DNA of 64,000 bases, taken from assembly GCF_964204645.1 (NCBI RefSeq), contig NC_134026.1, positions 23,284,150-23,348,149 of the forward strand, read 5' to 3'. A program made the translations under genes and the position numbers. This DNA is from Tubulanus polymorphus. Lineage: Eukaryota; Animalia; Nemertea. Below the pieces are notes generated by a model. The model was not told the origin of the DNA. It did no database searches and worked only from the letters and a program-made list of their open reading frames with translations. Shown here in pieces: positions 1 through 64,000 of the stretch (positions are counted from its first letter, which is position 1; the number at the start of each line of letters is the position of its first letter).

Positions 1-452
1 AGCTTGAAACGGTTAAGTTTTAATTGTTGTCCTCAATGAGATTTGTCAAGTTGCCAAGTTGCCAATTTGAGTTTAACTTCTTCGTGATACTGGATAAGCA
101 TAGTTAGCTTGGCAGTGGGGCGGTTAGTTACGTTTCACCCGTAATCACGAATAAAAAATCCACTACTGAAATATAGATTACTAATCATAACTCAAATACT
201 AACATGAAAATGATTCTTACCGATTTCTAAAAGTTCTCAAATGAAGAATTCGCGATCATTCAATTCCTTCTTTACTCCCTATTTGCGATAGAAAATTCAT
301 CAGTCAAAACGCAAATTTTGACGTTCAAGAATCGCGGTTTGACAATTTACGACGATAGCGCCATCCGTCGGTAAAAGTGTTTATTGAAACTGCAATTTCG
401 TTTAAAAAATCGATTCTGATCTCAGCGGCGCTGGTGATTTGTAGTTCCTTGG

Positions 453-1025
453 CTAAATTGTGGCCTGGTATTGATATTCTTCCCGGGGTCGATATCTGAC
501 GATTGTATTCCCAGTCCTTGGTGCTCTATTGAATGGTCTCCGGCTACACGGTCTACAAAACTGATGAACCGGGGGTCTGTTGTTGTCGCCACGATAATTT
601 CTCAATCCAGGTTTTTGTAAAAATAAGCTACCGGTACGTTGGGGATTGTGTCTTTTAGAGTTATATCGATCATAGAGCTGTACTGATGAAGTGTTCCATT
701 GGTTAACGGTAGTTTGTATAGTTGATGGTGGTCGTTGTTCCAATTCGATTATAACAGCTGGTTCATCGGCAACCTGGGGAGCTTCTCTCCATTTTCTCCT
801 CTCGGCTCTTCCATTTTTCGTCGCGGTATGATCAATACAAGGAATGCTATAGTTTGAATGTTGCTGGAATCTAGCGAGGTCCCTATTTACACATCTAATA
901 CCGGACTTCACCTCTCGAATCCGCAGAAATAACTGATGCGTTAAAGACTTACTTTCAATTTCGAATTGTCGGCTGTGATAAGCATTTAATACTTTGGCTC
1001 TTTTCAGTGCCCTTGAATCGTCCAT
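453..1025 (-). CDS. Uncharacterised single-exon protein (190 aa), basic, with a helical/coiled-coil-like N-terminus
   Basis: ATG-initiated 573-nt ORF in AT-rich DNA, followed by a minus-strand AATAAA (tttatt at ~380-385) about 70 nt past the stop. No recognisable domain. Confidence 0.4.
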   Translation of the reverse strand: MDDSRALKRAKVLNAYHSRQFEIESKSLTHQLFLRIREVKSGIRCVNRDLARFQQHSNYSIPCIDHTATKNGRAERRKWREAPQVADEPAVIIELEQRPPSTIQTTVNQWNTSSVQLYDRYNSKRHNPQRTGSLFLQKPGLRNYRGDNNRPPVHQFCRPCSRRPFNRAPRTGNTIVRYRPREEYQYQATI

Positions 1026-4000
1026 TTCCGTTCCTAATCTGAACTTGATATGAAGTTTAATTCATTCCGATTTCATGTTGTTTCAATGTTTCCATCGTGT
1101 TGGCTTGGATATATGAATTTTTCATTATATAAGGCTGTGGCAAACTTGTTCTGACAACATTATTACGCCGAAATGAATTAAGCCAAAAAGCGTCAAACTG
1201 TTTTACGTCAACAATCGTGAAAATACATCGTGAGAAATCACCCGCATTAGGATTACTGTGATGGATAACGATTGATAAATGTAAAAAGTTAAATCAAATT
1301 AAATCGGACTATGATTGTCTCACGTCATGGTTGTTCTGTTGTTGTAGCGGACAATTCGGAACAAGGCCTGTTGGGTATCGTTGTGACTGCAATTTTCCGA
1401 TAACGACACTTCACGAACGAGTCGAGGTGTCGGTGGTGGATTAAAAGCCGTCGGAACTTCATTCAGATGATGTATAAGTTCTGTAGGATAATGATTTTGC
1501 CAGATTTTGTTTCTTTGTTTTGAAACAATATTGCTGTTCGAAAGGCTTGACTCCTTGCAAAACAAGGAAAACAAGCAAAATCCTTGCAAAACAAGCAAAA
1601 TCTGTTCTCTAAGATCTTTATCATTTACCTTCGTTTAAATTTTTCTCTTGGAAGGTGTTGAAAATCTGTAGAAATCCTACGTGGGACTATATTAGACTTT
1701 GACCTGATACAAAAATAAAATCTACCCAGCCTCGTCATGGAAAAATAACCCTCGTAACAATTTTTGTATCGACTTTTTGAAAAAAAAGAAAAAAGAATTA
1801 AATAAAAAATTCTCTTGGCCTCGTGCGTGATGCGATGAGAAACTTTTATTTCGGCTTTATCTGATTCATGAACTGAATCACCTAGACCTAATGAGAAGGT
1901 CAGAGAGAAGAAGAGACATAGATTCATCCGAATGAATTATTTATTCAAATTGTCTATGGTATATTATAGGTCATTTATTCATTTTTGTAAATAGATATGT
2001 AAAGCCTTACTAATTTCTATGCAATGAACGTCATCTGGCCCTTTTGGGCGATAGCGCCCTTTTTAGATAAAGAAAGATATTTTTTGAGATTCATTTTGTT
2101 GGCTGCCTAATTATTTCAATACATCAAGATTTTGGATAGTCACGATTTTAGCTCGTTAAACTGGTTTGGGTTTGGGAAAAGCAGAAACACAATATACTAT
2201 CTATCTGCTCTTAATTGTTGTACTGTTTGATTCTTATATCAAACGTGCAGTTTCTGCAAATCACACTGTCACAATTCAAGCATCGCTCTTTTGTGTCGAA
2301 AACGTCGCGGTGATAAAAAAAATAGATGCGCGAACACCGCGTAGGCCCTAGTGTACAGTGTAGATTACAGCATGCACGTTTCGGCCACCGTAAAACTTCG
2401 TCGCCTGAGTGTATATGTGTTGTTCTTGTGTTCTTTGTGCAGCGTGACGCGCCGCTAAAAGTGAACTGATTCTCTTCTCAAATTCTCCCATTCTGAGGGT
2501 CGTCCAGCTAAACAAAACATACAGGTAATTTATTCACAAACTATAGCATGTGTTCGTAATATTTATTCTCTTCCGAATATCGTGTAAATGAGTCGTATCA
2601 ATGATAGAAATTTGTCGGAAATTGAGACGACCATGGTGGATCTTCGTGATGAAAAATCGCCATCTTTCCTCTATTCATGAAAATTCACCTACACAAATAC
2701 GAAATGGCGACACTCCTAATCCAATGTTTGGCATATTTTTGTGAATTGTCATGCCATTATAATTATATATTTATTCAATCAGTTTGTAGGCTTATTATAC
2801 ATTAGGCATAGTAATCGTAGGCCTACGTATTAGGCTTTAGGCTTACTACTACTTTCTTGAAAAAATGATTCAAAAAAAATCTACTAAAGAAGAACATTGA
2901 AAAAGAATATTAGACATTATTCCAGTATTTTTTTCAAAATAGATAAATTGTTTGATACAGTAGACCTGCCTGGTACAGATCAGATCTGATGAAATCATTC
3001 CAGTTTTTAACAAAAGGCTCAAAAAATTGATAGGCCTAGGCTACTTTTTTTTTCTCCGCAGCAGTCAGTCAGAAAAATCCAGGCACATGCTTGGGAGGGG
3101 GGAAGTTTGGGGGTATCGAACAAACCCCCCTTAAATTTTTGAAAAGGCAGTACGAATAAAATTTGGGCTAAGATAAGAAATTTGGACGCAATTTTCACGT
3201 TTATTTGGAAAATGAAAGTGAATTCTCAATTAATTTATTCAGGTGCTCAGATATTTTTTTTGGCCTCTGGCTGAATGTGACGTTTAAGTTTAAGTTTAAG
3301 ATTGAAAATAATGTATCTAAGATTTTCAATAGGAAAGTGCCCCTTTTGGGGGAAAAGTGCACTTTTCTTTATATGATACTGCCTCTCAGAAAAAACTGGC
3401 CTGAAATCATGCTGAAAATTTCTAAAGATAAAATCCTGGCGGTCAGGTCCCTTCATTAATCAGGTTTAATAGAATCCAGCCTGCCAGGTGTAAATAAATT
3501 TTAATTTGAGCCCATATTTATAATTTATTGTACATATATTGGGAGGAAATTCAACAGAGCGCCAGGCGCACTTAAACCAGTCCAATGAATCCAAGGTTAA
3601 GAATAGCGACAGGTGAAGGATCAAGGCCGTTGATGTTTACATCTATTGAATTAAACATGTTGCTTGTGAAATCAAGTCCATAAGAAATCAAAATTGGTGT
3701 AGCCTATTGGTTTTCCGTTACGTATTTCATTTTAGAAAAAAACTTTGGTTTTCCATGCCTATAATTACAAACTTAGTTCTCACGCTTAGGACAACAGAAG
3801 GAGATAAGCCAATTTATTTAAAGAATATTTCATAAATTTATTTTTTTTAATGAAGAATAAAATCCTGCTGGCCTGGTCCAGAATTTTCTCAAATCTGTTC
3901 TTTTTTTCTGTAAAAAAGAATACCTGCCTGCCTGTCCGGTCACTTCGGTGGGTAGAGAATGGGAGAACAAGGTAGCCTATCATTTTTTAAAGCATCACAT

Positions 4001-4175
4001 TTTTATTTTTTGAAGCCCATGATTAAACGTAGAAGATAAAAGTCTGGATTAAACTACATGTGTATCTATATTACATTCAGGTTCTACTGTATCATGTACT
4101 AATAATACATGAACTTGTAATGAAAGTTACAGCAAGTAGACTAATATTTTATGTTTGTGTAGGATAAAATAAGGG

Positions 4176-7100
4176 ATGACCCGTGTGCGGCGCGGTCGCT
4201 GTGGAAAATGTGAGGGCTGCATCAAAGAAGACTGCGGAAATTGTCATACTTGTAAAGACATGCCAAAATTTGGAGGCAAAGGGAAAATGAAGCAGGCGTG
4301 CAAGCAAAGGATTTGTATAGTAAGTACCGGTAACTTGACTTACTTCGTGTAGTAAAGGTTGATTTAATAATTTAATCAGAAGGTATTCTTACAATTTATG
4401 TTGTATTTTCAGGCCCCTATAGAGGTCACAGACTCACCATCTGAGAAGGATTACGTACCATCTTCTCACCCAGTGGGAGATACTCCATCAGCTGATGAGA
4501 AATCCACAAGCCCTTCCTCTACGCCAACATCTCCGGCAAAATCCCTCGGTTCTCCAACCCCAGAAAAACGTAAAAGTTTATCATCGAGCAAATTAGAAGA
4601 CATTGTTAGACTGATTAAAATGCAAGCCCACAAAGCGAAAGAGACATTGCAAAATTTTGCTCCTGCTTCAACTAGCCCAGTAAAAGATGTGAAAACTTCC
4701 GAAATTTCTGAAGGGGAAGATAAGGTGGATGGTATTGATCATGACCAAAAATTTAGTAATGATGAAAGTTTAGTAGCTCAGGAGGCTGAGACTAATGTTT
4801 TACATAAAGTCCCACCACTGAGAATGATTTTGAAAGACCGACTGACTAGATCTGATCGTGCATCATCTGAACCTCCTCAGCAAACAGATCCGGTCGAATC
4901 TACTGAAAAATCAACTGTCAGACCACGACATTCATCATTGGATTCTCACTGGAAGGAAGTGGCTAATGATGGTAGTGTATTAAATGACAACGAAGACCTT
5001 TTATCTATGACAAAAAGGCGAATAGGTCGATCTAAAAAACAACGCAAAGCGCGTAGACCTAGCAGAGTGTTGGTGAAAAAAGAAGACCTTTCAGAATCTG
5101 ACAAAGTTACGGAAAATTTTGATAATGATGATAATCCTCTGACAGGTGATACAAATTTTGAATTTGATAATTCAGCTGAGAGTGTAGAGATACTAAATAA
5201 TGCTGAACTTAAGCCGAAGCAAAGAAAAAGGAGACGTCCTAGCCGCTCTAGTGTAGATCAAAATTCACCTATAGAAAATCTGGCTAAATCTGAAAGAATT
5301 CGACAACGAACAATTTCATGTGCATCTTCTGAGTTGAGTGTTGAATCAAATGAAAAAAGTATCAATGAAGGATCGGACGTATCGATCAAAAAGCCAAAGA
5401 AGAGTGGTAGAACTCCGAAGAATTCAATGAAATCATTAAGCGATATAGAAGGCATTACTCAGCATCCAAAACAAGTTGATGAATCTATCATAGCTTCTAA
5501 GAAGCGTGGAAGACCAAAAAAGAAAAATTTAGACGGCATTTCAACTGAGAACGAAGATCATTGCGATGTACCATTCAATAATAATAATGTTATTTCTGGA
5601 GCAGTAGAGGAAAACAAGACTTTGAATGAGCCTATAAAGTTAAAAAGGAAAAGAAAACCAAATTTAAACATCGATGAAATATTGGCAGGTTTGGATGAAT
5701 CTGATGAAACAACCACTGGTAAAAAGAGGAAGATCGATACTAGTCATTATGTTGACACGATCACTGAAATACCAGCTATGGAGAAAGGATTAGTTGATGA
5801 AAAATGTAGGGCAGCCTCTCCCAGTGTAGCAATTATGTCTGATACTAAGTGTGACATTACAGAAAATGTGAAAACACGGCATCGAAAACGCAAGTCAATA
5901 AATAATACCTCGCACATCGTTCATTCGGTTTATGCTGAAGTGCACGCTGATCAATACAGAAACGAAGAAAATGACAGCCAAGATCAAATTGACGAAGACA
6001 TTATGAAGACAGATTTACATGACAATATTAGTAGCCCGAAGAAAAGAGGACGACGAAAGAAAAAACAGAAGTTTTTCGATGATGAACAAAATACTGGCAA
6101 ATCTTCAAAAACTACATCTCCAGAAGTATCAGATAAAGAAAATAAAGATGATAATTCAAGTGATATTGTAAAATCCGATGAAATAAGTAATGCCACTTCT
6201 GCAACCATTGATGAACTTCAAGATGAAGTTATCACACGTAAACGAGGTCGGCCAAGGAAAAAGTTGCCTGTAAGTTTGGGCAAGAAATTTACTGAAAAGT
6301 ATGCCATGGTTCAGGAGAATCTATTGAACAATGAAGAAACCATTGAAACTAATGGTGAAGCCAGTACACAAACGCCCGAAAATAATGTTCAGAAACCCAC
6401 CGATGCAGTGACCATTGAGCAAAATTTACCAGCAAATAGTGCGACTTCCATGGAGCTAAACAATCTAACATCAGGAAAAGTAATTAGGCGGAAGAGGAAG
6501 AAAAAGTTTCGATTTTTCATTCGTAAGGGTCATATTAAGAAAGATTTATTGACTAATCCTAAAGATGAGGTGGCTAAATTTGCTGAATCTGATCCTGAAA
6601 TTAAAATTCGAAGGAAACAGTCGGATAAATCTACAAAGAAACCTGATTTGACGAAGTTGAAGGCGAAACCATTGAAAATTGGAATCAAATATGAAGATGA
6701 AGTCGATTTTGAAGCTTCAGAAAAAACAGTAAACGTAGTAGCCAGTACAAGCAAAACTGTACCCGCTGCAATTGGTGCTCAGAAACACGCAGCTCTTATC
6801 ATTGGCCCAGTCACTAGAAGAAAATCTAAAGACTCGGATTCAGTGACATCTGATGCCTCAGTTAGAACAGCCAATTCCTCATCAAGTCAAAGGAGTTGTA
6901 AAAGGCTTACTGATAATGTTGTCATTTCTTCAAAAGATAAATCAAAGGTCACGAAAAATGCAATGAAATCGGATAAACAAACGATGTTCCGACGTATGAT
7001 GAAACGCAAAAATCATCATTTGAAATCGCTATCAACTATAAGTAAAGCAAAAGTGAAAAAGATGCGTGCTACAACTACTCAACAAGAAGCTGTGTTGAAG

Positions 7101-8049
7101 AAGAAGGTTTATGCGAAAGGAAAGGCAACAAAAACTGTGTCACCAATATCTAGCAGAAAAACCCGAGGTCGTCCACGAAAATCTTCTGAAAATGAACCAA
7201 CATCCGTCGAAGCTACTAGTACTACTAGTTCAGCACTAACCACTCCTGTTGTAGGATATGAAGTAAGTGTTTTCCTGGTTTTTAACATCTATGCAAGCTG
7301 CATCCCATGAATGAATATTTCAATTATTCTTATTGTTTCAGAACACGTTCGATGAACCAACTTCGACGATGGATCTCAGCCCGCAGATAATTGTGCACCA
7401 TTTGACTCTCGGTGAGGTCCAGTGGGTAAAAGATATCCATTACTATGACACTTGTCGGCGGTGTATGGATGTTAAACTCGAGAATAACAAATGTCCGGAT
7501 TGTAATGCTGAATATCGCAAATCGTGCGTTCTAAAATCTGTGCGGGCTTTACTAGGAATCCGGTGCATCGAAAACGGTCATGAATCGTGGCAGGAATTCA
7601 TGTTCTACACGAGCCATCTACGCCATTTGCTGCGCGATCGTAATGTCGATATGTTTAATATAAACTCACTGAAGGCAGTATTACTCGATGATTCGGATCC
7701 GTTAATTTTCCATTTCTCGGCTACCGACGGTATAATAAATATCCTCGATCTGAATCACGTCAATTCGTTTAGTGGCTCGTCATCGGGATATTCAGAATCT
7801 CCTGCATTAGCAACATCGTCGTCGTCGTCTTTATCCGCGGAGGATTCTACGGCTCTAGTGCCAGCCGTGTCGGCTCCAAGTTTAACTTCTTTACCATCGA
7901 TTGCTTTGCCTCCTAGCGTTTCGACGAGTAACTTTCCGGAACTCGCTGATCAAGTACAAAACATCATGCACAATATAAGCGGTTATCGAATAATTCAATA
8001 TCAAAGTGCCGCTGCTACACAGGTGTTCGGACATCATTCAGCGTATTAG
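4176..8049 (+). CDS. CXXC zinc-finger / AT-hook nuclear protein with a C-terminal C4 zinc-ribbon (RPA1-C-like) region, ~1233 aa; coding exons 4176-4319, 4413-7262, 7342-8049
   Basis: Exon 1 translates to [48 protein letters not shown], a canonical zf-CXXC with the KFGG motif. Phase-0 GT-AG introns join it to the 970-aa and 238-aa ORFs. AT-hooks: [26 protein letters not shown]-terminal YYDTCRRC-x9-CPDC. Probable non-coding exon ends at ~2524 (ACAG|GTAATT); long 3'UTR with AATAAA near 10543. Confidence 0.85.
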
Positions 8050-8932
8050 TACCATTATATGCAATACTATCTATTTAACATTGCACAAATGGCCCATAAG
8101 CTTAATAGATTATTTTCTACTGATGAAATATCTTGTATAGATCTTCTAATTATCATACTGATTAAGATTAATATTTGTGTATCTTGTAAACTGAAAAATA
8201 TTTTGCGTACCTAGCATACAATCCATGAGCCTGAGTTTTTGCCACCAGTGCAATGTTGATTTTCCATCAATAAATCCCTTTGTAAATATATGATCAGCTA
8301 ACCAGTGTTTGTGTAATAGTTAGCTTATGTATTTGAACATGTACTTACTGTAGATTTAACTGTTAGCTTTTTGTGATAAACTACGCATGATTCTTCTTTG
8401 TTGTCTTCCACATGTTATTAATTGTCGAATTGTTAACCCGAAAAATTGAATCAAAAAGTAAATTGTTAGTCTCCTGCATTTTGATTGAATTCAAAGCACC
8501 TCGTCCTGATTTTCATACGTCACTGGTAGTAGTAATTGCTCATCACTTTGTTAATGATAATTTGTATCTAATGCAAGTTTTATCACCTCACTGAATTTTC
8601 ACTTATTGAATTGCTTGACCTTTTTTTTTCAAAATATGTGTTCGACCGATTAACTAGTAATGCTCAGTTAAAAATGTTAGCGATTTCTCATAATTAATTA
8701 TATATGTACCTATCATAGCATTAGATGTTGTATTATCATATTGCAGCCCTTTCTCATTCCTGTCTTCCGCTGTTACATTTGAGTTGAAGAACTCCCTTCT
8801 TTAAAAGTTCAAAATCTCCATTTGATTTCTCACATAATGTTTTGATGCCTGTGATACTAAAAATGGAATATTACGAATTAGCCTAAAAGCACATTAAAAG
8901 TGTAATTGTCAAAATGAAATACTATTTAGATA

Positions 8933-9112
8933 TAGTGGAACCTCATTACAATGACCTCTGAGATAGCTATTTATCGGTTATTACTTAAAACCTAGAATTT
9001 CACCCCAAATAGGACAATTTGAATAATCTCATACTGAACTATATATATAATGAACTATCTGTAATAAAAGATTTTCTGGTCCCCTGAAATTCGTTGTTAC
9101 AAGGTTCCACTG
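8933..9112. mobile_element. Tc1/mariner-pogo (Tigger-like) MITE, copy 1
   Basis: Imperfect TIRs TAGTGGAACCTCATTACAATGA ... TCGTTGTTACAAGGTTCCACTG, flanked by TA on both sides. A related inverted copy lies at ~20484-20663. Confidence 0.7.
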
Positions 9113-10759
9113 TATTTTCATTCTGAAAAGGGGCATTGTCAATAGTAAGTAAATGTATATTGAACTGAATGATGATGTATGTATTGTAGTATTGTATATT
9201 TTCATTGATAGTTTTATGTTAGAACTATTTTACCAATTAACCAATCATTTTAATCGTTAAAAGAATACCGGTACATGTTTTGAGGCTAAGGCATTCCTAA
9301 CATGTGGAATTGTTTTATTCTTTTAACCATCCACTAGTTGTACAATGTTCATCGTTGGTTTTAGTGCATGCCTTTTTATGAGAATTTACACAAATTTTGA
9401 TACAATTAGGAAAAAAACACGAATGATGTACGTAGTAATGTGAATGGAATTTGACTACTTCCCGTTTTAAAGCAGTCATTATAAGCGTTATCGAAATTTC
9501 TGGGGGTAAATGATGTAAGATATAAGATTTTAGTGCACTCAGTCGACTGACCTATTTAACGCAATTTAATGGCACCACGTTGATTTTCTTTTTCATTTTG
9601 TACGCATGTATTTTGTTATTTGATGATCACCAACATTCCATTCAATGTTAAATTATATGAAAATATTTTGATCCTTAACGCTTGTACGAGGATATTTGCG
9701 TCCCAGCATTCTTCCTTCAACGCCTTACTCACTCGATTCGGGAGTGAAATAATTCTACAACGCATTAGGGTAAAAGCAAGGTTCGTAATCAACTGAGGAT
9801 TTCATTTGAGGGATTAGATTATCAACTTGATTATTGATTATCACCGAGTGTAATCTATTGAAGTACCGGTACACCTCGTTGATCGCGTCGAAGAATCTGG
9901 CGCATTAGGGCTCATTCCATGTAGAAAAACATAACATAGTTATTGTGCCAAAATGTTTCCGAATCGAAGCTGATTAATCAGTTTTTTTTTTTGGTTTATC
10001 TTCCGTATTGTTTTGCCGTGTATTGACCTCCGAACGAAAGATCGTAACTTCGGGAATCAAACTCGTCTTACTGTTTAAAAATACTGTCTTGCTGATATTT
10101 TATTGAATCTAAATAACTTGCACAATATCCATAGTTTTATTAACTTAAAAAAAAGAATAGTTGATGCTGTATTTATACATAAGAAATAAACTGCTTTTCA
10201 AGCTGTAGTACGTTAATTCCTTGATCGAGAATAACATAATTTAGTATGTATTGAGTATTTACGAGAATGCCTTCATTTTTCTATGTATCGCTGTGAATTG
10301 TTAGACCAGTGATAAGTGAGGTCGTACCTTGAGCATTCATGTGAAAAATGTCTAATTTCCATTTTGCATATGCTTACGTGCGGAGTGTATTTACCCCGTT
10401 TGCATTTTGTCTCGACCTAGTCTGTTGATTTTTAGACGATACACGAATTATTCCTAAATTATTGTAACGATTCGTGCGCAGACACCTCGTGATCGAGTTG
10501 TTAGTATACATAAATATATTTTCATAGGGAGCAGCTTCCCCAAATAAAGGCATTTATTTACAGTGAATTCATACATTGTTATTTGTTTCTTGGCTTTATT
10601 TTAAAATTGGAGATGGAGATGTCGAGGATCAGGTTGGAATTGGTTTTTACATAATTTTGATTGTCTATACACTGCAAACCCGAGGAAGTTGGACCGAATT
10701 CTGGTTCTATGTGAGGTCAAGTCTGGACTAGGCTCTCCGTCTCCCGCTGATCATCATCA

Positions 10760-13700
10760 TTACACAATGCCCTGGTGTGGATTCGGACCTACTCGATTGG
10801 ATGATCCGGAATGTTTTTCACCGTTGCCGTTAACTCTCTCTTTGGATCTTCTGCCGCGTGCGAACATAGCTGTCATGCTATCCAAACTTTGTTTTTGTTT
10901 CTGAAAGTAAATTCTTAAGTATTAGATATAGTGTGGCTCGTATATGTGTGTAGCTGATCATAAGAATTTCTTTCAATACTCGACAATCGATTAAGTCAAT
11001 TTAGATACATTACCATATATTCATCGTCTTTTCGGTTCATTTCTTTAGTTCGTCGATAATGCTACAAATAGTTGACAATTATGGCCTGAGAAGATCTGCC
11101 CGATTACTACCGATCGAAACAATGAACCTTGATTAAAAATATCCTTACCACTGTAGCCATGAATACAATGAGTACAGCTTGTACGAAGAAATGTATTGCT
11201 CCGAGGACGTACAAACAATACAAATCAATTCGAATCATTAGATCTGGGTTGTACTTAAAAACTGCCATGGTTGCCATTTGTATAGCTTGGGCTGCTAGTA
11301 ACGTTATCGATATCAATATGTAAATGTCCTGAAACAGCCAACAAAAATACCCAGTAAAAACTGTTTTCGTACGTACAGTCTTCGTTGTGGGTCTGATCAT
11401 CTTATCTGCAAATGCAATCGCAACAAAAACAAACGAGAAGATGAAGGATGAATCCAGAACAATTAATAAAAGGCCAACATGATATACAAAAAAAGAAACC
11501 ATTTGCAAACTGGGTACGACGAGATTCCGGATTATAGCACCACAATGTGCATAAGACCTGTGATCTACGTATTAGAATTGAAATCAAACAACAGTTAAGT
11601 CTCAGTAACAACTAAATCGCTCGTTGGTATTTGCTGGGGGATTCGCTGTAATTCGTAAATTCATAGACTGTAGAAATTATGAACGCGTTCATACTTACCA
11701 AATACGTCAGGTAAGATATTGGCGGTAAGCTTTGTTTTATAGTTGATTTGAAAGCGACACACGTCAGCAATAAGGTGAACGTTATGACCAAGCGTGCTTT
11801 GAAGTTTAAGGGCACTTCGCTATAAGCTGTAAACTTCAATGTAGTAACTATAAACTGAAAAATATAAGATACGTACTATTTCTGTTGTACGGAACTTTAT
11901 TTCTAGAGGACTTTGTATTTTGGCGCCAGAGGTCTTCATCGAAAATGTTGAAAAAGTGCTAACTACACGCGCAATATACTAATGTCACTGAAATCGAATT
12001 GATATGCTTAACAAAATTGTAATGAGGCCTACCATTATGAAAATTATGTTCCATACGTAATAACCAGGGTTCCGTTTGACTGAACATGTAAAATCTATGC
12101 ACGATTTCAGGATTTCCTTTCTGTCGGTTTGTTCTTCTCTTCGTATTCTGTTTGACGTCTCGACGTGTTGATAAAGCGTCCATTCGTCTTGGTCCAGACA
12201 CGAGTGAATGTCAACGGTTGACATTTCACAACGATCAGGTATCAATTCGACTTCCTCCACCGGCCGTTGACTGCTTACTTGTACTGTTAATTCCTAAAAT
12301 GAAAGGGGCTCCAAAATAGAATTTTGCAGGTCTATATCTTCCATCCATATATGATTAATGAAATGATACTACAACATTGCTCATTTTTCACGAAGTAATT
12401 ATCAAAGTAGTTAGAAAGAAAAAAAAATTTTAAGTACAAAGACTGTCGATTTTTTGGGGGTTAGTTTGTAGATTATACCTGCACATCAAATGGAAAATCT
12501 TCTAACTCCAGTGTTTCAGTAAATACTCCTTTGATGTTTTGATGCATCGTGATGACTGGATGCCGATAACCTGGTTGATGGTTACTCACTGAATATGTAG
12601 TGGAAATCTTCAGTCCATCATCCGTGCAGTTCAGGATTGCTATTTCGGGGCGCCATAGTTTCTCAAAATTGACCGTCGATAATTCCTGAAATGGATTTTG
12701 TCGGTCGTTTTAGATCTATAGCTGCTTCACTTATGAACAACACAACGGAGAACGTGGATTGAGAAGCTGAAAACTAGGATAAAATTGATAACCTTATCTG
12801 TCATGTTGGCTAAATGTGGTTCCGGCCATTTTGTTTGAACGAATATTTCAGCTTTGTACAATTGTTTCACCGTATCGACGTCTATTATCTTCTTGTATCC
12901 AACTCGCACTTCGACTGAAACCTTTAGAGAAATGTATCTCAAAGTTACATTCTTAAATTGTAATACCTAGATAAGCATCAATTAACGCGTACATTTTATA
13001 TCTGCACTTTTTCGCTCAGGGATAACATAGGATGATTGAAAGTCACGGTCCTTTTCGCCGAGGCGTTATATAAACAATCACATTATCAACCCGAAAACCT
13101 AAGGTCACTCGACTTCATTCTCTACGCAGTGTATGCACATTGAGTATAGCCGTTGTTAAGTGGCGTCTACGAGAAACGAGAAACATGGCAGGGAAACAAC
13201 GTTTCCGACATCAAACATGTTTGATTCCGTGTTTCCGTGTTTCCATGTCTCCCTGTGTCGTGTGCATTGGGCTTTAGCCATAACCAAAACCTTTTATAAA
13301 CGCAAAAAACAATATGATATAATTATGTGGATACAACCAATAATTGTAAAACATTGTTTTTACAAAATGAGAAAATTTCCATCGTGTTATCGACGAGTCA
13401 AGCAGTTCTTCTCATGGAAAATACATTGTATAAACCTCTTAGATGAACATTTTGATTTTTACATTTTACTTTGAAATGTGGTAATATTGTTGATATAAGT
13501 ACAATGATCAATTGTACTAAATATCACGTTTCCTTTTCATTGGAAACCGTTACTTAATGTTTTGTATGTGTCATATGTCTGAAACAGATGGTTGCGAGCT
13601 TTATGATTAGTATAGTTTAAAATGCATTGTGAATAATAATGTAGGACTACGTATATCACAGACCTATTTCTATATGAATATTACGGCTATAATTCTCCAT

Positions 13701-13997
13701 CCAAATCCCATTATTTGCACTCACCTTTTCGGATCTGCGTGGTTCTTGTTCCAGGTCTTTTACATCGTCGCTAAATACTTTCTGGGAGCTATCGCCTCTT
13801 AGAACTTGAGTATTTTCTTTCACCGCATTTGTCAAATCGATCAACAATCTAGAAATTTCGTCTTCGTCGATCCTTTTTCGCCGCCCGCTTTTTCGTCGAC
13901 CGTCGGTGTCGTGCGGAGATTGTGGGCCGTTATTTCTAGATCGCACCCGTTCATCAGTGGCCATTAGGGGACTGTCTTCAATCAATGGTAACGACAT
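10760..13997 (-). CDS. Cys-less (Pro-loop) pentameric ligand-gated ion channel subunit, about 8 coding exons
   Basis: Spliced exons give VSVEVRVGYKKIIDVDTVKQLYKAEIFVQTKWPEP, LWRPEIAILN, LEDFPFDVQEL (Pro-loop with no flanking Cys pair), KRNPGYYVWNIIFIM (pre-M1/M1), KARLVITFTLLLTCVAFK (M2), LPPISYLTYL|DIYIL (M2-M3 loop/M3), M4, then HYRRTKEMNRKDDEYM|KQKQ...QGIV*. Confidence 0.85.
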
Positions 13998-15663
13998 TTC
14001 GAACTCAAGAAAGGTCCTTGGGTCTCTAGAATAATACTGAATCCAATACCCTTTACTTCTTACGTCTATGCAAAATGTTCGATGTCTTTTAACCCAAATA
14101 ATCTGTTCTCAATAATTTATGTACATGTACATATTATAGACGAAATCAACAAAGTTTTGTCACGTCTCTTTGTTTGAAAATCGGTAATATCATTGTCAGC
14201 TCTTATGACACATTAACTTTCGATTTAATTTGCGGCATCTGCTTACGTTCGCTAATCCTTTTTCATACGGTGTCCCATCAAAACGATCTTCGATTTTCTA
14301 ATAGTGTTGTCGTGTTAATAACCGCTCGTATGGCGAAGTGCGACATACAGCACGGGTGACCATGACGCCAATGATCAGGTCAGAAGGCTAAATAGAACTG
14401 TATATGCAAACCGACAACAGTACTAAATCCGTCACTGTGTCTTAAAGACCGGTTCCATTCAAAATGTTTGTTCATTAAATTTTTCTTCTAGTGTATAGTG
14501 AACAATCGCATTAGTACAAGCTTTTCTCAAAACACGAACCTTTCTTAATCCTTGTACAACACGATACTTGTTTCAGTTGCTGATTAGAATAGCAAATCCG
14601 TTTAGCGAAGTTGCTAATTTATGAGCCAATAACCGGTAAATGAAATGGAGGTCCATGGTGCTAGTTGGAATAATCGCTGAAAAGGAAACTTCGATATTTT
14701 AGCTGCATTTAAATAGCTCGCCAACATAGAAAGCAATAATATGAAATGATGTAGTCCGGGACGAATTACACAATATCACCGACATAAACACGCCATGCAT
14801 AACTAATATGACAATCTGCAACCTCTGCCGAGAGAACAATAAATTCATGAACTCCCCATGTACGGCAATAGGGTAATAGCTACAATAAAATTCTCGCCAC
14901 TTGTGCTGCAAATAAAATGACGGGATCGTTTAGAGTTATTGAAAATGTTTTGTTTGTTCTGTTATACGCGTTTGAAGCGCCGGCTGCTGGATCTATAGAC
15001 GCGGCAGGTCGATCGGTTCTTCCATCGGTGTTCCACAGCCACATGGGGATACGTATGTCAGGTTTTTTCCAAATGAAACGAGTTATTTTTTAGTTCTACG
15101 ACTTCATTATTTATCATTTTAAGATATTGCAGTGAGAAGCTATGCGAAAAAATATAACTTTGATTGGAAATTGTGTTTAGTACGACATTCGAAAACGTTA
15201 GTTGATTTAGTTCTTTTATTTGACTGTATGTTTGAACGAATGCGATGAGGCAAAACTAAAAGATAAGGGTAAAGGATAGTACCGGATCCATAGACATGGA
15301 AATCTGAAGTCTCGGCTTCTGAAAGTGAAAGATTACATAATGGAAAATTCTAATTGGAAATTTGAAAAAAATATGTAGTTGACCTAGTGCACGTTCTATC
15401 GACCTGTTCTCTTTTATGTGCCATCAAAACAATTCTTTGTATTTCATTTCCATATTATGTGATTTTCAATATATATATCTACATATGTCTACCTATCAAT
15501 GGACGATTCGGGTGGGGCGAATTATTTCGGTCTATATAGTATTAGCCTACATATTACACTTGGCGAGTTCAACATAAATCAAACATCTTCACGTCGATTT
15601 CGCGCAGTAAAACACACTTCATATCTACGGATATCAATCCAAATCGAATAGCAATATTCTACG

Positions 15664-18600
15664 ATGGATCTCGAAGAACGTCTCATAGAATTGGGAAACC
15701 GGGGTCGGTATCAAATTGTTAGTTTTATTTTGTATGGATTCAATTATATGACGGTCGTCTTTCAGCATCTTGGAATGGTCATGTACGCTAGGGATGTTGA
15801 ATACAGATGCAACGTAAGTATCAAAGAAGGCTAACTTAATTTCTTACTTAGTAACTTACTTACTTACTTACTTATTTACTTAGTCACTTACTTAACTTAC
15901 TTAGTTACTTAATTATTCTGTTTCTTACCATTCTTTTCTTCCGTTGAAAAAATATTATTGTGTTAGGGAATAATCATCTAACCTTAAATCCAATGTCAAT
16001 GAATATTTCTTATAAACCATTATTCAATTGTTAAATGTACATTATTATTCTATCGATATTATAACTTATTATGTACTATTACAGTTGCCAACGGGTGCAG
16101 ATCCAAACATTTCGGTGCCTGTAATTGAACGTGGGGGCAAACTAATTGAAAGTCATTGTACGATAAATAACTATGCTGTAACACCAAATGGACAAATGAT
16201 AATGAATGCTACTTCAAAGTGTGATTTGTTAGGGTGGAATTTCCCTGGCATCCGCCACATGGAAACCATGGCAAATACGGTAAGTATACGTACAGTACTG
16301 CAAGTGTAGTTCAAAAAAGAGTACATGTTTGATTAAATCATAAAGAATATTCTAATGTCTTTTTTAAGTCACAGGAAATATACATTTTTTCTGTTATATT
16401 TGCAGTGGTTATTGGTCTGTGACAAAGCTTACCTTAACTCGTTGATGATATCCGTTTATTTCCTGTGTGCAGCAATAGGTGGTGTTGTATTTGGTCATTT
16501 AGCCGATCGGTGGGGGCGAAAGCCATTAATTTTTATCCCTGCCATACTTCAAGCTCTGTTTGCTGTGGGGGTTTATTTTTCGACGGATTTCACCTCGGTT
16601 GCCGTTTGGAAAGGACTCCAAGGGTTCTTCGAACAGGTACCAAAATGCACAATTGTATGCAAATCCTTATGCGTTTTGAATTGTTAATAAGTGTGAAATC
16701 CATTTTACGTAATATACGTGACACACTTTGTACGTATTCATTTTTTATGAGTGAAATGTTAAATTCAGGGAATTCTCGTCACGAATTGGGTGATTTGCGT
16801 GGAATTGTTTGGTCAACGAATACGACCGATCGCCGGTATAACTGTATACGGTGTTTTCTGGGTGCTTGGTTATTTGTGGATGTTGCTTATGTATATGTTA
16901 GTCGTTGATTGGAAGTTGGTTCATCTGATTCTCTCAATTCCCGCTGTGACGATAGTTGTCTATATCTGGTAAGATTTGGGACCAAATATGAAAAAATAGA
17001 ACAAATACTGGAACGTTATTCGGGTTATTGTCATAGGAACACGAGTAATCAATCAGTATTTTGATAGGATAATGAAATTGATAATGTTGAAATTTCAAAA
17101 GAAATTCTATCGTCTCATCAATTCTCAAATAGGATTATATCCAATATCACGAGAAGTTCTAAACGCTGTTTCTATCTGTGATCTGATTTCTTAGGTGGCT
17201 AGGCGAGTCTCCTCTTTGGCTTCTACACAAGGGTAACCTCGACGCTTGTCGCAACTTGATACGTCGAGCCGCTCGAACAAACAAAAATCACGTTCTGTCA
17301 AAGCATCTTGACCCGAAGCACTGTCCGCTTCCCTCGAAAAAACCGGATATCAGCCCTGAATCGGGATGCTGTTCGATTCCTATTGCCACAAACAAGCATT
17401 TGAGAAACAATATGCTAGCGATGTTTCTAATAACGTATGTCCAAATGACGACAACTATGAATTCATCATTAATCATCGATGTAATTTCCTCTGACACATC
17501 AACTCTCGTACATTAACGTTTTAGATTTTGTGTCTGGTGGGTCTACTACGATCTGGCGATCTATCCACAAGCCTGGACAAACCATGTGATTATTGACCGA
17601 ATAATCAATATAGCTCCTACTGAGATTCCAATTTCTATCGTTCTTCCGATTATTCTCTTCAAAAGGACAACGTGAGTAACGATATCACGAGTTTGAACAT
17701 GAACCAAACAGATCTCAATTTCCTAAATGATGGATTCGAAAGAAATACTAATCAATATTCTTTATGGTGAACATCATTTTATTGTTTAGTTAGTTGACAA
17801 AATCGCCATGATACACAAGTGAAAATTTAGTGAAATAGTTTTTATCAGCTAATAGCTTTTATTTCGTTTACACAGGATCAGCAGAAAGAATGTTCTTATT
17901 ACTTTTCTACTTTCGATGGCCTTGGTTCTTTCAGTTGCTGCAGCATTGCCTAATAGTTCTTGTAAGAATACTTTCTATGAAGATAATCATGAATACTTTT
18001 TCTTTGTTTATCAATCAAACTACAAATCTATTGATTATTCATTGTTTTACTTGGTACGGTTTAGATCGTCTTAAACGTTTAGTACCGGTACCCGGGAGTA
18101 CTATGTGGTATTCTAATTTTCTAATTTTCAGCACTTGGAGACAGTATATCAAAAGTTCGGATGCCCCTTGTCTTAGTTGGTAAATTTTTCATAAGTGGAT
18201 GTATGGCATTGTGTTTCCTTTTTGCTGTTGAACTTTCCCCAACATCGGGCAGGTACGAACCATACTGTCGTTAACAGTTTCAAAAATATAGTTTTTTGAT
18301 TCGTAAGTGATTACTATAAGTTATGATTATAGACATTTTCACATGTTAGTAAATATAAAGTGAATTTTCTTTCTAGGGCAACGTTTATGGGGCGGTGTTT
18401 ATTGTGTGGTGCACTCGCTGTTGCCATCTGTGTCCAGATTCAGCGTATTCTGTCGGTAAGTAGGCCTACGTACTTCGATGAGCAACAATCATTTTTTTTT
18501 CAATTCAATTCACAAATGAAAGATTTTCTTATATAAATAATTTTTCCGTTTATAGAATTTATTTGAACGTTTATCACGAAAACATATAAATTTCAGGCGT

Positions 18601-20105
18601 CACTTTATCCAAGATCCAGTTATGTTGTGGATGTTGCTTTAGGAATTGTCGCGACATGGGCAGCCTTTATTCTTCCGAACTATACGGCGTTGGATCCAAT
18701 GCCAGAAACTGCCGTTGAAGCTAACCACGTCGGCCGAAGAAAATGGGTAATCCATGAAAAAGTGATTTGCACGAAATCACATGAAAGCATAGTTATGGGA
18801 TCCGATATACAATTATATCCAATTGGGATGGCGACCGGGTCACTTGGTCTACGATCAACTGGAGAGGAACAAACACGGGTAATATGGGTCGAAACATGTC
18901 AAACTGAAGAAGAGCTGCCTGGAAGTCCAGAAGAACCGATAGATAACAGTCAAACTGAAGAAGAACTGATAGAGGAAAATTCAGAAAAACCCAAAGAAGA
19001 ATGTCAAACCGAAGAAGAGCCAGCGAAAGAAAAATCAAAAGGACCGATAGAAGAGAGTCAAACTGAGCAGAAATCAGCAGAACCTATAGAAGAAAGTAGA
19101 ACGGAAGAACAACCAACAGAAGAAATTATACAAGAACCTAAAGAAGAAAGTCAATCTGAAAAAGAACAAACAGAAGAAATAATGGAAGAACCGCAAGAAG
19201 AAAGTCCAACTAAAGAAGGACCAACAGAAGAAATAACAGAAGAACCGCAAGAAGAAAATCAAACTGAAGAAGAACCAATAGAAGAAATAATAGAAGAACC
19301 TAAAGAAGAAAGTCAAACTGAAGAAGAATCAACAGAAGAAATGATAGAAGAACCGCAAGAAGAAAGTCAAACTGAAGAAGAACCAATAGAAGAAATAATA
19401 GAAGAACCGCAAGTAAAAAGTCAAACTGAAGAAGAATCAACAGAAGAAATAATAGAAGAACCGCAAGAAGAAAGTCAAACTGAAGAAGGACCAACAGAAG
19501 AAATAATAGAAGAACCGCAAGTAAAAAGTCAAACTGAAGAAGAATCAACAGAAGAAATAATAGAAGAACCGCAAGAAGAAAGTCAAACTGAAAAAGAACC
19601 AACAGAGGATATAATAGAAGAACCTAAAGAAGAAAGCCAAACTGAAGAAGAACCAATAGAAAAAATAATAGAAGAACCGAAAGAAGAAATTGAAACTTGG
19701 GAAAAACCAGAAGAGTGTAAAGAAGAAAGTCAAACTGAAGAAGCGCCAGTGGAAGAAAAGTCAGAAGAACCTAAAAGTCAAGTTGAGAAAGAATTAACTG
19801 GACAAGAATCACATGAACAGATAGAGGAAATTCAAACAGAAGAAGGGTCACCGGTAGATGAAACTACAATAGTTCACGATACTGATACTTTGACCAGTGC
19901 GGCGGCGTGGCCATTGATGAATGCCCCGATTGAGAAAGAGTTAACAGAAACACAAAGTTTACATATGAACATATTTGATGACGAATATGAAGACGGGGAT
20001 GAAGAAATACTCGAACCTACCGATGAAATGTTTATATCACGAGGTGGAGTTACGTGTACAACTTCCGTTGCAGATTTCAGTATGCAATCAGAAATGGAGG
20101 ACTGA
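15664..20105 (+). CDS. SLC22-family (organic cation/anion transporter-like) MFS protein, about 10 exons, with a long acidic repeat C-tail
   Basis: N-terminus MDLEERLIELGNRGRYQ, large Cys-containing loop ending WLLVCD, GHLADRWGRKP (MFS motif A), VELFG...R, GESPLWL (cf. PESPRWL), ELSPTSGR (cf. ELFPTxxR), LP...PET. All joins are in-frame GT-AG. Confidence 0.88.
15833..15912. repeat. Imperfect (CTTA)n microsatellite in SLC22 intron 1
   Basis: Run acttacttacttacttacttatttacttagtcacttacttaacttacttag. Confidence 0.8.
18897..19760 (+). repeat. Coding tandem repeat, 54-bp unit (18 aa, EEPQEESQTEEEPIEEII-like), roughly 15 copies
   Basis: Successive units visible in the 18627..20105 ORF, e.g. EEPKEESQTEEESTEEMI / EEPQEESQTEEEPIEEII / EEPQVKSQTEEESTEEII. 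Confidence 0.95.
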
Positions 20106-20483
20106 TATGGGAGAAAATCTAATTCAAGAAAGCTTAATCATAATGCTTCATCATTATATTATCTAACGTGTATGATGAGATGAACAGCGTGAAACCTGGA
20201 CGGTACTTGTAAATGGAGGCGTGCATTACAGTTTACGTTTGACAACATTGTATTTTAACGCCTTGTCGATTGAAACTAATAAAGACACATTTTTAATTAC
20301 AATTATTATTCAATTTAATGTCGCTTACGTGATACATGACAAGAGGCCACCAATCATCCGCACTTTATCAAGGAACCAAATAGTTTGGTAAATAGTTTGG
20401 TACTTTTGATGCTTTCAAATGACGTTGAAGACGTAAATCGGCGGAGCTTGGTCATCAATAAGAAACAAAGGGAGCGATTCGTA

Positions 20484-20663
20484 CTAACGGAACCTCGTTA
20501 CAGCGAACTTCACCGGGACCAGAAAATATGTTCGTTATAACCAATAGTTTGTTATATCCAAAATAAAACTCATCAAATCAAATGTTCTTATTCGGACGAA
20601 ATTCGATATTTGTTATATCCGATGGATCGTAATATCTGAGTTTGTTATAACAAGGTCCCATTG
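20484..20663. mobile_element. Tc1/mariner-pogo MITE, copy 2 (inverted relative to 8933-9112)
   Basis: Its 5' end GGAACCTCGTTACAGCGAACTTCACCGGGACCAGAAAAT matches the reverse complement of 9071-9112. Its 3' end is TTGTTATAACAAGGTCCCATTG followed by TA. Confidence 0.7.
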
Positions 20664-21269
20664 TAGAATTCGGTGCTATGTGCACTGAGTCTCGAGTTGG
20701 TATTCCAACTGCGGTACCGGGTACCTTCTATGAATCGAAGAATAGTTATTGTCATTTTACCTCTCCCGTCCTCCTATCACCATTTAAGAACGTACGATTT
20801 TCAAAGTAAAATATTTGTTCTTTCGAGTAAGTACGGCGCGACGAGTACCGGGTACAATAAAAGTTTTTTCTCCAATTCAATTATTAGCAAAACATTTTAT
20901 TGAGGGAAATAGAATAATAAAAGAAACAACTGGTACAAAAATCTTAGAGAATCAACGCCGTGATTTTAAGCTTGTTCTATTTTCATCGAATTTGAGCATG
21001 GTTCTGTCGAGTTAGCCGCGCTGGTTATAGACTGGTTGTCGGTCCTCGGTCCACTATATCCGTTAAGTTGGTCAGGGAACCGTATGGTGCTGCCACCTAC
21101 AAAGTGCCATCTTATGACGTATGCGGAAGTAAACTTGAGAAAAATAAAAATTTTTTACTTTTCAAAAGTGTTATATTATTGAAACCCGGTGGAAAGGATA
21201 GTACTATGAAAAGGCGTTTCATCTGTTGTTTTTTCTTGTTATGAATAAGGTAGGCCTATGAAGAAATCG

Positions 21270-21866
21270 TTAAAATATGTCTATTTACCGTCGTCGGTGG
21301 CCTATTTTGCCGCTTTTTTGGGTGACGACAGCATTCGGAGCTACTGCCTGCAGTTTAGTTTAGGTGTCCCTAATGGTTATGTACCTTACCTTGCCGTAAC
21401 ACTATTCTTTAATAACACTAGCGCCACCCAGTGGATAGGTGACCCAAACTGCAGTTAGACCATTACTATATATATAGTGTTAACTAAAGTAACAATAAAA
21501 TCATTAGGCCTATTGGGTTTAGGGTTTCAATAGGGTTAGTGTCGAGAGGGTCCAGAGGGTTCCGTTTAACCGCTAGGGATAGGATTAGGGTAAGGTGAGG
21601 TACTATAGATAGTTAAAACATTCGGGTGGCTTTCAGCGAGCTCGGTGGTCTAGTGGTATGACGCTGCGCTAGTAATTTACTAGCCTGGGTTCAAGTCTCG
21701 CTCTATCTGCTATATTTTCTCTAACTCTGTTCTCCACTCTTTCCTTGAATTTTCGAAGTCGCGCACCTCTGTGCGCATGCGCGGCGTAAATCAGCCAATC
21801 AGCGACGATGTACGGTAAAATAGCGGAAATAAATACTCGGCCGTATACGGTAAAATATCCACTGCC
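21270..21866 (+). mobile_element. Non-autonomous TIR element with TTAGGG-like repeats and a tRNA-derived segment, copy 1 (left end degenerate, start approximate)
   Basis: Shares AATAAAATCATTA...TTGGGTTTAGGGTT...GATAGG...GAGCTC-Abox-Bbox-CGCTCTATC with 43430-43849. Right end GGTAAAATATCCACTGCC matches that copy's TIR. Confidence 0.65.
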
Positions 21867-22508
21867 TTCCATCGCAGCAAGCTCAGCAGTCAGCATACGA
21901 GCATGCTCAGTATGAATTAACTGGTTGCCAGGTTGGTAACGTGGTAACGTTGTATGCACATTCTTGATTCAATTTGAGATGGCACTGCTACTGGTTAGGG
22001 CCACAACATGTACGATGATGTTAAGAAGTAGACTTACCATGTCCATGATGACATGCCTGTCGAGGCATCTAAACCACCACCAAAACGATGCTGGCCCCAG
22101 AACTTCCTTAAAACAATAATGCCCCTCATGTCGTCAGAATAACTTCCAAGAATATTGAGTTAGCGAATCGCTCAATTTCAACCCCACTATCAGTAAATTG
22201 ATGATGATATCCTTGCTTGGCTAGTCTAGTATAGTATCTAGCCGGACGTTGTTCCCAAAAAAAATGCATATACATTGTTAGGAGAACCTGTTCGTCATCT
22301 GGTATTCAGGCTAAATCTTTGGCGAGGTCAGTCAATTTGCATATGAAATTCTAAATTTCGTCCTACTCACCAGTCCAAGCAACTACAACTTTACCGACCA
22401 AGCAATTTCTAAAATTAGATACCGGCTACAAGAAAATAAGAATTGATGACAGCGTTGATTGACTATAGCAGCTCTAATTGATTTTTTGCAGGATCGTCCT
22501 AATTGAAA

Positions 22509-24002
22509 ATGGCTCGAAATCAAGTGAATAACAACAGTGGAGCAAAGTATCATAGACTTACGAAGACATCTGATGGAGAAGGATATGTCGATTTGCAGGT
22601 ATAAATATGTCAACGGCTATTTTCTTTGACATAAAGCGAAAAATTGAAATGATTTCTCATCATGAAAAATTCAGCTTCCAAATTCTTGTTGTGGTTTAAA
22701 AGATTTATGACATACTCGATGAGGTAATCTTCGTTTGAATTGCATATCAAGTACAGTTAATGTACTCTTTGACATAACAAGTGTCTGTGGCATCCATTGA
22801 TAATTTTCGTTCATTCGAAAACCCTTTGAAAGTGGACAAATGCTGCTGACTGATTGTTTGGATTCATTATTACTCCGATACATGCTGAGGAATATGGGCT
22901 TACAGCCACCATTTAGTGGCTATGACCTGGAAAATTGGTGATGACAGCAGTGGACACCTTGCAGCTGACACCATACCCATCGTCCACTGTTCATTAGAGT
23001 TCAAATTTGCTAAATGCTATAAGGAGCTTACTTTGTGGTGAAAAATGATTAGATACTCTCGGAATATACAATTTGTGCTCGAGCTTATGAGCTACTAGTC
23101 TGGATTTATCTGTCTCTGGCATGCGCTATACATAAATCTGATAGAATTTCTAATCAAATGAAGGCTTGTTTTACTGACACATGTCTGGATTTCTTACATA
23201 TACAATTCAGTGTATGCTCAGTGTACAGCTGCTCGAGTTTCACAAAATGTTTTATAAGTGATTTCTTTGACTGTACGTTTCAAACTTAAGAAATACTGAA
23301 GAATGTCGGTAAAAAGTAAAAATCTATCATTGACGGAATCTTTGATAGCTAAAGATGTTGATAATCCGTTTGTTGAAAACGATCCACCTCAAACTGAGTC
23401 ATTGCTGAAACCTTTAATGGTATGTGCATGTCAGCAATCTATAAAGTGAAGAGAAATCTATCAGAAGTTGACACAGATAATTACTAAATTTGTACATTAG
23501 GTCTCAGGATGAATACCAGTGTGAAATATTGAATTGTCAATTGTAACTTATTCAACTCTTTTAGTCACTGGTTGGTCTTTTTCTAATTTCAGTTGGTGGC
23601 TTTTCTGCCAAAATTCTTGAAATACTAAATATAGAAATGTTTTTGTTTCCTTAGTGGAAGAAACCTCCATCTAAAATTCCATACAAAGCAATTTTGCTCG
23701 CAACTGCGCTGTTTGTGGCTGGATCATTACTCATCATAATTGGTGCCCTCCTTTTAGCTGGTTACATTGATGCAAAGGTGAGTTACTGAACAATTGTACA
23801 GGTATCTGAATATTTTGGCTGAAATGATGATTAGCTAATGACGATCTATTTCTTATGCTTGCAGTATGCTGATCGCACGTGGCCTGTTCTGATTCTTGGA
23901 GCATTGATGTTTATACCAGGAGCCTATCATGTGCGTATCGCGTACTATGCTTACAAAGGATATGCTGGATATTCATTCGACGACATTCCTGAATATGATT
24001 GA
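22509..24002 (+). CDS. TMEM230: Transmembrane protein 230; exons 22509-22598, 23655-23777, 23865-24002 (116 aa)
   Basis: [30 protein letters not shown]|[41 protein letters not shown]|[45 protein letters not shown]. This matches TMEM230 hallmarks (GYxDLQ, KIPYKAI, PGxYHxRIAYYA, YSxDDIP). Not present in the ORF track. Confidence 0.95.
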
Positions 24003-24470
24003 CAATTTTGCTTCTGTAAGATGGACTAAATAAAAAACATTCCTCTAGCATCAATTTGTCAAGAGGGCATAGTTGAAGCTGCAAAAGTTCTACATTTTAT
24101 GGTGGAGGATCAAGAGTTTATGGAGAACTGAACTAGTAATCGTAATTAGTCTCTTTTGAGATATAATGCCATTTTACTGCCATCCCCATCCGATCCAAAT
24201 AAGTGTATATTCTCATCGTCAAAACCATCTCTGTACATAGCATCTCATCATTACTGAATAAATCATCTACTTAAATTATTGTTTCAATTCTATGCTTTAT
24301 GTTGTTGCTTTTCATTCTAAAGGTTTAAAATGGATAGCAGCCTTTCCGTCAACAGTGATTTAAAAATAAGTCTGTTGTATGATGATTAATGATTTAATAA
24401 AATACTCTTCATAGTTAACACATCATTAGAATAATCTTAATTTTCAATACATCTCTATCTAATAGCTAGC

Positions 24471-27400
24471 TTATGTTTGATCGACGTCGATGGTAAGATC
24501 TACTTTTGTCATCTCTGTCGGTTTACTAAGACCACCTCCACGTAGTCCTGCCAAGAAAACTTGTGGTTTCGGTACATTAGTATAGTTGTCTTGTTTGGTC
24601 TGTGAGTATTGGTCCCTGAAACAAGACAAAAACATTCATGATTAAAACCTGTATGATGAATACTTGGCACAATGTACATATTTATGATTAATGTACTTAC
24701 TTTGGTAAATAGACTTGCGTTACATTGTCTCTTCTCAGATTGCTCAAATTTGTTTGAGTTGAATGAGTGATTTTTGTTCGTAGATTTGCCTAGAATTGAG
24801 AAGAGACACATAAACAGTAGTGAATTCATATGTATTTTCCTCAGTTCATTTCAAAATTAGAAGATATTCTACGTACCAGTTTGATTGCCTTCCTACGTAG
24901 CTCCCATTCGTTCCATTCATAAGACTTAACGATGTTTGATTCGAGAATGTGAGTATCGGTCTGTGTCCCGCTGTCACATTTTGTGACCGGTTTCTCTATC
25001 ATTTTACCACCACTTTCCTTGCCCTAAAAACCATCAAATAGTTGACTTTAAAAGAAAATCGATGTGAACAAATAACTAAACTAGGGTCACTTGATTGAGA
25101 TTACGTACCTGTGAATAAGGTGTAATTGTAGCAAACTGAGTATGAAGCTCTAATAGCTGGATGAGTTCAGGGCTTCGTTTTGCAGCATCTGCTACAGCCT
25201 GTATGTAACTGCAAACGATTCAATAGATTATCAGTAAATAACACAGAAAGTTCCACGGCTAGTTTGTACATGAGTTCTACTTACAAATCAGGGTTCGACG
25301 CAAATTCAACGGCAGCTTTTCTTGATGAGAAAGAAAAATAATTATCACGATAACGTAAAACACCGATCTGAGGATTAGCAGGTACTAGTAGACGATCCGA
25401 TGTAACCAGTATCCAGCCACAGTAACCCTACACATTAGAATGCGAAAATATGTAATGTAATATGTAATGTAGGGAAGCATATTAATCCAAATATACAATC
25501 AGTGCAGTTTTTACCTACCTTGTAGCTTAAAGGTAGCCTATTGAAGTTCTTGGTTGTTTCTGGGAAAAGCCATTCCTGCTTTTTGAATTCATCAGGATTA
25601 ATACATTCTTCGGGTATGCTAGTCTGAAAATAAAGGGCAGCTTTTATCAGTTCTGTAGCTTCATTTCATACTTAGGTCACGATGTTATAATGAATATGCC
25701 TTACCTCTTGAATCCTCTCTTCATCTGTTTTGATTACGACATCAGACAGGAATGGAGCCAAGAATTCATCACTAAACAATTCTCTTTGACCCTGTGGAAA
25801 TAAATGACTTTGTCTGTGTTGTACCAACTGTGAAAAATGCACAACTCTTATTGGTCAATTGATCACTTACACGAGTAAATGGTTCTAAACTGGCAAGAAT
25901 ATTGCTGAGTACACTTAATAATACCATCTCATCTTGGAATCCACACCACAGCTGGGATAAGTTTATAAACTGGGGCTAAAATATCAGAAATTTACATTAT
26001 ATAATGGCACAATTTTACAGCTAATGTCATGGAAACATCAAATAATTTTCAGTGCTTACATAAACCTGTGCTGTAGGAACAGCAGTCTTGGACTGGACTG
26101 TATTTTGAAGTTGTTCCATACGAGCTGCTAGCTGTTGCTCAAGCAGTTCGACCTGTTGAGCGCAGGCAATAATATCATTCTGAAATGAGACATTTCCAGC
26201 AATGAAGCAAAAATAAAAGAATCAATTTCATAACTAAAGAAATACATTGAGTTTACTTACTAGTATAACTCGTAGATAAGCTTCATGTTGTCTACTGTTG
26301 ATTAAAGCCTCTTTCAACAGTCCGTCAGAAGGTCCTGACTGTTTTGAATCCTGTTCACGCATCTTTTCCAGTAGTGCCGTGTAGCGATCAGATACTCTCA
26401 AAGACTGCTGAATTTCTGCATCAACATTCTGTGTAGTAGCAGGAACTGCTTCATTCAGGATTGCCGGCACTGGAATCAAACATTATATTTTTCTTCATAA
26501 ATTTAGTCATGCTAAGAAATTTGGGGCATTGACCACCATATATAAAGTTCAAATATTTAAAAGAATGCAAGGAAAGTTCATCTGTGTTTGATCATTAAGT
26601 TCTGACGTTATTGAAAGAACTATAATACTAATGATACTTACAATCATCTATACCTTCACCTCCTTTGCCACACTCCTTGTTGAACAAGCGAATACCAGTG
26701 ACAATCTGCGTAAGTTCCTGTAATTGACGTTCCTTATCACGTTTGGTAAGTGACATGAATGTTCCAAGTTCCGTTTGTGGGAATACACTTTGAAGAGCAG
26801 CTGAGATGGAAAATCAAGGCTTCAAAATTAAAATTTCAAGAACCATAACATAACGAATGTAAAAAACGAAGACTTTGTTATATTTACCAGTAGCTTCTCT
26901 GACAACTGCTATATCTGTAGGACTTCCTAATCCAGACCTTAACAACACCGCGGAAACAATCTTCCTGTAGAGGCTTTCTAATTCTTCCCTTGTTCTCGCT
27001 CGACTGTCTGTTATTTCTCTGATTACAGGCTGAAGTCTTGATTCTAATACGCGTCGATGTTCCTCGAGGAAATCAGATCTTGTTGTGTAGTTCATGTCGA
27101 AGTACACCTGCATTTTGATTGTATCTAAAGCCGGTGAACGAGTGTCCATTAGACGGTCCACACACAGCTGAAAAATAGATCCAATAGTTACTTCCAGTTA
27201 GTTACCTACAAGACCAGACAAGGGATAGGAGTAGACAATTCATTTTCTACCTTAATCAATTTCTGGACATCATCTTTAGTGAGAGTCCGGTCAACGTTAA
27301 ATTCATTCACTGGATCTAATACAACAGCTTTTACCTAAAAAAAGCACATAGTTTAATGTATCGAAGTAATTCGAAGAAAATTGATACTAGTGAACTACTC

Positions 27401-27524
27401 GTCTCAGTATACATACCATAAATGCAACAAGGGTTTCAGAAACTGCTTGTCCTTTACTGGCACATTCTTGAGCAATTTCTCTAATTATATTTTTAATGAC
27501 ACTTTCCGCCTGAGCCCGTGACAT
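24471..27524 (-). CDS. CFAP206: Cilia- and flagella-associated protein 206 (multi-exon)
   Basis: MSRAQAESVIKNIIREIAQEC...SETLVAFM|VKAVVLDP...LDTIKMQVYFDMNY...VTGIRLFNKECGKGGEGIDD...YEWNEWELRRKAIKL|ANLRTKITHSTQT...VPKPQVFLAGLRG...*. Confidence 0.95.
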
Positions 27525-27752
27525 CTTGAAATATGTCAAATGACAGCAAAATACACTCTGACTGTTGGATCAGGACTTGACAGAGTATAACTATGAAATA
27601 AAAGTAAGAAAAGGAAATTGAACACTCTAATCACTTAGCAGGCAATATGATTTTAGGGCCTGGCTGGTAGGGGGGGGGGGTTAAGTAGACCCTCTTCTCT
27701 TGCTCTACGAAAAAGACTTCTGGATGAAGTTGGTATTGACAGTAACTTAAGT

Positions 27753-27902
27753 AAGATAAAAATCAACTATCTACAGATTAAAAGAATTTAACACGATGAT
27801 CTCTAGGGTGAGATCGAAACGTCATGTCTTCTATATACTTTAGATTGAATAAATAAATTCTTGTTTTTAAATTCTTTTCTGTAGATAGTGGGTTTTTATC
27901 TT
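27753..27902. repeat. Short foldback / MITE-like inverted repeat upstream of the CFAP206 start codon
   Basis: AAGATAAAAATCAACTATCTACAGATTAAAAGAATTTAA pairs with TTAAATTCTTTTCTGTAGATAGTGGGTTTTTATCTT, with a few mismatches and one 3-nt indel. Confidence 0.65.
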
Positions 27903-28112
27903 TTATATCCGTTCACCACGTTTGTGTGTGGTTATCGTTCTATTATTATGGTATTGACAGATGTGATGATTTGGTGATTTTCTAGGCCTATCAATATCTC
28001 TGAAGTTAGGGCCTATCAATTACTTTGATTATTACATATTCACCTTTTACAAAAACGGATGCTTTAAGCGCTTTTCAATGTGCAGATGCAACTTCATGAA
28101 ATTGTTTACATT

Positions 28113-28139
28113 CAAGTCATGGAAACCAAACCCGGAAGT
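28113..28139 (-). promoter_or_regulatory. Candidate RFX X-box half-site plus ETS motif at the probable CFAP206 promoter
   Basis: CATGGAAAC (reverse complement GTTTCCATG) next to CCGGAAGT, ~600 bp upstream of the ATG of a ciliary gene. RFX control of ciliary genes is established. Confidence 0.45.
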
Positions 28140-28147
28140 AAATCTAA

Positions 28148-28268
28148 ACCGTCAAGTGCTGCCCCTATATATATATCGTTGACTCGCACACCGCAGTATG
28201 AATATTGCTACAAGAGTTAGTTCATTTGTTTACCGCTAATGATATGTATAGGGGCAGCACTTGACGGT
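28148..28268. repeat. Perfect 22-bp inverted repeat (MITE-like) between CFAP206 and PDCD11
   Basis: ACCGTCAAGTGCTGCCCCTATA ... TATAGGGGCAGCACTTGACGGT. Confidence 0.85.
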
Positions 28269-28807
28269 CGAGATGAATTGAGATTCTCATATTTCAATAT
28301 CACCACTATACTTAACAGAAGAAATAGAGGTTTTTCTCATATTTTCACCCGTAAACCGCACGGGAAGATTTCGCTTGCCAGGGTTTGTTGTTATCAACCA
28401 CTACATTGAGCTGGAATCTTGTTTTAAAGGAACCACAAAAAGAAACCACCATATTCGTCAATATCAATTGAGCTTTTATTTACAATTCTTGACAGTCATC
28501 AGGCATTTAACTATTTAGTCATATAAGCTTTAACATCAACTTACTGAATCGGGCACAATGGAGCAAATAAGAAATAAGCCATTTTCCAGATGGCAAAATG
28601 ATTCATCCTCAATGGTAGGAATTCCCAAAAGGTAAAGTATTTTTCTGGGACAGACAGTTTTTTAAGCTCTGATGTGCGTTCATAGACTGGCCCAACTGTT
28701 CGCATTTTGATGACTAGATATAATGTACACTAAAAAATCATTTGACTTTGATATACATGTGGTTATCAACATTAATGGGACTGAATATAAATTGAATATC
28801 AACATTG

Positions 28808-31800
28808 TCAAGTCATTAAAACTGAAGCTGCCTTATTCTCAACATAGTCCATCGCTTTTTGCTTCACCAAATTCAGACTGTCCTCATCACCATATTTCTT
28901 TTCAAACTCCATGTATTTTTTGAAGAAAAATTTCATCTTGAAGGCGGAAAAGCCAAGATTTATCACTCTTTCGAATAGGGCTCTGGAAATAAGGACGGAA
29001 TCGCAAACATATTACTACATACTAAATAAAATCTATTCTGTCACAATGTTAACTAACTTTAGGTTTAGTTCCTTACCGAACTGGTTTCATATCTCCTTGC
29101 AAAATTAACATGTCTATGTACACGGACCATAAATCTGTTCGTTTGGGGTAGTTACTGACAATATTCTCAAACATGGTGATGCCTCTTTCTGGTTCTCCGT
29201 GCTTGAATTCAAGTTTGGCGAAGTTGGATATAATCTCAACATCTAAAATACAAAATTGACAACTGTTATCTATTTACCAAGGAATCTGCTGAAAAATACT
29301 GATGTAAAAATCCCTCAAACTTACGATCTCTTTTCTCCAGACATTTCAGAGCTCTTTGCAATAACTTTCTTGCGGAATCAAATCGTTGCTGTTTGTAGTA
29401 AAATAAACCAAAGTTCACCCAAACTTTCTTCTGAGAACTGAACCGTTTCAACATTTTGTTGTACAGCAATTCAGCAGCCTGAATTAACGAGAGTGAATGA
29501 TGAATAACCGGTTCATCTCGTCAAACAATAACGCACTATTTTCATTAGAAATCAAATCATTTTCACTTTACCTCGTGTTTCTCTGAACTGATATAAATTC
29601 CAATCAATTGTTGGAAGACTTCGAAGGGCTCATTATGTTGTACAGCTCTATCAAATACAGCTTTCAAGTCTTCCTCGGAGCCATAAGTGCTTTCAACATT
29701 CATCATAGCACCCCATACATTCAATTTCTCTTGCTCTTCCCTAAAATGATTCAAATACCAATATAGTAACAGCAGTGAACCAGCACTGAATGGCGGAAAT
29801 TAAAGGAAACATATATCATTAATCAACAATGAAGTTTTAATCATCGCGATTCACTCTACAACTGTGGTTCTATAAATCATTTGACGACTCACTACTGAGA
29901 GTCTCGTAACATTAATTGGTCACACCAAAACTAGACTAGTCTAAATGAATTTTTGGCCATACACATATGACTCAATTTTAACATTTGAACATACCTGAAT
30001 GAGATGGTTTTTAGAGCACGTTCTGCCACGGCGCGTGCTTTATCGATTTCGGCTGTCTCCAAATGGAAAGCCATATATCTGATCCACACAATTGAGCTGT
30101 TTGGAGATTGGAGCACAAGTCGATCATAGTCGGCTGCTGTTTCTAGTATATTCTGACCTTTAAGTGCCAACTTCTCATTCTAAAATACAGTGAATACATC
30201 AGCAATAAATGAATTACCCAGTATACATCAATAGATCCTATCACATACTTCAGGTTAACATTACATTTTCCAGTTTAAACTCAGAATTGAACAAGGCTCT
30301 ACTGTACACACCTCAAAAATCTTTTTTTCTTCTTCAGCCTTTTCTTTTGCCTTTTCTTTCTTAGTTTTCTTTTGAATGGGCTGAAAATGTGAATTCAAGG
30401 CTTTACAAAAATCTTCAAAAAATTATACGCATCTATCAACGGAACATCCCATACCTGCACTATTTCCTCTTCATCGGATTCGCTCTCAGAGTCCTCCGAT
30501 TCATCATTTTTCTTAGTAGCGATCAGTGCCGGTGGTTTGTACAAATTATCCCAAGAAAAATCTGTTGAAAGTGTTAATCTTAACGGGCCTTTTTTATTGT
30601 GTTGTTCATTAATATCCTCTACACCACTGTCTTCATCCTCATTGACGGATAGCAATCTCTCTCTTTGCTTCTTAGGTTTTTCAGAATTATAATCTGTCTC
30701 GCTACATTGAGATATAGTACGTTTTCTTTTCCTAGATTCTTGTCTATCAGATGGTTCACATACTTCTACTTTCACACCTGTGTCTTCTTCTAACATTGAT
30801 ATCTGAATGCTCTTATCGCTTTTGTGTAAACTAAATTTTTGTACGAATGAAAAAAACATGATTGTACAATACATATTTTATCAAATGAAATCTGTTCTAA
30901 AATGTACAAAATGACTGGAAGTGTACCTGAGGGTTTTGACAGCAACACGGGCACCAAACGGTAAATCTTTACCAACGTTGCACATTTTCTCAAAGTTAAC
31001 CTGACCAAGTTGATTTTTCGATAACCTAAAAAGGTGCGTATTAGAGTTCATAAATTGAAAGATTTATTTTGCTTTTTATGAAGTGATAAACGCAATATAT
31101 TTTGTCTATGATAAGAAGTAGGGATACATACCACACTGATTTCCCATTAGGAGTTGATGCATTAATGTAGGCATCAAGTACATCCCCAACTTTGAAGTCA
31201 TTAAAGCATTTCTCATCCAGATTTTGGTGAAAAGTGGAGTTAATCCTAAAGGGATGACAAAACTTAATCAATTATCTTGTCATTGATTTAATTCTTTGAT
31301 CCTAGATTTCAGTAAAATGTTGATATGAACTTACTTTTCTTGTAGAAGTGACACTATCCATATTTTCTCTTTATCTTGGCCGAAAATAAAGCATTGAGTT
31401 AAATTCTTTTGTTTCAATCTTTTTTGACACCTTACACCACCAACTTCATCAATACTTGCAAAACCAATCATACCATTAGCCAGCAATACCGATGCACCTT
31501 TACTCGTAACTTCTGTCACTTGACAGTGAGTAACTGAGCAAGGAAGGATATCAATGCGACCTGGATAGGAGAGTTATTTAAGTGATCAACTGGTCGAAAC
31601 ATACTCATACCCAAATTCTATCACAATTAATATTGCATACCAATCATGGATAATTCTAGATGATTCGCACTTATAGTTCTAACCACGGTCGCTTTACAAA
31701 TCGTACCAATGTGAAAACTTTTTTTGGGCTGTTGCAATACCTGTAAAGAAATTCAACTTTCCAATTTGAGGAACTAGCACAAATAAAGAATATTTGAATT

Positions 31801-34800
31801 GACAATTATAGATTGAAACATTGATCTTTTAGATCAATTACAGTATTCGATCTTACCTTTAAGTCTGTTGATTGGTTGAGAAGGAATATTTTTCCAGACA
31901 CTTGTGGTGTTACTCTAACATCCATCACTTTGCCATTCTACAATAGAAGGATTCATGAGAATAATTCAATCCTAACTGTAACCTGCAAGTCTCAACATAG
32001 GTAGGTATACATTACCTCAGTAACAAAGACTTGAACTTCATCGCCTGCTTTAAACATGCCTCCAGGAGACTGTTCATAGGCAGCTAATAAACTTTTCTTT
32101 GTAATTTCCCCAGATAGTTTACTGTAAAAAATATGTAAGATTTAGTAGTAGATTATGCACAATTTGTTTTATTGAATTGTATAGCAAACTGACCTTGGCC
32201 TCAGACTACAGTCAACCATGGAAACAGATACCCCGGGATGAGTTATTGCTAACCTCCTGTAATAAGATATTAACAATGATGAAGTCCTAAATGTTTTTGA
32301 GAGATTGCAGACAACAAACACTTTAACAGAACGAAGCACTTACACTTGCGTTTGTACACATCGGAAACCAATGACAACTATTTCTATCTCTCTACCGACT
32401 GAATATTTCTTGAATGGTTTTGTTCCCTGAAATGAATTTTCACTGGAACATAAATCCTGATTACCGGTTTCAAATAGAATATATCATTTGGAACCAGCAC
32501 ACAAAACAACATACCCGTTGAGGGTTGTCATAAACCTCTGTAGCATACACTCTCCCAGGAACATCACCGATCTTTATGTTCATTTGATATGGCAGAATCT
32601 TAGTTATTCTAAATATCGATACAATACCCAGGGTTATATAAACCGTTTACAACAAATTTCTCAAAATTCCATATCTATGACTAGTTTTACTTACTTGGCT
32701 TTGTGGTGAGAGCCAATTTTTAGATCATGAGAATGATTTTCAGTCAACGGTGCATCAACTGAATAAGCGGCCAATTTCTCATAGTGTTGTATGCCAGCAA
32801 TAATTTCATCCTCAACACTGTGAAAGATTTCATTATTAAAAGGTAAATCAAATCGTGAGATATTAACACATTAAATGATACATTATGGTTTAGTCAAAGC
32901 TTTTTCACCTTTTTATCACAACTTTGTTTACTTGACCGATCTGGAATGATTTCTCTTCAAGGAGATCATTCATATGCTGCAAAGAAAAAAAAACTTCCAG
33001 TAACGGGTACATAATAATCTGTATTTAAATTAGCCTTGCAAAGGTATCTGTAACTTACTCTTTTTCCCGGGATGTAGACAAGTCTACCAACAGCATGGCC
33101 TTTCAACAACACAAGTGCAAAATCTTGCTTTATCAACTGCACTTCTGAGCTCAAAACTTGTCCTACAATGACTTTGTTGGCTTTGTTTTCTACCCGATTC
33201 TGTATACAATTCACAAGCTTCGGATCGAGAGATATTTCTAAACATTTCGATGAGAAATCGATAAACAAAACAACTGCATCCATTGTGTTGCCGACCTCAC
33301 AATCCACTCCTAACCAAACAAAGAGATTTGAGTATTATGCTCTGTATTCTTACATGGGTAACAAATTCTAAGTTAAATCAACTAACCTATCATGTGCTCA
33401 TAAATGCAAATAGCTCCAATGTTTGATTCCACTTTGCATACAGTACCAGAGACAGTTTTCTTTACAATCTTTGCTTTTACAATCTGACCAACCTGATACT
33501 TGCAGATTGATAATTTTTCCGCTGAAATAGAAGATAGCACAATCAAAACAAACAGAAAATCAATATAACAGTTTATAAGTAATCATATATCATACATAAT
33601 TCGTTTAATTATTTTTCCACAGGATTCTGCATGCATAAAAATATACCTCTAGCGAATTCAATATATTGACGTTTTTCTATCAGATAATTTCTTAACAGTT
33701 CAACAGCTATATTTGGGTCCTGGTGGAAACAATGAGACATTTTTAAGCTCAATATGCAACGTTTCTTCTCTGCATCAACCTCCATCACCTTCACAGCGAC
33801 TGATTTGCCTTCTGTAAGTAACGGTTTAAAGACCTGATCCTGGCCCCTTACATCACTAATAAACTGCAAAACAGGACAATTTTACGAACTATAGATGACT
33901 TTATCAGTCAAAAATTCCAACAGCTGTATTTCATTTAACATGGAAACAAACCTTATTAGGCACCAATCCATAATATCCACTATTGAGTTTAATGAAGCAG
34001 CCTATATCACTAGATTGTTGTACAATTCCTGGCAATATTTGTCCAACCTAAATACATGTAAAAAGATCTTCGTATAACAATTAATTCTAGAAACTACATA
34101 CCGGAATATAAACCTTAAGGCTTCAGGGACCTATTTCATACCTTGATTCGATCGAATGACTTTGGTAACACGCCATCCTTCGCTGCTTGAATCATTGATT
34201 TTTTAGTTGTGAGAATCTAGTAAAAATATGTTAAGGCGAACAATGCATGCTTTGGAATTAGATGAACAATTCCAGCACTGTTATATATGTATGAAAAGGA
34301 TACCAGATCACTGCTCTTCTGCGTATAACAAACTGCATCATCAATAACATCACCAGGTTTGTACATTGTGAAGAGTAAATCAGAAGTTGCTGCAGAATCA
34401 GTGAGATACGATTTTGGAATCTTCGCTAGAATTCCGCATGGCTTATGGAGTTTCACAATAAGACCATCATCGGTTTTTTTGATAACAGCACATTTCACTA
34501 TAGTCGTTATACACGCTTGAAACTTATCACTGATGCAAGAATCCTGAAATGGCAGTCATCATGATTTATTACTGAATCACACATTAGCTGTGTGTTCTAT
34601 TTCAAAATAACGAAGATTTACTTACTTCTGGCTTCGCTGAAGGCTTATTACTTTCTAACTGGGACACAATGATTTCATCTTCAGCACAACTACATAAGAA
34701 AGAAATGAATTAAATACACGCATTTTTCATTTTTCCATCAGATCGATGTAGGATAAAGTTTAGGCAAACAGACTGAAATGCAATGTTTCACATACCTATG

Positions 34801-37800
34801 CACTTTGACATCTAAGAACTTTCCATGGTCAAATGATAATCCACCATCCAAATCATTCATGTGCTAGAAAATATACATACCCATAAACAGAAACAAATGA
34901 CCAGCATCAACCAGAAATTTAGATAGAAAGGGCATCTCAATGATATATGTAAGAAAATCTATCAGTGTTTGACTTACCTGCTTAACAGGAAGGTAGGCAA
35001 TTATGCTTGCATCATTCACGTTTAATGACACAATGCAATATTCACTCTTGACAAGAAGCACTTCTGCCTTCAATGACTTCATATTCTATAATGATTATCT
35101 TAAAATAATAAGAAATCCATCAAAATGGCAATACACTGGGATATGATATTTGTTAGGGTACCTTCAGTGCCTTAATGCTTGTTTTCCATTTCTTGACTGA
35201 TTTCACCAGTTCAGGACAGAGAGAAACTTCTACTAGATGTGACTGAATATCAATGTCAAGCACAACTGCATCCACCTCTGATCCTTCTTCAAATTCTGTC
35301 CCTGGAAAGAAGATTAAAGAATCAAAGGCTTCAATTTATATACCTCAATAATGGAATTTTACCTTTACATTATTAAATGCACACATACCTTTTGAGTACT
35401 TGGTGGAACTAGTTCCAGTTATAACTGAATTTATGAGGCATTTTATTTTTTCACCATCAATACTATGTACTGCAGCTTTAACAATAGAGCCAGGTTTCAA
35501 TTTGCTGAACTTTGTTTTTCCTAGAGAGAAGAAAATCTTTATCAATGCAAAGCAATCAAGCATATTCCTATCATTTGCAAAGGTTTGTCAAAGATAAACT
35601 TTTCAGTTACCTTTGAAGACCGATTTTAATATGAGCTTTCGTTCTGCTAGGCAGTTTTCTAACATTTCAACTGCATCTAGTTCATTCTTCTCTTTGTCAT
35701 AGCAGTCGCTCATTTTCAGACTAAACCGAACTCTCCCAGACACCTCATCGAGTTCAATGATCTTTGGTTTTACCGACTGACAGAAACGATACACTTTCAT
35801 TGGATTGGCACAGTAATTGTCACATACATCCTGTTAAGACAGAGTTTCAAAACACTACATTTCAATTACCATTTCACCAGTTATGCAAACAATTACGTAG
35901 GTTTTACTTACTTTTGAAAGAACAAGTCCATGCAAATCATTTGGTAATGAAACAAACACACCATACGATTCACTTTTATGAATGATTCCAGAATAACAGG
36001 AACCCTCCTGTGTAAAGCAAAAAGCAAAACAGTTAATAGTGGAATATCGTAAATCATCATAAAAGCTAAATTAACCAAACACTCTGCATATGAATAACCA
36101 TCTCATAAAACTCAAATGGTCCTCTAAGGATTTTCAAATCCAGCAATAAACACAAATCTTTAAATCACTATTACCTGTAAATCTTCAAATTTTTCAGGAA
36201 TCAGGTTCTTCTCCTTGGCTTGAATCAGAGACTTCTTCAATGTCAGTGTCTTAAACAGTGTTAAAGTCAGTAAACACTGGCTGCACGTATTTGTCTATGT
36301 TTTCTGATCTCTACGATTGCTAAGGTTTTTTCTAACATAAAAGGATACAATAATATTGTGCTTATTCCAACACATAGCACCTTTGATCACATCTCCAAGC
36401 TGGTACATATTCAAAAGAGGGCGACAATTCTCCAGAGAATCGGATAAATGATGTTTTGGAATTATCGCTGGCAATCCACTTGAAATCAATCTCACACGAA
36501 GTCCTTTATCTGATTTTGTAACAATTTTACAATCGTCCAAAGAGTTCATCTCTAACATTTCTAAGGCATTATGTTCCTTTTCAGAAAACGCTGCTATATC
36601 GGCTGCCTTCAGCTTCAATCATAGATAGAAATATCAATGCATGCATGCATCACCTTTCATGATTTGCGCCTAGTTAAAAAACAGAGTAATGCTCACCCTG
36701 AATGATAATGTCACTCTTTCTTCAGGTTCTACATCAAGAACCTTACACTTTACAACTTGTCCACTATGAAATACCTGAGTTGCATCAACAAGTCCAACAG
36801 TATTCATCTCTCTTTTCAGAACAATACCCTGAAATGATACCGGCATTGAGATTCAGTGACTAGTGTACCAACAAGCCAGATACAGTTGTAACTAACACCT
36901 ATTTACCTTCATATGGTTATAAAATCCGACAAGAACATAATTCTGGAAAGGCTTCAAAATATAACCAAGCACAATATTCCCGGGCTTGAAATCATTAATC
37001 TCTTTAACAATAGGTATCTCAGATGTTACCAGCGACTTCTTGTTTGTAAGAATAGCTTTATGACCTTCAATCTTCAAGATCTAAAAAGGACAGAAATCTA
37101 ATCACTTATCTTAGAAAGACTGGGATCATTTGAAATTACTACATAAAATGCGTGTACTGATATTGGTCTTACCCGACAGGTGAGTTTTTCACCTTCAGTG
37201 AAGAATTTCTCCGGATGCTGTATGGTGGCATCTGAATAGTGCATCGGAAAGATCAATCCACTCAACCAATCTGACAGCTTTACCACCAAACGTTTAGGTT
37301 CTAGCTTTTTAATCGTGACCTAAAATAACCATATTTCACATTGAAATGAGGGGGGCTAGTTTCACATTTTATGTTACCCGCAAGTATTTATTGTCAGTTA
37401 GTTTAAAACAAAATAACTCAAACCTCAACAATGTCCCCAATATTGATATCAGCAAGACTCATATATTTCATTTCAATCACATTCCTTAAAGTAAAAGAAT
37501 TAGAAAATAATTTCAATAATAGTTTTATAGTCAAGATGGAGTATATAGTCTGGATCTTCAAACAAGTTAGTTTATTAGCTACTCACTTTTTCATGCTAAG
37601 CCTGGCTTGGTTATCGATGAAATCGAAATCAATAACACGGCATCTGGAATTAGAAATGGTTTAAAATACCAAATAGCCATATTTATGAAGAATTATGTAA
37701 ATTATGTAACAAAATAGATTTAGAAATAGACAGCCATATCCTTACTTCACTTTTTGATTGATATGAAAATCATTGAGTGGTTGTGAGTCTTCATTCACAG

Positions 37801-40800
37801 TTTCATCGCTTATCTCACGAACCTGATAATTTCAGATAAACAAACCCAAAAAAAGCGATCAATTAGTTGGTGAGATATTTAATTGGATTATGAATGGATT
37901 AGATCTAGGTAAACCCATATAGATATTCAAGACAAGGGCAGTAGATTTGAATTTGGTAAGTGAACTACATGTATATTGATCAGAATTATAAATTTGTCAC
38001 AGTATTGAGTATTGACTGGGTTGGATAACATGTGACAGATGTATAGGGATTGATGTATGACACATATGGGTTGCATGTGGGACATGCACTGGTGACTACA
38101 ACTATAGATGAGTCCAAAACAGTGTAAACTCATCACAAATGGGTCCAGATTTTCGTATTTTAACTAAATATACCAACAATTGTGCAATGAGAAATGTAAA
38201 ACACAATTATTCTGTATTTACATTCTAAAAAGTCTGACTACATCATTTCGATGACACCTATATCGACACCTTCATAATGGACTATTCCAGATGTTCAAAT
38301 GATTTTTCTATAGTACTGTAGTACAATCAAACAAACACATGTTGCTCGAGCTCAGGGAATAACGGCATATTCTATACATATAGGCATCTCGACATACATT
38401 TCGCAATAAGTGGCACCAAATAACTTTCGACTACAATAAGAATATGTAAAATTGAGGAGAACTCATAAAGCTCGGCGTATTTGAAATTTTGTAAGATGAT
38501 GGCTAATAAATATCCCGACTACACAAAACCATGGAGACATTCAGATATATCTTTTCACGTCGAAGGAAAGATCGTACACGCGAATAAGACGATATTGTCG
38601 ATGTGGTCGCCGGTATTTGAAGCGATGTTCACGAACGATTTCAAAGAGAAACACGCATCTGAGATTAAACTACCAGGAAAGGATTACAATGATATACTGG
38701 AACTATTGCGAGTCATACACCCACCAAACAAGAAAATTGATGGTAAAATCAAATTTTTTTTTCATTACATATGTTCTTGTACAGTACTTGCTAGTTGAAA
38801 AATCCCTAAAATAAAGAGTTATGTATGAAATCATCTAAATGCAATAAATATGCAGCTAAAACCAAAAATAATTGAATGTTTTATCTAAGCAGGAGATATG
38901 CAGAAATAACATAATATTGAAATCATGCATGCGCTTCTTGAGCTGGCAGCTGCAAATTTAGATGCATTAACCATGTTAGTCATCACTATTGAACTTATTG
39001 GTACAATGAAATTATGCTTTAACTGAAGAGATTTATTGATAATGATGATGGATTGATTTTTCTGTTCATAAGCCCACCCGCTATAACAGATGTTCCGTAT
39101 TATTGCCTACATGTACATGGAAACCATTTCGGTTTCACATCTCAAGACATTTTAGCTGGCAGAGCATAATCACCAAAAACAATAATGAACCAGTATTCTG
39201 TTTCAACAGTCACCACAAACAGTCAACAGTAAAATATTTAATGACAACAGATGTTTGGGTAGCTTTCAATAAATTGATGTGTTATTAGTGAACCATATTG
39301 TTGACTCAGCTGAGCCAGCAGGAAAATGTAGATTACTAACACACGTTGAATATTTGTTATCGAGCCTGAGATGACAATAATTACGTTCGCCTTCATATTG
39401 AAGACCCATAAACATAACAGTTTAAGGTTAATATTTGACAACGCGTTGTCAATTTTTCCATTTGCAAAGTTGTGAAAAAACTACAAAAACTTCAACTCAG
39501 ATATGGACACCAATGTAATGGCGAACACTAATTCACATTCTAAATCAATAACGTTATCATATGAATTGTATTTTGTGGCTACTATTATGCACATGTGAGT
39601 AAAACACAGCTGCTAATATCAAACGCTTTTTTTCAGATATCTTATATCATTTTTGAAATTAGTGAAGTAACATTCTTATTTAGCTGATTTTATGTACAGT
39701 TTATGATACATATACTTTTAGATTGAGATATGTATATTTTCAGGGAATTCTGTCTATAAGTTACTACCACTGGCGAGGGAATACCAGATGTTTGTTTTAA
39801 CGGAAAACTGTGAAGAATATTTACTAACGCTGCCACCTAGCATGGAGCACTTGATCATAGCTGAGGAATACAACCTGCCAAAACTACTAGATAAATGTAT
39901 CAGTTTTGCATCGAATGTCAAACTGTGTGACCTAGAATCACGAACAGAATTCAAACAACTCGAACAAACGACGATGATCGAGTTGCTTCGACGTAAAATA
40001 CAAACTCTTGAAACGAAACAAAAGGCACTGAAAACTATCCATGAAATCGTCAGTGGCGACCGTCCTCACTGGAGATATGACTGCCTCGATGAGAGTCGCG
40101 GTGCACACAAACAACGCTCAGATATCTCGTGCGATGCCTGTTCATATTGGATGTGCGATGAAGTCCGAAAGAAATGTCGACAAATAATGGAGAATCTAAA
40201 CTAATCATTTATAGAAATTACTTAATCATTTTTAGTATTTACATTATTTATTTATGGAGTTTCAAACTATTTTCATTTATGCGGTGTATAATCAATAGGA
40301 AACTGGCATCTCACCAGATAGCCCGATAAAAAGTCATACTATATCAAAATAACTTCCACACACAAAAATATTTGTGGTTTGTCCAAATAGCTAAGGTAAG
40401 AAACCCTTTATATATAGGATTGTAACAAACGAGTAGTACAAACTAAGAACTTGATGTAACGACGACCCACTACAGTTGTAGCATAAATTTTAGTTAACCT
40501 TATTGATATTTATCATTGATTTATTCATAATACATGGAATGGTTTTGGGTTGAAGATATAGTTTATTTGTCAAAATTTTATTCAATAAAGCTTTAAAAAA
40601 CAAACACTTCCAAGTTTTCGCAAACAAATACCAGCATTAAGCAGGACGATTTATTACTTACAGGGACAAATCCTTGGACATCTTTGCTTAGTTTTACGAG
40701 TAGTCCTTGCTTTTTTATCTTGCCGCATACTTTCACACTGTTGAAGATCTTTCCTCGAGGATAATCTAAATGCGTATCAGACGTTTGTGGATTTGAACCA

Positions 40801-43369
40801 ATCAGATGAGGAAGCGTTGTCAAAACGACAGACTTTCTTGAAGGATGAACATACAGCACGCATGCAGTCACCTAATGTAATAGATGGATGGCATATGTCA
40901 GTACATTTTGGGAAAAGAAAAAAGATTTTAGGAAGAAATCCAAAAACGTATCTAAAAAAGAAATCATTACCTTTTGGTTTTTTTCATAGGATGAAACTTC
41001 TGATGCAAGATGTATCTGATGAATACTACATTTAAGCATATCTGAATATTTCACACTTATTCCATTTTCAGCAACCTGTACATATGATAGAAAAGCCAAA
41101 TAATTTAGGACCCTCCAATGAAGATATAACCAAGAAGCGCTATAAACTAAACATGGACATCAAGTCCTTAAGGAACTTACTTATCTTTATTTGTCCCATG
41201 ACAAGTGAAAAATATTTTGATTAGGGGCCCAGGGAAACCATACCCACTTGTTGAAATGCTTGATATTCTGATATTCTAATATTCAAAGACCTTGGGCTCA
41301 GTTCTATACAATGGTATCATCTTTAACCCACTGGTTAATTCAACTGAAAATGAATTGAGTTAGCCCCAGGTTTAAGTTAATACCAGTCAATGAAACTGGG
41401 CCCTGGTGAACAAAATTATTTAAATGAATGACCTTGAACGAACTACATTCATACATTGGTGTTCATACGACGACCAGCTTGTGTCATATCAACCAATTTT
41501 CCTTATGATGATGGGCCCTAGATTTCCCTTTAAAATGAAGATTTCAAAGAAGCGTAAAAAGTACAGATTTTGGTGAAAAACAATGACCATCAGTCAGCCA
41601 TCTTGAATCTGATTGGGCCAGTTTTTGGGCTGTAGATATTTCTAGGGTAGATACATCCACTCGCCAAAATAACTGGATTCTGTCAATGAAATGAGGATGA
41701 AAAGTGAATGTAATAACCTACTGGAACTCACAGGCGGATTAAAAATAGGATACATTTCTATCATCCATTCATGTTAGTAATACATACCGACTGGACAGTT
41801 GTTTGCAAAATCATTCCAGGCAATAAACTTGAGAACGGAATGGAAGTTGGTGTTCTAGCAGCTTCAACAACTTTAGGATCGACAACGACCTGAGTTACAC
41901 GTAATCGACCATCTTGTCTGTTCAGATCATCTTTGACCAGGCAGTTCAGGTATTCTCCAATAACCAAACCTTTTTCTGTACAATAATAAAACTTATTTAC
42001 AAAAAGCCGAGACAAATCTAGCACAAAATTAACCCATCCGAAGGGACCTACGATTTTTTTTGTTTTTAACATATTTCTCTGCAGCGTTTGTAGTTACAAA
42101 TGCCTGAATGCCCTTAATGCCAAGATCTACTATGTATCCATGATCCTCGATGCTCGATACAAAGCCACCGATTACCTGAAACAAAAAATTATTTTTTCAG
42201 GAGAAAATTTCATAAAACTGAAAACGAACTTGATTTCAGTCACTGTCATCCAAACGCATGAATAATGTGCCCCAGTGGCCCGAAAAAATGGCTAGGGCTG
42301 ACATCATAACCATGAAAATGAATTGTACCAAGATTATGCAACTGGAGTTAAGTTTTCAAACTCAATTATTACGAGGTAGGTTTTAGCTCCCAAAATGATG
42401 CAAAATTGTGTTAACAGTAACAAGCAACTAACCAAGAGAGCTAGTGACAAAATGGACTCTTAAACGAGTCACTGATAAATATTTGCTTTACCATTCCTTT
42501 CATTAGATCCGCAGCCGCTATCTGGTGGTTGACCTCTTTTGGATTCAGAGTAAGCTCAAACCATCGTTTGTTCTTCTTTTCTGTAATATCTTTAACCTTA
42601 CATCTCACAACTGTGCCTATTTCAAATAAATCTTGTAAACCACACACGTCCTAGGAAAAAGAATACAATAACATTGAGTTGGTTCAGAATTGATTTGTCG
42701 TCCAAAACATGTTCTACTGGGTTAGAGAACCAGTCTCGTTTTAGTAAGGAATAACATTTCAAAAACCATTTTGGCTACAATCTTAGGCCAATTCAATGAG
42801 TTTGTCTTTACACTAGGCCCAACTGTACGAAAATCAGATGCTATCTGTATAGTTCTCACCTGTTTGTCGGAATCATTTTGTGTCAATGACTGAAGGTTTT
42901 CCGTATACACATCACAAATATCAGTAATAGCAACACATCCGGTAACATTGTTAGATAAGCTCACGATCAGCTTCAAATCCTGGACGTCTTTCACCCGACC
43001 CAACAGTAACATATTCTGAGTGACAGCTGGTGAAACGAGCCGTTCTATAACTACGTGTTTGAACTCATCTTGTTCGTCATCTTGTTCTTCTAGTTTCGCC
43101 TTTTTACTTTTCTTGTCGTCTCTTTTGTTCAATTTTCTTTTCTTCGCAACTTTTTTATCAGATTCCTAAAATTAATTAATAAACTCTATTTCACATTGTT
43201 ATCAAGTTGAAGGAGGCTAGTATAGATTTATTTGATTAAAACTTACAGAAGTTTGATGAGCTTTGAATAAATCAGGTATATGCTTTTTTGTCGAAACTGT
43301 TGCATTCTCTTTTTCTCTTTTCAAAGATTTCTTCCCACCTCTTGGGAAATCTTCGATTATCTTAGACAT
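28808..43369 (-). CDS. PDCD11: rRNA biogenesis protein RRP5 / PDCD11 (S1 repeats plus C-terminal HAT/TPR), many exons, with an internal block duplication
   Basis: N-terminus [12 protein letters not shown]; multiple S1-like exons; C-terminal [46 protein letters not shown]|[16 protein letters not shown]...[14 protein letters not shown]...[17 protein letters not shown]. Confidence 0.95.
34217..34303 (-). other. U12-type (minor spliceosome) GT-AG intron in PDCD11, duplicate block B
   Basis: 5' splice site GTATCCTTTT; branch point GCCTTAAC about 13 nt upstream of the 3' end; phase-0 join SSDL|ILTTKKS. Confidence 0.85.
36250..36348 (-). other. U12-type (minor spliceosome) GT-AG intron in PDCD11, duplicate block A
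   Basis: 5' splice site GTATCCTTTT; branch-like GACTTTAAC about 10 nt upstream of the 3' end; phase-0 join HNII|TLTLKKS. Confidence 0.78.
38496..40204 (+). CDS. BTB/POZ-domain protein nested antisense in a PDCD11 intron (37823-40661); exons 38496-38742 and 39744-40204
   Basis: [40 protein letters not shown]...IHPPNKKID|[16 protein letters not shown]...CEEYL. The phase-1 GT-AG intron restores the frame. Cys/His-rich C-terminus. Confidence 0.9.
41291..41406. mobile_element. Short palindromic MITE in a PDCD11 intron, lying within a longer degenerate repeat (~41130-41750)
   Basis: Ends CTTGGGCTCAGTT ... AACTGGGCCCTGG, with internal TTAACC/GGTTAA symmetry. Confidence 0.4.
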
Positions 43370-43429
43370 CTCTTATCGTAAAGAAAATCATATATATTTA
43401 TACCAATGTACCGGATGTGGTTTGTGAAA

Positions 43430-43849
43430 GAAAGTGGATATTTTGCCAATATGGCATAATTTCAGTTAACGCTATTTTGCCAATAGCTATATACAATAAG
43501 ATATACCGGTACTAATAAAATATTACAATAAAATCATTATATTGGGTTTAGGGTTGGTTTCGATAGGGTTAGGGTGTAGAAGGTCCAAAGGGTTAGGTTT
43601 AGGATTAGAGTGAGATTTAGGGTCCGTTTTTACCCCTAGGGATAGGGTTGTGAGGCTATATCTAGTGAAAACTTAGAGGTGGTAAGCAGTGAGCTCAGTG
43701 TTCTAGTGGAAAGACGTTAGGCTAGCAATCTGCTGGTCCGGGTTCGAATCCCGCTCTATCCTCCTATAACTCTCGTCTCTCATCAGAACGCACCGTTGGC
43801 AAAATAGCGTTAACAGGAATAATACTGCATTGGCAAAATATCACCTGCC
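43430..43849 (+). mobile_element. Non-autonomous TIR (MULE-like) element with TTAGGG-like repeats and a tRNA-derived segment, copy 2 (complete)
   Basis: ~54-bp TIRs: GAAAGTGGATATTTTGCCAAT...GTTAACGCTATTTTGCCAA vs TTGGCAAAATAGCGTTAAC...ATTGGCAAAATATCACCTGCC. Flanks TTTGTGAAA / ATTGTGAAA (8 of 9 identical, candidate 9-bp TSD). A box and B box (GGTTCGAATCC) at 43691-43756. Confidence 0.8.
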
Positions 43850-44345
43850 ATTGTGAAAATATCTGATCGTAACTAAACCAGACGGTCACCGACAAACAAT
43901 AGTGTAAAAATTATCAACTAAACTTAACTGAACCAAGTTTAGCACAGAGCAGTTAATCATGCAATACGCCACTGCAGCGAATGTTTTTGACGGATATGAT
44001 GGATGATGATTGGTGCGAATAATAGCGTCAACTAAATTTTCGGTAAATAGTATGACCAACTAACAACAGTCAACCAGAGCAAAAACTATCCTCTAATTTT
44101 CCCCATTCGAAAATTATATGCCTTTGAGAAATGAATTATCTAAATCATGTATATGTCAGCGCGTTACCTTGTTTTACGGAAGGGTTACTGCAAATATAAA
44201 CAGATTACCGACAGCATAAAAACACGTGCGTATTCGGCATTTAGGACAGTATAGTGCTGCCACCTTCGTTCGAAGACATTCGATTGCTAGCGAGTGAGTG
44301 AGCAGAGTAAGCAGGGTTCGAACCCAGTTTGGATGATTGTTAATT

Positions 44346-44373
44346 GATTCCATGGTAACGTTTAAAGATGGCG
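44346..44373 (+). promoter_or_regulatory. Candidate RFX X-box plus YY1-type motif upstream of ENO4
   Basis: GATTCCATGGTAAC has one mismatch to GTTNCCATGGNAAC and is followed by AAGATGGCG. ENO4 is a flagellar/ciliated-cell gene. Confidence 0.55.
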
Positions 44374-44978
44374 ACCTCCTTGTAACTTTTGTTGGCCCTA
44401 ACTTAAAAATTCCAACACATGACGACCAATTTCCATCGTTGAACTTACCGATCAATATTCTAAACGAACCCAAATCATTGAAAGGTAGCTGTTGTTCTTT
44501 TAAAAAACCTGCAATTGAATTGAAGTTAACATAGGCCTAGACCAACAAGCTGAAAGCTGAATTAAATTGAATTGTAAATAAATTTTATTAATTGTTGGTT
44601 TGGTATTGGATGTTTTTCTTCATCCGCTCTTTTAAATTAAGACTTTTGAATTTAGTCTTTTTAGTTTGATATCTGTTTGTAGGGCCTAAGTATTTTGCTT
44701 TCCATGAAATAGAATTGAACTTGAAACTTGACACTTTTCCCGCTGCTGGCTGGCCTTTTTTATGTGTGTCCTGATGACTGGCTGACCAGCTGTCCTCTGC
44801 GGGAGACAGACCGGCTGGTAGGATAAATATTGATTCAGTTGTGGGGGTAGTTGAGGCAATGACTGCTCCAAGGGTTAGGCATACAAATTTTATGTAGTAA
44901 CGCATAGGCCTGTATGACCTACTAACTTCCAGACTGGGTAAAATTAGGACTCAATCCCTTTCTTTCAGAGTTCTCAAC

Positions 44979-47900
44979 ATGGATTCATTGAGAAAGATAC
45001 AAGATCCGAAAGAGCTTTTCATTCTGAAACAGAAAGCAGCAAAATATTACCAAGAAAATGCTGTACCATCAAAAATGGAAGAGATCCTAAATACCATGTT
45101 TTTTGATGACCCAGATGATGTGTTTGGCCATTTGGTAGGTGATGAATCTAATAAGCGTAGCTGGTGAATATAGTCAAACAAAGCTGACTAATAGGGCTTA
45201 TATTTATTCTATCTATTTTCAGACTAATTATTTTGAGAAATTTGCTAAGCCAGCTGTGATATCAAAAATCAGGGCAAGAGAAGTATTTGATAGTAGAGGA
45301 CAACCAGCTATAGAAACAGACTTATTTTGTACAATAAAGAATAATGAAAAGGTACACACAGGGATTTGCATGTATAGACTACCGGGTAGGCCTGAAGATT
45401 GACTGATATTTGTAATTAAGTAAAATATTTATTGCAGTTAGTCAACCGGAATATTGTTGGAAATGAATGCTATTTGATGGATAATGTCCCTGCAACTGAG
45501 AAAGATTCGGATGATTCAGCAAGATATTCATCCATCGTGGCTGCTTTGCAACTTTTGATGGGAGATGTTCAAGACAAAGTGAAAGGCTTAAGTCCACTTA
45601 ATCAAGATGAAATAGATGGAATTGCTTTGTAAGAAATACTTGATTAGATCTTGTTGTGAATAATAATTTGTATTTCTTTTTGATTTTGAAACTTTCCCAA
45701 TTCTAGGAATGTAATAGAAGAATTACGTATAAAGGACCAAGAGGAGAAAGCAGCAGAGAATGCTGAGGTAGCACAAGAAAGTCAGTCAGCAGTACCACCA
45801 GCTGCATCTCCAAGTGCTGGCAAAAAATCAGCTAAGTATGTGTTATTTTACGTCCATTGACAAGGATAGCTTTTCTTCTTATTTCTAATTCCTTTCAATA
45901 GGATAAAGCAGCATTTTGTCCTCTTTATTTGTAATGTTATAGGGTCCAAAAGAGGTGAGAATTTAAATGTTACAGCATATTTGTTTACAACGCATGTGCA
46001 TTTTAGTATCAAGGTTTGGGATTTACTAAGGATATGGTACCTATATTACACTTAAGTTATTTTTACATAGCTATGAAAATAACACATAGATAATCTACTA
46101 TTACATAAAAACTAAATGGCTCGTAATATGTGCATAATTTAATCGTAACCATTATTCCATTGCAGATATGAAATTCTAAATTGTTCATAGACGTTCATGG
46201 TTCAGGCAGATGTAAGGTATATTATCGTACATTGCTCTGATTTTCTTATGATGTTTTTTTAGGGGAAAGAAAGGTCCTCCAGTTGTGATAATCCCTGATG
46301 AGCCAAGAGAAAAGTTGTTTCCCGGATGTACTGCGGTGTGCGCCATTTCTCAGGCGGTTTGCAATGCTGCTGCCATTGTCAGTGATATTCCACTTTACCA
46401 GCACATATATAACCTCAAGTTCAAAGAAACGGTTAGCATTATTTTACATGGCAGGTACAATGTATACTCCCTAGTGTCTAATTTGGACCTTTTTCATTAT
46501 CATTCTTTTATTTGTAGCTAGCTGAATCAATAAAGCTCCCTTTACCAATGGTGACAATCATGCAAAGTGGTAAGGCTGCACCGGGCAAACAGAACTGTGT
46601 GAAAGAGTTTATGGTTATACCCAAACCAGATATGCCAGTTAAAGAGGTAATGTTTGAAAATTTTCAATCCTTTTAAACAGATTCCGTGGTATACTTGAAT
46701 CATGTCAATGTCTTTGTATTTCAGAGTATCAAAAATATATCAAATATCTATCAAACAGTTCTGAAAACTTTATATACGAAACTGGGGGTAAGTTTCACAG
46801 CTGAAAATCTTGCACTAAAGTCTTGCAAAGTGACTAATACATTCTCAGAAAATAGTTTGGCAAAATCCATACATGTGTGTAAATGCACTGCGCAAGCCCC
46901 AAACCATAATTGTACAATCTACTTATATCCTGATTTTTTGATAAAAGCATGAAAACAGTGGCTATAGAAAACAACATCAAACCATAATTTCACAGGTGAA
47001 CATTGTTGTATGTGTATAGGTGTCTGATGGTGACTTGCACGTTCTTTAAACTGTATCATGATTTTATACTTTCCATCTGCTTTCCATATTTTGTATGAAT
47101 TATGCTTTGTGTGTATTATGGTTTGTCATCAAGCCAAGGCTTGTTTACCTTGATGCTGTGTTTTTGACAAGCCGTATGTACGTACTCATACATGTTGATA
47201 CCATTAACTGCCACTCACATTTTTGTGTCTTTTTTGCATTTTAGGTCACCATAAAGAATGTTTCAGAATCAGGGGCTATTTGTCCACAGTTCGACCGACC
47301 AGAACAAGGTCTAGATGCAATACAGGAAGCTATCACCACTCTTGGTTTCACCCCAGGTGAAGACTTTCACATTGCAATCAATGCGGCAGGACACGAAATG
47401 TTTGATAGTGTAAGTACCAGTATTCTAATACATAAGAAGTAATAATTCTGTAAATCAATATACATTGCAATAAGGGTTTTAATCAGATTTTTTATAATCT
47501 ACTGCAGGAAAAGGGCAAATATGAAGTGGTGACTGGTATGCAAAAATTACCGGATGATATGCCCGACTTCTGGGCAGAATTACTGGGTCGGTATCAATCA
47601 ATTATAGCATTGATAGATCCTATTAGAAAGGAGGTAAGTAACAGACATTTTTAACCAGTTCATGCACACTTTGGTTTGACCCTCCGGTATGTTGTATATT
47701 TGAAATTTACTTTATTCCAGGATAAGGTGCAATGGATGGCAATTTGTGAGAGATTGTCTGAGCGCTGTTACATCATCAGTGATAACAAATGTCCTCGACC
47801 CGGATTATTGAAGGATAATGAACCTGTTGATGATTTCAAAACGAGCGCAGTTGTCATGAAAATGGAACAAATAACCTCTGTGTCTGATATCATCAATGCA

Positions 47901-48427
47901 TCAAAAACAATGGAATGTAAGTAATTCTTACAGCTTTCAGTTCACTTACGTCCATAAATTTAAACGTTTTCGAATTTTCATAATTGAAGGACTACTTAAT
48001 TTTTTCAGTTGCTTTCTCTTCTTGTATTTAAATGATTTAGTTTATTTCAGATAAAGAAAATCAGGTGATCATTTCCAGTAGTGTAGGGGATTCCAGTGAT
48101 TCATTCATTACAGATTTAGTAAGTTCTTGTAAAATCAATTGATATTCCTCATTTACATTGAATACTTTCAATGATAATATATGAACTCCTTTGACGTTTC
48201 AGGCAGTTGGCATACAAAGTAGATTTCTGAAAACTGGATCACCGTGTCGTGGAGAGCGCGTTGCCAAGTTGAATCGTTTACTACAAATTGGAGAACAATT
48301 AGAGGAACAAAACAAATTAGTGAAATGGGATGAGCACATTTTCCCAAAACTATCTCTTCCTCCTCCTCCAGAGACTCCCGAAGGTGAAGCAGATGCGAAC
48401 GCTGAACAAGATGCCAAGAAAAAATAG
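44979..48427 (+). CDS. ENO4: Enolase 4 (flagellar enolase-like protein), multi-exon
   Basis: N-terminal extension LKQKAAKYYQENAVPSKMEEILNTMFFDDPDDVFGHL, then ISKIRAREVFDSRGQPAIE, an inserted K/P-rich segment, and a C-terminal AVGIQSRFLKTGSPCRGERVAKLNRLLQIGEQL. Confidence 0.92.
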
Positions 48428-48798
48428 CTCATCTTTGGTGATTTAAAGAACTTTCTGTTTTTTTCATCAAAGTTTGATGTATGTGATGTCAGTGATGCGT
48501 AGCACTTTCAGAATGTATACAAACACCTTCAGATTACATAAAATTGTCTTTTTAACGTGATATTAAAAAGGATCAATAAATAAGACTTTCAAACCTAATC
48601 CGTCCAAATCGTTAAAATGCTATCACAAATTATTTTAAAATATCAAATATAATTCATTCAGCAGTTTATTATATAAATAAAATGTTATACATTATTTAAT
48701 TGTTGTTATGCTTTAGAGCAGGAGAAAATCAGGGAATATTCTTCACAATTCATCTTAAAAGTTGTCAAGAATGATACTAAGATACAAGGCAGTGATTA

Positions 48799-50547
48799 CT
48801 AGACAACTTTGTTCACTATCTTTCCAATCTCATCAATTTCACACTCAACTACATCACCTTTCTGAAAGATAGAATAATTCACTGTTATTTGACTGCTTAC
48901 AAAAATATAGAATATTGGAATTACAGACATGCGTGCTATACCTTTAAGAATTCAGGAGGATTTCGAAAAACTCCAACGCCAGGTGGTGTACCAGTTAAAA
49001 TTATGTCTCCAGGAGTTAGTGTAACAAATCTACGAAAAAATTCAATGAACATTTTGATCAGAAATACATGAAACAAGTAGGTTAGGAAAAAAAAGATGGT
49101 CAATTAATTATTCCCTTATTGTACATACTGTGAAACAAATGATACAAGTTTCTCTGTTTTAAAAACAAGTTGATTTGTGTTACTATCCTGTTTTGTAATT
49201 CCATTCACTCGACACCGCAAACCAATTTTATGTGGATCTGAAAATCGAGAAGCAGAAATTGAAGTAAATTTTTCTATAGGGAAGCGAATCAGATTTCCAG
49301 TGATGTAAATGATTACTAACCAGAAATGGAATCTTTGGTAACAACAGCTGGACCAAGAGGACAGAATGTGTCCATAGTTTTACCGACTAACCATTGTTTA
49401 CCATTTCTTTTCATTTGCCAGTCACGAGCGCTGACATCATGGGCTATAGTATAACCAAACACATGATCCATCGCATCTGTTTCCTGATGTACATGATAAA
49501 CAAACACAAGTGACATATTAACTAAAAAAAATCTTATGATGATTGTCCAAGAGACAGTCTATATAAAATCATTCTCTCTCTAACTAGAAAGGGTTTACCT
49601 TAATGTCTTTGCCTCCTTTTCCAATCACAATTGTCAATTCTACTTCCCAATCTAATTCCTGTAGAGGCGAAATATATACCGGGTAATCATAAATGACCTA
49701 ATTTTTCATATCAGGCTTGTAACAAAGTTATTGTTGCTTTGGAAAGGATGCTTGGTATCATTACCTGAGTGACCTTTGGATGAACAACATCATCATTTGG
49801 GCCAACTATGGAACTAGCAAACTTGCTGAATATGACAGGTTCAGTAGGAACTGGGAGGTTCTGTTCAGAGCAATGATCATGATAGTTCATACCAATACAT
49901 AACACTTTATCAGGTTTTGTTATTGGCGATGTAAGATTCACTTCTTCTGGTTTAAGTGTACATTTTCTTTCGGCCACTATCCTAAAACAAATTAGAACTC
50001 ATCTCTATATAACATCATTACAATTTTCCTAGTAGATACAGTCACAGGGGCTCGTATTAGATTTGTAGGTAATGTAAAAATGATAATCTTTTAATCCAAT
50101 GTATATAGGCCTAGTATATATAAAATAACATATATACTTTATACATTGGATTAACAGATTATCGTTTTTACATTACCTACAACTCTGATACGAGCCCCTG
50201 TAGATACAGTTACTTATCGAGTCAAATTACCTTTTGACTTTTTTAACAACATTGCCATCGCCCTCTTGCAAAAATTCAACCATACTATTCGGAATAGCAC
50301 TATCCGCATCATTCAAATCCACGATCTCCCCATTCTCTAACTGAACTCCGAGTTTGATGGTACTCTTCTTATCAGATGTATTCGGGGTGAATTGCACAAA
50401 CCTCATTTTACTATGTCTATGTCTATGAAGGCTTCTACAACTCCTAACAACAAAATTACACGAAAAAGTGGAAGGCTTTATCAATTTCAACGAAATAACT
50501 CGTGACAAAAGAAGAAGTTTGGACATTGAACTGATAACGCAGCACAT
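48799..50547 (-). CDS. FAHD2: Fumarylacetoacetate hydrolase domain-containing protein 2, with a mitochondrial-type presequence (alternative ATG at 50526)
   Basis: MRFVQF...[19 protein letters not shown]...PVIFSKF...[14 protein letters not shown]...[31 protein letters not shown]...[14 protein letters not shown]...[12 protein letters not shown]. Confidence 0.95.
50045..50200. mobile_element. Foldback MITE (~60-bp TIRs starting CAGGGG) in FAHD2 intron 1
   Basis: CAGGGGCTCGTATTAGATTTGTAGGTAATGTAAAAATGATAATCT... is mirrored by ...AGATTATCGTTTTTACATTACCTACAACTCTGATACGAGCCCCTG. Flanked by TAGATACAGTCA / TAGATACAGTTA. Confidence 0.85.
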
Positions 50548-50744
50548 GTACGTAACAGATTAGATGTACATATAAAACATGTACATGTACAAATCTGACA
50601 GCTCAGGCGCAACGACCTTGAGCTTAGGTTGTAAACAAAATAAATTGTGGAGCCAGTGTGGAGCACGTGGAAATGTGTCGATAAACCACATGAAACTAGA
50701 GAAAAACCCTTTATTTTGAATCCTTAACGCATTAGTGTGTTAAA

Positions 50745-53700
50745 ATGAGGTGATTATTAAAGATGGCGAGGATATTTTTCTACATATGTAATTTAAGTTC
50801 ATTTGAAGTTCGTTATCAGGTTATGGTGCAATATTTTAGCGTAAAAATCTTGACGGTCGTACTAAGTATCGAGCGAAACAGTCGAGTATGTGCAGTGTAT
50901 TGACAAGCGTGTAATTTTTCAATTGTTTCTAGCGTGGCGGAGGAAGGGAAACGATTGCTGACTCAGTTGAAAAGTGAGGATGGTGAAGTTCTAGGTGCTC
51001 CTTTTGATTTGCCCGTCGACATTACAACAGAAAAACTTCAACTGATTTGTAATGCATTACTACAGAAAGTAGGTTTTAACTGGTGCTCACTCCGCCACTT
51101 ACTTAACAACTTGAGATAATGACGATGATGATGATGATGATATTCTCCAAAATTTCTTTTTTCAAGGAGGAGCCATGTCCTTATTCTTTTTTTGTTGATG
51201 AGAAAGAAATCACCACAACTCTAGAGGGCTGTTTGGATAAAGACACTTTAGAAAGCTCGGAAAAAGTTGTTGAAATCATATATCAGCCAGAAGCTGTATT
51301 CAAAGTCAGAGCAGTTACAAGATGTACTAGTACAATAGAAGGCCATGCTGAAGCTGTCATATCTGTTGCATTTAGTCCTTCAGGAAGGTTAGTGTCAGAT
51401 GGTATGTCTCTATAGAGACTTAGGATTTTCTGTCCATTCAACAGAAAAGCCTTGAACTTGAAAAACTTGAACTTAAAAGTGTTAATAAAAATGTGAAGGG
51501 TGCGGCTATGCTGAAACCAGTTATCACTGCTTTGCAGCTATATTTGAATATTGAACTGCTCATAGATGATTTTTGTATTTATTTTTATGTTCAGTTATTT
51601 GGCAAGTGGTTCCGGTGATACGACTGTCAGATTTTGGGATGTTAATACAGAAACTCCACATCATACTTGTAAAGGTATGACTGCATCACAATCATACAAC
51701 ACAGATTTAAATCGAAATGTGATCTATATTTATGATGGGTGGATCATTTAATGTGATCTCTTTTATTTCCATTCCAGGGCATAAAAACTGGATTCTGTGT
51801 ATAGCCTGGTCTCCAGATGGAAACAAATTAGCATCCGGGTGCAAAAGTAGTCAAGTAAATCAATAAATTTGTCTACATGTATCTTCAATATGTTTCTATA
51901 ATAATTGAACTAGGAATAGGAAAATAGGAATGTTAGAATTGCCTCCTCTTTTAAATCCATGTGTAGGTTGTTTGTTATAAGTCATTTCTTTTGCGGTGTT
52001 CTTATGTTACAGTTCACATTTTTATTTGTTGTTCACTTATTATATTCTCGTCTTCCACCATAATCATTGAATGATTCTCTACCAAAAAGATCTTTAATTG
52101 AATTATTGTGAACCTCTCAATATACAGTTTGTACAGCGCTAACTGATGTTTTATGATATTCAGATATGTATTTGGGATCCAGTAACAGGAAAGCAAATTG
52201 GTAAAACACTCACCGGACATAGACAATGGATAACCTGGCTTTCATGGAAACCTTTACACTTGTAAGCATGCTCAAAATATTTCTAATTCTGATATTTGTA
52301 ATAACGCTGTGTTCTTTATTCTTATATATATGAAAAGAGAAGTTTTATGAATGGGCTTTTGTCTTGTTTTCTTCATTTTAGAGATCCTTCCTGTAGATAT
52401 GTTGCCAGCTCATCGAAGGTCTGTTTCGCTTTGAATACATGTAGTTATGAGTCTCATTGTATAATCAAATAATGATGTATCAATTTTACTTTGTAGGACT
52501 GCACTATACGGGTGTGGGATGTAGTATTAGGACAGTGTCAAGTGGTACTGTCTGGTCATCTACAAAGTGTAACCTGCATCAAATGGGGAGGATCAAATTT
52601 ATTATATACGTCATCACAAGACAGAACTGTTAAAGTTTGGAGACCAGAAGATGTAAGTTTGATGCTCAGTTACTAAAGAGATACCCGTATTTGATTTTGT
52701 TTATGAAGTGAACAGGGAAGTTTCTCTTGATAATAGGGAGTATTGTGTCGGACGTTACAAGGACATGGGCATTGGGTAAACACTCTGGCTTTAAGTACAG
52801 ACTATGTTCTACGGACTGGTGCATATGATCCCGCAAAAGCTGTGATAACGCCACAACCAGTCAGTGGCAAAGGTAGATTTTCCTTTGATAATTGATTAAA
52901 GCCAAATTATTTGCTGAATACTCTGACAAGTTTTATTGAATTTCAAATATTACATATATTGCAACACACATTCATTGTATCAAGAAAAGAAAAGAATATG
53001 ATATCTGACAAGAGAATACTACACTGAATCTAGTTGATATCTAAAATCTGAATTAATTCACTACCTCAACTAATGAAATATACAATACAGACGTGTTCAC
53101 ATACGTCATGTATATTGAGTATTCGATGTACTGATTTGGATTAAATCTATTCTTAATTAAGTTGATTATTTATTTCTAAACATCTCTAGAGCACTGTGTG
53201 TACAATTTACATATCGAGGCAGAATATCTATCTACAAAGCAACTAATGATACCTGAATTCATTTAAATGCTAGGAAACCTGAGCTGTAGGTAGTATCGTG
53301 AGCTACGTCATGTGTTTATGCCATTATTATCACATTTTGCTCTAATTATATATAACTGCTTGAAGCAACTGATAAAAATGTGGTTTCATTTGCCGAATTT
53401 GATTTACATAATTGCTGAACTGCACTGGGCTGTATTTACACATAAGGCGGTAAATGTTGATTTTTTAGTTATTTTATCTAGCAATGCATGCCTAAATTAC
53501 CCTCATAAATTGGGCTTAGATACCCTGTTGGTAGACAGCCCCTGTGCCCGGTTTTCCAATAAAACTTTGAATCTACCAGGTCTTCGTCTTCAATGTATAG
53601 ATGATATTTTCCTCCAGTGAATTTAAGAGGGTCGTCAGTTGTCGGGTACAACTTTTCTTTAAAGTAATGTACTCTACCGAAGGTATCAAATACACCAGGA

Positions 53701-56700
53701 GCAGTTATATTTTTTTCATCTAATATGCGACATGGTCTGCCAGCGGTTATGTTTTTGTAGATACTTGAATACTTTATGTTCCCCAAGCGCTGTCCAATTG
53801 TTGGTGGTGTAAAGAGAAACTTCATTTTCAGTCCTTCAGATGTGAGTGTTTCATTACATTTTTGCTGTTTAGTTGTAACGCAAGAGGTTAGATTTCTGTA
53901 GTAGCAAAACTCTTTTTCAGTTACTAGTGTATGTTGTTTAAGATAGACGTATTCCTGATCCTTAATTCTTTTGTACGAAAAGGTGACAAAGATTCCATAC
54001 TTTCCAACATCATATGTCTGCATAATTGTAGCCATCTTTATCCAAGCATTCTTTTGGGTTAGATGTCCAGTTATATTTTGACAGCTCTGTGTGTATTTAG
54101 GATGATTCAGGAATATACCAACGTCGTCGAAATATTTATTAAAATCGGTCGTTTCAGCGAGGTTCAACTTTTTCAGTTCATATTGGCCATTTTTTGTCGG
54201 TTCTAAATGAATGCACAAGAAGATGATGAGACCGCCGCACATCATTACGATAATGATTAAAGCAATCAACAAGCGAACGAGTTTCATTTGGAGAGCTTTC
54301 ACCTCTTCCTTTACTAGTGACCGCATCTGACGAACAACCATGACCAAAGAAATGAGAAAACCGTTGACGAAAAGCAGTGTGGCTCGGATGAATTGTACTC
54401 GACTAATGGCAATTTCTTGGCATGTGCAGATAAGGACATATATGATAACTTCAGGTACCCCATGGATTATTAGAACAGCAAGTGTTGCAATATCGCAGTT
54501 GATGAAACAGTTGCCGTATAATTCATCGCGCGCTGTATTCATAATGATCAACATAGTTGTAAATACACCGATAATGCAGAACGTTAGAAAGGCATTCACG
54601 ATCTCCGATGGAAATGGCCCGAAAATGATTTCTCGTTTCATCGATGTGAGATCATAGTAAAACATCCAGTTCAATGTAAAATCGCTCATATAGGCAACTA
54701 ACGTCATCAGAAAAACAATGATGTTCAACGTTTTCTTTGTGCCGGACCGATGCGGACAGTCAGGTTCATGAAGTTGGTCATCGTCGACGAGTTGAGATTT
54801 TTCGTTACCAGCGATTCTTTCAGTAAGTTCATGTTCATCTTTTGCTGCCATAGTTTTCTCTTTTCTCTAGATACACTGCATTCATTGTAATTCTACTTCA
54901 TCGGCATTAGATTCTTAATTTTCTTTGCTTCATCTTTTTCTTCCTACGTATTGAAATTCACTCGATCTACTTAAATCTTTCAATCAAATTATAGTATAGA
55001 TTAGTGTCTGACATATCTCTACTTACCAGTTCAGGGTGTCGATGTACTGGAAGTGGTACAGCTGTACAGAATTCTTATGCCAAAGACTGCAGTATAATCA
55101 GCAAAAAATACATCAATCATCTCTGTTCTTGATGCACAGATGTTGCCATCTGGTACTAAAACCTGAAGGCTTTATTAGCAGTTCAGATGACATGCGGATT
55201 ATTGATTTCGTCAGAATTAGAAATGCTTCAACAGGATACTGTATCTAATTTTCTTTTATTGAATAGCTAATGAAAGTGCTTAGACAACATTGACCCAAAA
55301 ATATGATAAAAATTTAATTCTATCCGTATAAGAACATTTTGTGACCATTAGCATCTTAATCCTAAATCTTGTACATATTGTGGCTCTAAATATCCAGTTG
55401 GAAAACACTTCATGTGGCCAGTTCTCCACGCCCATTTTGCATCCATCATGTCCTTCTCTGTGTACAACCTTAGATTCCTTGAGTTATCAATAGCTTTTAA
55501 CGGAGACAATAAATCAGATATATTGAACTCTCTGAAATAATGCAATTTGCCAAATTCATCCCGTGCTCCTGTAGCATATCTGTAAGTGAAACACGTCCCG
55601 TTGTCCTTATTATGCATAAGCATCGCATCAAAATAAATGTCCCCTAAGCGCACGTAGTCTTTAGCTTGGATGAACTGAAATTTATACGTATATATGGATG
55701 CTGTTGGGCTGAGGTGGTAACTAGTTTGACAGTTTACCAGTGTTTGAAACGAGCAAGTTGTCCTGATGTCGCGCATGTAACAGAATTCCAGCGTTTCAAT
55801 GATCGATGATGTATTCACGTATATGTATTCGGTATTTTCGAATTGATTATGTATGTACGTAGTTGTTACTCCGTATATACCAACGCTTCTCACATCGGAT
55901 ATGGTCGCCAATTTCAGCCAGCTGTTTGTCAAATTTGGACAACCGATGCCGAATGATGGATGTTTGAGGAATATACCAATGTTCGTAAAATATCTGTTGA
56001 ATTGTGTGCTGTTTTTCTGAAGTGTTTTCAGTTTAACTTCTCCGTTTGGAGTTGGTTCGAGGTGAGTAAGCAGAAATATCAGTATTCCACCAGTCATAAG
56101 AAGCATTACACCCATCGACAGGAAAATGTGCACGAACCGTTTTAGCCAAGACTGTATCTTGCCATTGATTTCCGCGCGTACAAATCTGGTCACAGCGATA
56201 ACATTCAAAAACACACTGTTAAACAGTAAAAGCAAGGCACGGTAAAACTGAATGCGAGTGATTTCAACTTCTTGGCACGAAGCAATTATTACATAGAGAA
56301 TCATCTGAGGAATCGACGAACACGTGATCGCGATGAGGTTCACAAGGTCGACATCTAGCAGCGGCTTCCGGTAGATTTCACCTTTTGTCACGTTGTACAT
56401 AACGAGAATACTCGTAAATATCCCAATGATGCAAAAGGCGAGAAAACTGTTCACGATTCTCTCGTCGACTGGTCCGAATACGAGTCCGCGTTCGACATTT
56501 AACAACTGAAAGTACATGGCCCAATCAAGAATCATATCGCTAATGATCCAGACCATTGTCAGTAAAAAGATTGTCGTTCGTAATATCGGACGCTTCCAAA
56601 ATAAATCATCATGCTCCGGTCTATCCATGAGTTTAACTTCTCATCTACAGGCAAAAAACAGTGTCAAAACCTCAGCTTTGTTCTGTATGACTAGCTCTCC

Positions 56701-58691
56701 ATGTCCTTTGGCTTTAGCGATTTTTTCTGTTTTGCTGCGTTCTTTATTTCGACCTATAATTTACTCGTCATGTGTGTCAGCTAAACTATCGAGTTCATCT
56801 TTATAATACAAAAATGATTTTTCGTGATCATTGTCTCAATATTAAATGTCTGACACCTGTTGCTTCGACCAACTGTTAATCATTCAAATAAAAACGATCA
56901 AAAGCTGATGTCTACTTTGCATATACAAAGAGTATATCACTGTACCTTTCATATTTCTATTCTATTTTTACATGAAATTTTCCATGGAAGAAACTACTAG
57001 TTACACATATCTTATTTATGTTTGGCGATGAAAAGAAAGAAACCTCATTTTGACATTGCTTATGTTCACAAATTTACTGAATCTTATTCTCTTACTTAAG
57101 ATTTGTGAAGGATTATATTATGTTTTTGTTAGCCTTTCATCAGATAGAAAAAGTCTTGCTCAATATGGTGACTATTGATGTAATATGAACCTTTGTATGT
57201 TTGATATTGTTGATTTAGGGAATTTCATGCAGCAGAGAAAGTGGTTCAGTTGTCTTAAATAAACAAATATATACAAATGCATGTACCGGTATACCAATAT
57301 CACTTAAACTTTTCTGACCTTGTTGTCATCTATGTCACATATGACATTTGTAGTCTGTTATCAAATTAAGTCCAAGTTAAATATATGATATGAATGTTAT
57401 ACAAGAAAGAAGGAATAGGTTTACTTAACTTCTTATTCACAATAGTGAAACATTTTCATTTGTTTTATCTCAACAGGTGAAGAACTTAAGAGTAAAGCCC
57501 TTGAAAGATATAATAATGCCATAGTAAGTTATGCCTATGATCCGAAATTCATAAATCTTTGATTTATGATCGTATGTAATATATGTACAAATATAGTTAG
57601 TTTTTCTTAGTGATGTCATAATCAAAATAAAAAAATGGAAATGTTTATCAGAAAAAAATATTATGACATCCGTAGAAATATGATAACTCTATAAATAATG
57701 TATTGATGCCATGAAAAACTAGATTATCAAATGATATTGTGGTTAATGACTGCTATGTCTAAATGGATTCTTCAATTCATTTCAGGGTTCTCATCCAGAA
57801 TACTTGGTGTCAGGATCAGATGACTTCACATTGTTCTTATGGCAGCCGGCTGTAGATAAGAAATCCATTGCACGTATGACTGGTCATCAGCAGTTAATCA
57901 ACGAAGTTCTATTTTCACCAGATACTCGTCTGATTGCAAGCGCTTCATTCGATAAATCAATAAAAATCTGGGATGGTAGAACTGGAAAGTATGTTAGCTT
58001 TATTAGTTACATGATTACAGAAATATTGTTCCCTCCATCTCAGATTACTTATTATTACTTTTGTATTTAGATATCTGTCATCATTACGAGGACATGTGAG
58101 TCGTGTTTACCAGGTTGCTTGGTCGGCTGACAGTCGACTTCTATGTAGTGGCAGTTCAGACTCGACACTGAAAGTCTGGGATATGAAAAAGTTCAAAATA
58201 CTTCAAGATCTACCAGGTCACGCTGATGAGGTATGACATAATTCACAGGCATACTTGATTAGAGCAGAATCTCATTTGAATCATAGATTGAACTTTTATT
58301 AAGGTTTACTTACGCTATATTGCATGAAAATTTGCATGAATGACTTTAGGATCTCGAATTAGAATATCTATGTACACTATTTTATATACATAAAAACATA
58401 CAAAAGATTATTCATTTAATAAATATGTTGAATTGACCGCTTACATCAGGAAAGTATTATGAATATTGCTCTTTCTTTGAAATATGCAAAATCATTTCCA
58501 AATGGAATTGTGCCTTGCAGGTTTATGCAGTTGATTGGAGTCCAGATGGTCAGAGAGTGGCTAGTGGGGGAAAGGATAAAGTTCTCAAAATGTAAGTTAT
58601 TGTTCCTATGATTAGTCATTTAAGATGGATTTCATGATACATGTATTTCAAATACGCTCTTCCATTTTCTTGTTTCAGATGGCGTAAATAA
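50745..58691 (+). CDS. NLE1: Notchless homolog 1 (NLE domain + WD40); probable 5-nt first coding exon ATGAG; large intron ~52873-57476
   Basis: [142 protein letters not shown]. The start position is less certain than the rest. Confidence 0.95.
53478..54851 (-). CDS. Uncharacterised ~5-TM protein with a C-terminal Cys-containing ectodomain, paralog A (457 aa), nested in an NLE1 intron
   Basis: Uninterrupted ORF with about five hydrophobic segments and NxS/T sequons in the C-half. Shares FGP, CQE-x-x-I, KYF-x-x-x-G-I-F-L-x-HP, FG-x-x-HYF and W-x-TG-x3-C-x-PTG with its paralogs. Confidence 0.88.
   Translation of the reverse strand: MAAKDEHELTERIAGNEKSQLVDDDQLHEPDCPHRSGTKKTLNIIVFLMTLVAYMSDFTLNWMFYYDLTSMKREIIFGPFPSEIVNAFLTFCIIGVFTTMLIIMNTARDELYGNCFINCDIATLAVLIIHGVPEVIIYVLICTCQEIAISRVQFIRATLLFVNGFLISLVMVVRQMRSLVKEEVKALQMKLVRLLIALIIIVMMCGGLIIFLCIHLEPTKNGQYELKKLNLAETTDFNKYFDDVGIFLNHPKYTQSCQNITGHLTQKNAWIKMATIMQTYDVGKYGIFVTFSYKRIKDQEYVYLKQHTLVTEKEFCYYRNLTSCVTTKQQKCNETLTSEGLKMKFLFTPPTIGQRLGNIKYSSIYKNITAGRPCRILDEKNITAPGVFDTFGRVHYFKEKLYPTTDDPLKFTGGKYHLYIEDEDLVDSKFYWKTGHRGCLPTGYLSPIYEGNLGMHC
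55348..56628 (-). CDS. Uncharacterised ~5-TM protein with ectodomain, paralog B (426 aa), nested in an NLE1 intron
   Basis: Uninterrupted ORF with [48 protein letters not shown] and [12 protein letters not shown]. Minus-strand AATAAA at ~55255-55260. Confidence 0.88.
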   Translation of the reverse strand: MDRPEHDDLFWKRPILRTTIFLLTMVWIISDMILDWAMYFQLLNVERGLVFGPVDERIVNSFLAFCIIGIFTSILVMYNVTKGEIYRKPLLDVDLVNLIAITCSSIPQMILYVIIASCQEVEITRIQFYRALLLLFNSVFLNVIAVTRFVRAEINGKIQSWLKRFVHIFLSMGVMLLMTGGILIFLLTHLEPTPNGEVKLKTLQKNSTQFNRYFTNIGIFLKHPSFGIGCPNLTNSWLKLATISDVRSVGIYGVTTTYIHNQFENTEYIYVNTSSIIETLEFCYMRDIRTTCSFQTLVNCQTSYHLSPTASIYTYKFQFIQAKDYVRLGDIYFDAMLMHNKDNGTCFTYRYATGARDEFGKLHYFREFNISDLLSPLKAIDNSRNLRLYTEKDMMDAKWAWRTGHMKCFPTGYLEPQYVQDLGLRC

Positions 58692-58813
58692 TCTGCAATG
58701 AAGGCATTATCCAATTCATTTGTAAAATATGAAGTAAAATATGTTTTAAATACAGTTAATGAAATTTTCTTCTTCGTGAGGTCGTTTTATTCTGACAATG
58801 ACCTGAACAGTTT

Positions 58814-60334
58814 TTAACACTGATAATTTTCAATTTCTGATTGAGCCAATTTTGGCTCTTTCAGTCCTGTAGTTTCACATTCCCAAAACCCAGTCCTCCA
58901 AATTTGTCCCACATCAGTAAGTTCTGCTTGCTGGTAATAAAAAACTGTGGATGCATTGACTTGCAATGTAGTTTCTCCATATTCAGTATAGTAATATCGC
59001 ATCCAGCCGAATTCCTGTGATGGAAATTGAACATCAGCACAAGCTAATGGACCAGAATTGATGCTCATTATTTGTGTTGCTTTAGCGAAGTACTCTATAT
59101 TGCCCAAAGTAAGAAACAAATGTGGTGGAACAAAATTCAAATATATCAGTATGTTAGTAAAAGAGCTACTATTCCAAATTTGAAGCTGGCATCCTGGGTC
59201 AGGAACAACAGAACAATTTGAAATGTTTTTGATGTAACAGCTTTGGTTTATCATATTTCGAAATGGCCTTTCCAAGTAGAAAAACTGGTTATCGCTGACT
59301 GTCAGATAGCTGTACTGAAGTTTCATGAATTTCTTAGAATAAGCTCGATTTTCCATGATATTGTAAAGTGAATCTAGTTGAATTAAGAATGTTGGATTGC
59401 TAGGTTTTGTGCAGCCATCTTTGAAGGATGGGTGGCTGTAGAATAAAGATACATTGTTGAAATATTTGCTTGTCTCATGGTCACCACTTAGAATTCCAGC
59501 TGGTATCCTGAATTCAAATTCGAACGAACTGAAGTTGACAATCACATGGGTAGTGAAAAAGAATGTACATACTGAGCAAATCAATGTAACCAGTAATCCC
59601 AACACTATGAAAGTGCGAATACACTTAAAGGAATGTTTAAATTTCTTCCTTTCTTTTTTCATCTGGGCATCCTGAATACAGTATTGAATACTAGTAATCA
59701 ATACCCTTAGAAGAATCGTTACTATTGGTACAAGTGCTTTAACCAATTGGACATAAGTAATTGCCACTTCATGACAAGCTGTTATTGCCGTCATGATAAC
59801 CATTTGTGGTACATCCTCTATCCAGATAGTGATAAGTCCAGCTATATCCGGATGTATCCATGATTTGTTAGTGTTATATTTCCTCACGAAGTTCACCAGC
59901 TCAATAAGAAATGAAACTGTCCCCGCACAGTTAACTATCAATAGCGCCAGCACAAAATAGCTTTCAACTGGTCCATACACCAGACCTGCTTCTTGGCTCC
60001 AAACCTGGTATAAGTATACCCAATCTAAGATGAACTCGATGAAAAGAAATAAACATGTAGCAAAAAAGATTGTCCTCCGAAACCATAATTTCTTCTCTAG
60101 TTTACGTATGCATGGACAGATGGCATTGTCCACTAAATCTGGTTCCTCTGGATCTACAATTTGGAATTCGTTATTTGGTAGAGTGAGTGTAGAGCCTGTC
60201 TGTGATTGTGGAACCTTTGCCTCATTTGAGTCGTCGTTTGAAGTGGATTTCCCAATGTGAGATAAATCATCATCAGGTATTGGCTCTTCTGTAATTTCAT
60301 CATTTGACTCATCATGTTTAGTATTCTCCGTCAT
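58814..60334 (-). CDS. Uncharacterised ~5-TM protein with ectodomain, paralog C (506 aa), tail-to-tail with NLE1
   Basis: Uninterrupted ORF with an acidic N-tail, EFILDW, GLVYGP, WIEDVPQMVI, CHEVAIT, KYFNNVSLFYSHP, FGWMRYY and WRTGFWECETTG. Confidence 0.9.
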   Translation of the reverse strand: MTENTKHDESNDEITEEPIPDDDLSHIGKSTSNDDSNEAKVPQSQTGSTLTLPNNEFQIVDPEEPDLVDNAICPCIRKLEKKLWFRRTIFFATCLFLFIEFILDWVYLYQVWSQEAGLVYGPVESYFVLALLIVNCAGTVSFLIELVNFVRKYNTNKSWIHPDIAGLITIWIEDVPQMVIMTAITACHEVAITYVQLVKALVPIVTILLRVLITSIQYCIQDAQMKKERKKFKHSFKCIRTFIVLGLLVTLICSVCTFFFTTHVIVNFSSFEFEFRIPAGILSGDHETSKYFNNVSLFYSHPSFKDGCTKPSNPTFLIQLDSLYNIMENRAYSKKFMKLQYSYLTVSDNQFFYLERPFRNMINQSCYIKNISNCSVVPDPGCQLQIWNSSSFTNILIYLNFVPPHLFLTLGNIEYFAKATQIMSINSGPLACADVQFPSQEFGWMRYYYTEYGETTLQVNASTVFYYQQAELTDVGQIWRTGFWECETTGLKEPKLAQSEIENYQC

Positions 60335-60442
60335 CTCTATCTATCTATAGATCAGTATGCTGTGAGTAATGTGATGTTTATTGACGCTTTTCAATATCCT
60401 ATAAACAAAGTAGCTTTTTATATAAAAGTATTGAGGAAAACA

Positions 60443-60618
60443 CAGTAAACCTCACCTCACTTGGACAAACTGGGACTGGCAAAATTGGTCCGAGATAAGT
60501 GAAGTCCTAGTTAAAGGATAGGAAAATATGTTAGGTCAGCAAAATGATTTTGTTTTGATTTTGTCCAAGTTAGTCTAAGGTCAAAGCTGGCTACGTCGGA
60601 CTAAGGTGAGGTTTGCTA
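60443..60618. mobile_element. pogo/Tigger-like MITE upstream of paralog C
   Basis: Imperfect TIRs CAGTAAACCTCACCTCACTTGGAC ... GTCGGACTAAGGTGAGGTTTGCTA, followed by TA. Confidence 0.6.
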
Positions 60619-61091
60619 TATATACGTAACCCCCGTGTTAAAACTTACCGCCTTACTTTATACATACCTCTGGTGGTCATGACTTCACGACATCAAATAA
60701 ATTCACCTTTTGAATACGTAAGCACTTGGCCCTCATATCACTGATTAAACAAGGTTATCAAATGCCAACGAGTTTGACACACTTTTAAGGAGATCATATA
60801 AATAAGTCGGTCTTAATGAGAGGTTTTTGGGAGGTGTGATATATTTTACTTTCAGGGCGTTTCAAAATTCTAGGACAATAAGTCCAACAACGAGAGCTGT
60901 CGTTAAGGATGTCAGCACATCTTGTTTCTTTTGAATATCCAATATTTTATTTTAAGCCATGTCTGGGTTAAATAATCGAATCTCATATTAGGAGAAATGA
61001 ACCTTAAAAGAATGCACTTTATTTGTAGTAAGAGAATCCACCCTTTAAGTCAAAAAGACATAAAATTAATTTTACGAAAATCCACAATGAT

Positions 61092-64000
61092 TTTATTGAA
61101 CAATGGATTAATTGTATGTAATATTTTGATCATACTATGAAGGATGCAAACAGCAGTACACATACATGCATATTAACCTGAACATCAGGTAGGTCCAATT
61201 GCACACAGAACCTGACAAGCTTCAAAAATCCCATTCCTACACATGCCATTTGGTTTTACATTAAAATGAAGTTAGATTTTTTACCCATGAATTTTATGAA
61301 TAATAAATGCCACTTCCTTAGGAAATATACAGCATTGTACACTTATGGATATTTAATTCACATTTCTACAACCACTGAGGAGGAGGATTATCGTGATTCT
61401 ACAACCACGATTACAGTAGATAGTTTTCTTAATGGATGCATGTTCGCTTTTCATCATAGAGACAGGAACACTTTGCCGGAAGAGGTGTTGGAATTCAGCA
61501 TCATAGATATAAGCCGCATTCACACGAAGACGATTTGGCCCGGGCCAAATTGGCATGGATCAGGCCCTAGTCAAATTTGACACATGCCTATTAGTTGGAG
61601 AGCATGTTCACTCTCAAACCACTCACTCACTATTTAACAACATTTGAACTAGCGAACCAGTTGCAATTTACATGAAATAATTTGACCCGTGCTACAATTT
61701 GGTCCGAGCCTGGTCAGACGTTTTCGGCCGGGGTAAATTTGGCCCAGCCCCAGTCCTATTTGGCACACGTTTGATGAGTTGTTCCAGGCCAAAATCGGTC
61801 ATGTGATCGCGGCTTTAGGGAGTTAAGGATTCAAGTTGATGGTTTCCGAACATGAACATGTAACCCAAGTCTCTACAGGCTAACCTATTAGTAAGATTTG
61901 TTAAACAATAAAGCCTTAAATTAAGCTGTTGAATTTCATTGATATATAATTTAAGAGTTTTTGTATTTATACTTAATAATTTATTTTTCACAAATAAATA
62001 ACATTGCCTGCATTAAGGAGACATAATTGATAAAACAATTCCATGTTTCAGTAATGGCCTGGCATAATGTAGATTCAGCAGTAGATAATATTTACACTTG
62101 AATGATAAAATAATTTTCATGTCTGCTTTTTTAAACAATAAAATCATCTTCGAAGAACTGCATATCGTTGGTTGAATTAGTGGACATATTCAGAAATTGC
62201 ACCATTGCATCAGGAAAAACTCCTAAATTGTTTGTATCAAGGTGACAAATTAGAGAAGTGTATTCACAGATTCCAAATTTCAGTTCTATCAGTGTCCCTG
62301 AAGAGATTTTCATAAATTCAAATCTAAATGCATAGACTACATAACTCAACAACTTGCTTAATAAACTGCGACAAAAATCAGCAAAAGCGTCATCCACACA
62401 AACATTTTGCATATATATATCAAAATCACAAAAATTTCTTTCCCTTCCACTTGTTTACCAGGGATACCCTGCACAACACCATTGCATATCCGTACATTGA
62501 GCAGTGAATCCCTGGAAAATGCAGTCATTCTTCAACATTTCTATCCACCTACAACAAAGTTTTCATCCAATAACAAAACATTTCATTGATATTACGTACA
62601 TCTATTTCTAATTTCCACAAGCTACTGTCCAAACATTATATTCAAATAATATATTAGATCTATGTACATATATTCACATAATATATGTTATATGATTGGA
62701 CTAAACAGTTACTTTGTATTTACATTATCCTATGAAAAAAATTATGCAAAAATAAATCCCCTCGGAGGGTTTATCAGTCACTGGGACCAGTAAATTACAA
62801 TAATTAAACTTTCTGTTTATCTCGATATCAAACTAACTTGAATGATTGATGCTTCATCATTTCAGCCAACCAAGACAGTTATAAGTATTGATGCTAAAAA
62901 TATGATGATGCATGAAGAATATAAGCATGTACAAAATGTATCCCTGAGAGTAAATGATAAAACGATGGCTTAGCAACAAATATGTTTTTGCTTGTAAAAA
63001 TAGAGAAACCTGGCCACAATCTAATCATTCTCAACTCGGCTCTCAGTGCGCATTTTAATGGCTGCTTCATTAGCAATTTCAGAGCCAGAAATGGAAAACA
63101 GGTACAAAAATTCAGCATTAATGGAAGAACTACACAATAAGTATGTACATAGTACTGGTAGGCTTACATTTATGTGCGCTAGTTGACATAATTAAACGAT
63201 ACTGATATTTCAGTGACCATAAAGCAGTTAATATTCCCAAATTTAATGGCAACTTCTCTGCTGCTAGTAAACTTCACTTAAGTATTGCAAAAGTCTCTCT
63301 TGTAACCAAGTATAAGGCTAACACCCTAAATGCACTTGAACATCTTGAAAAATTTACGTAATTACATAAATGCATCATCCTTTTGACTGAATTCCAATCC
63401 ACTGACCTGAATACCTACCTGGTAATTAATCATACAATCAAAATCTGAATTGGAATAACCAGTGACACATTGAATACAAATAAAACATATTCTGAAGATT
63501 TATAATTCTGGTAGTTGAATATTGGGAAATTTTTACCAAGCTGTTTAATATGTATACACATATGAATTTTCCCATACTACAAATATGTCAAGCTCATTGA
63601 CATCAAGCACTTAAGGTGTTTTAAAATGTACAATGATGATAGTGTTTGTTGCTTGTCTCTGCATTGTATCCATGTTTCATAGTCTATCTACATCTCTGGT
63701 CACACAACACTTTCTGGATCATATTTGTCACAAGCTGCCAAAGGCATTGTCATACATTCACCTTAAAAAGATTTATGGAAGATTAGAAATGGTAAATCAT
63801 GCACAAATTACAAACAAAAATGTACATACTCTCAACAATTAAATACAGGATTTGAAAACATACCTGTCACCGGTGCATAGACCACTACTGAATGTTTATT
63901 ACTGTCCATCTCATCGGATTTACAGGCTTTCTCTACATCATAATCATAGAGTCTGTTTGTGCATTTCACACGCTCATCATACACGTCTAATTTGCGACCA
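61092..64000 (-). other. Probable long 3'UTR of a minus-strand gene lying beyond the window
   Basis: No credible exons. Minus-strand AATAAA (tttatt) at ~61092, and a UTR-like composition rich in TGTA and T-tracts on the minus strand. Confidence 0.3.
61512..61814. mobile_element. PIF/Harbinger-like MITE
   Basis: Ends AGCCGCATTCACACGAAGACGATTTGGCC ... GGCCAAAATCGGTCATGTGATCGCGGCT with ATA/TTA 3-bp flanks. GC-richer than its surroundings, with internal GGCC-rich symmetry. Confidence 0.6.

Follow-up and report, generated by a model that had tools for sequence, protein, structure and literature searches.

A window of 64,000 nucleotides of the Tubulanus polymorphus genome was analysed. On its minus strand it contains three paralogous genes, here called A, B and C, which lie within or next to the NLE1 (Notchless) gene encoded on the plus strand:

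50951..58691, plus strand: NLE1 (Notchless), the host gene, with 13 exons identified
52873..57476, plus strand: NLE1 intron of 4,604 nt that houses A and B in antisense, with its splice joint found in run X2
53478..54851, minus strand: paralog A, 457 aa, intronless, ORF uninterrupted
55348..56628, minus strand: paralog B, 426 aa, intronless, ORF uninterrupted
58814..60334, minus strand: paralog C, 506 aa, intronless, ORF uninterrupted

All 12 NLE1 introns have GT..AG ends, and the NLE1 open frame covers at least 471 aa. An earlier note on this DNA had described three intact, intronless and strongly diverged ORFs on one strand, interleaved with NLE1. The ORFs were confirmed, and are far longer than the longest stop-to-stop frame found in 200 shuffles of the 50-62 kb region (181 codons); pairwise identities are 35% between A and B and 24-25% between either of these and C. 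The interleaving applies to A and B, which are nested antisense in a single intron, whereas C is positioned tail-to-tail with NLE1, just beyond the NLE1 stop. A scan of 2,018 stop-to-stop segments across the window gave no fourth paralog. Paralog-to-paralog dN/dS was unusable owing to saturation at synonymous positions; the A, B and C ORFs show signs of purifying selection, with 7 synonymous and 5 replacement differences and 0 indels between run X1 and the window (pN/pS 0.19, p=0.005). Spliced NLE1 is present in run X2, and seven of the eight contigs of this run inside the NLE1 intron fall on A or B or on the 3' flank of either, although these contigs carry no strand information and may derive from NLE1 pre-mRNA. 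A and B are sisters (SH-aLRT 99) in a quick tree of 69 rows, which leaves out fragments, stand-alone relatives and part of the full-length rows, and they probably originated by local duplication.

While the earlier note recognised no family for these proteins, their homologues are already covered by PF27623, a catalogued sequence family of full-length relatives; the accession is precomputed on five relatives (P0004-P0008), which align over 83-99% of the query. The family is widespread, comprising 272 clusters (50% identity) at E<=1e-3 and 103 clusters at E<=1e-30. Named members come from molluscs (including oysters and abalone), an annelid, flatworms (including the parasitic Paragonimus and Cichlidogyrus) and a hemichordate. 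All are annotated as "uncharacterized" or "hypothetical" except for one "mucin-5AC-like" protein, a scallop member with about 400 additional C-terminal residues. Searches by PF27623, by six gene ids and by terms for half-size or single-repeat proteins found no literature on the family (supplements may name its genes), none of five proteins was matched by NCBIfam, and one pattern scan for prokaryotic relatives yielded 50 stretches, none of them confirmed. This is an invertebrate family that is known to databases yet unstudied.

The following features were assigned to paralog C, all on the minus strand:

59552..60088, minus strand: residues 83-261, five predicted membrane helices (AlphaFold2; Pfam and structural comparison)
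60023..60037, minus strand: E100-x3-D104 in TM1, by motif spacing the likely counterpart of Xkr8 D26/D30 and Xkr4 D123/D127
59804..59818, minus strand: E173-D-V-P-Q177 in TM3, corresponding by motif spacing to Xkr8 E141..Q145 and to hXkr4 E313..P316
59774..59776, minus strand: C187, on the outer side of TM3, for which cysteine co-loss predicts a disulfide with C486
58817..59551, minus strand: residues 262-506, putative beta-rich N-glycosylated ectodomain (ectodomain model; sequon and cysteine analysis)
58865..58900, minus strand: W479-x-T-G-x3-C486-x2-T-G, the ectodomain strand that the predicted staple would join to TM3 (motif conservation, cysteine co-loss)

The AlphaFold2 model of C (pLDDT 83) has five membrane-length helices, mostly above 90, followed by a beta-rich ectodomain, in agreement with the roughly five hydrophobic segments noted earlier. 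Helices 125-155 and 162-187 are consecutive, with a 6-residue TM2-TM3 loop, and the model contains neither a re-entrant IH1/IH2 hairpin between TM2 and TM3 nor a second XK repeat (CD) after helix 5, where the beta domain is found instead. K/R content is 22-25% ahead of TM1 and in the TM4-5 loop, and across 86 full-length rows sequons occur at 1.79 per 100 residues after TM5 versus 0.22 within the membrane part. The predicted topology has a cytosolic N-terminus, five helices and, after helix 5, a glycosylated ectodomain outside the cell. None of 86 N-tails matched the one pattern tried for a caspase-3-like site.

The earlier note had proposed that one XK-like repeat is joined to a glycosylated ectodomain unrelated to XK. 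This was supported, specifically for the acid-bearing N-terminal (ND) repeat of XK-related proteins (XKRs), with the amendment that the fifth helix also belongs to the membrane module. The suggested Pfam check of the window proteins themselves did not bear it out, as A, B and C have no match to PF09815 at E<=10. Among 125 members, however, PF09815 is the commonest Pfam match (nine at E<=0.1; two for the next family). The best relative scores 20.7 bits (E 2.3e-4), and no member reaches the gathering score of 24.8. All five PF09815 matches inspected begin at profile positions 121-127 and span the E-D-x-P-Q helix. In structural comparison, the model matched residues 1-190 of XKR9 (Z 8.5, rmsd 3.3, 134 aligned, 12% identity), XKR4 (Z 8.2, rmsd 3.5, 138 aligned, 14% identity) and XKR8 (Z 7.3, rmsd 5.1, 162 aligned, 15% identity). 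These matches had the highest identities among the 50 listed per comparison, where they ranked 11 and 17 in one list and 10 in a second. Generic helix bundles ranked higher, with Z up to 10.7, and the Z values of the XKR matches lie within the tool's range for common arrangements. Profile searches of PDB sequences with four alignments returned no XKR at E<=10, Foldseek matched nothing to the complete model at E<=1e-3, with XKRs absent among the matches listed, and Atlas matches of a whole relative scored below 0.9 and serve as leads only, including a cluster labelled "XK-related protein family protein" at 0.84.

The likeness to XKR8, XKR9 and XKR4 (PDB 8XEJ, 7P16 and 9BOJ) lies in a probable four-helix ND-like arrangement with a predicted cytosolic N-terminus, and in the TM1 D-x3-D and TM3 E-x-x-P-Q motifs, of which the TM3 acid is lost in A and B. 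Taken together, helices 1-4 quite likely derive from the XK ND repeat. XKRs, in contrast, have eight TM helices, arranged as an ND and a CD repeat, and an IH1/IH2 hairpin, and XKR4, XKR8, XKR9 and CED-8 have a caspase-cleavable cytosolic terminus, whereas here the C-terminus is predicted to lie outside. Since the second repeat, the re-entrant hairpin and the caspase tail are missing, A, B and C are not XKR members.

All motifs read from the sequence in the earlier note (SDMILDW, EFILDW, EDVPQ, SSIPQ and HGVPE) are present in the ORFs, and its description of A and B as degenerate was borne out. All five acidic positions are intact in C (E100, D104, E145, E173 and D174); B retains D31/D35 in TM1 but has lost the TM3 acids (S104-S-I-P-Q108), and D57 is the sole remaining acid in A (N61, H130-G-V-P-E134). 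Conservation among relatives is 0.70 for D100, 0.91 for D104 and 0.95 for W105 in TM1; 0.91 for E/D145 in TM2; 0.68 for E173, 0.89 for D/E174, 0.97 for P176, 0.68 for Q177 and 0.96 for C187 in TM3; and 0.92 for K199 in TM4. The full acid triad is found in 57 of 99 scorable rows (of 121) and is incomplete in 42; all five acids are kept in 54 of the 99, and two or fewer in 14. Residue equivalences to XKRs rest on motif spacing rather than on a structural alignment, and by spacing no conserved counterparts of Xkr8 E137 and K134 or of Xkr4 T307 were found. Unlike XKRs, C carries an ectodomain of 245 aa on the same chain and additional acids (positions 145 and 174), and has no conserved E137/K134 counterpart.

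Bivalves also encode uncharacterised stand-alone five-helix relatives of 166-192 aa (e.g., Crassostrea gigas LOC105338491 and Pinctada FSP39_006963), the existence of which makes the fifth helix part of the membrane module. These share the five helices and acid motifs with the family (hhalign 99.8%, 171 columns) and differ in having no ectodomain, no staple cysteine, one extra TM1 acid and an invariant TM4 Glu. Two of the nine PF09815 matches, including the best one, are stand-alone proteins; among 10 further ones, one matches PF09815 (E 0.14) and five match UPF0182 weakly.

The sequon-rich C-terminal domain with conserved cysteines was confirmed, at about 240-245 aa rather than the 220 first given, and the W-x-T-G-x3-C-x2-T-G motif is present but is followed by at least 16 residues and a terminal Cys instead of ending the protein. 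The ectodomains of the three paralogs carry 5, 5 and 7 sequons. C187 and C486 are both kept in 81 of 84 rows, both lost in three and never lost singly, although the losses may represent only two independent events (two of the rows are 49% identical). The C187 counterpart is absent from all 12 stand-alone relatives, and the pair is retained in A (C144/C439) and B (C118/C408). From this co-variation, it is highly likely that the ectodomain is tied to TM3 by a C187-C486 disulfide; further disulfides are predicted at 308-374, 432-506 and, by elimination, 366-382. Despite a pLDDT of 86.5 for the ectodomain model, structural comparison with 48,161 chains gave a best Z of 3.8 and none at Z>=5, Foldseek against PDB and BFVD gave no match at E<=1e-3, and Atlas gave no usable match. 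CYTH, FHA and MHC-platform identities were rejected, the weak rows reflecting common beta-sheet, and neither P2X nor DEG/ENaC-like ectodomains were among the matches listed. Judging from the model, the domain appears to have no clear solved relative, an absence that is not proof of a new fold.

A glycosylated ectodomain beside an XK membrane core is also found in XKR8-Basigin, and in XK-Kell the core is disulfide-linked to the glycosylated ectodomain of Kell. Here, by comparison, a single polypeptide includes both core and ectodomain; the latter matched neither an Ig nor a metalloprotease domain in the searches made and is predicted to be attached to TM3.

In the passages cited here, the acids D26/D30/E141 are required in Xkr8 (PMC8500837), and D123/D127/E310 of Xkr4 bind Ca2+ from outside (PMC10495444). 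In liposomes, neutralising the acids of hXkr4 is reported to impair scrambling only slightly and Ca2+ is not needed; a purified hXkr4 monomer scrambles once its ND is freed from the CD, and the second repeat restrains the first (PMC12334663). We put at roughly 40% the probability that C scrambles lipids on its own, under gating from the cell exterior. E100/D104 in TM1 and E173/D174 in TM3 would form an acidic cation-binding vestibule, similar to the membrane-thinning one in Xkr4, which would tend to be open because no second repeat or re-entrant hairpin clamps TM2. The ectodomain tied by C187-C486 could serve as a lid at the outer end of TM3, a switch in place of the caspase-cut tail that would respond to an outside cue. 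A and B are likely to be low-activity or binding-only, since the TM3 acids are lost while fold, lid and staple are kept. A broader version, which we consider rather unlikely in its entirety, is that a single XK repeat is a complete scramblase, that the stapled, new-fold ectodomain is opened by a ligand and phosphatidylserine is exposed without caspases, and that the family represents ancient bilaterian receptor-scramblases with A and B as tuned-down forms or decoys and the stand-alone proteins of 176-190 aa as a minimal XK scramblase.

Among the alternatives, the XK-derived acids could instead form a cation site or small pore, making C a Ca2+ or ion sensor, channel or transporter with a ligand-binding ectodomain. 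The two acids beyond the XKR triad and the near-invariant TM4 lysine are consistent with this, as are the resemblance of the XKR acid cluster to a divalent site (PMC8298096), its Ca2+ binding in Xkr4 (PMC10495444) and the report that most human XK family members are orphans without a substrate, scramblase activity having been shown for a minority (PMC9333335). No channel or transporter stood out among the structural matches, however, one four-helix repeat offers no obvious pore, and every functionally tested triad protein in the cited passages is a scramblase (PMC8500837, PMC10495444, PMC12334663). We regard this alternative as unlikely. Less probable still is the oligomerisation proposed in the earlier note, here taken as C-C, C-A or C-B pairs that would rebuild the two-repeat fold with A and B as acid-poor regulatory partners. 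XKRs are described as two related repeats with conserved acids in the ND only, A and B are acid-poor, in tandem with C and under selection, and Xkr4 dimers have been proposed from cell studies (PMC10495444). Nevertheless, because A and B are each other's sisters, an acid-poor partner would be lineage-specific rather than a family feature, in line with the small share of acid-poor rows, and a requirement for oligomerisation is not supported given that all catalytic acids lie in one ND repeat and that monomeric hXkr4 is reported to scramble (PMC12334663). A complex prediction for the C homodimer scored 0.00, in a run without an alignment in which the monomer fold was itself uncertain, and speaks neither for nor against pairing.

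Equally improbable is that function resides in the ectodomain, with a role in adhesion or a lectin-like or enzyme-like one, and that the membrane module only anchors or docks it without catalysis. Acids have been lost in A, B and several flatworm members, which keep the ectodomain and its cysteines, and the scallop member is annotated as mucin-like and has its extra C-terminal residues. XK itself works with the partner protein Vps13a, and also with Kell as a linked partner. Yet the five buried acids persist in over half of the rows and in relatives without an ectodomain, which argues for a constrained function of the membrane module itself. A convergent origin, with acidic motifs arising by chance in an unrelated five-helix bundle, would fit the sub-threshold sequence matches, the lack of XKRs in PDB profile searches and the generic Z values, but is very improbable, as each motif lies in the helix expected of an XK repeat, with order and spacing preserved, the Pfam matches converge on one profile region and all three solved XKRs were recovered with the highest identities among the matches listed.

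For the scramblase reading, these proteins bear on the unsettled question of lipid movement by XKRs. The literature is divided over whether caspase cleavage, dimers and Ca2+ are needed, and one model assigns the entire activity to the N-terminal repeat (PMC12334663). Whether the ND alone is enough becomes directly testable, since natural single-repeat proteins exist with and without a lid and, in one locus, with the acids intact or lost. The 245-aa ectodomain is also predicted with confidence and has no clear counterpart among solved structures. In the animals that carry family members, parasitic flatworms among them, control of lipid exposure by a surface glycoprotein would matter for immunity, cell fusion or host contact.

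The three intronless minus-strand paralogs A, B and C are real, conserved and apparently unstudied; they probably represent a variant of the XK fold, and their ectodomain is unmatched. They are interleaved with NLE1, as the earlier note had described, with A and B inside a single NLE1 intron and C placed tail to tail with NLE1 beyond its stop.

53478-54851, minus strand: ORF of paralog A, 457 aa
55348-56628, minus strand: ORF of paralog B, 426 aa
58814-60334, minus strand: ORF of paralog C, 506 aa
52873-57476, plus strand: NLE1 intron of 4,604 nt enclosing A and B, from the spliced contig of sequencing run X2

The longest frame in 200 shuffles of the region was 181 codons. Pairwise identity was 35% for A and B and 24-25% for A-C and B-C, and none of the window's 2,018 stop-to-stop segments came up as a fourth copy in a profile search. 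NLE1 was identified through one exon, whose best natural PDB match was Notchless homolog 1; its X2 contig shows GT..AG at 12 of 12 introns and a frame open for at least 471 codons. Over 58679-59543 (plus strand) this contig also continues past NLE1, about 730 nt of it within the C coding sequence, and the first plus-strand AATAAA past the NLE1 stop, at 58936, lies within C. The NLE1 and C transcripts likely overlap in antisense; alternatively, the unstranded contig may represent two merged RNAs.

A single contig from run X1 spans all three ORFs with no indels in them. It differs from the window at 12 coding positions, of which 7 are synonymous and 5 replacement (expected synonymous share 21%; pN/pS 0.19, p=0.005), and by this measure A, B and C look like living genes. 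Because the window itself may come from X1, that run provides a second haplotype at best.

Other features were found in the window.

50227-50547, minus strand: ORF piece head to head with NLE1, pointing away from the NLE1 start
42722-43165, minus strand: exon, likely RRP5/PDCD11 (weak S1_RRP5 match, E 0.0012)
39722-40204, plus strand: BTB/BACK-like ORF (weak matches), opposite in strand to the RRP5-like exons and possibly another nested gene
61327-61727: high-copy repeat, where runs X1, X3 and X4 show contigs thousands deep with numerous loose ends
18567-20105, plus strand: Glu-rich repeat frame, 512 codons
4371-7310, plus strand: low-complexity exon with RGRP motifs, 979 codons

The ORF piece at 50227-50547 had no Pfam match at E<=0.01 and is presumably a FAHD2-like N-terminus; 30395-30877 (minus strand) we take to be a likely RRP5/PDCD11 exon. 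RRP5/PDCD11, if so, is a second ribosome-biogenesis gene near NLE1. Neither the Glu-rich frame nor the RGRP exon had a Pfam match, and the RGRP motifs are presumably AT-hook-like.

A family profile built from eight sequences matched 272 clusters at E<=1e-3; among the 150 listed, the strongest are mostly 400-520 aa and aligned end to end. Names were checked for thirty relatives, giving Haliotis, Patella, Crassostrea, Pecten, Paralvinella, Cichlidogyrus, Protopolystoma, Paragonimus and Saccoglossus, to which a separate search added Mercenaria, with annotations among the members named uncharacterised or hypothetical throughout, bar one mucin-like label. While the earlier note recognised no named family, the accession PF27623 is precomputed for five relatives, so the family is already catalogued; a literature search covering sources other than subscription journals and supplements found no description of it. 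Relatives P0052, P0078 and P0107 bear long additions, either about 400 C-terminal residues (mucin-5AC-like annotation) or low-complexity N-tails of 140-215 aa. In 6 of 6 metagenome loci, whose sequences may be DNA or RNA, the gene is a single open frame and NLE1 is absent.

A quick tree built on 69 rows places A and B as sisters (99) within a clade shared with C (91), which adjoins a clade containing the annelid Paralvinella (92). All five acidic positions are kept in 54 of 99 rows, A keeping one and B two, in agreement with the degeneracy proposed earlier. We infer local duplication followed by acid decay in the A/B ancestor; being short of acids, A and B are likely weak or binding-only versions. 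A clade with parasitic flatworm members (P0111, P0127, P0130, P0153) presents a second case of de-acidification, with at most two of five acids in P0111, P0130 and P0153 (3/4).

The AlphaFold2 model of C (121 sequences; pLDDT 82.8) has helices at 83-112, 125-155, 162-187, 194-225 and 233-261, followed by a beta-rich domain; sequon density and K/R bias predict an intracellular N-terminus and an extracellular C-terminal domain. Conserved family columns (C numbering) are D100, D104-W105, E145, E173-D174-x-P176-Q177, C187 and K199. In the XKR literature, Xkr8 scrambling requires acids D26, D30 and E141 (PMC8500837), the hXkr4 counterparts are D125, D129 and E313, the last beside the P316 kink (PMC12334663), and the XKR acids sit in the N-terminal repeat, with TM3 kinked at a PQL motif (PMC8298096). 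The family acids have identical spacing in matching helices; Xkr8 E137/K134 have no conserved family counterpart.

The interpretation in the earlier note is borne out in part, and its single XK-like repeat is probable. PF09815 (XK-related) is the commonest Pfam match of the family (9/125 members; next family 2/125), covering the TM3 region in 5 of 5 inspected, and structure searches with the model recovered all three solved XKRs, XKR9 via residues 1-190, at higher identity than any other match listed. However, no family match reached the PF09815 gathering score, A, B and C themselves had no PF09815 match, and the XKR rows scored Z 7.3-8.5, not above generic bundles. Unlike XKRs, the family has no second repeat, hairpin or caspase tail; given these differences and the gathering score, A, B and C are not XKR members. 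The module very probably descends from the N-terminal XK repeat, and the family may still function like it.

Among the weakest matches listed were bivalve proteins of 166-192 aa that end after helix 5 and carry no ectodomain (P0145, P0149, P0150, P0152, P0188-P0195; acid set fully conserved). One cluster has 260 members, including a Crassostrea gigas gene, and three such proteins are predicted on one 53-Mb Pinctada scaffold. Their profile matched the family profile at 99.8% over 171 columns, and E-x-x-D-x3-D-W, E-D-x-P-Q and Q-x-x-K are kept in 12 of 12 examined, so the five-helix unit is a self-contained module to which the ectodomain was added.

Modelled alone, the ectodomain reached pLDDT 86.5; its best structural match had Z 3.8, which is not proof of a new fold. 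Among 86 full-length rows, C187 and C486 covary (84 scorable: both 81, neither 3, mixed 0; the three losses possibly two events), as do C308/C374 (15/66, 1 mixed) and C432/C506 (68/5, 4 mixed). C486 belongs to the W-x-T-G-x3-C motif flagged in the earlier note, and C187 is absent in 12 of 12 stand-alone proteins; on this basis, the motif is predicted to anchor the ectodomain at TM3, where that helix meets the outside.

In studies of Xkr4, TM3 position controls Xkr4 (PMC10495444), the hXkr4 monomer scrambles, becoming active once the N-terminal repeat is freed from the second, and the constriction is formed by the hairpin and TM2 (PMC12334663). An N-terminal repeat alone, with neither hairpin nor caspase tail, would need a different brake, and a TM3-bound ectodomain lid would be placed to serve as one, which favors C as a putative externally gated single-repeat scramblase (probability roughly 0.4). 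A cation sensor or channel built on the same acids is a weaker candidate. Less likely still are an oligomer restoring the two-repeat fold, to be set beside the scrambling hXkr4 monomer, and, to a similar degree, a membrane module serving as passive anchor for the ectodomain, to be set beside the motifs kept in stand-alone proteins. Convergence on XK, with Z scores in the generic range in its favor and the matching motif positions against it, is improbable. The bivalve stand-alone half-XK proteins are candidates for a minimal XK scramblase.
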